This document shows, piece by piece, positions 1-59,945 of a stretch of 59,945 bases of DNA. Source of the DNA: Girardia tigrina (Eukaryota); NCBI GenBank assembly GCA_001938485.1, contig MQRK01245740.1, positions 1 through 59,945 on the forward strand, written 5' to 3'. The notes under the pieces were generated by a model. That model searched no databases. It was not told where the DNA came from and saw only the letters and a list, made by a program, of their open reading frames with translations. How positions within the stretch are numbered: the stretch's first letter is position 1; the number at the start of each line of letters is the position of its first letter. A program made the translations under genes and the position numbers.

Positions 1-686
1 AATTCTGCTGATTTAAGAAATGCCAAATTACAATCTTTATAATTAACTGAGTATAATAATACAGATTCTCCTGTTTGACAGCTTGTAGTTCGATAATTAC
101 AAAATGGATGAGACTGTAAATTCTCTGTAACATCATAAAAAATTCCATCAAATTCTCTCAATTCTGTTTGATATTCTTCTGATATCATAATTTTATCTAC
201 TATTTTATTTCCCAATTTTACAGATTCTCCTTTACATTCTCCATCCGGATCCATTACTCATTTTCGAAATACAGATTCTCTTGTAATATATCCAACTTTA
301 GCAGTTAAAGTTAAAATGGAATCAATTTTTAATTGTTTAGTTTGAAATGCTGCTTCACAATTTTCTGGTAAGATATCAACTGGTCTTGGTATAGCATCTA
401 TTTTAATAAGAGAAGAGTGACTCCATNNNNNNNNNNNNNNNNNNNNNNNNNNNNNNNNNNNNNNNNNNNNNNNNNNNNNNNNNNNNNNNNNNNNNNNNNN
501 NNNNNNNNNNNNATATAAAACATTTTTCTCTTCTTTAATTTGAAATGGATAAGCTTCAGCACATTCCACGACATCCATTAATGAATATATTTTTCCCACT
601 TCTGTTTGTGAACAATCATACGCTACTAAAGACATCGTAGGAGATACACATAAGAATAAAATCAATATTAATGATAACCACCACAT
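1..686 (-). pseudogene. Env-like glycoprotein (chuvirus-like, probable class III fusogen), N-terminal part, runs off window start
   Basis: Hydrophobic signal MWWLSLILILFLCVSPTMS followed by LVAYDC...IYSLMDVVEC, WSHSS and NCE. The frame continues past a TGA at 258-260 as VMDPDGECKG...FCNYRTTSCQTG. The Cys pattern matches my recollection of chuviral-type glycoproteins; not database-checked. Confidence 0.72.
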
Positions 687-926
687 TCTCGAATTATATT
701 TAGATTTTTTACTATCATCAATTTTGTTATCTTTCAAAGATTTATCTTTTATTACTTTATTTCGAAACTTTTTACTTCTTTTTGACACACTTTTACTTAT
801 TAAATTAACATTTATATCTACATCGGATATGTTTTGATACTGCAACATATTTTCTTCCTTTTTTATTTCAACTTTTTGTAAATCATCAGTAAATTCATTA
901 AAATCATTAGTATCGTAACATTCTTC

Positions 927-1637
927 AATATAATAAACTGTTATATTATTAATTTCTTTTTCCAAACATCCATAATCATATAAATAATTTTCATCTTGTA
1001 ATTCTAAATCCAAAAGAAATAAAAGTAATGTTCCTCCAATTTTAAACATTTCTTTGACTTTTTATCTTAACGCTTTTACTTTAATTGTCCAAATTTCAGC
1101 AGTATTGATTATACCTTTCCCTAGAACTTCTATTGCCAGAAATAATCTTTGAATATCCTTACTTTTTTGTCTACTATATTGTCCAAATTTTATCAAAATT
1201 TCTTGTATTTCTTTTTTAAATATCGTTTCTTGTTGCAATTTATATATTAATACCGATCTAAGATTATTTATTACAATATCATTAATGTTTAACGTTTCTA
1301 TTTCTTTAATTATATTCTTTAACTTTTCTTCATTAACTTCATTTTTAAATCGTAATGCCAAATCTTTAATATAATTTTCAGATATATTCATTTTATTATC
1401 ATTATTTTCTAACATTATAATATCAACAGTATTAATGTTACTTGGTAATATTCCATAATCCACTAAATAATCTTCTAATTATAATTCAAAACATTTAAAA
1501 TTCATAATAAATTTATCATTTCCAATCTTTTGCACCAGCATTTCCTTCAAATGTTTAACTTTTTTAAGATGATCAATTTGAATTACTGTAAATTCTTGTC
1601 CATTAAGAGTTATAAAAATCTGAAGATTATCTGTCAT
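927..1637 (-). pseudogene. Two ubiquitin-like (beta-grasp) domains in the same frame as env
   Basis: 1637-1413 reads LQIFITLNGQEFTVIQIDHLKKVKHLKEMLVQKIGNDKFIMNFKCFEL*LEDYLVDYGILPSNINTVDII. 1150-927 reads LFLAIEVLGKG..IKVKALR*KVKEMFKIGGTLLLFLLDLELQDENYLYDYG..ITVYY. Both resemble ubiquitin MQIFV..VKAKI..LEDGRTLSDYNI. In-frame TAA at 1479-1481 and 1062-1064. Confidence 0.6.
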
Positions 1638-1941
1638 AGGCATTTTCTAAATTGTTCTCCTAAAAATTTCAAAAATGTTTTTATTTCACGATTTATCGTT
1701 TTATTATCTTCTAAATAATTTTCTACCAACTTTATAAAATGTTCAGTTTGATCATTTTGTAAATTTAATTCAATAATTTCTTTAATATTTTTACGTATTT
1801 TACCATTTAAATCTTTATTCATTTCCATTTCATTTATTAATTTATTCATATATATTCTCGATTTATCTAATTTAACATCATCAATTTTATCAGAAACACT
1901 TTGAACTTTACTTTCAATTTTACTATTATTTTCATTTTGTT

Positions 1942-3291
1942 TCAATTTATTTTTATTTTTATCTTTCGATGTTGATAGCATCTGTACACTCGGATCAGTT
2001 TTATTAATTCTTCGATCAAATACATTCGATCAAATTTTGTTCTTAATTCATTAAAATCTGTTTTCATAGAATCATTGGAACCTTCATCCTCAGATGACAA
2101 GCAGTTTATATCAGATTGATTATCTTTGAATTTAATTTTCTTTTTCAAAATTGATGGTGATGGTATTTGCGTATTTGATCTACATGATCTGGCGACATGA
2201 CCATATTTTTTACATTTTTCGCACTGTATTTGACCTTCACTATTAAGTTTGGCTCTCTGTGGAGTAGGAGTTAAAGATCTGTTTCTAGTCATATCTGTTC
2301 TACATACATTTGCTAAATGACCTCTTTTTCCACATTTAAAGCATGTTTTAACAGGTGAATTTCGATTATTATTTGTATAATTTTTGAACCAACATTGACT
2401 ACTGACATGATCAATTTTGTTACAGTTATAACATTGAGGTTTTCTTGTATAATTATTTGACTCTCTAGTGTCGTTAAATCTCGTTGATCTTGAAAAATTC
2501 GGACTTCTCGAATAATTTGAGTTTTGATTATTATTATTTCTAACTCTAAAATATTGATTTTGTCTTGGATTTTCATTTTGTGGTCTGTATCTTTGCATTT
2601 TTGGAGATGTATGACTTTGAAAATCTTCGTCAGTATCACTGTTGTGTGAATATGACTTCTGTTTATGTCTTTCTATTTGTTTTAATTCAGTTACACATAC
2701 TGGTCGAATAGGAGCTACAGTAGTATTCATTTCTATTTTCATAGCCTTTTTTACCAGGTCATCATAATTTGTATAATCAACAAAACAAAGTGCTGTTCTT
2801 ATGTTATTTTGAACTCCAGCCCAGAACTGATCTTCAACTATCTTTTTAGTTTGTTCAGTCTAATTTCTCTTTTCTCCAAACGCTTTTTCCGCAAGTCTAG
2901 ATAAATAAAAAGCGAATTCACCAACTGATTTCTCCGCATTTTGAATTCGAGAATAAAACTTTTTCCGTATGATTCTACCAACATCGCCACTTATTAATTT
3001 TTCAGCCATTAAATCTTTCATATTTGCCCAAGTTTCAACTCCATTTCTATCNNNNNNNNNNNNNNNNNNNNNNNNNNCACCTTTTAAATATAACGGTAAT
3101 CTTTGAATCATTATTCTTTCGGCCCATCCATACGCTGTAGCAAACATAAAATATTCTGTCATAAAATCTACAAATTCAACGGGATCTCCTCCATACTGAT
3201 TTACAGGTAACTTTTGACAAATATCAAAATCTATATTATTTTCTCTATTTTCTGCCACCGTTTCTTTTTTAACTTTTCTACGATTTCTCAA
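1942..3291 (-). pseudogene. Retrotransposon Gag with three CCHC zinc knuckles
   Basis: ORFs 2860-3291 and 1942-2742 are one frame joined across a single TAG (2860-2862). Capsid-like YGGDPVEFVDF..LPLYLKG..TW..MKD..FYSRIQ..SVGEF; knuckles CYNCNKIDHVSSQC, CFKCGKRGHLANVC, CEKCKKYGHVARSC. Confidence 0.88.
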
Positions 3292-3683
3292 AGGATAATT
3301 AGACGTTTTGATACTTTTTTCGTAATTTCAATTATTAAAAATATACTCTTTTTTCGTTTCAAGAACAGAGGGCTCATCAAATATATTTATGTTGGGTATT
3401 ATTTAAAATTTATCTTTAATTCAATTATTCACTTTTTAAAATACAAATCTTAAATCTTTATCTTTAATCGTAAATCTCTATTCTTTATTCTTTAATCAAT
3501 AATCTTTAATCAATAATTCTTAATCAATAATCTTTAATCTGACTCCAATTAATCAGAAAGGACTTCCAACAAAAATATATGAATAATGAACACCAATTCT
3601 TTTACCAAACTTTATTTCAAATAACAAATTTCAACAAGTCACAAATAATAATAATAATTCAATTCTTGATGACAGAATACAAA

Positions 3684-4063
3684 TGTTAGAATTTATGGGA
3701 ACACCACTCGGAGAACAAATATCCATCACTAAATTATATTTATTAATCACACTTAATTATCGGATATTGAAAAATTGATTGATGGCGTTGATCTTCTGAT
3801 AATTCCAATTTCCACTCTGATTTTCAAATCCACCGAAAATTCTGCCAATTATTAAAACAATTTGTTTTTTTTATTTAATTTACATTTAACTTATATTTAA
3901 TAAATTTATTTAATTATTTCTTAAAAAAATTGAGGAACTAAATTACTAAAGATTTATTTTTTTTGTTAAACCGGTATTTTATAAAATTATATTTAATTAA
4001 CTAATTTAACTTAATTTCGATTTTCTATTTCAAAAATTTTCCGTTTACTATTAATTCCTAACA
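3684..4063 (-). repeat. 3' LTR of the gypsy element
   Basis: Near-identical to 9193-9576 (about 5 substitutions plus homopolymer length differences, counted by eye); TG...CA termini. Confidence 0.95.
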
Positions 4064-4078
4064 TTCCCCCCTTTCTTT
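4064..4078 (-). other. Polypurine tract
   Basis: Minus strand AAAGAAAGGGGGGAA immediately precedes the 3' LTR. Confidence 0.9.
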
Positions 4079-7000
4079 AAAATTTTTGATCTTCTCCACA
4101 TTTCGTACTATTTGTTTTTTATTTTCGTCCTCTAATCGATAACTTCTGTCGNNNNNNNNNNNNNNNNNNNNNNNNNNNNNNNNNTATTTGTCATCCGCTT
4201 TAGTCCTTATCTCCTTCTTCACCCATACTTTGTCTCCGATATTAAATGAGCGGCGTGTAGTTGTTTCCGTATATTCCTTTTTCTCCCATGACGGTGAATT
4301 ATTGTTGCTATATCATTTTTGTCTGTCAATCTTCCTTCCGAAAATTATCTTCGCCGGGCTTTTCCCCAATGTTTTCTGTCTTGTCGCGTTCAATGTAAAT
4401 TCCACCTCAGGTAACATGTCTACCCAACTCGTTTCGTTCCTTTCTTTGAGGCTCGCTTGAATATATTCCCTGATTGTACGGAATTGTCNNNNNNNNNNNN
4501 NNNNNNNNNNNNNNNNNNNNNNNNNNNNNNNNNNNNNNNNNNNNNNNNNNNNNNNNNNNNNNNNNNNNNNNNNNNNNNNNNNNNNNNNNNNNNNNNNNNN
4601 NNNNNNNNNNNNNNNNNNNNNNNNNNNNNNNNNNNNNNNNNNNNNNNNNNNNNNNNNNNNNNNNNNNNNNNNNNNNNNNNNNNNNNNNNNNNNNNNNNNN
4701 NNNNNNNNNNNNNNNNNNNNNNNNNNNNNNNNNNNNNNNNNNNNNNNNNNNNNNNNNNNNNNNNNNNNNNNNNNNNNNNNNNNNNNNNNNNNNNNNNNNN
4801 NNNNNNNNNNNNNNNNNNNNNNNNNNNNNNNNNNNNNNNNNNNNNNNNNNNNNNNNNNNNNNNNNNNNNNNNNNNNNNNNNNNNNNNNNNNNNNNNNNNN
4901 NNNNNNNNNNNNNNNNNNNNNNNNNNNNNNNNNNNNNNNNNNNNNNNNNNNNNNNNNNNNNNNNNNNNNNNNNNNNNNNNNNCTTGTCTTCGGTTTTTCT
5001 ACTTTTGCATCCTCATGTGTCATTTGACACTGTGCACAAGTTTCACATGTACTCCTCGATAACATGTCAGCATTTCCATGTAGTTTCCCTTTCCGGTAAA
5101 CAAGTTCTATATCTAGACTGCTCAGGTAATTTATCCACGTTTGGAACTGTGGGGTGATAGGTTTTTTCGTATTTACCATGAATGTGATGGCTTTATGATC
5201 CGTCCTTAATTTAAACCTTTTCCCATAGAGGTAATGATTAAAATGTTGGCAGAAATAATATACTGCCAATAACTCCTTCCTCGTGATACAATACCCTTTT
5301 TCATGGTCCCCCATGGAATGCGATCCATATGCTATTACTTGTTCTTTTCCCGTATCTCCCACTTGTGACAAGACTGCCCCGATACTGTCAAAGCTAGCAT
5401 CCGTGTCTAAAATGAATGGTTTCCGAAAATCAGGGAATTTTAGCACTGGTGTTGACATGAGTGCTTGTTTCAACTCATTGAAAGCTTGTTCACAGCCGTC
5501 TGTCCATATCAACTTATCCTTCTTCGCCCCGCATAATCCTTCCAGTATCTTGGCTTTCCTAGAATACCCGGAGATGAATTTCCTATAATAATTGCATATT
5601 CCTAAGAAACTCCTCAGCCTCTTCATACAATTTGGTCTCTGAAATTCATCGATAGCTTTTATTTTGTCTGGATCTGTGCTTATGCCATCTTTATTTACCA
5701 CATGTCCTAAAAACTTAACCTCTTCCCTCAAGAATTTGCATTTCGCCGGTTTTATTTTCAAACCTGCCTCTTTAATTTGTTGACAAACTCTGGTTAATAT
5801 GTCATAGTGTTCTTCCTCTGTCTTTGTGGCTATCAAGATATCATCTAGGTAGACGGAAGTTCCCTTATCAATCGGTGCCAGTACTTTCGTCATCAGCTCT
5901 TGAAATGTACCTGGTGCCGCAGCAATCCCAAACGGCATTCTTAGGAAGCAAAACTGACCGTTTTTCGTCGAAAAAGCTGTCTTATCCTGTTATTCCTTCT
6001 CCAACTCCACTTGATAATAAGCGTTCCCTAGGTCAATTATGCTGAAATATCGAGTTCTATGTAGTCTATCTATCAGCTCGTCCATATTGGGCATTGGAAA
6101 GGCTTGTCTCTCTGACACTTGGTTTAGTTGTCTAAAATCCATACAGATCCTGATCTAATCTGTATCTTTCTTCCATACGTACACAAGTGGCGTGTTCCAA
6201 GGTGAATTACAACGGCGAATAATTCCGTTTTCCTCTAAGTTCTTGATAGCCTCCTCTAATTTCCCTTGAAGATGTTCCGGTTGTCTCCGTGGTTTTATAT
6301 TTACTGGTTTGCACGTAGTTTTTATTTCATGCTTTATCAAACTGGTTTTACCTATGTCCCACTCGTTGGTCATGAATATATCCTTAAACTTCACCACTAA
6401 GCCTTCTTGTTTCTGTTTCCCAGATAAATCTAGATGTTTTCTCACCTCCTTTAATCGTTCTTCATCTGTAACTTTGCCTCCAAACTTAGCTTCCAGTTCA
6501 TACACGTGGTGTATCCTCTTGAATTCTTCTTTCTCTGTGTTTGATAACCACCTCAACCCTATCCCAAAACTCTGTTGCAACGGCACGCCTCCGATCATAT
6601 AGGGTTTTAAATTTTCCACTGCCACGAACTTAACTTTCCTTATACATTTACCTACTTTACATTCGACATCTACTTCTCCTACAACATTCATTGCTGACCC
6701 GTTTGCTGCCGTCAATTTCTGAGTAGTCCTATAGATTGTTGCTGACTTTAAAAGCCTTGCCCTCTCAGCTGCTATAACATTCATCGCCGCCTCCGTGTCC
6801 AACAAACATTCCAAACCTATTCCTTCTACTTCCACCGTTATGCTTGGTCTCCCTTGGAGTTTATTATACGAAATATCTTCGTGTACATCATATATTGACA
6901 TCATCTCTGGTGGTCCCCTATTACTCTCTTCTCCCAAGCATTTCATCCATCTGGCCGTCGTTTCAGCTAACCCTTCATATTCATAAATATTATTTCTCTT

Positions 7001-7124
7001 CTTTTTACTATTTGTCAACTCTCCTTTATCCTCGTCTATCTCATCTCCCCAAAATACATCTTCCTGAGTCTCTGTTCTCCTCCTGTTACAATTCGAAACT
7101 ACAATACCTTTACTCGACAATCTA
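4064..7124 (-). pseudogene. pol: Gypsy Pol (protease, RT, RNase H, integrase)
   Basis: Protease LLDTEAAMNVI; RT SPWNTP, MPFGIAAAPGTFQ, YLDD; RNase H LDTDAS..KELLAV..TDHKA..NADMLSR; integrase C-terminus SWVDMLPEVEF..SPAKIIFGR and FNIGDKVWVK. The integrase core lies in an N gap. In-frame stops at 6155, about 5990 and 4313. Confidence 0.93.
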
Positions 7125-8141
7125 CTGTTAAGTTTTATTTTATTATCATTATTATTATTATTAATCGAAAAAAATTACTACTTTTATAATTAATACTTTT
7201 ATAATTACTACTTTTATGATTACTAATATTATAATTATCACACATTATTTACATAAACCGGTTTAACATTAATAAAACTTACGCCATCGCCAAGATCGGT
7301 TCCTCTGCGACTTGGCGACTCTCGTTTTTTCTTTCGTACTCTCGATCTCTTTCTTCCTCANNNNNNNNNNNNNNNNNNNNNNNNNNNNNNNNNNNNNNNN
7401 NNNNNNNNNNTTAACTTTCCTTATACATTTACCTACTTTACATTCGACATCTACTTCTCCTACAACATTCATTGCTGACCCGTTTGCTGCCGTCAATTTC
7501 TGAGTAGTCCTATAGATTGTTGCTGACTTTAAAAGCCTTGCCCTCTCAGCTGCTATAACATTCATCGCCGCCTCCGTGTCCAACAAACATTCCAAACCTA
7601 TTCCTTCTACTTCCACCGTTATGCTTGGTCTCCCTTGGAGTTTATTATACGAAATATCTTCGTGTACATCATATATTGACATCATCTCTGGTGGTCCCCT
7701 ATTACTCTCTTCTCCCAAGCATTTCATCCATCTGGCCGTCGTTTCAGCTAACCCTTCATATTCATAAATATTATTTCTCTTCTTTTTACTATTTNNNNNN
7801 NNNNNNNNNNNNNNNNNNNNNNNNNNNNNNNNNNNNNNNNNNNNNNNNNNNNNNNNNNNNNNNNNNNNNNNNNNNNAAACTACAATACCTTTACTCGACA
7901 ATCTACTGTTAAGTTTTATTTTATTATCATTATTATTATTATTAATCGAAAAAAATTACTACTTTTATAATTAATACTTTTATAATTACTACTTTTATGA
8001 TTACTAATATTATAATTATCACACATTATTTACATAAACCGGTTTAACATTAATAAAACTTACGCCATCGCCAAGATCGGTTCCTCTGCGACTTGGCGAC
8101 TCTCGTTTTTTCTTTCGTACTCTCGATCTCTTTCTTCCTCA
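6630..8141. repeat. ~730 bp direct duplication (offset 781) around a 50-N gap; probable assembly overlap
   Basis: 6630-7360 matches 7411-8141 wherever bases are called; the copies are separated exactly by the N gap 7361-7410. Confidence 0.8.
7906..8063 (-). other. Putative spliceosomal intron between gag and pol (duplicate copy at 7125-7282)
   Basis: Minus strand ATG GC|GTAAGT...AAAACTTAACAG|T AGA TTG TCG AGT. 158 nt and very AT-rich relative to its flanks. Removal deletes the gag TAA and gives an in-frame LAMARLSSKGIVV fusion. Confidence 0.75.
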
Positions 8142-9192
8142 GCTGCCAATTGTCGGCCTCTCACAATCCCTGGGTAATAATCTTCCGATTCCCGGATCGA
8201 TCTCACATCCTCATCCGCTCAGTCCATTATTGCTACATGTCTCTTGTTAGTCTTTCCCCTGATGGAGTCACTCGAAGATTGGTTCGTTTTTCCACTCAGA
8301 TTCCCCAGTCTCGAATTTCTGTTCGAGTTGATCCACCATCTCGGTCTCTCCCCATCTCGTTCTAGGCTTCCACCCCTTGTCGTATCAAAATAGGTCTCGT
8401 GTCTCACTTTTGAAAAACAATCGTCCGCGTAGTGACCTGTTTTGTCACATCTTGTGCATCTGATCCGGCATTCCCGTCGTATATGACCTTTCCGGCCACA
8501 TCCGAAGCAGGTAACATCTCTCTGTTTCTGACATTGCATGCTGATATGACCCACTTCATGGCAGTTCCAGCAGGTCCGTTGTTCACCATATGTCAGTTTC
8601 TCCGAAAACTTTTTATCCTTTGGTTGGTGGTTCCATTTTGTAATATTGGCATATGATGCTTTCACCGCGTTGATCTGTTTCCGATCCGATTTGACTTCGT
8701 CCATTTTTTTAATGATTTGTTGAATGTCTTCTTTGCCTTTGATATCCCTCATCATAATCTCTTTCCGAGTCTCCTCGTCATTGTTGCAATTTAATAATAA
8801 ACATTTCTCGATTTCCTCGATAGTCCACTGAAAGGACATGATTTTCTCCGCCATTTTTCTGGTTTTCGCGAAAAACTCCGTCGTACTCTCTGTTGTCCTT
8901 TTGAATTCCACCGCTTCTCTTAGGACTTCAATTTGTGACTTCTTCACCTGGAGCGCTTCCCGTAGTCTGTTTTCGAAACCTTTTTCGGCAGGTCTCGTAT
9001 TTTCATACACTGCAATCAAATCTCGTGATAGTAGTGTCACTACCAGAGTTTCTTTCAGACTATCTGGGACTCCTGCTGCCTTGAAATATCGATTACAGTT
9101 CGAGATAAAAATTTCCAAATCATCATCTTTCTTCAAGTGTTCCGGAATCAGCCGCGAAATCAAGTGGTCCGAATTCGTGGCGAAGGCCGCCA
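8060..9192 (-). pseudogene. gag: Gypsy Gag with three CCHC knuckles
   Basis: Starts MAAFATNSDHL at the LTR junction. Knuckles CWNCHEVGHISMQC, CFGCGRKGHIRREC, CTRCDKTGHYADDC. Premature TGA at 8219, after which the frame stays open to TAA at 8060-8062. Confidence 0.88.
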
Positions 9193-9576
9193 TGTTAGAA
9201 TTTGTGAGAACACCACTCGGAGAACAAATATCCATCACTAAATTATATTTATTAATCACACTTAATTATTGGATATTGAAAAATTGATTGATGGCGTTGA
9301 TCTTCTGATAATTCCAATTTCCACTCTGATTTTCAAATCCCCCGAAAATTCTGCCAATTATTAAAACAATTTGTTTTTTTTTTATTTAATTTACATTTAA
9401 CTTATATTTAATAAATTTATTTAATTATTTCTTAAAAAAAATTGAGGAACTAAATTACTAAAGATTTATTTTTTTTTGTTAAACCGGTATTTTATAAAAT
9501 TATATTTAATTAACTAATTTAACTTAATTTCGATTGTCTATTTCAAAAATTTTCCGTTTACTATTAATTCCTAACA
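9193..9576 (-). repeat. 5' LTR of the gypsy element, followed by PBS-like TGGCGGCCTTCGCCA
   Basis: Direct repeat of 3684-4063; TGG directly follows the CA end on the minus strand. Confidence 0.95.
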
Positions 9577-10864
9577 ACAAACACAATCAATATTTCGTGC
9601 GAGTTAACAGATTACAGTAAAACTGTGAATCTCCAAAGTCGAACGATGATTTGATTAGAAACTCAAAGATTTTAAAACAAACCTTCTTCTCCCATACGGG
9701 GTACTTATGGTTTGTAAGATTAATATTTTAATAAAATAAAANNNNNNNNNNNNNNNNNNNNNNNNNNNNNNNNNNNNNNNNNNNNNNNNNNNNNNNNNNN
9801 NNNNNNNNNNNNNNNNNNNNNNNNNNNNNNCTGTTGTTTATATAGTAATTTTCCTCAGCCTTGAAAATTGATGAGATAAAACAAAGAGTAAAATATTTAT
9901 AATTTTTGATGAAGTAAAACAAACATTTATAATTTTTAATTCCAACTAAATATTATTTTGTTTGAAATTAATAATTTTACTAAAAGAATTATTTAAAAAT
10001 TTTCCTTTATAAAATTTTATCAAAAGTGTTCAAATGTATTTTCTAAAACCCTAACACATTCTCGTAGACAGGTACAAGTTCATGAGAAAGCAATCCAATT
10101 ATCAAATAATAATATGAAATAATTATGTATAAATATATATATGTTATTTTCTTCAATTTTGTATAAATCTTATTTTGTTTCTGTTTTATTAATTTTTTTA
10201 CAATGTTTATAAATTTAGATCTTTAGAAATATTTTAATGTACATATCCTCTAAAAAATTCAATTCCTAAATAACTTTCTTTAATTTTAAATCATTCCATT
10301 TTAAATTATTTTTTTAATAAAACTTTCCTTGAACAATAAAGATTATAATTTTATTTTAAATAATGTTACAAAATATATCAAAATCTTCTTTACAATATTC
10401 TTTAACTTCGAAGATGATATTTTAATTGTGAATTTTTAAAACTTAATTTTTACAAAACTTTGTCTCAATTTAATTAAAATATTATTACTACTCTAAAATT
10501 TTTACAAAACTTATTTCATTTTAATTAGTAATATACTATCTGTGAAATATAATTTTTACAAAAATTATTTCAATTTAATTGGTAGAAATGTTACCTATAA
10601 AATATATTTTTTATAAAATCTTATTTATTTTAATTAGTAAAAAATATTATCTATAAACTTAAATTTTTTTATTTAAAAGATTATTTCATTTTAATTAGTC
10701 GAACATTATTTTTAATTTATCTAAAATATAAATATGTTTTTAACTTGAAAATATCAAAAATTTAAAGTTCACCAAAAGGAACCCTAGCAATGATGATAAA
10801 GATCTTCGATTAAGAAGCATAATACCTTCTAAATAAACTATAATTTATAAAGTATTCACAAATA

Positions 10865-11163
10865 TATATACTACTAAAATATAGACAAAATTAATAACGT
10901 CATGAAAAGTATAAAAAGATTATATAAGTAATCGAAATTTTTTCTTCTTAAGCTGAGTGTAATTCACATCCAAATTTAATTTTCAATATTATTATCAAAA
11001 ATACTTAATGGAGTGATAAGGGAAAATAATTTTATTGCGAAAACCTTTTCGATAGTGTATCTAATACAAGTTATGTAATATCGTTTACAAATATATGACC
11101 GATGGTCAAAAGGAATAAAATATTGTGAACCCGAGAAAGAACTTTGAGCTCTCTCTTTAGTTG
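10865..11163. repeat. Partial copy of the USP-flanking cassette
   Basis: Closely matches 28803-29100 and shares its left boundary tatactactaaaatatagac. Confidence 0.85.
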
Positions 11164-11581
11164 TGTTGGGTATTCGAAAATATTTTTGTTAATCAAGCTT
11201 TCAAATATAATTGTCTGACTCCTTTTCAAATGGTTCTTCCAACGTTGTAATGAATATATTAATTCGATTAACCCTCTCTTGAGGTTTCAATTCAAATGAA
11301 TCTCGTCGGAAATTAGTTTTCAAATATTATTAATAGTAATAAGTCAAAGGAATTCTGTTTAAAAACTTTATTCAATTGAATCACAAAATTCTTCCGAATA
11401 GTACAACGTATAAATAACTATGGAGGATTCCAAAATATTTTGTATATCTTCTCCTATTAAAAATTTCGTTTATTATTTTTTTGCGTTAAAATTCTTCATG
11501 TTTTGGGATATTTATACCCGTTTTGATTATAAAAAAACTAAATATTTTAATAAAAAATAGTTAAATTTAAATTATAAAATA

Positions 11582-11840
11582 AAATTTTAAATTTTAAAAC
11601 TTTAATTTAAATTTATAACAAAAATAAAATTTACATATAAATGTAAATTTGTTTATTCGGGCTTAATTGCCCATTTTGATTTTTAAATAAAAATATTGGG
11701 AATAATTGCTCACATCATTTTTTTAATGTTGGGTAAGAAATTATTTTTTGTTTTTTTTAATATTATATTATATATATANNNNNNNNNNNNNNNNNNNNNN
11801 NNNNNNNNNNNNNNNNNNNNNNNNNNNNNNNNNNNNNNNN

Positions 11841-11876
<36 letters not shown>

Positions 11877-12058
11877 ATATTAAAAAAAACAAAAAATAAT
11901 TTCTTATCCAACATTAAAAAAATGATGTGAGCAATTATTCCCACTATTTTTATTTAAAAATCAAAATGGGCAATTAAGCCCGAATAAACAAATTTACATT
12001 TATATGTAAATTTTATTTTTGTTATAAATTTAAATTAAAGTTTTAAAATTTAAAATTT
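11582..12058. repeat. ~200 bp inverted repeat centred on (TA)n and an N gap
   Basis: 11582-11778 is the reverse complement of about 11862-12058, with two mismatches seen. Confidence 0.85.
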
Positions 12059-12059
12059 A

Positions 12060-12448
12060 AAACCCAATGCATACATACAGTATGATGATAGCTCATGATA
12101 CTGGTATGCTGTTGTACTGCTAAGTTGTGGATTCGGATTGCATGTTTGGATTGGGCTTAGAATGGCTTCAAAGTCACAATATATGATGGGCACTTTCTGC
12201 ATCTTTTCATATTCTTTGAATTCGATATAATCTTCCTTGGGAAATTCCGCTCTGATGCAATGATTGTTATTGCAATAGACCTTGTGCTCCTTCAACTTCA
12301 TTACAGCTTCAGCACCATTAAAATGTATAAAACATCTTTTACAAATCTCTATCCTTTCTGTATGTTTTGATATTTGATATCGTACAAGGCGCTCAAAGTT
12401 TTTGATCCAGATGAAGTATCTCTTTTCTCCATCATCTAGCAATAACAA
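12060..12448 (-). pseudogene. Polinton/Maverick-type protein-primed PolB, N-terminal/exonuclease I fragment
   Basis: YFIWIKNFERL..ICKRCFIHF..EHKVYC..IEFKEYEKMQKVPIIYCDFEAIL..TAYQYHELSSY (YxDFE exonuclease motif). Confidence 0.75.
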
Positions 12449-12476
12449 ATCCCTATGATATATATATATATATATT

Positions 12477-15400
12477 TCTTTTTCCTAAAAATAAATCATT
12501 TAAAATAAGTTCATTGTTGGGCAACCAAGATCCTAGTGGCCCAACAATGAAAGTATCTAAAGTAACCTTCCATGAATCCCCATAAGCAGATTGAATTTGT
12601 TCCCTAAGATCCCAATATTTATTAATGTTTTTCCTATCAGCGTTAAAAATATTTTTTTCAGTTTCAAACGGACATTTAACATCATTTAAAAAAATTTTAC
12701 GCTTTTCCCTGAAACAAATTTGAAGATCCACTCTCTGGGCAGAGTGAATGAAGACACATTCTTCATTAACATTCACTTCTGCATCAGTGAATGTTGCCAG
12801 TTCCTTGGCTATGATATCCTGGATAGAGTTGTGTCTGGCATTCCAGAAGCTACTCATTGAGTTACAACCCACTAACATGTGAGCCAAGGTTTCTTCTTCC
12901 GGGCATCCCCTTCTACACGTTATACTTGTTACCGCACCAGGTCTACATCGTACAGGTACAGTGTAGGACCGGGCTTGATGGATAAATCTCCATTCACTCT
13001 GCCCAAGGAGATTACTATATATAGGGGAAGTGGAGAGGGGGGATTTTGATAGACGTTCAGAGTACCGACCAGCACTACTCTGTTCATCCCATTCGATTAC
13101 CCACGAATACCAAATACATTGTCTAAGAGTTTCTGATATTTTATCCTTATCTTTGAGTCTGAAAATTTCATTAGTAATATATTTATGATTATCATTTTGG
13201 ATATGTTGCTTTATAGTTAAAATTACTCCTGGGTTTGAATATTTAAAGTTTACAATGATTTTATGATATTTAAAAAGATAATGTATAGCATGCTGTGTTT
13301 TGTTCCACCAAGAAGTATTAACATGGGCTCTGAAGCCATCATTTAACCAATCAAAGACCTAGGAGTGTGATACGTTCATGTCTCCTAACGGACTACGGAG
13401 GGTGGCGTCATTGGCAGCAATAATATTGGGGTCAGTGGAGTTGAGAAGGTAGAAAGAATGAGTGATGGACTGGACATAGTACTCATCTTTAAGGGAGGTG
13501 ATACCAACTCCACCAAATGCTTTGGGACAATAAAGATAGGGGGTGGAAGCATTATCCTGAAGATCAAGGATCTTTTTGTGGAACGAGCGCAGTTGGATGT
13601 CCCAAGCACAGCTTGCCAGTTCAAAAATATAAAAAGGGATGAAGGTATTGCGAAAATAGAAGATGAATTTGGAGTGCTCGAAAAACTTATACGCATGGAG
13701 TTTTTGGTTGGCAGAAAGGGAGGAGGAGTAAATGATCTCAGCTTCGCGGATGACCTCATCAAAAAGCTGTTGGGGGGTATAGGTGATGAGAAGGGTTACA
13801 AAACAACCCAAATAGAGGTACCCTTCCTTCGTGCTAAGATGGGGGATGTTCACACCATCTATGATATACTTGTCTTTTTTGACAAAGGGGATATCGAGCA
13901 CTGCACACTTGGATGCACGAAATGACATTCCCAGGTTTTTGACGGCACAAGACGCAATGTCAATGACATTTTGGAGCTCAGTTTTATTTGCAGCTAGGAA
14001 GACCAAATCATCAGCATATGCCATACATGATATTTTCCTACTACCTAAAAGAATTCCACCACATCTATATAAGTCTATTTCAATTAAAATTGGATTAATT
14101 CCTATATTAAATAGCAACATCGAGAGGGGACATCCCTGCCGAACTCCTATGTTAACAGCTAAAGGTTTGGTGGATTCTTGTGCACACACAATAGTTGTAG
14201 TGCAATTATTATAAAACTCTTTAATTAAATTTGTTGAATTACATTCAACATTCATCTTATTCATTAATTCCAGTATATAGCTAACTGAGATTGTGTCAAA
14301 CGCAGCAGCCATATCCATAAAGGAGATTTTAAGTTGTTTTTTAAGATAACTCCGATAATCATCAATAATTGAGCGGAGTAAGAAAGTATGATCAGCACAA
14401 CCAGCATTTGGCCCTAAGCTTTTTTGGAGGGGGTGGAGAAAGTCATGCTGTCGGATCCATCCAATTAGTTGTTTACACAGGAGAGTAGTTAATAATTTTT
14501 AGATACATTCCTGGAGGGCAATACCTCTCCAGGAGGAGGGGAGGTGATATTCACCATCCTTATTAGGTTTAGGGATCATTAAGGTTAAATAGTTTTTCCA
14601 GTTTTTGGGGGTGAGACCCTTATCAAAAATTATTTTAAAAAGATTATTTAAGAGGATACCTGACGGATCACAATAAAGAATATCTTTATATGTAATACCA
14701 CTATTACCTGGAGAGGAAGTGTCTTTGGATTTAAGACATGCCACAATCTCATCTGGAGTGGGGACATGAAATTCAAAGGCACTTCCCATTTTGTAGGTGT
14801 CAGGTTTAATTTCAATAATTAGGGGGGCAGTCGCAGCATTTTTATTGTGAAACTCAGTGAAACACTCTGGAGAGGGATGAGTATCTGAACTAGTGTCAGG
14901 TAAAACATGTTTCAAAGCTGCCTTAGGGTTTTTCATGAAAAGTTGTTGTAGTTGCGGTCCCTTTAATTTATTTTCAGTCGTCTTATTTCCCATATAGGGT
15001 GTTCGTGGTGTAATGTTTCTTAATATATAAATATGATCTACAAAATCATTGTAGAATTTTTCAATATTATTTTATTCAGTAGAATTTAGCACATTCTGAG
15101 CTGAAGCAATACGAGATGATTTTATATTAGTTGATGTTTTAGTATTTGGTCTTATCTTATTGGGGGGGTAGTTAGTCGCAACGAGCCGCCTAGCATGAAG
15201 TCGAATAATTTTAAGATTTTGTTGCTTAGCTTTTGATGGGTCAATAGTATACCTCATAAACCCACAAATTAGGGGACCACTATCAGCAAATTTATTGGAA
15301 ATTTGAAAATTTGGGAAGTCTGTATTAACACGAAACTTATCAGGCAGTAGGAGTATGTTGGAAATAAACTGATTGATAGAGTTGATTTCATTTTGATAAC

Positions 15401-18135
15401 AACTCATATCTAAACTACCTACTGGATCATATACAGAAATTGTGTTAATATTAATGTTGGTCATTATTAAAATCCATCTATATTGTCGAAAATAAACTGG
15501 ATAGAAAATGATTTTACAAGATGCAATATCTTGAAGGCAAAAATATCTCAGAACATACTCCTTGTTTTGGCTAAAATAGCTCGTGTTAAAATTGTGGGGA
15601 AAACAAAGTGTTTAGAATTAGAAATATATTTAGTACAATAGGCATCTACATAATTATGATCAAAGGACAGGAATCCAATGAAATGTTCGTTTTGTTCATC
15701 TCCATAACCTATAGAGTCACTATGCTTATTGGGGGAGATGGACAAAATGATTTTACGAATTTGAAAGACTGAGATACGAGGTACAGCATTGGGGGAACAA
15801 AGCCGCACCATATAATGACAAATTAAGGGCCCGCAATCTGCAGGGTTAACTTGGAGTGGAAAGTCAAACATACAAAGAGTTGGGCTTTCCATTCCAAACA
15901 TTTTATCAAAAAAGAGTAGTTTATTAAAAAAAAGATTACAAATAATTTTGGCGCTATGAGAAAAAGGGGATTTACTACCTAAGGGATCAATCCAAAAGGA
16001 TTGATATTATTAAAATCAACTACTAGAAAAATCCAGTGATGATCCTCAATGTTGAGGGGATAATGATTTTATTGGTGTGGGCGAGGTTAGCGCTATTGAT
16101 AACACTTTCAGGGGATCCGAAATCTAGTAGGGCAAATTCAGAGGCAACTTCTGTAGGGATATATAGGATACTGCTATTATTGGCAAAATAGTTAAAAAAG
16201 TTATCAATGTCGCTACCTGCTAATGGAGTATGGAGGAGGTCGGCTGGTAATTCGGGAAGGGAGTTGGCTAAATTAATTAACTTATAAATAGGCGAACTAC
16301 TATCTAGTCAATCAGATGTGGACTCTGATTCAAGCTTCTGAATAACTTCTGTTACAATATATTTCCTTAAACTGGCACACAATTTTCTATTCTTATAGGT
16401 CGTAACCTTAGGAAGGGAGTATGTCTTACAGAACATACAGAGGAGGATATTTAGGATATCTTCCGGACCACTAGGAAAGGAATTTTTCTTAATAGTGGCA
16501 ACAACTGCTTCAACAAGTTGGGTATTATATCTAGGAATCGGGATTTTGCCTATAATACATTCGATGATATTATTGACTTGGGTTTCAGTGATGGATAAAT
16601 TGATATTACTTATGTCTTGATTACTTTGGGAAAGGCTACCATTGACTGAGCTATTAGTAGTTTGGTGGGATTCGGATGGGGGTAGGGGAGTTCTAATGGG
16701 ACTTTGGGTGAAATTATTGGTGGGAGAGAGATCTGAGCTATTGGTTGCTTGGGGGGATTCAAATGGGGATAGGGGTGAACAAATAGGGTCCTGAGTGGAG
16801 TTATTGGTGGGGAAGAGATCTTCTTGGGACATGGGGACTTGTGGAAAGGGAGCAGGGGTTTGGATCCTAGGGGTGGAACAAGGGGGGACAAAGGATGAGG
16901 ATGGGGAGGTAGGAATTCTAGAGAAGGAATTATTGGTAGGTGCGGCTGATGGAGGTTCTTCTTCAATAATGATAGTAGTATGAGGGGATGGACAAGCAAA
17001 TGGGTTTTGGGAATTAGGGGAGCAACCAGGTATAATTTGGTAAACTGAGGTAGTAGATGCTGGAGAGTTGAAGGGGACACTAGGTTACCTATGGGTTGGG
17101 CAGTGTTGGGAATAGTCATATTTAACAATTGGGGTCTGGGAGGATCATCACTAGAGTGGCAGAAGGATTGATGATTAACATTAATATTTGGTATATGAAC
17201 AAGGGTTAATGGGGGGGTTTTATCATCATAATGGGTGATGAATATATCATCACTAGATTGGCAGAAGGATTGATAGTTAATATCCGGTACATGAATTGGT
17301 GTTAGGGGGGGTTTCCTCTTCATATTGGGTGATAATAACATCATCAATATCAATATTATCAGTATTATTTTGAGTATTAGTTTGTGGAATATTATTTTGA
17401 GTATTAATTAGTGGGAGTAATTTTTCTAATGAATCAGGATGACTTACTATCTTAAGAAAATTAATACATTTATCTTTGGGTTAGATATGTTCAGAGATTA
17501 AAAGGAAGTGATTTAGCTGTGAAGAAGTAATTTTTAATTCACTAATCTTATCTATGGAGTTTAGAAGGTCAAGATTAATAGGGGGATTATTTATTAGAGG
17601 GAATTCAATTTTAGAAATTATGGATAAGAATAAAGATGGGATTAACAGGTGAGGGAAGTTAGAATTAGAAAGTGGGCATTTGGAGAAAATAGAAAAAAAG
17701 TTGAAAAATTGGGAAATGGTAAAGTTAGGTTTCTTAATAATTATTTTAGACAGTTTATAGGAAGACCAGAATAGAGAGACTTGCTCAGGATCAAGACTAT
17801 TGAGGTCAATAGGGGAGATATCTGGTTTAGAGTACCAAGAGGCAAGAAGGGAAGAAAAGAGAGTGTTAGGTTTAGGAGGGGGGGAAAGAAGAGGAAAGAG
17901 CAGAAGTCATATCAGAGAAGAAATGACAGCATTTAAGACAGTTCTTAGCTTTTTCCCCATAGCATTCATGAAAAGAGCAGAGTGATATATTTTTGTGGAA
18001 CTGGGATTTTAGGGAGAATAATGTTATCCTTTTTATAACTTTCTATATTAAAGTCACGGAGGGTTGTGTATAATTTATCAAATTCACTATAGGGGATTTT
18101 ACTATTTTTATTTGGGAAATTCCATACAGTAATAA
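12477..18135 (-). mobile_element. NeSL/R5-like non-LTR retrotransposon (Ulp1 protease, RT, CCHC, restriction-like endonuclease), degenerate
   Basis: RT GVRQGCPLSMLLFNI and AYADDLV. WRFIHQAR..CRRGC..ETLAHMLVGC..ARHNSIQ..RVDL..NDVKCPFE..NKY is an RLE C-terminus. Ulp1 motifs IEDHHWIFL and QVNPADCG lie upstream. Stops at 14499 and 13359 plus frameshifts; the 3' end abuts (TA)n; the 5' limit is approximate. Confidence 0.85.
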
Positions 18136-18137
18136 AC

Positions 18138-19790
18138 TGTCGAACTAGGTTTTTTTGATGACGACTAAGAAACTCTCGTTTCCGCCACAATTTCACTCTA
18201 CACGCTATCGATGCACATTTCAAAGTATCAATACATGCTTCATCTCATATTGAATCAATAATCTCCGATTCGCATTAAATGATACACGTTATTGTAGTGC
18301 ATATTCTTTTAGAAAAATCAATCATTTCGATCACAAACCGCTTTTCTCAGACCTTCCCGAGTGTAATATATCATCTAAACACCCATCGTGGCTATGATCC
18401 TCAATATAAATGCTGCCTAGCAACATACATGCATTACATCATGTTTTGCGAAAGTAAGTTATTACTTACATTGATATATTCTGATATCAACCTTCTGTAT
18501 TTTAAATAACGATTCTCTTTTGCCAATGTGTTCTAATTTATTATTTCATTATGCTGACTGAGAATATCCACAACAAATGTCTTTAGTAATAGGTTTTATA
18601 AGTTTCTTTTATAATACTACTCACAAATTTATCAGTAATCATTTTTAATTAAAACTAATATTTTTTTAAAATATTTTATTGTGAGATTATCGTAATATAT
18701 TAAATGGGAATATTAATCCATGAACTTTTTAAAATATTTTACCAATAAGTAATAATAACTTTCAAGCATTTTAAAAGTTTTGAATGAAAGTTGATTATAA
18801 AATGTTATAATATGTCAAAGAAGTTACGGAATGTTAAATTTCTACCACCAGTGTTTACCACAATGTTCTGAGTTTTAATCACAGAATGTAGTTAAAGGCC
18901 TAAATAAGAAAGAGAAAATACTTTTAAATAAAGCCGAGGAAAATAGGTTCGAAAAAATAGTAAATCAAAAAAAATTTTTGATATCCATTTTTTATGAGGA
19001 CAGAATTCTAATTGGCCAACAGAATTTTTTGTTATCTTTTGTAGAAAGAAAAAATACTATTACATCTTTAAACAATTTTTATGTGATTCAAATCTTTTGT
19101 AGATGGGAAAATTTCATACTCTATATTAACAACATCAATATGAGTTTTACAACATTTATTAATATCACAAGCGCATTCACTATTTGACATTTTTCTTGAT
19201 CGATATATTTCTAACTTGAATAGATTATCTCGACTTTGAACCTTTTAACTGTATCTTTGAACAAAGCTGATTCAAATGTTTTTCCTCTATCAACATGAAT
19301 ATCTTTTGGAGGTCCAAATTTCCATATCCATCTGTCCAATATACGAACAGTTTTTTCATCTTGACTAGCAACTGCAACGTATTGATATCCGTTTATGTTT
19401 CTTTTGAATGGTCCACAGAAATCCATGTATATTTTCTGGATTGGTTCATCTGCCGACAACTTTATATGTTTTTCTTTCGTTTTCGCTGTTAATGTCTTTC
19501 TTTTTTGACAATATAAACAACTTAGGACTATTAGTAGATAGAAAATATGACCTTTCCCAAAGCACCCGAGATTTTGGCCATTTTCTTGGGTTCTGTGCTA
19601 TAATTCTTGGGTTTTGTGTTATTTTTTCACTATTTTTACTAGTTTTAATGTTTTTTAGCAATTCTTTCATAATTTTTCATACAAAAACAGCCCAAAATCG
19701 ATTATATTATTTTGTTGTGAAAATTAAAAATGTCATAAAAAATAATATTTTTTATACTGTTTTTTAGCCCTTTTTTAATCATTTTTTATA
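18138..19790. repeat. Left arm of a ~1.6 kb inverted duplication
   Basis: Reverse complement of about 24708-26445. Mirror-image ORFs appear in the track (19211-19459/25041-25289; 19408-19767/24733-25092). A few substitutions and indels separate the arms. Confidence 0.93.
19211..19459 (-). pseudogene. Gypsy integrase core fragment (copy at 25041-25289, +)
   Basis: KIYMDFCGPF...WIWKFGPPKDIHVDRGKTFES; internally deleted. Confidence 0.85.
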
Positions 19791-20134
19791 CAAAAACAGC
19801 CTAAAATCGAATATATTTTTATCATGCAAAATATTTAGAAACATTTTGTTATTTAAATTGGAAATAAAAAGATTAAAAATATATTCATATTAACCACTAA
19901 CAATTGAAATATATACAGTTTATAAAAATATATTACTTATTATAACTTATATCATAATATCTTGCACGTTCATTCATGACCATTTATCCAATATTCATGA
20001 CTAAGGAATTAGCTTGATATTGATAAGATTTTAATTTTTATTTAAAAGAAAGTGTAGAAAAATGAAGATCGTTTCTGACATTTAACATAATTTAGCAAAA
20101 TATTTGAATTATATTCTCATTTTTTTATTTTTAG

Positions 20135-22134
20135 TAGTTACACAGACCTAAAAATGCTCGTAAATTTCGAGTAAACTTCGGAATCGGAAAATTTTGAATT
20201 TCTGCCACTTTCAATTAATTTGTTGAGATACCTTCTTTGTTAATTGTATGTCCAAAAATACCAGCTCCCCCACTCCGAATTTGCATTTCCCTGGGTTGAC
20301 TTTTAAACCTGCTTTCTTCAGTCTATTCAGTACTTCTTCTAATAGTGTCATATGATCCTCCATTGATTTTGAGTAAATTAAGACATCATCTAGGTATATT
20401 ACTACTCCAGAGAATAGTAAATCTTCAAATAATGAATTCATTAATTCAAAATTCTGGAGCCACCCAGAGCATCCATTAACATTTGGCTGTCTGGCATTGG
20501 AAAGAAAACTTTCTTTGATACATCATTCAATTTTCTGAAATCTAAACAAATTCGAATACCTCCATCTTTCTTTGGTGTAATGACTAACGGAGAGTTCTAG
20601 TCACTTTTACATTTCCGAATTATTCCTGCCTTTTCTAATCCTTTCAGAAATCCTTCGATTTGACTTTCTAAATGAATCGATTGCCTTCTAGGATTCAGAA
20701 AAATCGGTTTACCTTCTGTTTCAATTTTATGGACCACAATAACCGTAAATCCCAGATCATATTCATGTTTCATTAAAACATCATCATATCGTTTCACAAG
20801 GTTTTCCACGTTGTTTTGCTCTTGCACTTTCATATCTATCTCCACTGTCACAACTGACTTCTTGGTAGTTTTTTTCAATTTTAATTCCGAATTTATACAT
20901 GACATTAACACCTCCAATGACTACCGGTCGGATTGCTTTCACCACTAAAAAATCAACCGCATGGCACTTTTCTTTCTATTTCAACTTCACTGTCATTTTT
21001 CCCAAACACTTATGTCCTTCTGAAAACGCTCCATTTAGTATAATTGGGCTCTTTTCTAATCTGGGTTGTCCGATTTCCAACCAAAACTTCTCACTAATAA
21101 CTGAAACACCCGCTCCACTATCAAACAACATTAATACGTTGTGATTGTTCAGGTTAACATCGCTCCACCATCTACCGTCTGACCCCTCTACTATCTCTGC
21201 AATTCGATTTTTTGGATATTTTATGCCGACTCCACAGACGAAATGCTCACCATTGAGTCTCTGGCGTTTAAATCATCTTCATATTCATCTTTATATGATA
21301 CGATATCCACGTTGTCTTCATTGTACACATCTTTGATGCATACTACATTAACATTCTTAATATGATTACAGTTTCTGAACCCGTGTTCACTTTTTCCACA
21401 GATTAAACAACGATTATTTAAAGGACAATCTTTCCTCAAATGTCCATATTTTCCACAGCAATAACAATCCCCTCTGGTTAAATGCTCCTCTTCTGGAATT
21501 GGAAGTCTCTTTATTTTGCAATATAACTTCCTTGCTTCGTACCAAACCGAATGCACCGGACGATTATATTGTTGTTTATCTTCTGACATTCTACTGGATC
21601 CTTTCTCATTACTTTTAATAAATCTTTACGATAGTATTCTACGTTCCGTTCTTAATATTGGTTGTCTATCGTTTGATTTATTCAATCGAGCTGTATTTCT
21701 TTTATGTTCAGGATTCTCATATCTTCTAACTTGATGTTTGTCTTTCTTTGCCATTTCTGCATACGATGTTTTGATGGCTAAATCATCATTTCTTTCTTCT
21801 TTTGATATGTTGTCCTCATAAATCTTAGCTTCCGCTCTCATTTCATCCACCGATATGTTAGGTTTAAAACAAATCGATCCTTCAGAACTTGAGATTTTAT
21901 CCGCTTTTTCAAAAGTTCATTCAAAATTTCTTCATCGCTGTGTTTCCTAAAAATTTCAATTGTTTTCCGAACCCTTAATTCGAATGTTAGAAATCTTTCA
22001 TTCTCACCTTGACAAATTTGGCTTAGTTTGTCCAATTCTTCCAACAGCGGTACTTTCTTTATAAATGTTTTCTGGAACCAATTTTTGGATTTCACATCTG
22101 ACATTGGTTTCTTACTTTCTTCTGTTGCATTCAC
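20135..22134 (-). mobile_element. Decayed gypsy gag-protease-RT remnant
   Basis: Knuckles CYCCGKYGHLRKDC and CLICGKSEHGFRNC; protease LFDSGAGVSVI (about 21100-21130); RT IYLDDVLIYS..LKVNPGKC; many frameshifts. Confidence 0.85.
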
Positions 22135-22159
22135 CTAAAGAATTTATAAAATAATATAT

Positions 22160-22609
22160 ACACAAGAAGCCCTATCATTTGGATCTTATTTTCACAGTGA
22201 AATACCTGAAATAGAGAAAAATAATTATAAGAATTTCATTGGAGAAAATGCAGTATATGAGTATGTGGATTATTTACTAAATGTAAATGAAAAATATACA
22301 AAGATACTAAATGAAACTATTTCAATTCAATTGACTCCAGAAGATGAGGAAGATTTTAAAAATTTTTCCTTGTTATTATTATGAAGAAATTTTCATTTAG
22401 ATGGGGAAGCTATAACTTTATTGCAAACAACTAATTCAATTCCTTCAAATTACGAAGTCCGAGATCACGATCATTTAACTGGTAAATATCGTGGTGCAGC
22501 GGATAGTAATTGTAATTTGAAAGCTAAAGGAATTGATTTTATTCCAGTTATATTTTTCAATAATTCGAGATATGAAAACCATCTATTCATATGTGAAATT
22601 TTTTTGTAA
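22160..22609 (+). pseudogene. Polinton-type PolB fragment (endonuclease VII-like insert and exonuclease II region)
   Basis: LTPEDEEDF...VRDHDHLTGKYRGAADSNCNLK..FIPVIFFNNSRYENHLFI. Confidence 0.8.
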
Positions 22610-23439
22610 CTTTTAAATCGAAGTAAATTAAAAATGTAATTGTAATTTTATTTTGGAAATTTTAATTGGAATCAAAATATAATTGTAAAACTATTACATC
22701 GATTTAAATGAAAATGCGGTTTTAATTTTATATTGGAAAACGTAATTATTAATGGAAATATAATTTTATTTTTTATGTAAAAAGGGGGTAATTTAAAAAT
22801 TGTTAAATTAAACGAAATAGCGATTTTAAATTCTATTTTCAAAATATTATTAAATCCAAAGTAATTTTTAAAACGAAATTTTTTTTAAACGAAATGAAAA
22901 ATGCTATTGTATAGAATTGGGAAATTTAATTGAGAAACAGGTAATTTTAAAGGTACATTAAAATTGAAATTTAACAAAAGACGCAACAAAATCTTTTTGA
23001 CAAAATTTTAATTCACTTTATGATTTGTTATTAAAAAAAAGTATAGAATTTAAATTCGTAAAAAATGCAATAACCATATTTATATTTATATCAATTCTTA
23101 TTTATAATGGTTTGTGTAAAAAGAAAGTGCAAAAGTTCCTCGAAAATATTTTTTTAAAAATACTAAAATTGTGGTAGAAATAAAATTTTGTGTTGATGTC
23201 AACGTCTTTTGATCAAAAACCCAATATGTTCTTTTTTTAAAAAATGTTTAGATATAATTTTAAACAATTAGATTCTTTAAAATTAATAATTTTTATTAAC
23301 AGATTTTCATTTATTGAAAATAATTAGTATGAACTCAGAAATATATCGATCAAGAAAAATGTCAAACAGTGAATGCGCTTGTGATATTAATAAATGTTGT
23401 AAAACTCAAATTGATGTTGTTAATATGGAAACCACAGCT

Positions 23440-23588
23440 CATGTGACAACGAACATTATGCGACACAAAAAATTCGATGGATCCGAGTCGAAATTAGATG
23501 ACTTTATAAAAAATTTCGAACGTTATGCTGAAATTATGGGTATAAGAGAAGATAGAAGATTAGTGATGGTAACGATCTTCATGACTCC
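23440..23588 (+). pseudogene. Gag N-terminal fragment
   Basis: KKFDGSESKLDDFIKNFERYAEIMGI resembles a retrotransposon capsid N-terminus. Confidence 0.5.
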
Positions 23589-24013
23589 TGTAAGGATGAT
23601 TTGTAAATTATGATTGTGTTTAATTTAATTCGTGTAACTTTGGTATGATGTTCGGATATGTTTATGACTCTCTCATTGTATATATTAATTGTATTTTTAT
23701 TTAATGTATATTTTATAATAAACGTGTGTTGTTTAAATATTTCAAATTTATTGGAAAAAGAAGCGCCAAATTTGAAATTAAGAAAAGTGTGGATTGAAAA
23801 TAAATTTTTAGTAATGAAAACTCTTTTTGATTTCGGATTTAATTATAAAACCGGAAAAGAAAATAAATGCCAATTTTCGACAATTAACAACTCCATCAGC
23901 AAATTTGGAATAAAATTTTAGACAATTTTTTTGAAGCTTTTCAATTTTTTTTTCTTTTTAGACATATTTGAATAAAACTTAAGAAGGAAACTATAGATTC
24001 AAGTGATATATGG

Positions 24014-24694
24014 TTGTTTAGAGATAGTCCAATAGATGAAGACAGACTAAAGAGAATTAAAGAAATATATAACACCAAAGTTGACAAACAACTAATGAGG
24101 CTATTAACAGAATATAAATCAATATTCATCGCTGACAAGTGGGATATTGGGAAAACTTCCTTAACGAAACACAAAATAGAAACTCGTGGAGAACCAGTCT
24201 TAGTGAAGCCTTATCGACTACCACAACATTTTGAAGAGAAACTAAATGATATCATTAGAAATTTTAAAGAAAACGGTATAATTGAAAAGTGTAGTTCTCC
24301 ATGGATCTTCCCTCTGGTGTGTGTATGGAAAAAAGAGAAACAAGACATCCGAGTATGTGTCGATTTTCGACAGTTGAATAAAATTACGGTAAGACCGGCA
24401 TTTCCAATGCCAAATGTAGATGACATGTTAAACACGTTGAATCGAGCAAAACATTTTAGAACAATCGCTCTGGGAAATTCATATTATCAGGTTGAATTAG
24501 AAGAAGAATCAAAGATTAAAACTGCGTTTTCAACAAAGAATGGTCAATATTGTTTTAAAAGAATGCCTTTTCGAATTGCAGTGGCTCCAGCTACCTTTCA
24601 AGAATTAATGGTGAAAGTTCTAGAAGATTTGAATTGGAAAGAAGCAGTCGCATATTTGGATGATATTTTGATTTTTGCAAAAGATAGAAAATAA
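24014..24694 (+). pseudogene. Gypsy RT fragment, related to the 3684-9576 family
   Basis: WDIGKTSL.KHKI..SSPWIFPLVCVWKK..VDFRQLN..MPFRIAVAPATFQ..YLDD; truncated at the inverted-repeat arm. Confidence 0.9.
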
Positions 24695-24707
24695 TATCTT
24701 CTGTTTA

Positions 24708-26445
24708 TGTATAAAAAATGATTAAAAAAGGGCTAAAAAACAGTATAAAAAATATTATTTTTTATGACATCTTTAATTTTCACAACAAAATAATATAATC
24801 GATTTTGGGCTGTTTTTGTATGAAAAATTATGAAAGAATTGCTAAAAAACATTAAAACTAGTAAAAATAGTGAAAAAATAACACAAAACCCAAGAATTAT
24901 AGCACAGAACCCAAGAAAATGGCCAAAATCTCGGGTGCTTTGGGAAAGGTCATATTTTCTATCTACTAATAGTCCTAAGTTGTTTATATTGTCAAAAAAG
25001 AAAGACATTAACAGCGAAAACGAAAGAAAAACATATAAAGTTGTCGGCAGATGAACCAATCCAGAAAATATACATGGATTTCTGTGGACCATTCAAAAGA
25101 AACATAAACGGATATCAATACGTTGCAGTTGCTAGTCAAGATGAAAAAACTGTTCGTATATTGGACAGATGGATATGGAAATTTGGACCTCCAAAAGATA
25201 TTCATGTTGATAGAGGAAAAACATTTGAATCAGCTTTGTTCAAAGATACAGTTAAAAGGTTCAAAGTCGAGATAATCTATTCAAGTTAGAAATATATCGA
25301 TCAAGAAAAATGTCAAATAGTGAATGCGCTTGTGATATTAATAAATGTTGTAAAACTCATATTGATGTTGTTAATATAGAGTATGAAATTTTCCCATCTA
25401 CAAAAGATTTGAATCACATAAAAATTGTTTAAAGATGTAATAGTATTTTTTCTTTCTACAAAAGATAACAAAAAATTCTGTTGGCCAATTAGAATTCTGT
25501 CCTCATAAAAAATGGATATCAAAAATTTTTTTTGATTTACTATTTTTTCGAACCTATTTTCCTCGGCTTTATTTAAAAGTATTTTCTCTTTCTTATTTAG
25601 GCCTTTAACTACATTCTGTGATTAAAACTCAGAACATTGTGGTAAACACTGGTGGTAGAAATTTAACATTCCGTAACTTCTTTGACATATTATAACATTT
25701 TATAATCAACTTTCATTCAAAACTTTTAAAATGCTTGAAAGTTATTATTACTTATTGGTAAAATATTTTAAAAAGTTCATGGATTAATATTCCCATTTAA
25801 TATATTACGATAATCTCACAATAAAATATTTTAAAAAAATATTAGTTTTAATTAAAAATGATTACTGATAAATTTGTGAGTAGTATTATAAAAGAAACTT
25901 ATAAAACCTATTACTAAAGACATTTGTTGTGGATATTCTCAGTCAGCATAATGAAATAATAAATTAGAACACATTGGCAAAAGAGAATCGTTATTTAAAA
26001 TACAGAAGGTTGATATCAGAATATATCAATGTAAGTAATAACTTACTTTCGCAAAACATGATGTAATGCATGTATGTTGCTAGGCAGCATTTATATTGAG
26101 GATCATAGCCACGATGGGTGTTTAGATGAGAACATGTTTCTCGATATTACATTCGGGAAGGTCTGAGAAAAGCGGTTTGTGATCGAAATGATTGATTCTT
26201 CTAAAAGAATATGCACTACAATAACGTGTATCATATAATGCGAATCGGAGATTATTGATTCAATATGAGATGAAGCATGTATTGATACTTTGAAATGTGC
26301 ATCGATAGCGTGTAGAGTGAAATTGTGGCGGAAACGAAAGTTTCTTACTCAATTCAGACTATACTGATCCTCAACTCGTTTTTTACTTTAACCGCCTTAC
26401 CCCATTGAACGGGCATTAGTCGTCATCATAAAACCTAGTACGACA
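24708..26445. repeat. Right arm of the ~1.6 kb inverted duplication
   Basis: Reverse complement of 18138-19790. Its part from 25974 recurs, extending to 26480, at 41574-42080. Confidence 0.93.
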
Positions 26446-26599
26446 TAGGATATCATGTGCGTAATAAATCTTTATGGTTAGTCGAAAAGAAAATTTAACT
26501 AACTTCTCATAGTGTACATTAATAAAAATTAATATATTTTAATATTAAAATAATTAATTAGTTTTAATAAAAAGTGAACGCCATTTTTCACAATTTATT

Positions 26600-27110
26600 T
26601 TTGTAATTAATTTCGGCGGATTACCCGCCATCTTCAGACTAAATTAAAACTGACTTTTTGCAGCTTATATATGAGAAAGGTGATTATGCCATCAACATGT
26701 AATATAGGCTTTATTTGAAAATGTTTAACGGAGAAGTTGAGTGTGAAGCTTGAATATTAATTTTTGGATCCATGGACCTTATTAATAAGGACCTCACACG
26801 TTACTCTCTCTCAGTAATTTTTAAATCGATTACACAGAATTTGAAAATCATTTTCTCCGATTTTCTTTTTACATTTTAAATTATGTTCAGCAATATTGCT
26901 CCCGTTATCCAACCTACTATGCTCTTTGATCCATTTGCATAGATGATGAGATGTCTCTCCAATGTATGTGGAGTTACACCCATTACATGTATATTTATAA
27001 ACAAGATCGGAACACAAACCGAGAAGAGTGGAAGATGTGTTACTGAACATATCACGAATTTTATATGATTGGGAAGAACTTGCTCCATTCCTAAGAACTT
27101 GTGTGATTCT
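26600..27110 (-). mobile_element. Penelope-like element 3' remnant (GIY-YIG endonuclease)
   Basis: LVYKYTCNGCNSTYIGETSHHL..IKEH..SNIAEH..C..FQIL, followed downstream by a minimal hammerhead. Confidence 0.85.
26601..26645 (-). ncRNA. Minimal type I hammerhead ribozyme (PLE-associated)
   Basis: Minus strand agt CTGAAGA tggcgg-gtaat-ccgcc GAA ATTAAT T aca: CUGANGA core, stem II, GAAA, palindromic stem III, AUU triplet. Confidence 0.75.
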
Positions 27111-27482
27111 TCATTGTACCACTTTCAACATAACCTTTGATGCGTGACTGATTAAACTAATTGTTCTAAAGTCGCTGCACGTTTTACTATTTATTTGTAT
27201 TTTATCGATTGATAGGATTAATGAATTTATTTTATTTTTTTTCGAATTTGATAAAAATATATATTTTATTGATTGGAATTCGGGAATTTATTATTACAAC
27301 TTTTTAAGTTATTAGAAAAGAAATTTATTTTTTATATTTATTGTTAAACAATATTAAAAGTGTTTTGTTTAATCGAATTAAAATTGTAAATTGATTGATA
27401 ATAAAATAAAAGGATTAAATGGTGATTCACGTTTTATGAAGTTGGGCTGGTGTAAGAAAAAATAAATTGAAACGTGTAAAAT

Positions 27483-27813
27483 ATGAGAAAAATTGCTCAC
27501 TTGCGGGCTGGTCAGTGTGGAAATCGAATTGGATAAAAAATTTTGGAAGTGATATCGGATGACTGTGGAGACCATCCGATTGGCTTGTATCTCAGAGATT
27601 CCGATCTCCAATTAGAGCTGATAAGTGTTTGCTACAGAGCGGCCACTTAGGGGAAAATATTTTTCACGAGCAGTATTATTGGATTTAGATACGGGGGCCA
27701 TTGATTCCGTTTGAGTGGGACCATTCGGACAAATATTTCGATCGGATGGTTACACTTTCGGACAAAGAGGAATGGTAAACAATTTGGCGAGGGGACACAG
27801 GGTTGAAGGCGCC
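27483..27813 (+). pseudogene. TUBB: Beta-tubulin N-terminal pseudogene fragment
   Basis: [39 protein letters not shown], frameshift, then [48 protein letters not shown]..EGA. Confidence 0.92.
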
Positions 27814-28229
27814 AACGGGATCGAATGTCGTGGGAGTTTACCCCGAGTGAGTTAAAAATAAATTATTCCCCCAATTTTGATCACCCAGCACCGGAAAATC
27901 ATGTAAAATATTCATACTCCGGCAACTCCTGGAATTGAAATTTGTTTGGTTGCGAGTAGAACACCCTGTCTGCAAAGTCGATATATGGGTTATCGCTTTC
28001 GATTCAAGCAAGAACATCACAACCATTTACTGTAAAGAGAAACCCAGTATCGTCAACTTCGGAAAACTTAAACGAGCATTAAATATTGCTGATGACAAAC
28101 TTTCTGAATCCGTACTTTCTCTTCAGAGCTAACAGGTTTCCTTCACACAATCAGAATCTCAATCTGACTCCAACACTCTCTTTCTCACAAAAAGTTCCCA
28201 CCCTCTAGCACGCGTTTTGCTTCGTATGT

Positions 28230-28399
28230 ATTTTGGAAGTGATGTCGGATGACTGTGGAGACGATCCGATTGGCTTGTATCTCGGAGATTCCGATCTCCA
28301 ATTAGAGCGGATAAGTGTTTGCTGCAGAGCGGCCACTTAGGGGAAAATATTTTTCACGAGCGGTATTAGTGGATTTAAATACGGGGGCCATGGATTCCA
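28230..28399 (+). pseudogene. TUBB: Second partial beta-tubulin fragment
   Basis: Direct repeat of 27540-27708 with a few substitutions. Confidence 0.88.
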
Positions 28400-28912
28400 T
28401 TCGGCTAATGTAGTAATTATTATTCACAAAATAAAAAAAAGTTAGAGTGAAATCAAATAAATGAAAATGTAATTATAAAAATAATATCAGAATTTAAAAA
28501 AAATGAAAACAGAATTAATTTTGTTTAAATAATATAAAAAAATCAAAAGTGAAAGAGCACAATTTAACTAGTAAATAACAAAATTAAAATTTTTATATCC
28601 ATTCTTTATGCAGACAAAAATCTACTTTGCCGACAAAGTTTTTAAAATTTAAGATTTAAAAAGTTTTAATTTAAAAATCCCATTAAAAATTAATATAAAC
28701 TTGTAGTTTAGTAGTTTACTCGTAGTTATACGATATTTATTTATAAACTATTTATAAACTAAACTACTAAAACGATTTAGTAGTTTTTAGTAGTTTACTC
28801 GTATATACTACTAAAATATAGACAAAATTGATAACGTCATGAAAAGTATAAAAAGATTAAATAAGTAATCGAAATTTGTTCTTCTTAAGCTGAGTGTAAT
28901 TCACATCCAAAT

Positions 28913-29233
28913 TTAATTTTCAATATTTTTATCAAAAATACTTAATGGAGTGATAAGTGAAAATAATTTTATTGCGAAAACCTTTTCGACAGTGTATCTA
29001 ATACAAGTTATGTAATATTGTTTACAAAAATATGACCGATGGTCAAAAGGAATAAAATATTGTGAACCCGAGAAAGAACTTTGAGCTCTCTCTTTAGTTG
29101 TCAATAGTTCCATATCAGCAGGAAAAATATGATTCGATATTTGTACCCTTGTGTATTGTTCCCATAATGTATATTGAACATTACAAAACCACAAATTCGT
29201 AAAAAACAAGCACAATAAAAAAGTTAAATACAT
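28913..29233 (-). CDS. Hypothetical protein with a signal-peptide-like start, divergent from the USP gene; possibly a pseudogene
   Basis: MYLTFLLCLFFTNLWFC start lies 101 bp head-to-head with the USP ATG. A diverged homolog sits at about 46158-46320 plus 49265-49450. Confidence 0.35.
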   Translation of the reverse strand: MYLTFLLCLFFTNLWFCNVQYTLWEQYTRVQISNHIFPADMELLTTKERAQSSFSGSQYFIPFDHRSYFCKQYYITCIRYTVEKVFAIKLFSLITPLSIFDKNIEN

Positions 29234-29334
29234 TTATTGTCCAATCAAATTTGAAATAATTATTTTCATTAATTCCCACTTTACCATTTTAAGAATAGTT
29301 AACATTATCTATCGTGTTTTGATTTAAAGCGAAA

Positions 29335-30564
29335 ATGGTTCGAAGAAATATGACATTTAAAACTGCTACTTTGAGAAATGATAACAACTTTATTAAACGA
29401 CAAACTTCAACGATTACAAAACCTCAGATAGTTCCTCTGATAAATGATAATACGGATTGGTACATGGACAGTGTCATTCAAGAAATGATGATCAAATCTT
29501 TTAAAGAACAGGTTTCGATTACTAATAGAACTTCGTCAAGTAAAATAGTAAATAATAATAATAATGATTGGTACATGGACGAATCGATTCAAACTCTGTT
29601 GATGAATTCCGTTCAAGAAAACATTTCGATCATTAAAGCAAGCAAGCCTATTCCGCTCACTAATAATAATAATAATTGTTATATGAATAGTGCGATTCAA
29701 GCAATGTTAATTCCGTTTCTAGATTTATCAGATTATCTGAAATCACAACTGACTAGTAAAAAGATAATCNNNNNNNNNNNNNNNNNNNNNNNNNNNNNNN
29801 NNNNNNNNNNNNNNNNNNNNNNNNNNNNNNNNNNNNNNNNNNNNNNNNNNNNNNNNTTTCTTAAAGAAAATTGTGAATTGAAATATTTTGGAAGTGAATT
29901 AACTTGGAACAAACAAGAAGACGCACAAGAATTTCTTAACAATTTTCTCAATAAACTTGAAGAAGAAGTAAAACCGATTATTGGAAACGAAGCTTTACCA
30001 TTTCAAATTAATCGTGATGTAAGATTGTTTTGTGACAATTGTCAACATACAAAAGCATCTCAACCGAATATCGTCAATGAAAATATGCTATTCATANNNN
30101 NNNNNNNNNNNNNNNNNNNNNNNNNNNNNNNNNNNNNNNNNNNNNNNNNNNNNNNNNNNNNNNNNNNNNNNAAATGTCCGAGTTGTAATTCGATAAATGG
30201 GAGAGGCAGAAATTGCGAAATATTTTCAAATAGTCCTAAATATTTGATCGTGTGTATAAAAAGATTTGTTAGAAATCCGATCTCATTAGCTATTAATAAG
30301 CTTAATGAAGAAATGAAAATAGACGACAAATTTGAGTTATTATATGGAAATGATGATAGTGTGAATATTTCCGGTTATGAATTGATCGGAGTTGTAAATC
30401 ATGTCGGAGGAACTATTTCACGTGGACATTATTACAGCTTTGTTAAATACAAAGATCAATGGTATAAGACCAATGATCAAAGAATAGCTACAGTGAGTTT
30501 TGAAGAAATGAAGAAAGAGGTTAAATCCTCAAATTATATAAATGTGTATAAAAAGATTTATTAG
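29335..30564 (+). CDS. Ubiquitin-specific protease (peptidase C19), compact, apparently intronless
   Basis: Cys box NNNCYMNSAIQ, QEDAQEFL, CDNC/CPSC zinc fingers, PKYLIVCIKRF, His box YELIGVVNHVG..RGHYYSFVK..WYKTND; 409 aa open across two N gaps. Confidence 0.93.
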   Translation: MVRRNMTFKTATLRNDNNFIKRQTSTITKPQIVPLINDNTDWYMDSVIQEMMIKSFKEQVSITNRTSSSKIVNNNNNDWYMDESIQTLLMNSVQENISIIKASKPIPLTNNNNNCYMNSAIQAMLIPFLDLSDYLKSQLTSKKIIXXXXXXXXXXXXXXXXXXXXXXXXXXXXXFLKENCELKYFGSELTWNKQEDAQEFLNNFLNKLEEEVKPIIGNEALPFQINRDVRLFCDNCQHTKASQPNIVNENMLFIXXXXXXXXXXXXXXXXXXXXXXXXXKCPSCNSINGRGRNCEIFSNSPKYLIVCIKRFVRNPISLAINKLNEEMKIDDKFELLYGNDDSVNISGYELIGVVNHVGGTISRGHYYSFVKYKDQWYKTNDQRIATVSFEEMKKEVKSSNYINVYKKIY

Positions 30565-31113
30565 AAATTGCCTGGTATTTTTGATGTTGTTTTGGTATTT
30601 TTAGTTTGATTCTTTAGTACTTTAAAATGATAAAGTAAATTTTTATAGCTTTAATTTGAAAAAAACGACTTAAATAATTTGAATATTACTAATGACAGTT
30701 GCTTTTATTTCATTTAATCATTTCATCTTCTCAATAATTGTTTTAATCATCTTATTGTTGCTAATAATACAATTATATTTATTGTTTATATTATTACTAT
30801 TAGTCGCACGTACATTATTTCCGATAATTTTGTATTTTAGATTAGAATTCATTTTTTCACACAAATTTTATGAATGAAAACAATGAACACATTTAAACAA
30901 ATTTCTTTTTAATTTAATCATTTCGCCAAAATCAATTTTTTTATTTTTCTTTAATATCAAATTTCTATTTCAGTAAAAATATTTATTTTTAAAACTTTAT
31001 TTTTAATTCAATTTATAATAAACTTTTAAGATTTTTAAACTATTTTTTTGTTAGGATCGTAAAATTTGGTCGACAGATTTTTTTATTTTAATTAGTTAAT
31101 TAATTGATTTGAT

Positions 31114-32235
31114 ATATTTTAATTAATAAAAACTAATTAATGAAAAACTTTAATTAATCGACATACACCTGAGGAACGAGATACTGCTCTACGACGACGG
31201 CCAGTCCGCAGTTTAGGTACCAATGTGAAATTATGTGACCAGCGGAACGATCAGAGACTTGATCGCCTTCCTCCACATAGTTTTTTATTTTATAAATTGA
31301 ATTTCTTTTCATTTTACAATGAGATTTTTTCATTGACTCAACACCACTGTCATTGTATCTTCCAGAGTCTTAAAGAGAATCAGCTGAATGGAAATTTCCG
31401 AACATGTTTTGATTATTAAACAACCTAAAAAACTTGTAATATATTTTAAATTATTTCAGCTATTTGATGAATTTCGATTTTGTTCAAATTAATCTTAACA
31501 CATTTTTAATTTAATGAATCGGTTCTTTGATTATACATTTTTTTTATTTTTATAAGATAATTGTGTTACTAACAATGCGTGGTATAATTAAGTCGGCATT
31601 TATGTTTAAGGATGCTTATGTCTATAACCATATTCGATATTTCATATAAAATTTGGGAATGTCGTACTAAAATTATTTATAACAAAATTAAAGTGTGATA
31701 AAACGGAAATCCGTTTTTAAACTTTACATAAGGATGGAAATCGAAGTATCACAATTATTGAATTTAAAGTCAGAGTCTACATCATTTAAACCTAAATTTT
31801 GAACGTCGATACCGCCAAGACACGAATATTTATCTGTTCTTACCACGTCACTCTTCAATTTTATAAATAAATGCCTTTAAAATAAAATTTATAATGTAAA
31901 TTATAATTCCTGTTATTTCAAAGGATATTTGTCTCATGTTTTTACGACTGGCATTTAAATGTGTTGAAAATGATTGATAATTTACAACAGTGAATATACT
32001 CATTCTAAAAGAATGTTGAATGACACACATGAATGTAGAATATGCACAATAACAATATCTGTATACATCAAATGTAAAATAAAAAAGGTTAGGTTAATTC
32101 GTAACAAAAATTAATGATTTAGAAATGGAAAAACCATTTCGAAATAAAAATCTCTAGAAATCAAAACGTCAGCTCACTTAAAGAAATAACAGCTCAAAAA
32201 TTCACATATGGGTATGAAGTTCAAATTTTGAACGG
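31114..32235 (+). repeat. Dispersed repeat family copy, split by a ~650 bp insert
   Basis: 31170-31340 and 31990-32235 match 42992-43460; 31114-31340 and 31990-32235 match the reverse complement of 36170-36675. Confidence 0.75.
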
Positions 32236-32469
32236 TACCCAGACATTTGGCCGAAAAATAAAGAGGCCGAAAGATAGAAATGCCAAAAGATTGAAATTTC
32301 GAAAGATAAAAAGGCAGAAAAACATAAGAATAATATAATAAGAAGTTTCTAAGCCACACACAAAAGTATAATATTATTCTTAAAATATAACAAATTATTT
32401 CGATTTTTAATAAACACCACTTTGAATATATATTTTTTATGCTTAACTGCTTGTTTCTGCTAGAGAAGA

Positions 32470-34093
32470 TTGGAGGATGTTAAAAGTCTGGAAATCGATT
32501 TCGACCATTTTGATCTGATGCTCAAATATTGTTTGAAGTTGATTGAGAAAGGATTGGCGTACGCTGATAACACAGACCCAGAGCAAATGAAACGTGAACG
32601 AGAAACGAAAACTGAATAGAAATGCCGTAATCAGAGTGTAGAAGAAAATCAAAGATTGTGGGAAGAAATGAAATCCGGTATGGACCTTGGATTGATCTAT
32701 TGCGTGAGAATCAAGATTGATATGAATTCAAATAATGGTTGCATGAGAGACCCAACGATTTATCGCTGCAAGAAAGAGCATCATATCATGACCGGAGATA
32801 AATATAAGGTCTATCCGACATATGATTTCGCGTGTCCAATTGTAGACAGTATTGAAGGAGTGACACACACTCTCCGGACGAGCGAATATAATGACAGGAA
32901 TGAACAATTTAATCAAATTCTTGATTTATTGGAGCTGAGAAAACCAATGATTTCTGATTACTCGCGATTTTCTCTACAGAATACTGCGTTATCAAAACGA
33001 AAGTTGGCGTACATTGTAAATGAAGGTCTCGTCGACGGATGGGATGATCCGAGAATTCCGACTGTTCGAGGAATTCTTCGACACGGTATGACTATTGCCG
33101 GGCTGAAGGAATTTGTGTTGGCTCAAGGATTTGGTCGTGCGAATGTGGTGATGGAATGGGATAAAATTTGGGCTTTTAATAAAAAAGTAATTGATCCAAT
33201 TGCACCTCGATATACTGGATTGGTTGGATTGGATGAGTCTCTAGTATTAGTTAGAGTAGCGGGCCAGGTATGAATTGAGAAAGGATCGGTTGCTAAACAT
33301 CCGAAGAATGAGAGTGTAGGTCAGAAATTGATTTGGTTCACTCCAACAGTACTGGTAGAAAGATCTGATGCGGTAGATTTTGTGGAGAACACAAATGTAA
33401 CATTTCTCAACTGGGGTAATATTCTCATAACAAAAATCAATCGAAATAACACCAATAACATCGTTTCCATCGATGCAAAACTCAATTTATCAGACCGAGA
33501 CTTTAAAAAGACGCAGAAAGTTACTTGGATGCCATTAGGACCTGGTGATGATTTACGATCATTCTCTATCCCAATAAACGCTATTTTCTTTGACCATATT
33601 ATCACGAAGAATGTGTTAGGAAAAAATGACGACTTCAAAGATTTCTTTTAATAAGGATTCGAAACGAGAAGAAGCTCTAATTGGAGATATTGAATTAGGA
33701 GACCTAAAGAAGGGAGATATCATTCAATTGCAACAAAGATGTTACTTTATTGTAGACGAAGAATACCGACAGAAAGGCAAAGCAACAGGCCGAGAGTATC
33801 ACCTCGTATTGATCAATATTCCCAAGGGAAATAGCAAGGAGAGACTTACTACTGGCAGTAAAGCGAATAATAAAACAAAGGCTGAAAAAGCAAATGGTGA
33901 TTCAGTAAAAAAACAAAGCGAGAAAAAGAAAGTAGTTGAAAAAAAATGGGAGAAGAATATCGAAGAAAAAGGAAATCATAAAAAGGAATCAAGGAAATGA
34001 AATAATAGAAAAACCAATTCCAAATGCAAAAAACGTTGATTCATCAATGAAAAAAGGACCAGGCTCGGTTTGGAAGTAAAGAAAGAAGACAAC
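32470..34093 (+). pseudogene. EPRS: Bifunctional glutamyl-prolyl-tRNA synthetase fragment
   Basis: [53 protein letters not shown] and KGDIIQLQ, then a K-rich linker and the ProRS start TRLGLEVKKEDN. Stops at 32617 and 33271; frameshift near 33645. Confidence 0.92.
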
Positions 34094-34844
34094 AACACAG
34101 AAGAACCGATAATCATAACCGAAGAATTCAACCGATATAATGTACTTATTTCAGTCTTTTATTTATTTTATGCATAGTTTATTTGATATTTAATACATTT
34201 TATAAATCTATTTTGTTTTCCTTTTCGAATTTCATAATTTGTATTATTTATTTCTTTTATCGTTATACCATGTGTAGTTTTTTTATGATATCTAATATAT
34301 TTTATAAATCCATTTTATTTTATTTGTCGATTTTAATAATTTGTCTTATAGTATATTTACTTATTTAAATTTAGTTTAGCAAGTCAGGCAGTTTCCGTCG
34401 TTTTGCCTGCCTTGCCTTATAAAATCTACCGAAAATTATTTTTTAATTAATTTTAAATCATTTTTTAGTATTAACTGAAATTGAACAAATTAATAATACT
34501 AAAATTAATAAAAAATATTTGTTTAAATAAGCAGAAACATTCAAATTTGACGAAGTAATAATTGGTTAAGATGATGAAATATGCAATTTAGTAACATTTA
34601 CAATATTAACGTTTCAGATTCATCCAAAATACAATCTCCGAACATCAAAAATTTAACCAAGAATGTTGTAAAGAATAACAATCTCTTTTGCCCATAAAAT
34701 TATGTTATAATATAAAGATTAAAATCTTTGTAGTTCCTGATTTAATTTAATTTTTATAATTAATAAATTGTCATTTATTTTTTTCTTATACATTGAAGAT
34801 CAAATATTAACGGCACACCTAAATACATTTAGTGCCTTTTTTTA

Positions 34845-35026
34845 TCGTTCTGATCATCAACGTTGATGATGATGAGCGAGTGGATCAAGCAGTCTTTATT
34901 GTCGTCACATGCGAACAGGAACGCCTCGTACACATTCTTGATCTCGTAATCGATCATTCTGATCAAAACCAGACTCAAATTCTTTAATGCCGAATTATAT
35001 AAAAATGAAGGTGTTCGTTGTCTCAC
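34845..35026 (-). pseudogene. Cadherin repeat fragment
   Basis: LVLIRMIDYEIKNVYEAFLFACD...LIIINVDDQND carries the DYE, AxD and DxND motifs. Confidence 0.65.
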
Positions 35027-35839
35027 GGAAATTATCCTAATGTTAGCCGAAATTATCCTAACAAAAATTCCAAATCAAATGTCATATCATTGGTATATTT
35101 AAAGAGAATGTTCGAATAAAGTTATAAACGGGGAGAAAGCTTTATGTAATAGAGAAACTATCAAGGAATAAATGTCGATGGATTGTGAGAGAGCATTACG
35201 ATGTTTGTTGATTATATTTTGACAAGTACTTTTGATAAATGTTATCCCATTTATTACTTTTACAATTGTTTGCAGAAGTGACATTTTTGTGAATGACCAT
35301 TGCATATAAGATTTGTACATCTACCACATTTTGCTCTTAGTCTTTTTTCTCACCTTTGTTGCTATTATCACTCAACCTTGGTAATTCTCCTAGCAGACTT
35401 TCATCGGTTAGACGAATCTCACTGACTGAGTATAAAATTAGTGATTTTCCGAATCTTTCAAATCACAAATTTTACTACAAAAAATAATAATCATTTAACA
35501 AAGGTTTAACTACCTTAATCCATAAAATATCTCGGTGTTGGATTAAGCTAGTTTTTAATAAACGATAAAAAAACACTAATCAAAAATGATCAAAGCAAAA
35601 AAAAACTCTTCAAACTTTTAATTTCAAAGGATAATACATGATACATATCGTCTGCAATTAATCGTCATATGGTAAATAATAATTTCTCTATGACAGTAAA
35701 TTTTATTTTTGAGTTCGTTTGTGTCTAATAAATTGAAATTTTCTAAAAATGGCTCAATATCTTGGCAGCAGAACTTGGTTGTGGTGCCCCCACATACCAA
35801 ACATGAATTATAAATAATAAAAAAATATAAAATCAAAAG

Positions 35840-36090
35840 GTGAATTCGAATTTGTTGAAAGTGACCAAAATGATCGATCTTGATAAATTGTGCGAGCGGG
35901 AATCGCGGTGTTGTTCGGAGGAAGCGTGTATCTTAACGTCGATCGGATATGTTGATTTGTCGTCTTCCGATTATAGAAAGCAGAAATTTATCATTGAAAT
36001 CGAAATTAAAGAAATCAACTCAGACATAAATGAAATTCCAAAATCAATCGATTATTACACAAATCAAATCGTTTTTCAGATCTCTTTATC
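35840..36090 (+). pseudogene. Protocadherin EC1-like fragment
   Basis: LKVTKMIDLDKLC..CC..C.L...IEIEIKEINSDINEIP..IVFQIS resembles RIDREELC..C..I.DINDNxP. Confidence 0.5.
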
Positions 36091-36094
36091 CATT

Positions 36095-36675
36095 AATAGG
36101 AGTTTTATACATGTAGTTTTTACATATAATATTTATGTTGGTTTCTGTAACCAAGGTACTTGTGATTGTTCAAAATTTGAACTCCAAACCATATGTGACT
36201 TTGAGCTGTTATTTCTTTAAGTGAGCCGACTTTTTGATTTCACGAGATTTTTCATTTCGAAATGGTTTTTCCATTTCTAAATCATTATTTTGTGTTACGA
36301 ATTAGCCTAAATATTTTTATTTTACATTTGATGTATACAGATATTGTTATTGTGCATATCGTACATTCATGTAAGTCATTCAACATTACGTTAGAATGAG
36401 TATATTCACTTTAAAATACAAATAATTTTGACTCAATGAAAAAATCTCATTGTAAAATGAAAAAAATTTCAATTTATAAAATAAAAAATAAAAATCTATG
36501 TGCAGGGAGGCGATCCAGTCTCTGATCGTTCCCTTGGTCACAAATTTTTCACATGGGTTCTTAAACTTCGGATTGGTCGGTACACTTGAACTATCATCGT
36601 ATAGCGGTCTCTCGTTCGTCAGGTGTATGTAGATTAATTAAAGTTTTTCAATAATTAGTTTTTATTAATTAAAAT
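36095..36675 (-). repeat. Dispersed repeat family copy
   Basis: Reverse complement of 42992-43540 and of the 31114-32235 pieces. Confidence 0.8.
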
Positions 36676-37126
36676 ATAATAACGGCACACCTAAATACAT
36701 TTAGTGCCTTTTTTCAATATAATTTTTATTTTCTAAAATACAATTGTTTATTTTTGAAATACATTTTTAATTTGTAGAAAAACAATAATTATCATGCAAT
36801 TATTACGAATTTAAAATACAATTGTCATTAGTTGAAAGAGATATTTTTAATTTAAAATGAATTTCTTATTCTTCTAAATACATGTTAATTTAATTTTTAT
36901 AATTAAAAAACTGTCATTTATTTTTAATTTATTTTAAATTTTAACAATAATTGAAGTAACGTTTATATATTAATTGAAATAATAATAATTATTATCAATT
37001 TAGTTATTTTAAAATAAATATTAAAAATTTTTAATAACTTTAAATTTAAATGGTCAATGGCCGCAGTTGGGTACGTCGGATCTCGTTTGATCTCCAAAGC
37101 TAAGCAACCAACCTATTCATATTATA

Positions 37127-39031
37127 GGTTCCATGACAATTCGACACACGACAATTCGACACAGACAATTCGACACAAGACAATTCGACACAAGACAATT
37201 CGACACAAGACAATTCGACACACGTACAATTCGACACAAGACAATTCGACACAAATTTTTTAATTCGACACATTTTTTAATTCGACATATTTTTAATTCA
37301 TTTCGACACAAATTTTTTAATTCGACATTTTTTTAATAGGACAAATATTTTATTTCGACATTTTTAAATTTCGATTAGTTTTTTTTTAATTCAACATTTT
37401 TTTTTAATTCGACCCATAACTAAAATGAAATATTTTCATTATTATTATACATTTTTTGAAACTCGACATTTTCAATAACTATATTTTTAGTTAGACTAAT
37501 GAGTTTTTCTGTATTTAATATGAAAAAAATATCAATTTAATATGAAAAAAATCAATTTTTATGAAAAATATGTATTTACTATGAAAAATATGTATTTAAT
37601 ATAAAAATATTATTTTAATATGAAAAAAATCAAATTTTATTAAAAAATATGTATTTAACATGAAAAATATGTATTTAATATANNNNNNNNNNNNNNNNNN
37701 NNNNNNNNNNNNNNNNNNNNNNNNNNNNNNNNATTATTTTAATATGAAAAAAATCAAATTTTATTAAAAAATATGTATTTAACATGAAAAATATGTATTT
37801 AATATAAAAATATGTATTTAATATAAAAATATTATTTTAATATGAAAAAAAATCAAATTTTATTAAAAAAATATGTATTTAACATGAACAATATGTATTT
37901 AATATAAAAATATTATTTTAATATGAAAAAAATCAAATTTTAATAAAAAAATATGTATTTAATATAAAAATATCATTTTAATATGAAAAAAAATCAATTC
38001 TCACATATTTATTATCAACTTATATTACGGGTGCTCTTGGTAGAGCTCCTCAGTTTCCAATAAAATGCTGGAACCATTTCGATTCTGCTGGTGAGCAGAC
38101 ACCAAAAACTACAAATTGTTGTGAAGGTTTCCACAATGCTCTTAATGCNNNNNNNNNNNNNNNNNNNNNNNNNNNNNNNNNNNNNNNNNNNNNNNNNNNN
38201 NNNNNNNNNNNNNNNNNCAGACTGACTTTGGCAAATGCTCTGTCAGGTCGCCCTGTGGTTGTAAAGAAAAAATATGTATCATTGAGTGAGGCTATTGCAA
38301 TGGCTGTGCAAGAATACAATTTGAATGCATCGAATGATGAAAAATTGAAATACTTGCGTTGGCTAGTTAATTTGCAATGAATAAAATGTTAAAAATTAAC
38401 TTTTACTGTGTTGAATTAATAAATGTGTAGAATTAAAAAATTTGTGTCGTCTTATTGATTTTTTTCATAATAAATTGATATTTTTTCATATTAAATTGAT
38501 TTTGTATATAAAATATATAAAAATTGAAATCTATGTTCAAAATAATATGGCAGACTGAATTGTAAACGAATGCATTTTTAAACCATTAGTTCATATTAAA
38601 TTGATATTTTTATATTAAATACATATTTTTCATAGTAAATACATATTTTTTTCATAAAAACTGATTTTTTTCATATTAAATTGATATTTTTTTATATTAA
38701 ATACAGAAAAACTCATTGGTCTAACTAAAAATATAGTTATTAAAAATTTCGAGTTTCAAAAAATGTATAGTAATAATGAAAATATTTCATTTTAGTTATT
38801 TGTCGAATTAAAAAAAAACTAATCGAAATTTAAAAATGTCGAAATAAAATATTTGTCCCATTAAAAAAATGTGTTGAATTAAAAAATTTGTGTCGAATTG
38901 TCTTGTGTCGAATTGTCTTGTGTCGAATTGTACGTGTGTCGAATTGTCTTGTGTCGAATTGTCTTGTGTCGAATTGTCTTGTGTCGAATTGTCTTGTGTC
39001 GAATTGTCTTGTGTCGAATTGTCTGGTTACC
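37127..39031 (+). mobile_element. Non-autonomous Mutator-like element (MULE) with long tandem-repeat TIRs
   Basis: 9-bp TSD CATATTATA (37118-37126, 39032-39040); GG...CC ends; arrays of GACAATTCGACACAA in inverted orientation; transposase remnant PQFPIKCWNHF..KTTNCCEGFHNALN at about 38030-38380. Confidence 0.9.
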
Positions 39032-41573
39032 CATATTATAAAATCTTTAACACATACATATACTTTTATATGAAAACCAAACACGCTACAAAATCCTTAT
39101 ATGAATTATCTACATATAGTTAGTATTCACAAACACTCTATTTATATGATGATGGAAAACTTTTCCATGGAATGTAGCGATTTAATTTCCTTCAGTGATC
39201 ACCTACCTGACGAGCCTCTGATGTCAAAATATGTACGAGACTGGGCGACTCTCATGTATCGTCAAAGCTGAAAGAGCGCGCATTCATTGGAATGTAATTA
39301 TATTTTTTTTTGGAAAATGTAATGGGAATGAAAATATAATTGCAAAAACAATTAAATCGGTGGTGAAAGAGCGCGTATTGATTGAAAGCAGAAAAAGACT
39401 CGCCAACAATTGCCGATTAAAACGAATGTGTACGCTAATGGTCCTGATCGGCAGCGCTCTAAAACCCAAGTTATCTCAATTCAAATTGAAAATTGGAAAG
39501 AAAATTAAAATTTGCTCCTCATTTTGATCCCCAACAATCCATAAACATTATCGAACTTTGTACATATGTATATAGTGACTTATCGGTGTTTTATTTGTTC
39601 TTAAAGCGTTATTCAGCATAACTGTGATACTCGCACTGGATCTGGACTGCGATCACAGCTCTCCAAGTTGCAGCTAATCCCTCCAGGGTCCGCCCTGGGT
39701 GTTGACATGTAGATATATGTATTACGCAAAAATATTATCGTTATTAGTACTTATTTGGGTGACCGATAGGGAAATCGCGGGGCCATTGACTACAGGTCAG
39801 ATCAGGCAATCTGTCTGCTACAGGTACCATTATGACTTCTAATGCTTGTCTCATATGACGAGAATTTTGACGAGAAGAATTTGTGGCTTCAATCTTGAAA
39901 ATAGAAATCCAAAAACCAGGTCAACATAATTCATTTGAGGATGCAAAAGCAATTATGAATCTATATCGAACAATCGAAGATTCATATATTGACGACTGTT
40001 GTATCTCAGCAGAGGTTTATTCATTTTCTTTATCAACTTTCAATTTGATGCCTCCTTGATCGCATCTGAGTTTTACTATTCTTGTAATGGCAACCCTACA
40101 TATAGCTCGAATGCGTGGCCCTCCAAAGATCATTTTGAATTACCATTTTGAGCCACTATTATTGCCGTTACGTTTGGAGAAGACAACAAAACGACAAGAA
40201 AGCACACGCAGACAAAAGAAACCCAACTGAACAACGCGCAGCCGAGGATAACCGAGCGAGAGCTCACCGCCAGAATCGACAAGAAAAACGAGTGCTTCGA
40301 CCGAACGATGCAGCGACGCTCGAAAATTAGTCAACAATTGCCGACACACTATTCAACTGACCTCCGGATACCATTATCGCAGTAAATTTAATTTATATTT
40401 ACTTAATTCTATAAAGTTGTATTGTCGAAAGTTTTATCGAACTTATTACTGATTAAAATAAATGTATGAAATTGTACTAATGCGTTATATTTTATTATAT
40501 TAATAGACCGATTCCTCACTTCTTTATCCCCTATTAGGTAGAATAAACCCATCGTCGCCACCGATCGTCGTCCCCATTATGACGTCCAGTATTGTAGACA
40601 AACTTATTGAACATTTAGAGAATACTCTGTGAATCTCCAACGAACCCAAGGTGGATGGGAATAATAATGTCCTTCGAGACGAATTACAATTACTTATTAT
40701 TGACGTAAGGTCAATAACGCTGAGCGAAATGCTCGAGTCAAGCGAGTATTACGGCCCAATCAGGCAGGGCGAAAATCGATGACCGAAATTGTTACTGAAC
40801 GAATAAAATATGATTTTGTGAATACGAGTTTTATTTTCATTTTTATTACCTTAAAGTTTATTTAGTTTATAAGTCTATCCTAGTTTTAGTTTCGTTTAAA
40901 GTTTAGCCCAAAGTTTAGTTTAAAATTTGTTCTAGATTGAATTAGCGAATCTTGATGTTAGAATCGGACGTAATAAGTGATAAATAATAAATGAAATTAG
41001 AAAATTACTTTCATGCGAGACGCCCTCGGGATCATGTAAAATAGTTTCTTTTGGTGATTGAGACAAAATCCGACTAAGATTATTCTAAAATGTTATTGTT
41101 AGATATGGTTCGAAACCATCATTCAATGTTGTTAACGGAATTGAAACGATTAAACAAATGGAGTTTGGATTTAATTGATAACTTGATTATAAGGTTTATT
41201 TATTTTAATGATTTATTTGATTATTTAATTTTATAATTGATTTAGTTGTTTTATGGTTTATTTAATAGCTTAATTTTGATTGATTTAGTTATTTTATGGT
41301 TTATAACTTAATTCTATGATTGATTTAGTGGTTTATTTAATAACTTAATTTAATTCACGAAATTAAAATAATTGAGAGTCAACTCAAGAATTATATGATG
41401 TAGAGAATGTAACATAGAACCAGTCTAACCAAATTATGAAAGTAATCTGTTGAAAAATAAAACAATTTTAATAATAGAAATACGTGAAATTAGATAATAA
41501 TAAAACGAAAATCTTTCTAGAACCATTTACACATATTTTCACTGCTACGAAAGGTTATAAACTCGTAAAAAAA

Positions 41574-42080
41574 TTGGCAAAAGAGAATCGTTATTTAAAA
41601 TACAGAAGGTTGATATCAGAATATATCAATGTAAGTAATAACTTACTTTCACAAAACATGATGTAATGCATGTATGTTGCTAAGCAGCATTTATATTGAG
41701 GATCATAGCCACGATGGGTGTTTAGATGAGAACATGTTTCTCGATATTACACTCGGGAAAGTCTGAGAAAAGCGGTTTGTGATCGAAATGATTGATTCTT
41801 CTAAAAGAATATGCACTACAATAAAGTGTATCATATAATGCAAATCGGAGATTATTGATTCAATATGAGATGAAGCATGTATTGGTACTTTGAAATGTGC
41901 ATCGATAGTATGTAGAGTGAAATTGTGGCAGAAACGAGAGTTTCATACTCAATTCAGACTATACTGATCCTCAACTAACCGCCTCTTTAACCGCCTTACC
42001 CCTTTGAACGGTCGTTAGTCGTCATCGAAAATACCTAGTACGACATAGGATGTCATGTGCGTAATAAATCTTAAAGGTTA
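41574..42080 (+). repeat. Third copy of the repeat found in the inverted arms
   Basis: Direct match to 25974-26480. Confidence 0.9.
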
Positions 42081-42991
42081 ATTGCCGAATTATTTTCAAA
42101 AAGGACTGAAACTAATATAGTTTCCACGTTACTTATTAATTTGTTATGCTGAATTTGCTTAGTTGCCGAATTCATGAACTCGGAATTTTTAAAAAAAATT
42201 TTAATTCAATAATGATATCGACATTAACATTTAATATGACAAAAATAAAATTTTTATGAAAAAATATGTATTTAAAATAAAAGAATCAATTTAATATGAA
42301 ACAAATGTGTATTTAACATGAAAAATTGTTCTTAGTGTAAAAAATATGTATTTAATATAACAAATATCAAATGAATATGAAAAAATATCAATTGAATATG
42401 AAGAAATGTTTTACAAATACATACGTTAGCTTGCCACCAAGGAAAAAGTTTTATTAACTATGAATAAAAATTTTACATTTAGAATCTATTTTTAATATTA
42501 AATTAACATTTTTTTTCAAAGTTAATTTATATTTTTTCATATTTAATACAGAATTTTTCATATTTAATTGATAATATTTCCTAATAAATTGATATTCTGC
42601 ATATTAAATGCAAAAGTTTTCATATTAAATTGATATTTTTCATATTAAATACATAATTTTTCATTTTTCATTTATAAATTTTATATTAAAATGAAACTTT
42701 TTCATATATATAGTGGATTCTTCACTTACACTATTTCACGAATTCTTCACTTTTTAATGTGTCCACCCATTCATTCTCTGGCATTGACTTGCCGGTTCGA
42801 CTTCATGGATCTTCACGATATAGCACGATGATGCACACTGACCGCCTCGACCTTTTGCGCATTGAATGCGATCATTGATTCCGAAGTCATACGGCCGGTG
42901 CTGGGGAGTGCATGAAGCAGCGTCACAGAATGCTACTAATTGGGACCACATCGGCTGGAATCGACCGATACGGGTCGGTCGCAGGTCGGCA

Positions 42992-43540
42992 ACCTGACGA
43001 ACGAGAGACCGCTATACGACAATAGTTCAAGGGTACCGATCAATCCGAAGTTTAAGAACCCATGTGAAAAATTTGTGACCAAGTGAACGATCAGAGACTG
43101 GATCGCCTCCCTGTAGATAGATTTTTATTTTTTATTTTATAAATTGAAATTTTTTTCATTTTACAATGAGATTTTTTCATTGAGTCAAAATTATTTGTAT
43201 TTTAAAGTGAATATATTCTTTTAAGGTATACTCATTCTAACGGAATGTTGAATGACTTACATGAATATATAATATGCACAATAACAATATTTGTATACAT
43301 CAAATGTAAAATAAAAATATTTAGGCTAATTCGTAACACAAAATAATGACTTAGAAATGGAAAAACCATTTCGAAATGAAAAATCTCGTGAAATCAAAAA
43401 GTCGGCTCACTTAAAGAAATAACAGCTCAAAAAGTCACATATGGTTTGAAGTTCAAATTTTGAACAATGACAAGTACCTTTGTTACAGTAACCAACATAA
43501 ATAAATATATATAAAAACTACATGTATAAAACTCCTATTA
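42992..43540 (+). repeat. Dispersed repeat family copy
   Basis: Matches 31170-32235 and the reverse complement of 36095-36625. Confidence 0.8.
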
Positions 43541-44988
43541 TACTTAAAACGTACATAGACATTATACATAACATCTAAATAATCAGCTAAAGTACCTGAT
43601 CAACCATCAAAAGTACATTTGTTACGTAATATTATATATTATATTTTATATATAATATTTTATATTATTTAATATTATATATAAAAATATTATATATAAA
43701 AAACTATATATATATACAGTTCGGCTCATAAGTCTGATATTTTGTTTTATTTTTCACTATTTACTTACTCAAAATCTTATCGAATGTAATTAAACTTGGT
43801 AGAAATGTTAAAAATAATGGTATCTTTCTTTGTATTTCATCATTTTGTTTTAATTATGCAACAATAAACACTGAGAATTACATAAAGTTAAAATTTTCAA
43901 TGTTTATAAATCAATGTTTACGCATTATCTGATTTTCTTAAAGAAATAAGAAAACAATACTAAAAATAACTATAGATATTTTTTACCACGACATAAATGT
44001 ATACACTAGTATTTAGTTTGCGAACCTTTGACGAGAAGAACGGCTTTCAATCGTCTTGGAATGAAATCATACAAATTTCTGAGGTTGAAATATTCTCCCA
44101 TTTTTCCTGTATATAAGTCCATCAATCATTAACTGATTGAGGATTATGTAATTTAATTATCTCACCACAAATTAATCTATTAAATTCTTTTCGACTCAAT
44201 TTTTAAAATATTGCAAAATTATTAAATACATTTCACATTAAAACTAAAAATTTATTTAAAAAAAATTTAAATTCGTTTCATAACCTATATTAAAATATAT
44301 AAATTTTTATGACTGTAAAAATATTTTTATTTATAAATAAATATATAAAATTTAATGGTTTTCTTATCATTTTTAATTTTAAGATATTTAATAGATACAT
44401 TAAAAAGATATTTTTTATTTTTAAATAGATATTTAATTTTTTTATGATTTTCTTTTTATATAATTTTTAATTTTAAAATATTTAATAAGCATATTAACAT
44501 TAAAATTTCTAGATTTTAACTTATAATTATAAAATTAATTTCTAAATTATAATTATTAATTTTCTTTTATTTTTTTAATAAAATTATTAATTTTTAACAT
44601 GCATTTTATTCAAAAAACTTTTTTTCAAGTATTATAAATTTAAAACCCTTGATAATTTATTTTAAAATTCTAACTAGAATTTTTATTAAATATTTTATTA
44701 TTGAAGTATATCAATTGTTATCAATATAAACCATTTTTGGTTTTATATAAAAGTTTAATTTTTCTTTCTTTTCAATTTAAAAATTATTTTTAACTTTTCA
44801 AATTTTAAAATTTTTTTTTTCAATTCTTTAAAAAACTTTTAAATTAAACAAAATCCAAAAAGTTATTTGGCAAAATGAATATTTTCACTAACTCCTCATA
44901 AAAACAAATCCAAATCAAACATCATCAAAAGTACCTAAGAATCAAACAAGTAACAAAAATGAAAACAAACTAAAAATACTAAAGCATT

Positions 44989-46054
44989 CTAATAAATCTT
45001 TTTATACACATTTATATAATTTGATGATTTAACCTCTTTCTTCATTTCTTCAAAACTCACTGTAGTTATTCTTTGATCGTTGGTCTTATACCATTGATCT
45101 TTGTATTTAACAAAGCTGTAATAATGTCCACGTGAAATAGTTCCTCCGACATGATTTACAACTCCGATCAACTCATAACCGGAAATATTCACATTATCAT
45201 CATTTCCATATAATAACTCAAATTTGTCGTCTATTTTCATTTCTTCATTAAGCTTATTAATAGCTAATGAGATCGGATTTCTAACAAATCTTTTTATACA
45301 CACGATCAAATATTTAGGACTATTTGAAAATATTTCGCAATTTCTGCCTCTCCCATTTATCGAATTACAACTCGGACATTTNNNNNNNNNNNNNNNNNNN
45401 NNNNNNNNNNNNNNNNNNNNNNNNNNNNNNNNNNNNNNNNNNNNNNNNNNNNNNNNNNNNNNNNNNNNNNNNNNNNNNNNNNNNNNNNNNNNNNNNNNNN
45501 NNNNNNNNNNNNNNNNNNNNNNNNNNNNNNNNNNNNNNNNNNNNNNNNNNNNNNNNNNNNNNNNNNNNNNNNNNNNNNNNNNNNNNNNNNNNNNNNNNNN
45601 NNNNNNNNNNNNNNNNNNNNNNNNNNNNNNNNNNNNNNNNNNNNNNNNNNNNNNNNNNNNNNNNNNNNNNNNNNNNNNNNNNNNNNNNNNNNNNNNNNNN
45701 NNNNNNNNNNNNNNNNNNNNNNNNNNNNNNNNNNGGAATAGGCTTGCTTGCTTTAATAATCGAAGTGTTTTCTTGAACGGAATTCATCAACAGAGTTTGA
45801 ATCGATTCGTCCATGTACCAATCATTATTATTATTATTTACTATTTTACTTGATGAAGTTCTATTAGTAATCGAAACCTGTTCTTTAAAAGACTTGATCA
45901 TCATTTCTTGAATGACACTGTCCATATACCAATCCGTATTATCATTTATCAGAGGAACTATCTGAGGTTTTGTAATCGTTGAAGTTTGTCGTTTAATAAA
46001 GTTGTTATCATTTCTCAAAGTAGCAGTTTTAAATGTCATATTTCTTCGAACCAT
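44989..46054 (-). CDS. USP deubiquitinase, copy 2 (middle lies in an N gap)
   Basis: N- and C-terminal parts are nearly identical to 29335-30564; no stops in the called bases. Confidence 0.85.
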
Positions 46055-46921
46055 TTTCGCTTTAAATCAAAACACGGTAGATAATCTTACCTGTTCTTAA
46101 ATGGTAAATTAGTAATTAATAAAAATAATTATTTGAAATTTGATTGGATAATAAAGGTTTTTAACTTTTTTATTGTGCTTTTTTTTACGAATTTGTGTTT
46201 TTGTGATGTTCAATATACTTTATGGGAACAATACACATTGGTACAAATATCGAATCTTGTTCTTCATGCTGATATTGAACTATATACAATTAAAGAGAGA
46301 GCTCAAAGCTCTTTCTCGGAAGTAATGTAATTATGGGGGTTATAGATTTACCCTTCAAAAAGGGCCTTTTTTTGAGCCTATTAAGAACATTAATTGGGTT
46401 TTCTTCACATTTATTTATATCACAATTTGAATTGTCACTAGAACAATTCTCCGTAAAACTTGCGTAGCTCGTGATCCTTCTTGATTGATAATCTTTAATA
46501 ATATTTTTTAACGTCTTATTGTTCAAACAAATTTAAATTACAATTTAATTATTACAAAAATAATTTATACTTTAAATTTAAAATAATTTTTATTTATTTT
46601 AAGAAAATATTATTATAATATTATTTATGAAATATTAGTTTAATTTTAAAGTGATTATTAAAATTTTAATAATTGATTAAACAACCCGACGTTTTAAAAT
46701 ATTTAAAATATCAATCTTCCATCTGGGTGGGAGAAACACAATCCTAAGACAACGCACCAAACAACACACAATAAACACCATTCAAAAATATTCCTCACAT
46801 CCTCCAGGATTTAATTGCTTTGGCCATTCTACATTCCTTATCAAAATTCTACCATTTTATTCCAATTTGTAACTTCTTTTGTAATAAGAATAATTTTGTA
46901 ATAAGAACTTCTTTTGTAATG

Positions 46922-48300
46922 TAAGGCTGGAGTAATATGAGGAGTTGCAACTGTATTGGGGAATAGATATATTGTCCCTCATAAAGAATATACTGAAGAA
47001 GATATCAATAAAAAAGTTACCATAAATGAATATGAATTAGAATTTATGTTAGATGATTTTGAAAGATCAAAAGATAAAACAAATTATAGTTTTGATAAAT
47101 TTTTATTTCGATACAAACTCCTTATATTCTTCATCAATGTGTAAATATTTACCCATAGAAGAAATGGAGTGGAGTGAAAATTTGACATATGAAATATCAG
47201 ATGAAGAATCAGATATGGGATATGTATTGGAAGTAGATATCAAATATCCCGATGAAATAAAAAAGAAATCATTTTATTACCCTTATTGTCATGAGAAATT
47301 AGTTCCTAATACCCCCTTAAAGACTTATTTTCCTATGAAAAATTAGTTTTTCCCGAAAGAAGGGATAAAACAGAAAAACATGTACAGACATTCCTTGATA
47401 AAAATAAATATATTTTTGAAGGTAAGAAGTTAGATTTTTATCTAAAAGAAGGAATGATATGAGAAAAAATCATAGGAAATTGATATATAAGAAATTTCCT
47501 TGGCTTAGACCTTATATAGAATTTAATATACAAAAACGAAAAGAAGGCAAGGCAAAAAAAGATTAATTTGGGGATTTCTTCTTTAAATTACTTAATAATG
47601 CACTTTATGGTAAAACCCTAGAACATGTTAGAAATCATTCTAACATTAAAATTGTTAACAATAGAAAAAACATTTGACAAACTAGCGGGGAAACCAGAAT
47701 ACAAATCAATTACACCCTTTAATAAAAAAACTTTATGCTATTGAAATGAGGAAAACCTCAATAAAATTCAACAAATTTAATGATATAGGGTTTACCGTTT
47801 TACAACTCTCTAAACTTTTAATGTTTCAATTCGCATACGATGGATTACATAAAATTTTGGACTTTCAGTCAGTCATATCTTACTTCATTACACTGATACT
47901 GACTCCTTTTTGTTCAAATTTTTGATAGTTTTGATAATATATATGGAAAATTAAATGAATGGTTACATCCTACAGATTTAGGTAAATTTAAAGATGAATT
48001 GGAAAAAATCAAATTATTAAAGAAATGATAGATATTAAATCTAAAGATTATAGCTTTAGACATATTTTACTAAAAAATAATAATGAGGGAGAAACATGTA
48101 AAAATAATGGAGTAAAGGATGTAACTTTCAAAAATAGGCTAAATATTTTATTTAATAATGATTTAATACTAAAAGAAGAGAAACATATTGTTTCTAAAAA
48201 TATGAAATTAATGTAGTATCAAGAACTAAACCAGCTTCTTCTGGTGATGACAATTAAAGAAGATATCATATAAATAATATAACATCTCTCCCCATAGGAT
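46922..48300 (+). pseudogene. Protein-primed DNA polymerase B, polymerase domain
   Basis: YFDTNSLY..MCKYLP, GYVLEVDIKYP, WLRPYIEFN, FKLLNNALYGKT, YTDTDS, LGKFKDE; many stops and frameshifts. Confidence 0.9.
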
Positions 48301-48345
48301 TTAATAAAGAAGAATTGAGAGAAAAATATATTTTATTTTAAAAAA

Positions 48346-48603
48346 ATGACTTCTGACAATTTAAAAAAAATTTTTACTCCTGAAAAATATAAAGAAATTT
48401 ACGATGAAGTTATATTTTTAAATACTCAACAAATATTAGAAAATATCGATATAAGTGATTATGAAGATGAAGTGGATAATGAAGATAGTGATTTTGGAAA
48501 TAATATAAATGATAATATTGAAAGTTATAATATAAATCAGAATGAAGTTAATTTTTATTATGAAGATATAGTTTATACTAATACTTTTATTTATAGTGAT
48601 TAA
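48346..48603 (+). CDS. Small acidic hypothetical ORF inside the Polinton derivative
   Basis: 85 aa, ATG-initiated and D/E/N-rich, directly downstream of pPolB; no recognisable motif. Confidence 0.3.
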   Translation: MTSDNLKKIFTPEKYKEIYDEVIFLNTQQILENIDISDYEDEVDNEDSDFGNNINDNIESYNINQNEVNFYYEDIVYTNTFIYSD

Positions 48604-50839
48604 TGTTAGGAATTAAAAATGTTAGGAAAATTTTTGAAAGAAGGTTATAATTAAATATAATTAAATATGTAACATTCGAAAAAAATAAAATTACTAAAAT
48701 TAAGAAGATCAATTAAATTGCTAATAAAAATTTTTTGAGAGTTTTAATATAATATAAAAAGTAAAAAAAAGTGTATAATTTTTATGTGAAACGATTTTAA
48801 AAAAGTAATAAAATTAAATGAAACGATTAAATATTTTAAAGTGTTATCGTAATTTAAAATTGATTTATAGAAGTAATAAAAAAATCAAATATGAATATTT
48901 ATAAGTATTTTTATCTATATCGGTTTAAGATTTATAAAACAAATTGTTTCTCAAAAAGAATAAATTTGTTTAAATATTAGATTTAAACATATTTTTTGTG
49001 GTATAATAAAAGTTTTAATGGCTCATAGTAATAATTCCAACTATGTTTCAAAAACCATTAATAATTATTTTTTTAAAATTAGATTCAAAATATTAGCTAT
49101 ACTGCGGTATGGCTTTTCGGTATCCGATATTTATTTCCATTTTCTTCATTAATAATATGAATTTTGAAAATTTTGGATACTAAATCAATTATTTTGATCG
49201 ATTTTTGACTATTTTCAAAAAGGCTCAAAAAGGGTATATCTATAACCCCCATAAGTACATCACTTTCGGGTTCACAATATTTTATTCTTTTTGTTAATTG
49301 GTCATATATTGGTATAAAAATATTACATAGCTATATTATACACTATCGAAATAGTTTTCCAAAAAAAATATCTTTGCTTATGACTCCTTTATTCATTTAT
49401 GATAAAAATATTAAAAATTAAAGTTGGGCGTGAATTAAACTCAGATTAAAAATTACAGATTTCCCTTTAAAAGGAACAGTAACTGTCAGAACAAACAAAA
49501 TGAACAAATGCCACATTCCAAAGGATGCGATAATGACAATAGAAAATCATGCGGCACAGGATTAACAATTGGATAAAAAAAGATTTTGGCAATAACATGG
49601 AATGAAAAAAGTAAGTGAAAATGTTACAAGACAATGTGGGACAGCAGCCATTTGAAAACGTTCATCGATGGTCCAGATCAGAAGAAAAAGAAGTTTAAAA
49701 AAAGGTTTAAGTAGATCGCCCATGTACATTGAGCCAATATAACAAATCTAAGGGGGACTTAGATTGGAATGTTCAAAAATATATGATTAGATTTAGAGGG
49801 AAAAATATTACTTACCATTATTTAGTAATCTAATTTTCAGCTAACAATCATATGTCATTATTAGATTTAGAAGAAGGATCGTACGAGTTTATTTGCTACA
49901 TGATTCCATCTCCAATCAGGAACGTCAGGAAAACCTTTTATAGGGTGATCAACTAAGGTTTACAGGAGTTAGAATAATAATTATATGTTAGTTGTTTCTG
50001 AAAAGATTCCTCGAGCGAGGATAAAGGTTTAGGGTATCATTTTTTTGTTAAATTACGTCCAGAAATGCTAATTTGGACGTCATTGTTTGTTTAGAAATAT
50101 TCTTTTTTTCTTTTCTGCATATTTTTTTTTAACTTCGTCGTTTGTTAGTAGCTAATTCTATATAAATTTTGTTATTTTTAAAATTTTTAATTTAAATGGG
50201 ACATAAAAACCAATTTGAGAATCAATGAGGATCTTCTTTCTTAAGATAAAAACTAAACGCTTTATTGTTTTATAGCTTTTTTCAAACCCATTGTAAGAAA
50301 AAATTCTGAATGTTATAAGTTTGTTGTTTGTATGCTGTTTAGATTGGTGACTCAGATGGGATTGATGTTATTGATTGATTATTTAACCGAAATTTAATGA
50401 GATTAATGTTTAATTACTACTTAATTAAACGTTTTATAATTTGAAATTTTAGTAATACTTTAGATTAAATAATTTATTTTATTAAATTCTGTATAATGAA
50501 AACAAATTTTTACCAAATAAAATTTTGAGAAATTAAAAATCATAATTTTTTTTACCTCATTCATTATTCAAAAATTTGAATAAATATACAAAAATATATC
50601 AATCAAAGGAAGATGTTTAACGCAGATGGTGTTACGGAAAATTATTGTAAAGATGAGTCTGTTTTGTGTTGTTAATAAATGTTTTCACGCAAATTGTGAT
50701 GTTCCTAATATTCATAAATTGAGAGTTTTTTATTTAAGAATGTAATTTTCAGTCAAAAGAGAAAGTGTAACACTACAAAAGAAAAATATACATATAAAAC
50801 ATATATTTTAAACTTCTAAATACAGAAAAATAAGTCTAT

Positions 50840-53800
50840 TTAAGTGACTAAAACCTTGACCATAATCAAAATATATTGAATTTCATTATCTTTTCCAGTG
50901 AAATCAATCTCCAAAGTTTCTTGAATCATTCGATTAAAAAATGTCGGAACCGATTCTGCTACTCTCATGACCTCTTCATTTCCGTTTAATGCAATTAAAA
51001 CGAACTGAATTTTCAATCCCAAACTTCCGGTTGGTACTTCTGGTGCCCGAAACTAAAATTAAAGTCATCTAGAAATAGAATTAACATATTCAAACCGTCA
51101 CAATTAGTTTCTCTGCCATTTTCCTATATGTTAACTTCCAGTCGAACAGGTCAATACTGAAGTAAGGGGTTCTGATGGCTTTTTTATCAATTGCGTTTGA
51201 AAAACGATTGGAGATTTTATTGTTGAATCTGTCGATGACCAAGTTGAGATAGTTTCTTGGTTTATACCATTCTTCACAGAACGCTTCATTAATTGAAGCG
51301 TTGAACATACATAATGAACGATACCTATGATAGATTAATACGCTTTACAAATGGTTTTATGTGTTGTTAATGATATATTTTATAACACATTCTCATCAAT
51401 TACGAATTGATCTTTTTAAAATCATTTTATTAAACAATTATCAAAAGAAATTTTCTCATATTTTATTATTTTTTTATTATTTGATTGCTGTATAAAGTAA
51501 ATATTTGTTATACAAATCAAAAATAATATAATATTAATGAAATTTGATGATAAAATAAATTTGTTTCAATTACAAATATAATTATATTTTACGTTTTCTT
51601 GTATTTTATTAAATATAATTTCAATTCTTCATAAATAATTTATTATGATTATGATAAGATAAAGATTAAGACCGGGGAATTGATTTTTTTTCGTGGGGTT
51701 TGTTTCCTGCGAGTTGAAATGTTTGCTAACATATTACCATTATTTTAAAAAACATAATATTCAAATTTATAATGCAAAGTCCGAAGTAAGAATGCATAAA
51801 AAGGGTCTCCCCTGGTATTTATAATTAATTGTGGTGTCCAAGCCGTTAGGCATACAGAAGGTAAAACTTGATAATACATCTATAAACTGTGTTTGGTGGT
51901 ATATTGTGGAAATCGAAAATAAACCTTTAAATGGTTATCATACCTAATAAAAAAACCTTTAACATTTCGATTAAATTTTGTATTAACCATTAAACTTTGT
52001 GTTCAAGAATATGTATGAAATGAAGAAAAAATACCTATGTAGTACGTTCAATAAGTATCAGGTCTAAGGTAAAAAAGGTGATAGCACATTGTATTTAAAT
52101 AAATTAATAAAGATTTAAATTTTAATAAATGTTTAAGAGGTTTTGATTAGATTTTTGCCATCTTTTTTTTAATTGTTTTTGAAATTATTACGACATTTGT
52201 AATTTGCTTCAATGTGATGATTTCAGAAGTCGTACATCACATCGTTATCAAGTTCTTTGTGTTGCAGAATAAGACGTGTTGTGAAATCATCAACTTTTTA
52301 CATTCAACTTATCTAAATGACTTCCTATCTCTGACAACTGTTAAATATTTGATTAGAGAGTTTAAAGATGGTCGCACAGTTGATTAAAAATAGAAGAAGG
52401 TGTTCCAAAAAGAGCGTTAAATTACCATGAAAAGGCTGTCAATGAAGTTCACCATCAGTGTTGGTATAGTTCACACCAAATTTAAATCCATAAGTCTCAA
52501 AAAACTGGCCTCCAGATTCGTACCCGCTTCTTGACCGATGAAATGATGCAAAACCGCTGGGATTGCAGTCAGAACAACTTGGACCTGTGGGACCAGCATA
52601 GTGAGACTCCCCTGGAAAATTTAATTACAAGGCATAAAGTTTATTTTCATGGAGAAACTATTCAAAGAGAAACTACTCAACATGTATTAACCGGAAACAA
52701 AATATGAGTCAGCAGAATGGAAAATGCCCGTAGAGAAGCCACATTTGAAGATGCAAACGGGACAAGTGTCGGACGGGCGATGATAATTTTCATTTTCTGA
52801 GATCATAAATATGTAATTCTTATGGATTTCGTGGATAAAAGCAGAATATACTAACTGCAGATAACTACAGCCAACTTGTGGAAACTGTAAGAAAAAAAAA
52901 CGGAAGCAGTAGAACCAGCTACTATAGTTTCTCCATGAAAATGTGCAAGTACACACTAAGGACATTTCTCTGACTAAAATTGAAGGTACTGGACTTTTTT
53001 GTGGATCATCCGCCGTACAGCTAAGTTTTGGCATCGATCAATTTTTACCACATCAGACATCTAAAGAAGCATTTGAGAGGTATCCAGTTTGGATCCAAAG
53101 ACGATTTGAAGGTTGCCATGTATGATTTCATCGCTGCATGCACATCAAAAGTTTTCAAAAAGGCGTTTTCTGAGTTTATTATCCACTTACGGAAGTGTAT
53201 GGAGCGAAATGGACATTATATTAAAAAATGATTCATACATACATTAAGCTTGTTATTTTATATAGATGGCCGTTTTGGAATTCATTGTCTTTGTCAGGCC
53301 GGGTACTTATTGAACACACCATATGATAATATGGCAATTTAATCAATCATTTTAAATATTATGATTAAAATATAAAGAATAATTATAACTGTTGTACGTC
53401 TGATATTTGTTTTGAGTTCTAAGTTTGACATATTTTGTAAAATGTTCATAATTGAAATACGCACTCTCCCTTATGATCGATATTAGCAAATTATCTATGA
53501 TAATTAATTTAATTAAATAACTATTTATTTGTTATTAAAAAGAGTTTATTTGAATATTAATTATTATAACGATTTTGAAAAGTAGAGTCAAAATGAAGTG
53601 ATTTCTGCAAAAATAAAATGTTGATTCGTGTAAAAATATTTTTCTAATTTATTTTATAAAGGAAACCAAGAAGTTATTTTATTTGAAACTCCAAGTAACT
53701 CTTCGTTTTTTTATATAAATACAACTTACTTATGAGCCTTCATAATAAGTCTTTTTAGAAGTTTGTTTATTTTTGGATTTTCTGAAAAATCATTTCTTGT

Positions 53801-54628
53801 CTCTATTTCAAAAAGATGTGTTGGAGTCATCATGGAAAATCGTATTAATGGCAACAGCTTCATAGCGTTTAATTCTAATTCAACAATATGATCATCGCTG
53901 TAAAGCCATGTTTTACTGAGATCATAAATATTATATTCGCAATTCACAACTAAAGTTGATGATTCAAGAATTTCACACAGAAAACTTATATCTAAAGAGT
54001 TCCATACTTCAGACATTTGAATGAGGTTTTGGAAATTCGAACAAATCGTTTCCCAGCAATTTTTAACAATATCAACACAATTTAACATCTTAACCCAAGA
54101 ATACCATTTTAAGGAGTTCATTAAATGTGGACTTTGGGAGTTTTTATACATATATTCCAGTGCTAGGAACCTCAGAGACTCAACGTTATATTTATCCGCC
54201 AAACAAAGTAGCCCGACCACTCTATCACTGGTAAAGGTCACTTCTCCCGTATACATAAATTTTAAAAAATACATAAAAGATTTTTCACATTCCGAGTTTT
54301 CTTCAAGAACTATAACGTTTGAGTCTTCTTTTTTATCTTTATTTTTTGTTCTCCACTTTTTATCAAACATTTTTGATAGAACATCACTGGAAGCTGATAG
54401 AATAAATTTGTGAGCATAATATTTCGTTTCGCCGACTTGTAATTGAACATCACTAAAACATTATAAAACATATTTTTCAATTAGTTTCTAATACCTTAAA
54501 GATTCATTTTGAAATAACATAGATATTTTTTTTATTAAACCTTTTTCATCTGACAAAGTTTCTTCATAGTTCTATTCAAAGGGATTTATTTCAATTAGTA
54601 AATCATATTTACTCACATTTTCTATCAT
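50840..54628 (-). CDS. BTB/POZ-BACK domain protein (BTBD17-like), spliced host gene
   Basis: Exons 54628-54617, 54571-54495, 54452-53730, 51324-51096 and 51052-50840 join in frame through GT-AG introns of 45, 42, 2405 and 43 nt. SDVQLQVG..AHKFILSASSDVL..FLKFMYTG..LADKYNV; BACK region ..LLPLIRFSMM..AHKYRSL..YKPRNY. An extra short final intron near 50816-50854 is possible. Confidence 0.85.
52036..53326 (+). mobile_element. Decayed mariner (Tc1/mariner) element inside the BTB gene intron
   Basis: Imperfect ~28 bp TIRs (gttcaataagta / tacttattgaac), ~1.29 kb. Remnants VIKFF..EI..FKDGRT, SRFVP, LHENVQVH, HPPYS, LKKHLRG. Confidence 0.85.
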
Positions 54629-55554
54629 GAAAATCTTTCTCTTGACAAAAGTTCTATCAATAAAGAAAATAGTGTCATTCCATTATAATATATTGTATGT
54701 TTAAGTATTAAATTTTTGATGGCATCCAAATTATATATTGGTTCATAAAAGCACATATCATAGCATACTTAATTGTGTTGATACAAATTCATATTATGTT
54801 ATAAGATAATATTTTGTGCTAATAATGTGAATTGATTAAATAAAATTTTAAAAGAACGAAAAGAAGTTCGCATTTAAGTGTGGTGTTCATTTCACTCTTT
54901 GAATGAAGGGTTCTGGCGCACCCGGGATCATAGGGGGACGTTCTCCTCGGAGACTTCTTCCCTCTCCTCTTTCATCGTGCACGGGTAAATTGAATAAAAA
55001 CTTTTGCTTGAATGAAATGGAGATAACTTTATTTTTGACTTCCTCAAGAAGAGTCTGGTAGAACAATTGAAATCAATCGCATATTTTATGTGTTGCATTT
55101 TACAAAATCGATAATTTTGAAAATCAACCATGAAATCGGTTTCTTTATTATCAATAATATAAATCATTTCAGAACTCGAAATAAAAGTCAGATTCGTCGG
55201 TTAATTTTGTTTTGGTAATCATCATCGGAATCGATAAATTAATACGATTCACTTCTCCCAATCAACTCAAATTCCAAATGCTGATAATACAATTTTATTT
55301 CGTTTAGTTGATTGCAATATTTAGTTTAAAACTCACAATATTTTTGTATCAAAAACCAATCTCCAGAAACACTATTTTGCAATTATTGACCCTTTGAACA
55401 ACACCACAGTCGACGTTGCTCAACAACGATTTAGATAAACCAAAATTTCAGAATTTCCTACATCTCAAAAAAAAGAAAAGTTTTTTTACACAAAATGAGA
55501 TCTGGATGATAATTTTATATTAAAAACAAAACTCATCCATTTTAAAATATATTT

Positions 55555-56390
55555 TACGACAATATAATTCGACGGATCTACCGTCATCTTCAGGTCACTA
55601 ATTAATAATCAATTCACCTGTATATAAATACAAAAATGATGATTATGTAATCGATTGCATGAAATCATGCTAATCAAAAATTCTCAATAAGCTGGTTGAG
55701 ACTGCCGATTGAACATTGATTTTAGGACAACGTGACCTTATTAACAATGCTTCACACGACACTCTCTCCCAATAATTATCAAAATGCTTACACAGAATTT
55801 TGAAATTATCAATATTACATCACATTTACATTTTTCCTATGTTCTGCAATGTTACTCTTACTCTCTTTTCCACCATGTTCTTGAATTTGTTTATAGAGAT
55901 AACGGGCAGTCTCTCCAATGTATGTGACATCGCATGCATTATATTTATATTCATAAACAATATCAGAACAAAGTGTTAAAGATGTAATAGATTTATTACT
56001 GAACATATTTTGAATTTTATGTGATCACGATATAATTTTCAATTTAATTCATTGTTAGTTGCTTTTAACAATATATTTTAAAAGTTTTTGAATCCTTCAG
56101 AATAAGGAACAATTAAGCAAAATTTAGGCATATTATTAATATCTAATGATACTTTGATTTCTTTCTTAGATCAATCAGTACAAGCCAAACTCTGATTATT
56201 CAAACAATCCTTCAAAATTATTTTATCCACTGTTTCCTTTAATAATTTTTCTAGAAAAGATTTAGAATAACCATAACATACATTATTAACACTTTCTACA
56301 TATTTAACAAAAGTGGAAGACAACGACCAGGGGCGATAAATTAAGCTTGTGAGGAATATTTTTTTAATTTGGTATGTTGAATTTTGTATG
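55555..56390 (-). mobile_element. Second Penelope-like remnant (RT C-terminus and GIY-YIG)
   Basis: LTSLIYRPWSLSS..GYSKSFLE; IVYEYKYNACDVTYIGETARYL..IQEH..SNIAEH; homologous to 26600-27110. Confidence 0.8.
55558..55597 (-). ncRNA. Minimal hammerhead ribozyme with a core mutation
   Basis: Minus strand tgac CTGAAGA tgacgg-tagat-ccgtc GAAT tata TT gtcg; stems I and II intact, GAAA changed to GAAT. Confidence 0.65.
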
Positions 56391-56909
56391 TTCAGTTTAA
56401 TATTTGGAAATGTGTTTCTCCCACCCAGATGGAAAACTGATATTTTTGATGTTCGCGATGAATAGTTATTCGAGCATAATTTGCATTTTAAATTAAAACT
56501 TAATATATAAAAAATTTTAATTATTAAATCGTTTAAACCTTTAACCCTTAGTAGCCTGATTTACGAAAGTGATTTATTTTTAATATTACTGTGTTTGCTT
56601 GAAGGTCTAGATGAAGGTAAAAATAGCTAAAAAAATCACATTATTTATTTTACATATTTATTTTTATATTATATTTATATATTATATATTTATTATATTA
56701 TATTTATCCGTCACCACCCAAACACATAGTTCTTTTTCTAACTCTGGACAATGTGTATTCCCATAGCATCTGGGGAAGCTTCTTGGGTTAGAAACCATTA
56801 ACACTTCTTTGTTCTTTCTCCAGCCTCGGATAAGCTTCTCATCAATCAGAAAGAAACGAAAAGTTTACAAAATTTTTTACAAAATTATACATGCTTTTCA
56901 TTAACTCTA

Positions 56910-57024
56910 TATAGTTATATCGCGCAAATAAGTCGCGGCTTATCTCTCAAGAAAGTGTATTTTTTTAAAAAAAAGTCATGTGCGACTTATGCGTGATTGC
57001 GACTCATCTGGCTATAATACGGTA
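56910..57024. mobile_element. Short pogo/Tigger-like MITE remnant
   Basis: Inverted motif ataagtcgc / gcgacttat and a right end tgcgactcat...tacggTA. Confidence 0.4.
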
Positions 57025-58946
57025 AATAAATATTTAGATAAAATTATGACATTGTTCAACAAAAACAATTAAAAGAAAGGTTGAGGTCAATGGAGGTTTA
57101 TTTATTAGCCTTTCTCATCAACATCAATATTTTGGGTGTTCTATAAAGAATAGTCTTCTCTTTAACTGCCAGATCATCAATAGTCTCGGTTGGCACTATG
57201 ATCACATGTTATTAACTCTCAACTAACCAGCTGCCTTCAATTCTCTTTCAAGATCTTTTTCATTTTCACTCTGTGATTGTTAACAATATCAACAGCAACT
57301 TGGAGCACATACCGTTACATATCAACTGATTGGCTTAAAGCAATATATTTTCACATATGTCCAATTTGTATCCATACTCCATCAACCTCAAGACAAAACT
57401 AAAAACTGACAATATCTGACGACTGAAAAATTTATTGATTGGAAATTAACAACTATACATAAAACGTACTGAAGAAACTACAAATTCAAACGAAGGCAGC
57501 TAAACTTTGTGTCAAGTCTCGGCAGGCACTATGAGAACATGTAGTTATCTATCTACAACAAAGTCAAAATCAATCCAATACGTTTGATTTAATCAAAATA
57601 CAAATATTCATATTTTCATTTTAAACCGAGAACGTTCAAAGGTTAGATCAATCCATATTATGTAACTAAATAAACAAAATAATAATTGTTTTTTATATTT
57701 CAAATTGAAAAAGATAAAATTTTAGATTTACGTAAGTTTTTAGTCAATTATTCGTAATAATCATATTTTTTATTTCGATCAAAGTCCAAAATTGATTAAG
57801 ATTTTTTTAATTCTTAATATAATATTTAATTATCATTCTTTTTACTTTTTTCAGATCTCGAGAAGTTTTCAGGCTCAGCGTCCACATAATGAATGGGTTT
57901 CATTCTGAGTTGGAGAAAATTCTTCATCCCAACATTTTGCATGCTTTTGAAAAATTCAATTCTCGTCGTTTTTTGTGATTTCAAAAATAAAAAAATATTT
58001 TGCTAAACGATTTTGTTTTTTTCAGCACCCAATTTTATTGTTAGAAATATTTTAAATTGTAGAAATGTGTAAATGTATGGATGTTGTATGTTGATTTAGG
58101 TATGTTGAATTTAAAAGGGGGATGTCCCACCCAGATGGAAATTGATATATTTTTATTTAAATTTAAAGGATTGACTATTCAAACATAATTAAAATAATCA
58201 TTTGATAAATTCATATTTTTCATTTACAATTAAAATTAAGTTTAATATTTTTAGTAAAATTTAAATTAAATGCATTTTTAATTATTTGATAACATTTTTA
58301 TTATTTTGAGTTTTATTGAGAAATGGTTACAATTATTATTTTTAATTAATAATTTTTATAAGTTAAATATTTTAAAAAAAATTAGATAGAAAAATTGTTC
58401 CAATAATCATGATTAAAAATAGAAATAAGAAAACCAATTAGAACGATGACAAAAGATGAAAAACCTTGTGAGTATTGACTCTAAATGTGATTGCAATAAA
58501 AATTCAAATGAGACTTGTCTAAATGTTCTTAATATATATTTTGCTACTGACAATATGACGAAAGATTGTTAATATTAATTTAACAAAAACATATGATATG
58601 TCTTTCGATGCACCAATTTTTCTCGCTGATATGATTAATATATCAAATATTAAATAAACATCAAAATTCGAAACTTATAAAATCTCCAATTAATGTTAAT
58701 TTGAATCCTTTCAAGTAGAGTGATGTGTTGATACGGACGAATATCCAACCATCCGGCAAATTGATTGCTAGGTGCTCCGGAATTCTGTCACATGACTATG
58801 ATTACACTCGTAACTAGTATGAAGCCGCTCACGGGGCAGAAATCCACCTCAGTTTGATACCGTGGCTTGATTTTCAATTGAAGGTATTCCTCCCTGCATC
58901 CTCTCCCGAGCTTCAAAATTTAACCATACTTTTCCTACGACTCAAG

Positions 58947-59170
58947 GACATGCACGAATGGATTAACAAGATTCCTACTGTCCCTATCTACTATCTAGCG
59001 AAACTACAGCCAAGGGAACGGGGTTGGAACGTACAGCGGGGAAATAAGACCCTGTTGAGCTTGACTCTAGTCCGACTTTGTGAAGAAACATTAAAGGTGT
59101 AGTATAAGTGGGAGACTTCGGTCAGCAATGAAATACCACTACTTTGATCGTTTCTTTACTAACTCAGTAC
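58947..59170 (+). pseudogene. 28S rRNA fragment
   Basis: gaatggattaac..actgtccctatctactatctagcgaaa..gccaagggaacgg..agaccctgttgagcttgactctagt..gaaataccactact is conserved eukaryotic LSU sequence; an isolated ~220 bp piece with substitutions. Confidence 0.93.
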
Positions 59171-59735
59171 TGCAGTAAAGTTAACTTCGGTTAATTTATT
59201 TAATGAGAAAATCAACGCCACAGTGCCGAAGCCGCTTAATGTTGTCGACTCTGTTATAAAAACCAGTTATAACGATTACTATTATAATTATTATAACGAT
59301 CGGCATTGGAGTCTGTTCTCATACGAGTCGTGACAAATACAATAATGACACTAATTATAAAATACAATCGAAAAGTAAAGATTTTCATCAACGCAACAAT
59401 TTAAAGCTAAACATGGAGCTCTGATGCATTTTCTGGTTCACAATCTACTTTCATATTGTCAATCACTTATTTTTAATACCAATATTATAAAGCTAGTGTT
59501 AAATGGACTTTATAACAGTTGTTCCAAACTAAAACAACTATCAAAACCGTTCCATTATTTATTTTTCATGAAAATATATAAAACATTTCCCTTGAATGTG
59601 AATTAAACATAACTATTTAAATAGTTTCCAACATTTATTATCCAATAAAATTTGAAATAATTATTTTTATTAATTACTAGTTTACCATTTTAATAATAGT
59701 TAACATTATCTATCGTGTTTTGATTTAAAGCGAAA

Positions 59736-59945
59736 ATGGTTCGAAGAAATATGACATTTAAAACTGCTACTTTGAGAAATNATAACAACTTTATTAAACG
59801 ACAAACTTCAACGATTACAAAACCTCAGATAGTTCCTCTGATAAATGATAATACGGATTGGTACATGGACAGTGTCATTCAAGAAATGATGATCAAGTCT
59901 TTTAAAGAACAGGTTTCGATTACTAATAGAACTTCGTCAAGTAAA
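59736..59945 (+). CDS. USP deubiquitinase, copy 3 (5' part, runs off window)
   Basis: Near-identical to 29335-29544, with the shared ~100 bp upstream region. Confidence 0.85.
   Translation, partial: MVRRNMTFKTATLRNXNNFIKRQTSTITKPQIVPLINDNTDWYMDSVIQEMMIKSFKEQVSITNRTSSSK

Follow-up and report, generated by a model that had tools for sequence, protein, structure and literature searches.

We analysed a window of 59,945 nucleotides from Girardia tigrina (GCA_001938485.1 MQRK01245740.1:1-59945), a whole contig in a 1.43-Gb genome whose base 1 is the contig end and lies inside an env gene. On the minus strand, 2859-1945 encodes three CCHC knuckles (Pfam PF00098, E 2e-12, three stretches), and a hydrophobic signal-like stretch starting at 686 leads into a Cys-patterned protein with a weak match to PF24664 (Monjiviricetes fusion; E 4e-4, below the curated cut-off). 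The gag with three knuckles, signal-like stretch and Cys-patterned glycoprotein of the preliminary description are therefore real on this strand, as are the frame changes that it placed near 1980 and 1640. The frame was also said to end in the glycoprotein; the glycoprotein is present, but the frame has no end there and runs off base 1. Because the window is the whole contig and ends inside env, env is cut off and nothing adjacent is readable. The gag-env path carries four in-frame stops (2862, 1481, 1064 and 260) and two N gaps (3052-3077 and 427-512), and in the stretches scanned, no hydrophobic peak other than the predicted Env signal lies upstream of the Env anchors. Pfam matched no PR, RT or IN in the gag-to-env interval of the window, in line with the earlier claim that no protease, RT or integrase lies between the two genes. 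The features are summarized in Table 1.

Table 1 Features of the gag-env element and of the element nested in its 5' LTR.
Feature	Position	Strand	Remarks
5' LTR, distal part	9577..10056	-	starts TGTTAG, has N gap; 88% identity to positions 1-238 and 333-495 of the 790-bp family LTR
Unrelated nested Ty3/gypsy element	3683..9576	-	inside 5' LTR; gag, PR, RT, RNase H, partial IN (Pfam)
5' LTR, proximal part	3390..3682	-	ends CCCAACA; 89% identity to LTR positions 491-790
Likely tRNA-Trp primer-binding site	3370..3379	-	10 nt past LTR; one mismatch in window copy
Gag N-terminal/capsid-like region	2440..3291	-	stop 2862, N gap; third-position bias; no Pfam match, capsid label by position only
Nucleocapsid, three CCHC knuckles	2175..2439	-	PF00098
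Charged, probably coiled-coil linker	1635..2174	-	both window frameshifts inside or at its end
Ubiquitin-like domain 1	1390..1634	-	stop 1481; no C-terminal Gly-Gly
Ubiquitin-like domain 2	915..1160	-	stop 1064; from alignment to domain 1 and sister family
Predicted internal signal sequence of Env	630..686	-	aligns with PF24664 start
gB-type (Monjiviricetes-like) Env ectodomain, N-terminal third	1..629	-	stop 260, N gap, cut at contig end

The LTRs of the nested element (9576-9192 and 4063-3683) are 97.7% identical, and the element is flanked by a 5-bp target duplication, TTTGT. The pol at 4058-7174 was rejected as the pol of the gag-env family, as it is part of the nested element and shares 35-39% identity with the family pol. 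Also in the nested element, 6630-7360 and 7411-8141 form a 781-bp tandem duplication (100% identical, N gaps at the borders), which is probably an assembly artefact. Other sequences were noted elsewhere in the window. A broken non-LTR retroelement on the minus strand (12453-17407), which we take to be NeSL-like, has an RT (PF00078) with a Ulp1-type peptidase (PF02902) upstream. Three copies of a ubiquitin-specific protease ORF (PF00443; 29323-30564, plus strand; 44989-46101, minus strand; 59619-59945) are 95-99% identical and are probably carried by a mobile element. A perfect inverted repeat of 1,429 nt (18371-19799 and 24701-26129) surrounds an RT fragment (23972-24694), a Foldback-like element at 37115-39039 has inverted arrays of a 15-bp unit at each end, and 32620-33273 (plus strand) is a Glu/Gln tRNA synthetase exon (PF00749).

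A genome search gave 86 matches on the 40 scored of 5,139 candidates, and the main stretches of these copies shared 89-96% identity with the window. The order of the parts was read using 31 short landmarks, each taken from single copies, and 36 contigs carried landmarks. From gag to Env, the order was gag, charged linker, two ubiquitin-like domains, signal, Env, two hydrophobic segments and tail; the Env tail was followed by PR, RT, RNase H, IN, a second signal-like stretch, FN3-like repeats, an anchor and a short tail. Env lay upstream of pol in all 10 of the landmark-bearing contigs that hold both. The suggested gag-env(-pol) order was borne out, and the ordinary gag-pol-env order, by which the window copy would be just a pol deletion, was looked for and not seen in these 10 contigs. 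Nor is pol missing from the family: it lies after env in other copies, and its absence between gag and env is therefore uninformative on autonomy. PF24664 matched the equivalent region of other copies at E 2e-35 to 3e-79, confirming the chuvirus-like fusogen family that had been proposed. A direct PDB sequence search with Env returned no fusogen.

The family is Ty3/gypsy (Metaviridae) with a gag-env-pol order. By E value, its RT was nearest to Ty3 (E 3e-67; next class, E 9e-41), and the pol seen in other copies, which is absent from the window, has the PR-RT-RNase H-IN order of Ty3/gypsy. Peptidase_A17 and DUF1758/1759 are signatures of BEL/Pao pol, and no Pfam match to these was found in family copies. 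The parallel with BEL/Pao elements drawn in the preliminary description was not upheld by the RT and Pfam results.

The family LTRs are approximately 790 bp (TG...CA) and occur as two subtypes side by side, and a purine run precedes the 3' LTR. One two-LTR copy is 16.1 kb long with an LTR identity of 98.2%, and a 4-bp target duplication was detected in 4/5 two-LTR copies, the fifth being unresolved. In copy G000:C206124, the LTRs are only 70% identical, yet the 4-bp duplication matches on both flanks. The 10-nt primer site, ten bases past the 5' LTR, is complementary to the 3' end of two tRNA-Trp genes of the host genome, which were found with a pattern designed from the primer site itself (reversed control, 0); the site is also present after the 5' LTR of other copies. 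In the 3' region, a separate ORF matched the DEDD exonuclease family (PF00929, E 7e-9). A sister family (at least 150 matches), whose Env is 61-80% identical, is laid out in the same way and likewise has the second signal, FN3 region and exonuclease. An exonuclease ORF at L013 4085-4945 (minus strand) is just 48% identical to the family exonuclease, hinting at a third related family.

The coding parts of the family likely all lie in one frame of about 3,200 codons, corresponding to a summed landmark spacing of about 9.6 kb. The commonest spacing was a multiple of three at 30/30 landmark intervals, and each of the 30 was stop-free in at least one copy. Single copies were stop-free over 654 codons from the linker into Env, 833 codons from the Env signal into PR and 1,256 codons from RT to the last anchor. 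The Env tail was in frame with PR in 8/11 copies and IN with the second signal in 12/14; the weak intervals were RT to RNase H (3/8), RNase H to IN (5/11) and FN2 to FN3 (8/15). We infer the single polyprotein from these junction counts, because every copy examined carries breaks and none is open along its whole length. In the assembly examined, the family appears decayed. Two unnamed database proteins (P0003 and P0004), whose Env is 34-36% identical, have a PF24664 Env and an aspartyl protease in one frame. In these proteins, two or three aspartyl-protease-like domains follow the gB-type Env, and that ORF has no RT.

Programmed frameshifts at 1980 and 1640 were rejected, as other copies are in frame at these points in 10/14 and 11/14 cases. 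The four stops of the window (in the order given above) recur in 1/17, 1/25, 0/24 and 0/24 other copies. The frameshifts and stops of the window are mostly private decay. Mismatch rates at codon positions 1/2/3 were 0.040/0.038/0.092 in the UBL linker and 0.054/0.037/0.109 in the FN3-anchor region; all coding parts had a third-position excess, and two non-coding controls were flat. Pairwise dN/dS within the family was 0.08-0.32, the pairs sharing ancestry and reference and not being independent counts.

Ubiquitin-like domain 1 matched PF00240 at E 1e-3 in a family copy and at E 1.5e-6, above the cut-off, in a sister-family copy. Searching PDB with a profile built from nine UBL stretches gave 44 sequences at E values up to 1, of which 43 are ubiquitin-fold by name, with the UBL of UHRF1 at the top (E 3e-4). 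Domain 2 alone had no Pfam match; it is 28% identical to domain 1 and 45% identical to the sister-family domain. Cleavage of a ubiquitin fusion by host deubiquitinases was rejected, as the aligned UBLs do not end in Gly-Gly. Database searches with the linker and with the FN3 region returned no related proteins within the lengths searched, and structure models of the two were of low confidence (AlphaFold pLDDT 42 and 41, respectively).

The FN3-like repeats after IN, together with the anchor, form a predicted second surface protein, and the FN3-like assignment itself is of moderate strength. The region has three repeats with a common Leu...Tyr...Tyr pattern, exceeds the Pfam fn3 threshold in a single copy (E 2.5e-7) and scores 0.92 to FN3 clusters in the Atlas; single repeats fall below the Pfam cut-off. 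PDB profile matches of the region covered 16 chains at E 0.05-0.9, 12 of which we take to be FN3-bearing. One profile of the region had no FN3 match, and Foldseek with the low-confidence model returned nothing at E 0.001. A captured fragment of a host receptor, acting on the host cell as a decoy, in superinfection block or in adhesion and having no part in virion attachment, is an alternative that we hold as appreciable although short of even. The nearest look-alikes are indeed cell-surface FN3 proteins, and the Pol-less lineage described below has spread without encoding this protein. However, Pol-less copies could obtain it in trans together with Pol, and the protein shares the frame of Env and is kept in two families, between which the region is 40-44% identical. 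In the topology proposed below, the FN3-anchor protein is a candidate attachment protein.

Three copies leave the Pol-bearing layout at one common point after PR. A query across this Pol-less junction was spanned by 40/40 scored contigs, as was the ordinary PR-to-RT junction (40/40). Two other deletions were spanned by 1/40 scored contigs each and are private; a complementary env-less replicating lineage was sought at both of these junctions and not found. Exact 20-nt junction motifs matched 136 times for the Pol-less and 148 times for the Pol-bearing form (controls, 0), both counts being inflated by redundant contigs and tandem repeats; the Pol-less form is about as numerous as the Pol-bearing form. 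RT, RNase H, IN and FN3 landmarks were absent past the Pol-less junction in 20/20 fetched loci, and upstream of it env landmarks were found in 16 and gag landmarks in 6 of these loci. What remains in the Pol-less form is the LTRs, primer site, gag, UBLs, env and PR; everything from RT through FN3 is gone. As expected of a non-autonomous LTR derivative, numerous independent insertions share this deletion while retaining cis signals. A 4-bp duplication flanks one Pol-less copy, which carries both LTRs and the primer site and was therefore likely integrated by integrase in trans. Pol-less copies likely borrow both RT and integrase. In the sister family, one Pol-less candidate was seen, interrupted inside PR.

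The Pol-less copies may be ordinary parasites in which the constraint on gag and env is only apparent, coming from recombination with autonomous copies, and we give this reading a little under an even chance. Pol-bearing and Pol-less copies interleave on the gag and linker trees, and the constraint of the Pol-less copies may therefore be inherited by recombination. Among Pol-less copies, private variants are spread almost evenly over the three codon positions, and the remnant tail, with shared variants of 17/27/30 at positions 1/2/3, has no third-position excess. However, variants common among Pol-less copies are third-position-rich both in gag (9/7/27) and in env (44/36/97). The junction is in frame, leads to the terminal stop of the family and is open in 15/29 copies, and the last anchor has lost its 54-nt core, in frame, in 28/28 Pol-less copies, which also argues against ordinary parasitism.

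If all its genes share one frame, the element must have a means of producing more Gag than Pol. This would be provided if Pol-less copies arose by reverse transcription of spliced RNAs from the full element, such RNAs being its normal source of surplus Gag and Env; on the protease side, the last bases shared by the two forms are followed by a GT. However, the junction is a patchwork of about 50 nt with no plain AG resumption in 17 Pol-bearing tails, the 54-nt anchor deletion has no GT-AG ends, and the Pol-less remnant is 68-79% identical to the Pol-bearing tail. Such a splicing origin is highly improbable.

The preliminary description had suggested a non-autonomous or bipartite element. A gag-env-protease lineage does exist in the genome, but the window copy is weakly placed with Pol-bearing copies in the trees. 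We consider it fairly likely that the window copy is of the Pol-bearing type. Its side of the linker tree holds six Pol-bearing copies and one Pol-less copy, its side of the gag tree holds one and none, respectively, and, judged by linker-region identity, its two nearest labelled copies are both Pol-bearing. Membership in the Pol-less lineage (gag-UBL-env-PR only) is unlikely, though the two forms are about equally common and one Pol-less copy does stand on the window's side of the linker tree. The labels are interleaved, clustering no better than in shuffles, and the tree split had an SH-aLRT of 94 and was not starred.

Most probably, the window contains what is left, after decay and truncation at the contig end, of the 5' half of a multi-copy gag-env-pol Ty3/gypsy element. 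The active form of this element likely made one membrane-threaded polyprotein, and its Pol-less offshoot likely moved with borrowed RT and integrase. In the topology that we propose, the internal signal ahead of Env would send Env into the ER, while Gag, the coil and the two UBLs would stay cytosolic, perhaps anchored through what is left of the signal. A single Env anchor would then bring the polyprotein back to the cytosolic side, and there PR would release RT-RNase H, IN and itself. The second signal, after IN, would export the three FN3-like repeats, which would be held by the C-terminal anchor. Signal peptidase would cut at the two internal signals, and the products would be Gag, a class III fusogen, PR, RT, IN and the FN3 membrane protein. 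Particles could thus bear two surface proteins, the class III fusogen and the candidate attachment protein. Two hydrophobic segments lie near the Env end, and the topology would require just one of them to span the membrane, as in the membrane-proximal region of herpes gB. The loss of the second signal, FN3 and anchor core from the Pol-less form fits this topology and would be expected if an anchor without its signal were useless or harmful. In a more speculative version, which we regard as distinctly improbable, the element would resemble a flavivirus polyprotein with two surface proteins delimited by ER signals, a gB-type fusogen and a receptor-binding FN3 partner, Pol-bearing copies supplying RT, IN and the attachment protein and Pol-less copies, in equal numbers, supplying the Gag, Env and protease surplus that is beyond a one-frame genome, so that the two forms together would approach a bipartite retrovirus.

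The main text of Chary and Hayashi (2026, PMC13524379) reports a gag-env-pol order with gB-type Env in nematodes, bryozoans and flatworms, including six Schmidtea elements. As described there, Smed_errantivirus_1-6 resemble the present family in having a Ty3/gypsy pol, an HSV/gB-type env, the gag-env-pol order and many copies. The printed Env fragment of Smed_errantivirus_2 is equal to the family Env at 46/64 positions by eye, and the Smed regions are 14.5-18 kb, compared with 16.1 kb for the two-LTR copy. The tRNA type of the six elements is given as 'none', whereas the family has a tRNA-Trp site, and the family lacks the intact ORFs in near-identical copies of the errantiviruses described. 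The main text mentions neither ubiquitin, fibronectin/FN3, polyprotein, in-frame, exonuclease nor non-autonomous forms; this is a comparison by description, and the Smed elements may share these features. BEL/Pao elements with a chuvirus-like glycoprotein (Dezordi et al. 2020, via PMC13524379) have the same broad class of fusogen but belong to another superfamily, the family pol being Ty3/gypsy.

Burro/GYPSM1, a giant planarian gypsy element, is described as having an in-frame env between gag and pol and a Ubi2/SUMO-like domain upstream (Arkhipova and Yushenova 2019, PMC6431247). According to that description, it shares with the family an in-frame env resembling mononegavirus glycoproteins, three CCHC knuckles, a Ubi/SUMO-like domain before env and accessory ORFs. 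However, Burro is >30 kb with an ORF of ~4,900-5,100 aa, whereas the family has ~16 kb, 0.8-kb LTRs and ~3,200 codons, and the MATH, BIR, BCL2 and ankyrin domains of Burro had no Pfam match in family copies. Neither an FN3-anchor protein nor a Pol-less lineage appears in the Burro description. The rotifer elements Juno and Vesta (Rodriguez et al. 2017, PMC5408684) are reported to have a DEDDy exonuclease ORF3, like the DEDD ORF after the family pol, but there the exonuclease mostly replaces env, whereas here it accompanies env. The lack of a stop codon separating gag from pol is likewise described for Cer1 (PMC10309623). The gene order by which the window first attracted attention is already known. 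The FN3-anchor protein and the Pol-less lineage are unmatched in the literature searched, where we found no account of either in such elements; Sacco et al. 2022, Repbase reports and the figures and sequences of PMC13524379 may describe them.

The Discussion of PMC13524379 treats entry by gB-type errantiviruses as unexplained, herpes gB needing partner glycoproteins. A concrete candidate for such a partner of the gB-type Env is the predicted FN3 membrane protein, which is conserved, coding-constrained and in frame with Env. How a gag-env-pol genome in a single frame can produce surplus Gag is a further question. The Pol-less lineage, present at about 1:1 and retaining just gag, env and protease, suggests an answer that can be tested.

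Follow-up and report, generated by a model that had tools for sequence, protein, structure and literature searches.

The window analysed here, a stretch of 59,945 nucleotides from the planarian Girardia tigrina (contig MQRK01245740.1 of assembly GCA_001938485.1), is AT-rich, repeat-rich eukaryotic DNA with a GC content of 0.18–0.38, 14 runs of N and fragments of LTR and other reverse-transcriptase elements. It contains an intronless gene for a ubiquitin-specific protease (USP, peptidase C19) of 409 codons, including two N runs, together with a second copy and the beginning of a third. The features are as follows (window positions; residues of copy 1).

29335–30564, + strand: USP open reading frame, gene copy 1 (PF00443 match; near-identical to the protein P0001)
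29380–29430, + strand: linker before pseudo-Cys-box 1, residues 16–32, weakly like the later linkers
29431–29493, + strand: pseudo-Cys-box 1, residues 33–53, with W42 at 29458–29460 (TGG)
29494–29541, + strand: linker between pseudo-boxes 1 and 2, residues 54–69, within an 83-nt two-copy repeat
29542–29604, + strand: pseudo-Cys-box 2, residues 70–90, with W79 at 29569–29571 (TGG) and an (AAT)5 loop
29605–29649, + strand: linker leading from pseudo-box 2 to the catalytic box, residues 91–105, like the linker of P0012
29650–29712, + strand: catalytic Cys box, residues 106–126 (N110, C115 and Q122 are invariant alignment columns)
29914–29934, + strand: QEDAQEF box, residues 194–200 (from alignments)
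30424–30477, + strand: His box, G364, H365 and Y366 to N380 and D381 (from sequence and alignments)
44989–46054, − strand: USP gene copy 2 (tblastn 98–99%; both pseudo-boxes intact)
59736–59945, + strand: start of USP gene copy 3, 70 codons that include pseudo-box 1 (tblastn 98.6%; cut by the window end)

The gene encodes a USP with its catalytic residues intact

Residues 108–405 of copy 1 match PF00443 (UCH) with an E-value of 4.4e-29 (102 bits against a cut-off of 23.9), and a Foldseek search with the AlphaFold2 model of P0001 returned USP domains as top hits (E ~1e-18, TM-score by query ~0.6). The catalytic Cys box aligns with that of USP15; its N110 (the oxyanion Asn), the nucleophile C115 (TGT at 29677–29679) and Q122 are invariant across the alignments of the compact USP family described below, as are two CxxC pairs, C233/C236 and C281/C284. 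H365 is encoded at 30427–30429, with W376, N380 and D381 further along the His box. Gly, usual at position −3 of the USP Cys box, is Asn in this protein. Canonical USPs (USP2, USP15, USP12/46, USP30, USP35 and yeast Ubp8) have the same fold and motifs, but only about 20% identity to the window protein (phmmer E ~1e-10 against USP15 and USP2).

By every sequence and fold test run, copy 1 is a USP. Membership of the pseudo-deubiquitinase class (the USP39/USP50/PAN2 type, with the triad missing) was ruled out, all catalytic residues being present, and judging from these residues the product would be an active deubiquitinase. An in-frame stop lies five codons 5' of the first ATG, and the P0001 sequence begins with residue 6, which is the second Met. 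RNA matching the gene consists of a 177-nt contig of depth 3 from a single RNA library, a kind of record from which tissue and level are not readable.

Inactive copies of the Cys box in the N-terminal extension

An earlier note on this DNA had described three related units at the N-terminus, VPLINDNTD-W-YMDSVIQEMM, KIVNNNNND-W-YMDESIQTLL and IPLTNNNNN-C-YMNSAIQAML, and these are present as quoted, in a single open frame. Only the third carries the nucleophile, as the note had said: the codons at this position are TGG (W42), TGG (W79) and TGT (C115), 37 and 36 codons (111 and 108 nt) apart, and Asp replaces the following Asn in the first two. Two additions can be made to that description. The repeat unit comprises a non-catalytic linker of about 16 residues as well as the Cys loop and the first turns of the helix, and the dead units share a third change, Asn to Asp before the Trp. 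The complete set of changes common to both dead units relative to the catalytic one is N to D at −1, C to W, and N to D at +3 (in pseudo-box 1, Asp flanks W42 at −1 and +3), and all three run towards G/C in a gene with a GC3 of 0.26.

At the DNA level, a repeat search returned a three-copy family of 51 nt with spacings of 111 and 108 and 71–75% identity to the middle copy, and the two dead units also form the 83-nt two-copy repeat at 71% identity. Tandem Repeats Finder reported two (AAT)5 runs and not the long repeat, which is thus below its threshold. For all three pairs of units, none of 20,000 composition-preserving shuffles reached the protein similarity score; with Asn runs collapsed, 1, 2 and 6 of 20,000 did so, with residues from the W/C onward only, 0, 3 and 46 of 20,000, and with codon-shuffled DNA, 0, 0 and 1 of 3,000. 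Furthermore, a catalytic-box profile built from 10 other family members and searched against 15 N-terminal extensions picked up both pseudo-boxes (E 1.1e-6 and 7.4e-4). The similarity thus survives correction for composition, and the internal duplication with loss of the nucleophile that the note had proposed is supported by the shuffles, the DNA repeats and the family profile alike.

The dead units are about 65% alike and have an identical 15-nt core, encoding DWYMD, the remainder differing at 35% of bases. Given this core and the shared triple change, the simplest history would be a duplication, the loss of the nucleophile and then a second duplication.

Two further short repeats were seen in the gene. 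Close to the start codon, a 16-nt repeat (88%) at 29369–29384 and 29435–29450, with a spacing of 66 nt, may be a trace of a fourth and shorter Cys-loop copy. Another direct repeat, of 26 nt (96%), at 30251–30276 and 30543–30568, also found in copy 2, spans the stop codon with its second copy, and the C-terminus may also come from internal duplication.

Gene copies, their surroundings and selection on the tail

The DNA common to copies 1 and 2 extends beyond the gene by about 270 nt on its upstream side and about 60 nt on its downstream side. That copy 2 keeps both pseudo-boxes and copy 3 shows the first before the window ends, as previously noted, was borne out by tblastn; the middle of copy 2, catalytic Cys box included, is unreadable (N). 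Some 15 kb separates one copy from the next; their orientation alternates, their flanks are unrelated, and they sit amid transposon debris. Terminal inverted repeats, poly(A) and target duplications were sought around copies 1 and 2, and none was seen. Immediately upstream of copy 1 is one member of a 300-nt repeat (97%; 28802–29101 and 10865–11164), with whose final ~34 bases the stretch common to copies 1 and 2 begins; it may mark how the USP cassette was moved. Mammalian USP17/DUB3 arrays consist of intronless, multicopy, near-identical USP genes placed head to tail. The window gene is likewise intronless, multicopy and near-identical between copies; a tandem array of the USP17/RS447 type was rejected, the copies being dispersed in both orientations with unrelated flanks.

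Among the other elements of the window, 258–2742 (− strand) encodes a gag that contains three CCHC knuckles and, after it, a weak match to Monjiviricetes fusion proteins that stays below the cut-off (E 4e-4), the whole being broken into several open reading frames. Gag followed by an env-like frame is the layout given for planarian Burro LTR elements in the portion of PMC6431247 consulted; the fragment fits it and, like the Schmidtea relative described below, is in keeping with a planarian host. A Ty3/gypsy-like gag-protease-RT-RNase H fragment lies at 4313–9259 (− strand); its protease segment is locally duplicated in 100% identical blocks beside N runs, which may be an echo of the assembly. 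Fragments of a glutamyl/glutaminyl-tRNA synthetase at 32656–34000 (+ strand), without introns and frameshifted, are likely a pseudogene, and a BTB-BACK open reading frame of 214 codons occupies 53726–54370 (− strand). The frame at 26811–27088 (− strand), without a Pfam hit, has a 70% similar copy at about 55695–56025 and by eye resembles what we take to be the GIY-YIG endonuclease end of Penelope-like elements.

Upstream of the gene, 26 of 265 aligned bases differ between copies 1 and 2; within the coding sequence, the N-terminal part has 5 differences in 320 bases and the C-terminal part 5 in 393. Residues 1–106 carry four synonymous differences and one non-synonymous (pN/pS 0.064, Fisher p=0.007) and residues 280–409 three and two (pN/pS 0.17, p=0.057), all substitution counts being small. 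With the addition of two non-synonymous variants from sequencing-run contigs, one of which rests on a single contig of depth 4, the value for the tail is 0.19 (p=0.034). No amino-acid variant among those seen falls in either DWYMD core. P0001, a JGI protein from an independent source, differs from copy 1 at 3 of 100 residues in 6–105 and at 6 of 250 readable residues thereafter. The synonymous excess shows that the region is translated, and over the short time between gene copies the tail is about as conserved as the catalytic domain. The earlier note had counted an untranslated region, or one unconstrained across copies, as evidence against its proposal, and neither is what we found.

Divergence between the dead units, by contrast, looks relaxed. 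Across one whole period, pS and pN between units 1 and 2 are both 0.368 (ratio 1.0), with ratios of 1.19 in the 13-codon core and 0.74–1.07 in the linkers. Pseudo-box 1 compared with the catalytic box gives pN 0.20 and pS 0.87, the latter near saturation on only about five synonymous sites. The suggestion that the copies are a neutral remnant is, taken strictly, too strong for a tail that is now under purifying selection.

One contig of sequencing run X1 spans 29332–29769 with four differences and the same unit arrangement. Repeat-number variants were absent from the three window copies, P0001 and four sequencing runs, whose contigs drop rare forms. A separate 830-nt contig of run X1 (record 8) matches 29395–29523, that is pseudo-box 1 and linkers, at 83% (22 differences in 129 nt); the nine differences listed are mostly G to A, turning the Trp codon into a stop and Asp codons into Asn, and this contig is probably a decayed paralog.

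These data bear on the trivial explanation, namely that the pattern is a chance similarity in Asn- and AT-rich sequence, an assembly duplication or a feature of untranslated DNA. The draft has many N runs, the units include (AAT)5 runs, and the RNA amounts to the single shallow contig mentioned above. Against this, the similarity remains significant after the collapse of Asn runs, the units are too dissimilar to be an assembly echo, the same arrangement is found in the independent JGI protein and in the X1 contig, and the synonymous excess speaks for translation. An artefact is therefore nearly excluded.

A family of compact, planarian-type USPs

A phmmer search of 1.84 billion representative sequences with the window protein returned nine proteins of 348–426 residues (36–100% identity, E <1e-41), the query itself among them, followed by generic USPs. 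Both this drop in similarity and the trees set the compact USPs well apart from other USPs as a clade. Thomomys USP17-like proteins were among the matches, with only generic similarity of 25–26%. A profile search of a word-indexed database returned four family members, all already known, and none of 81 pattern matches in metagenome contigs was confirmed as a related locus. The single confirmation among 78 pattern matches in viral contigs was a generic USP at 23%, so a viral origin is without support. A search for shorter proteins carrying the N-terminal region gave no candidate. Extensions are present in 13 of 13 aligned family members and are mostly unalignable with one another.

One relative, P0016 (UZP64864.1; 38% identity, E 1e-53), is annotated as ubiquitin specific protease 8 of Schmidtea mediterranea, and its first residues match the ubp8 clone OL957302 (supplement of PMC8994625; codons read by eye). 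According to the sections of that source consulted, Schmidtea ubp8 is expressed in larger oocytes (PMC8994625). Six of the eight 'UBP' rows among those listed in its ovary-enriched sheet show >100-fold ovary enrichment (PMC8994625), and these transcripts may include members of the compact USP family. Like the window gene, Schmidtea ubp8 encodes a compact USP of about 400 residues with an N-terminal extension of about 110, and it falls in the same half of the family tree (support 100/100). It differs in having no pseudo-box in the extension (1526 of 3,000 shuffles reach the score), and orthology to the window gene is not implied. Its name comes from a best hit, and the protein has neither the length nor the extra domains of human USP8. 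By analogy with ubp8, copy 1 of the Girardia gene may be expressed in oocytes; the family comprises planarian-type compact USPs including this oocyte marker, and is apparently an expanded germline deubiquitinase family.

Occurrence of pseudo-boxes in other USPs

We scored the upstream region of each protein against its own Cys box, taking at most 10 of 2,000 shuffles as a pass; of 163 proteins, 66 did not enter the comparison, as 28 lacked the box pattern, 8 contained several boxes and 30 had fewer than 40 upstream residues. Five of 15 family members passed (P0001, P0012, P0002, P0007 and P0008), as against 1 of 82 other USPs, and in that one, P0053, the match is a 6-residue repeat of the pre-box strand with no copy of the helix. 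The pseudo-box was absent from the other 10 family members surveyed. Given that extensions occur throughout the aligned family, such a tail is the family norm, and mimicry of the box is not required for it.

The five passing members represent two lineages, P0002, P0007 and P0008 being near-identical and close to P0012. In this second lineage, known from Logan (ENA) and only 43–50% identical in sequence, each protein has one partial copy of the Cys box (0–3 of 2,000 shuffles) followed by a similar linker, compared with two copies in the window gene. DWYMD is lacking; depending on the register, the nucleophile position holds R/K or a Cys behind a 7-residue insert, and the box is either broken by that insert or without the YM..IQ face. 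The linker behind the P0012 pseudo-box resembles the last linker of P0001 (14 of 20,000 shuffles, for hand-picked segments), and the linker before pseudo-box 1 resembles the stretch before the P0002 pseudo-box (113 of 20,000). Whole N-termini compared with that of P0001 gave 42 of 2,000 shuffles for P0012 and 899 of 2,000 for P0002. In a catalytic-domain tree of 12 rows, near-identical sequences having been left out, P0014, with a short extension and no pseudo-box, adjoins the P0012 group (93/96); the placement of P0001 is unresolved, and a clade of pseudo-box carriers is neither recovered nor rejected (p-AU 0.057). The pseudo-boxes of the two lineages may share ancestry or have arisen by independent duplication, both being compatible with the tree. 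In the other half of the family, residues 30–40 of P0018, about 100 residues upstream of the catalytic Cys, weakly match the helix half of the Cys box (E 0.011 among 15).

This comparison also touches on a possible role at the DNA level, in which the repeats would serve as gene-conversion donors or as substrates of unequal crossing-over, remodelling the catalytic loop and the repeat number in a fast-evolving multicopy germline gene. In P0012, the pseudo-loop and the catalytic loop agree in 8 residues out of 9, and P0002 shares with the more distant P0016 a catalytic loop different from that of P0012. The pseudo-boxes of P0002 and P0008 score 54 and 58 against the catalytic box of P0012 and 39 and 42 against their own, a conversion pattern read from protein alone, and the window protein, without the family Gly at −3, has an Asn run like that of its pseudo-loops. 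However, P0018 and P0019 also lack this Gly and have no detectable pseudo-box, and the repeat number was constant wherever we could read it. We consider such a role very unlikely.

Predicted structure and possible roles of the dead copies

In the AlphaFold2 models, residues 1–95 of P0001 and 1–105 of P0012 have pLDDT below 50, which is weak evidence, as the alignments were shallow (7 and 15 rows) and the N-termini poorly aligned; in the catalytic domain of P0001, 10-residue blocks are mostly at 70–93, the lowest at 56. Helices are drawn over the pseudo-boxes at low confidence. Among solved chains, none matches the extension, the best stretches beginning at residue 105 or later. On the strength of these models, the extension would be intrinsically disordered and outside the catalytic fold.

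The earlier note had suggested, alongside decoys and a neutral remnant, that the pseudo-boxes could swap into the fold and inhibit the enzyme. Taken furthest, the idea would be that planarian oocyte deubiquitinases placed copies of the active-site loop and helix in the N-terminal tail, in one ancient event or in two independent ones, and retained these dead copies as a mimic in cis that caps, displaces or competes for the seat of the Cys box, holding the maternal enzyme off until activation by ubiquitin, a partner or cleavage; the copies might also rewrite the catalytic loop by gene conversion. The residues kept in the pseudo-boxes (P-L, N at −5, Y-M and I-Q) are those conserved by the family in the real box, the family is where pseudo-boxes are concentrated, and pseudo-box 1 has a low pN relative to the catalytic box. 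On the other hand, neither model places the extension with confidence, the ratio of 1.0 between the dead units tells against conservation of a mimic, and the second-lineage box is broken or faceless. In USPs the catalytic helix lies inside the thumb and runs on into the following helices, so exchanging it would be costly and need partial unfolding. A complex prediction for P0001 residues 96–402 with residues 18–92 scored 0.00 in two runs, which is evidence neither way, as it was made without an alignment or folded controls. Swapping into the fold thus found no support here, and we regard both the mimic and its fuller version as improbable. Elements that are dead or block catalysis are known in deubiquitinases (the inhibitory tip of USP25, the WW-like domain of USP8, and USP39, USP50 and PAN2) and resemble the window gene in concept; they differ in being unrelated elements or a whole dead domain, and in none, to our knowledge, is the Cys box of the enzyme itself repeated as a short unit. 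Our literature search, from whose coverage subscription papers were mostly missing, yielded no paper on such a repeat.

A second possibility is that the dead boxes were co-opted as paired binding helices (D-W-Y-M-D-x-x-I-Q; acidic and amphipathic) that become folded on binding a partner and bring the enzyme to a substrate or to a compartment of the oocyte, independently of the catalytic fold. Both boxes have a hydrophobic moment of 0.32 and a net charge of −2, both are drawn as helices in the low-confidence model, and the DWYMD core and the I/Q positions are kept in units that otherwise differ at 35% of bases, in a tail under purifying selection. The core is, however, identical at synonymous positions too, so that a recent duplication or conversion suffices without selection; the core ratio between units exceeds 1, and the second lineage has R/K in place of W and no DWYMD. 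An Atlas feature search gave no usable match for residues 18–100 and was uninformative by its own account. We hold this reading to be conceivable but doubtful.

A probable history of the tail

The explanation we favour, with some reserve, is an active USP of the oocyte type with a disordered tail that was enlarged by tandem microduplication and with dead boxes that have no role tied to their origin. The gene would code for an active compact USP of the planarian family, switched on in growing oocytes in Schmidtea. The extension of about 100 residues would have arisen through small tandem duplications of a ~110-nt segment that covers the linker, the Cys loop and the opening turns of the catalytic helix; in one of the copies the nucleophile would have been replaced (Cys to Trp, alongside two Asn-to-Asp changes) before this copy was itself duplicated. 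The repeats, the shared changes, the intact catalytic residues, the family and the present-day constraint are observed, whereas the order of events, the disorder, the enzyme activity and oocyte expression in this species are deduced. The dead units would then have drifted apart under little sequence-specific constraint and would now make up a disordered tail that contains short, acidic, amphipathic helices and keeps clear of the catalytic fold, with catalysis due to C115/H365/N380 only. The ratio of 1.0 between the dead units appears to speak against a sequence-specific role. Four points seem to weigh the other way: the purifying selection acting on the tail now, the closeness of pseudo-box 1 to the catalytic box in protein despite near-saturated synonymous sites, the persistence of a pseudo-box in so divergent a lineage, and the direction of the three shared changes in a GC3-poor gene. 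Altogether, the dead copies are real, but they look more like leftovers of duplication than a built-in brake.

If the copies did regulate the enzyme, self-mimicry of a catalytic helix would be a mode of deubiquitinase control without a paper in the literature searched. As it stands, the gene offers a clear case of a disordered tail assembled from parts of the catalytic core of the same enzyme, by steps that can still be read; it belongs to a flatworm family of germline deubiquitinases that has been little studied and is apparently expanded.
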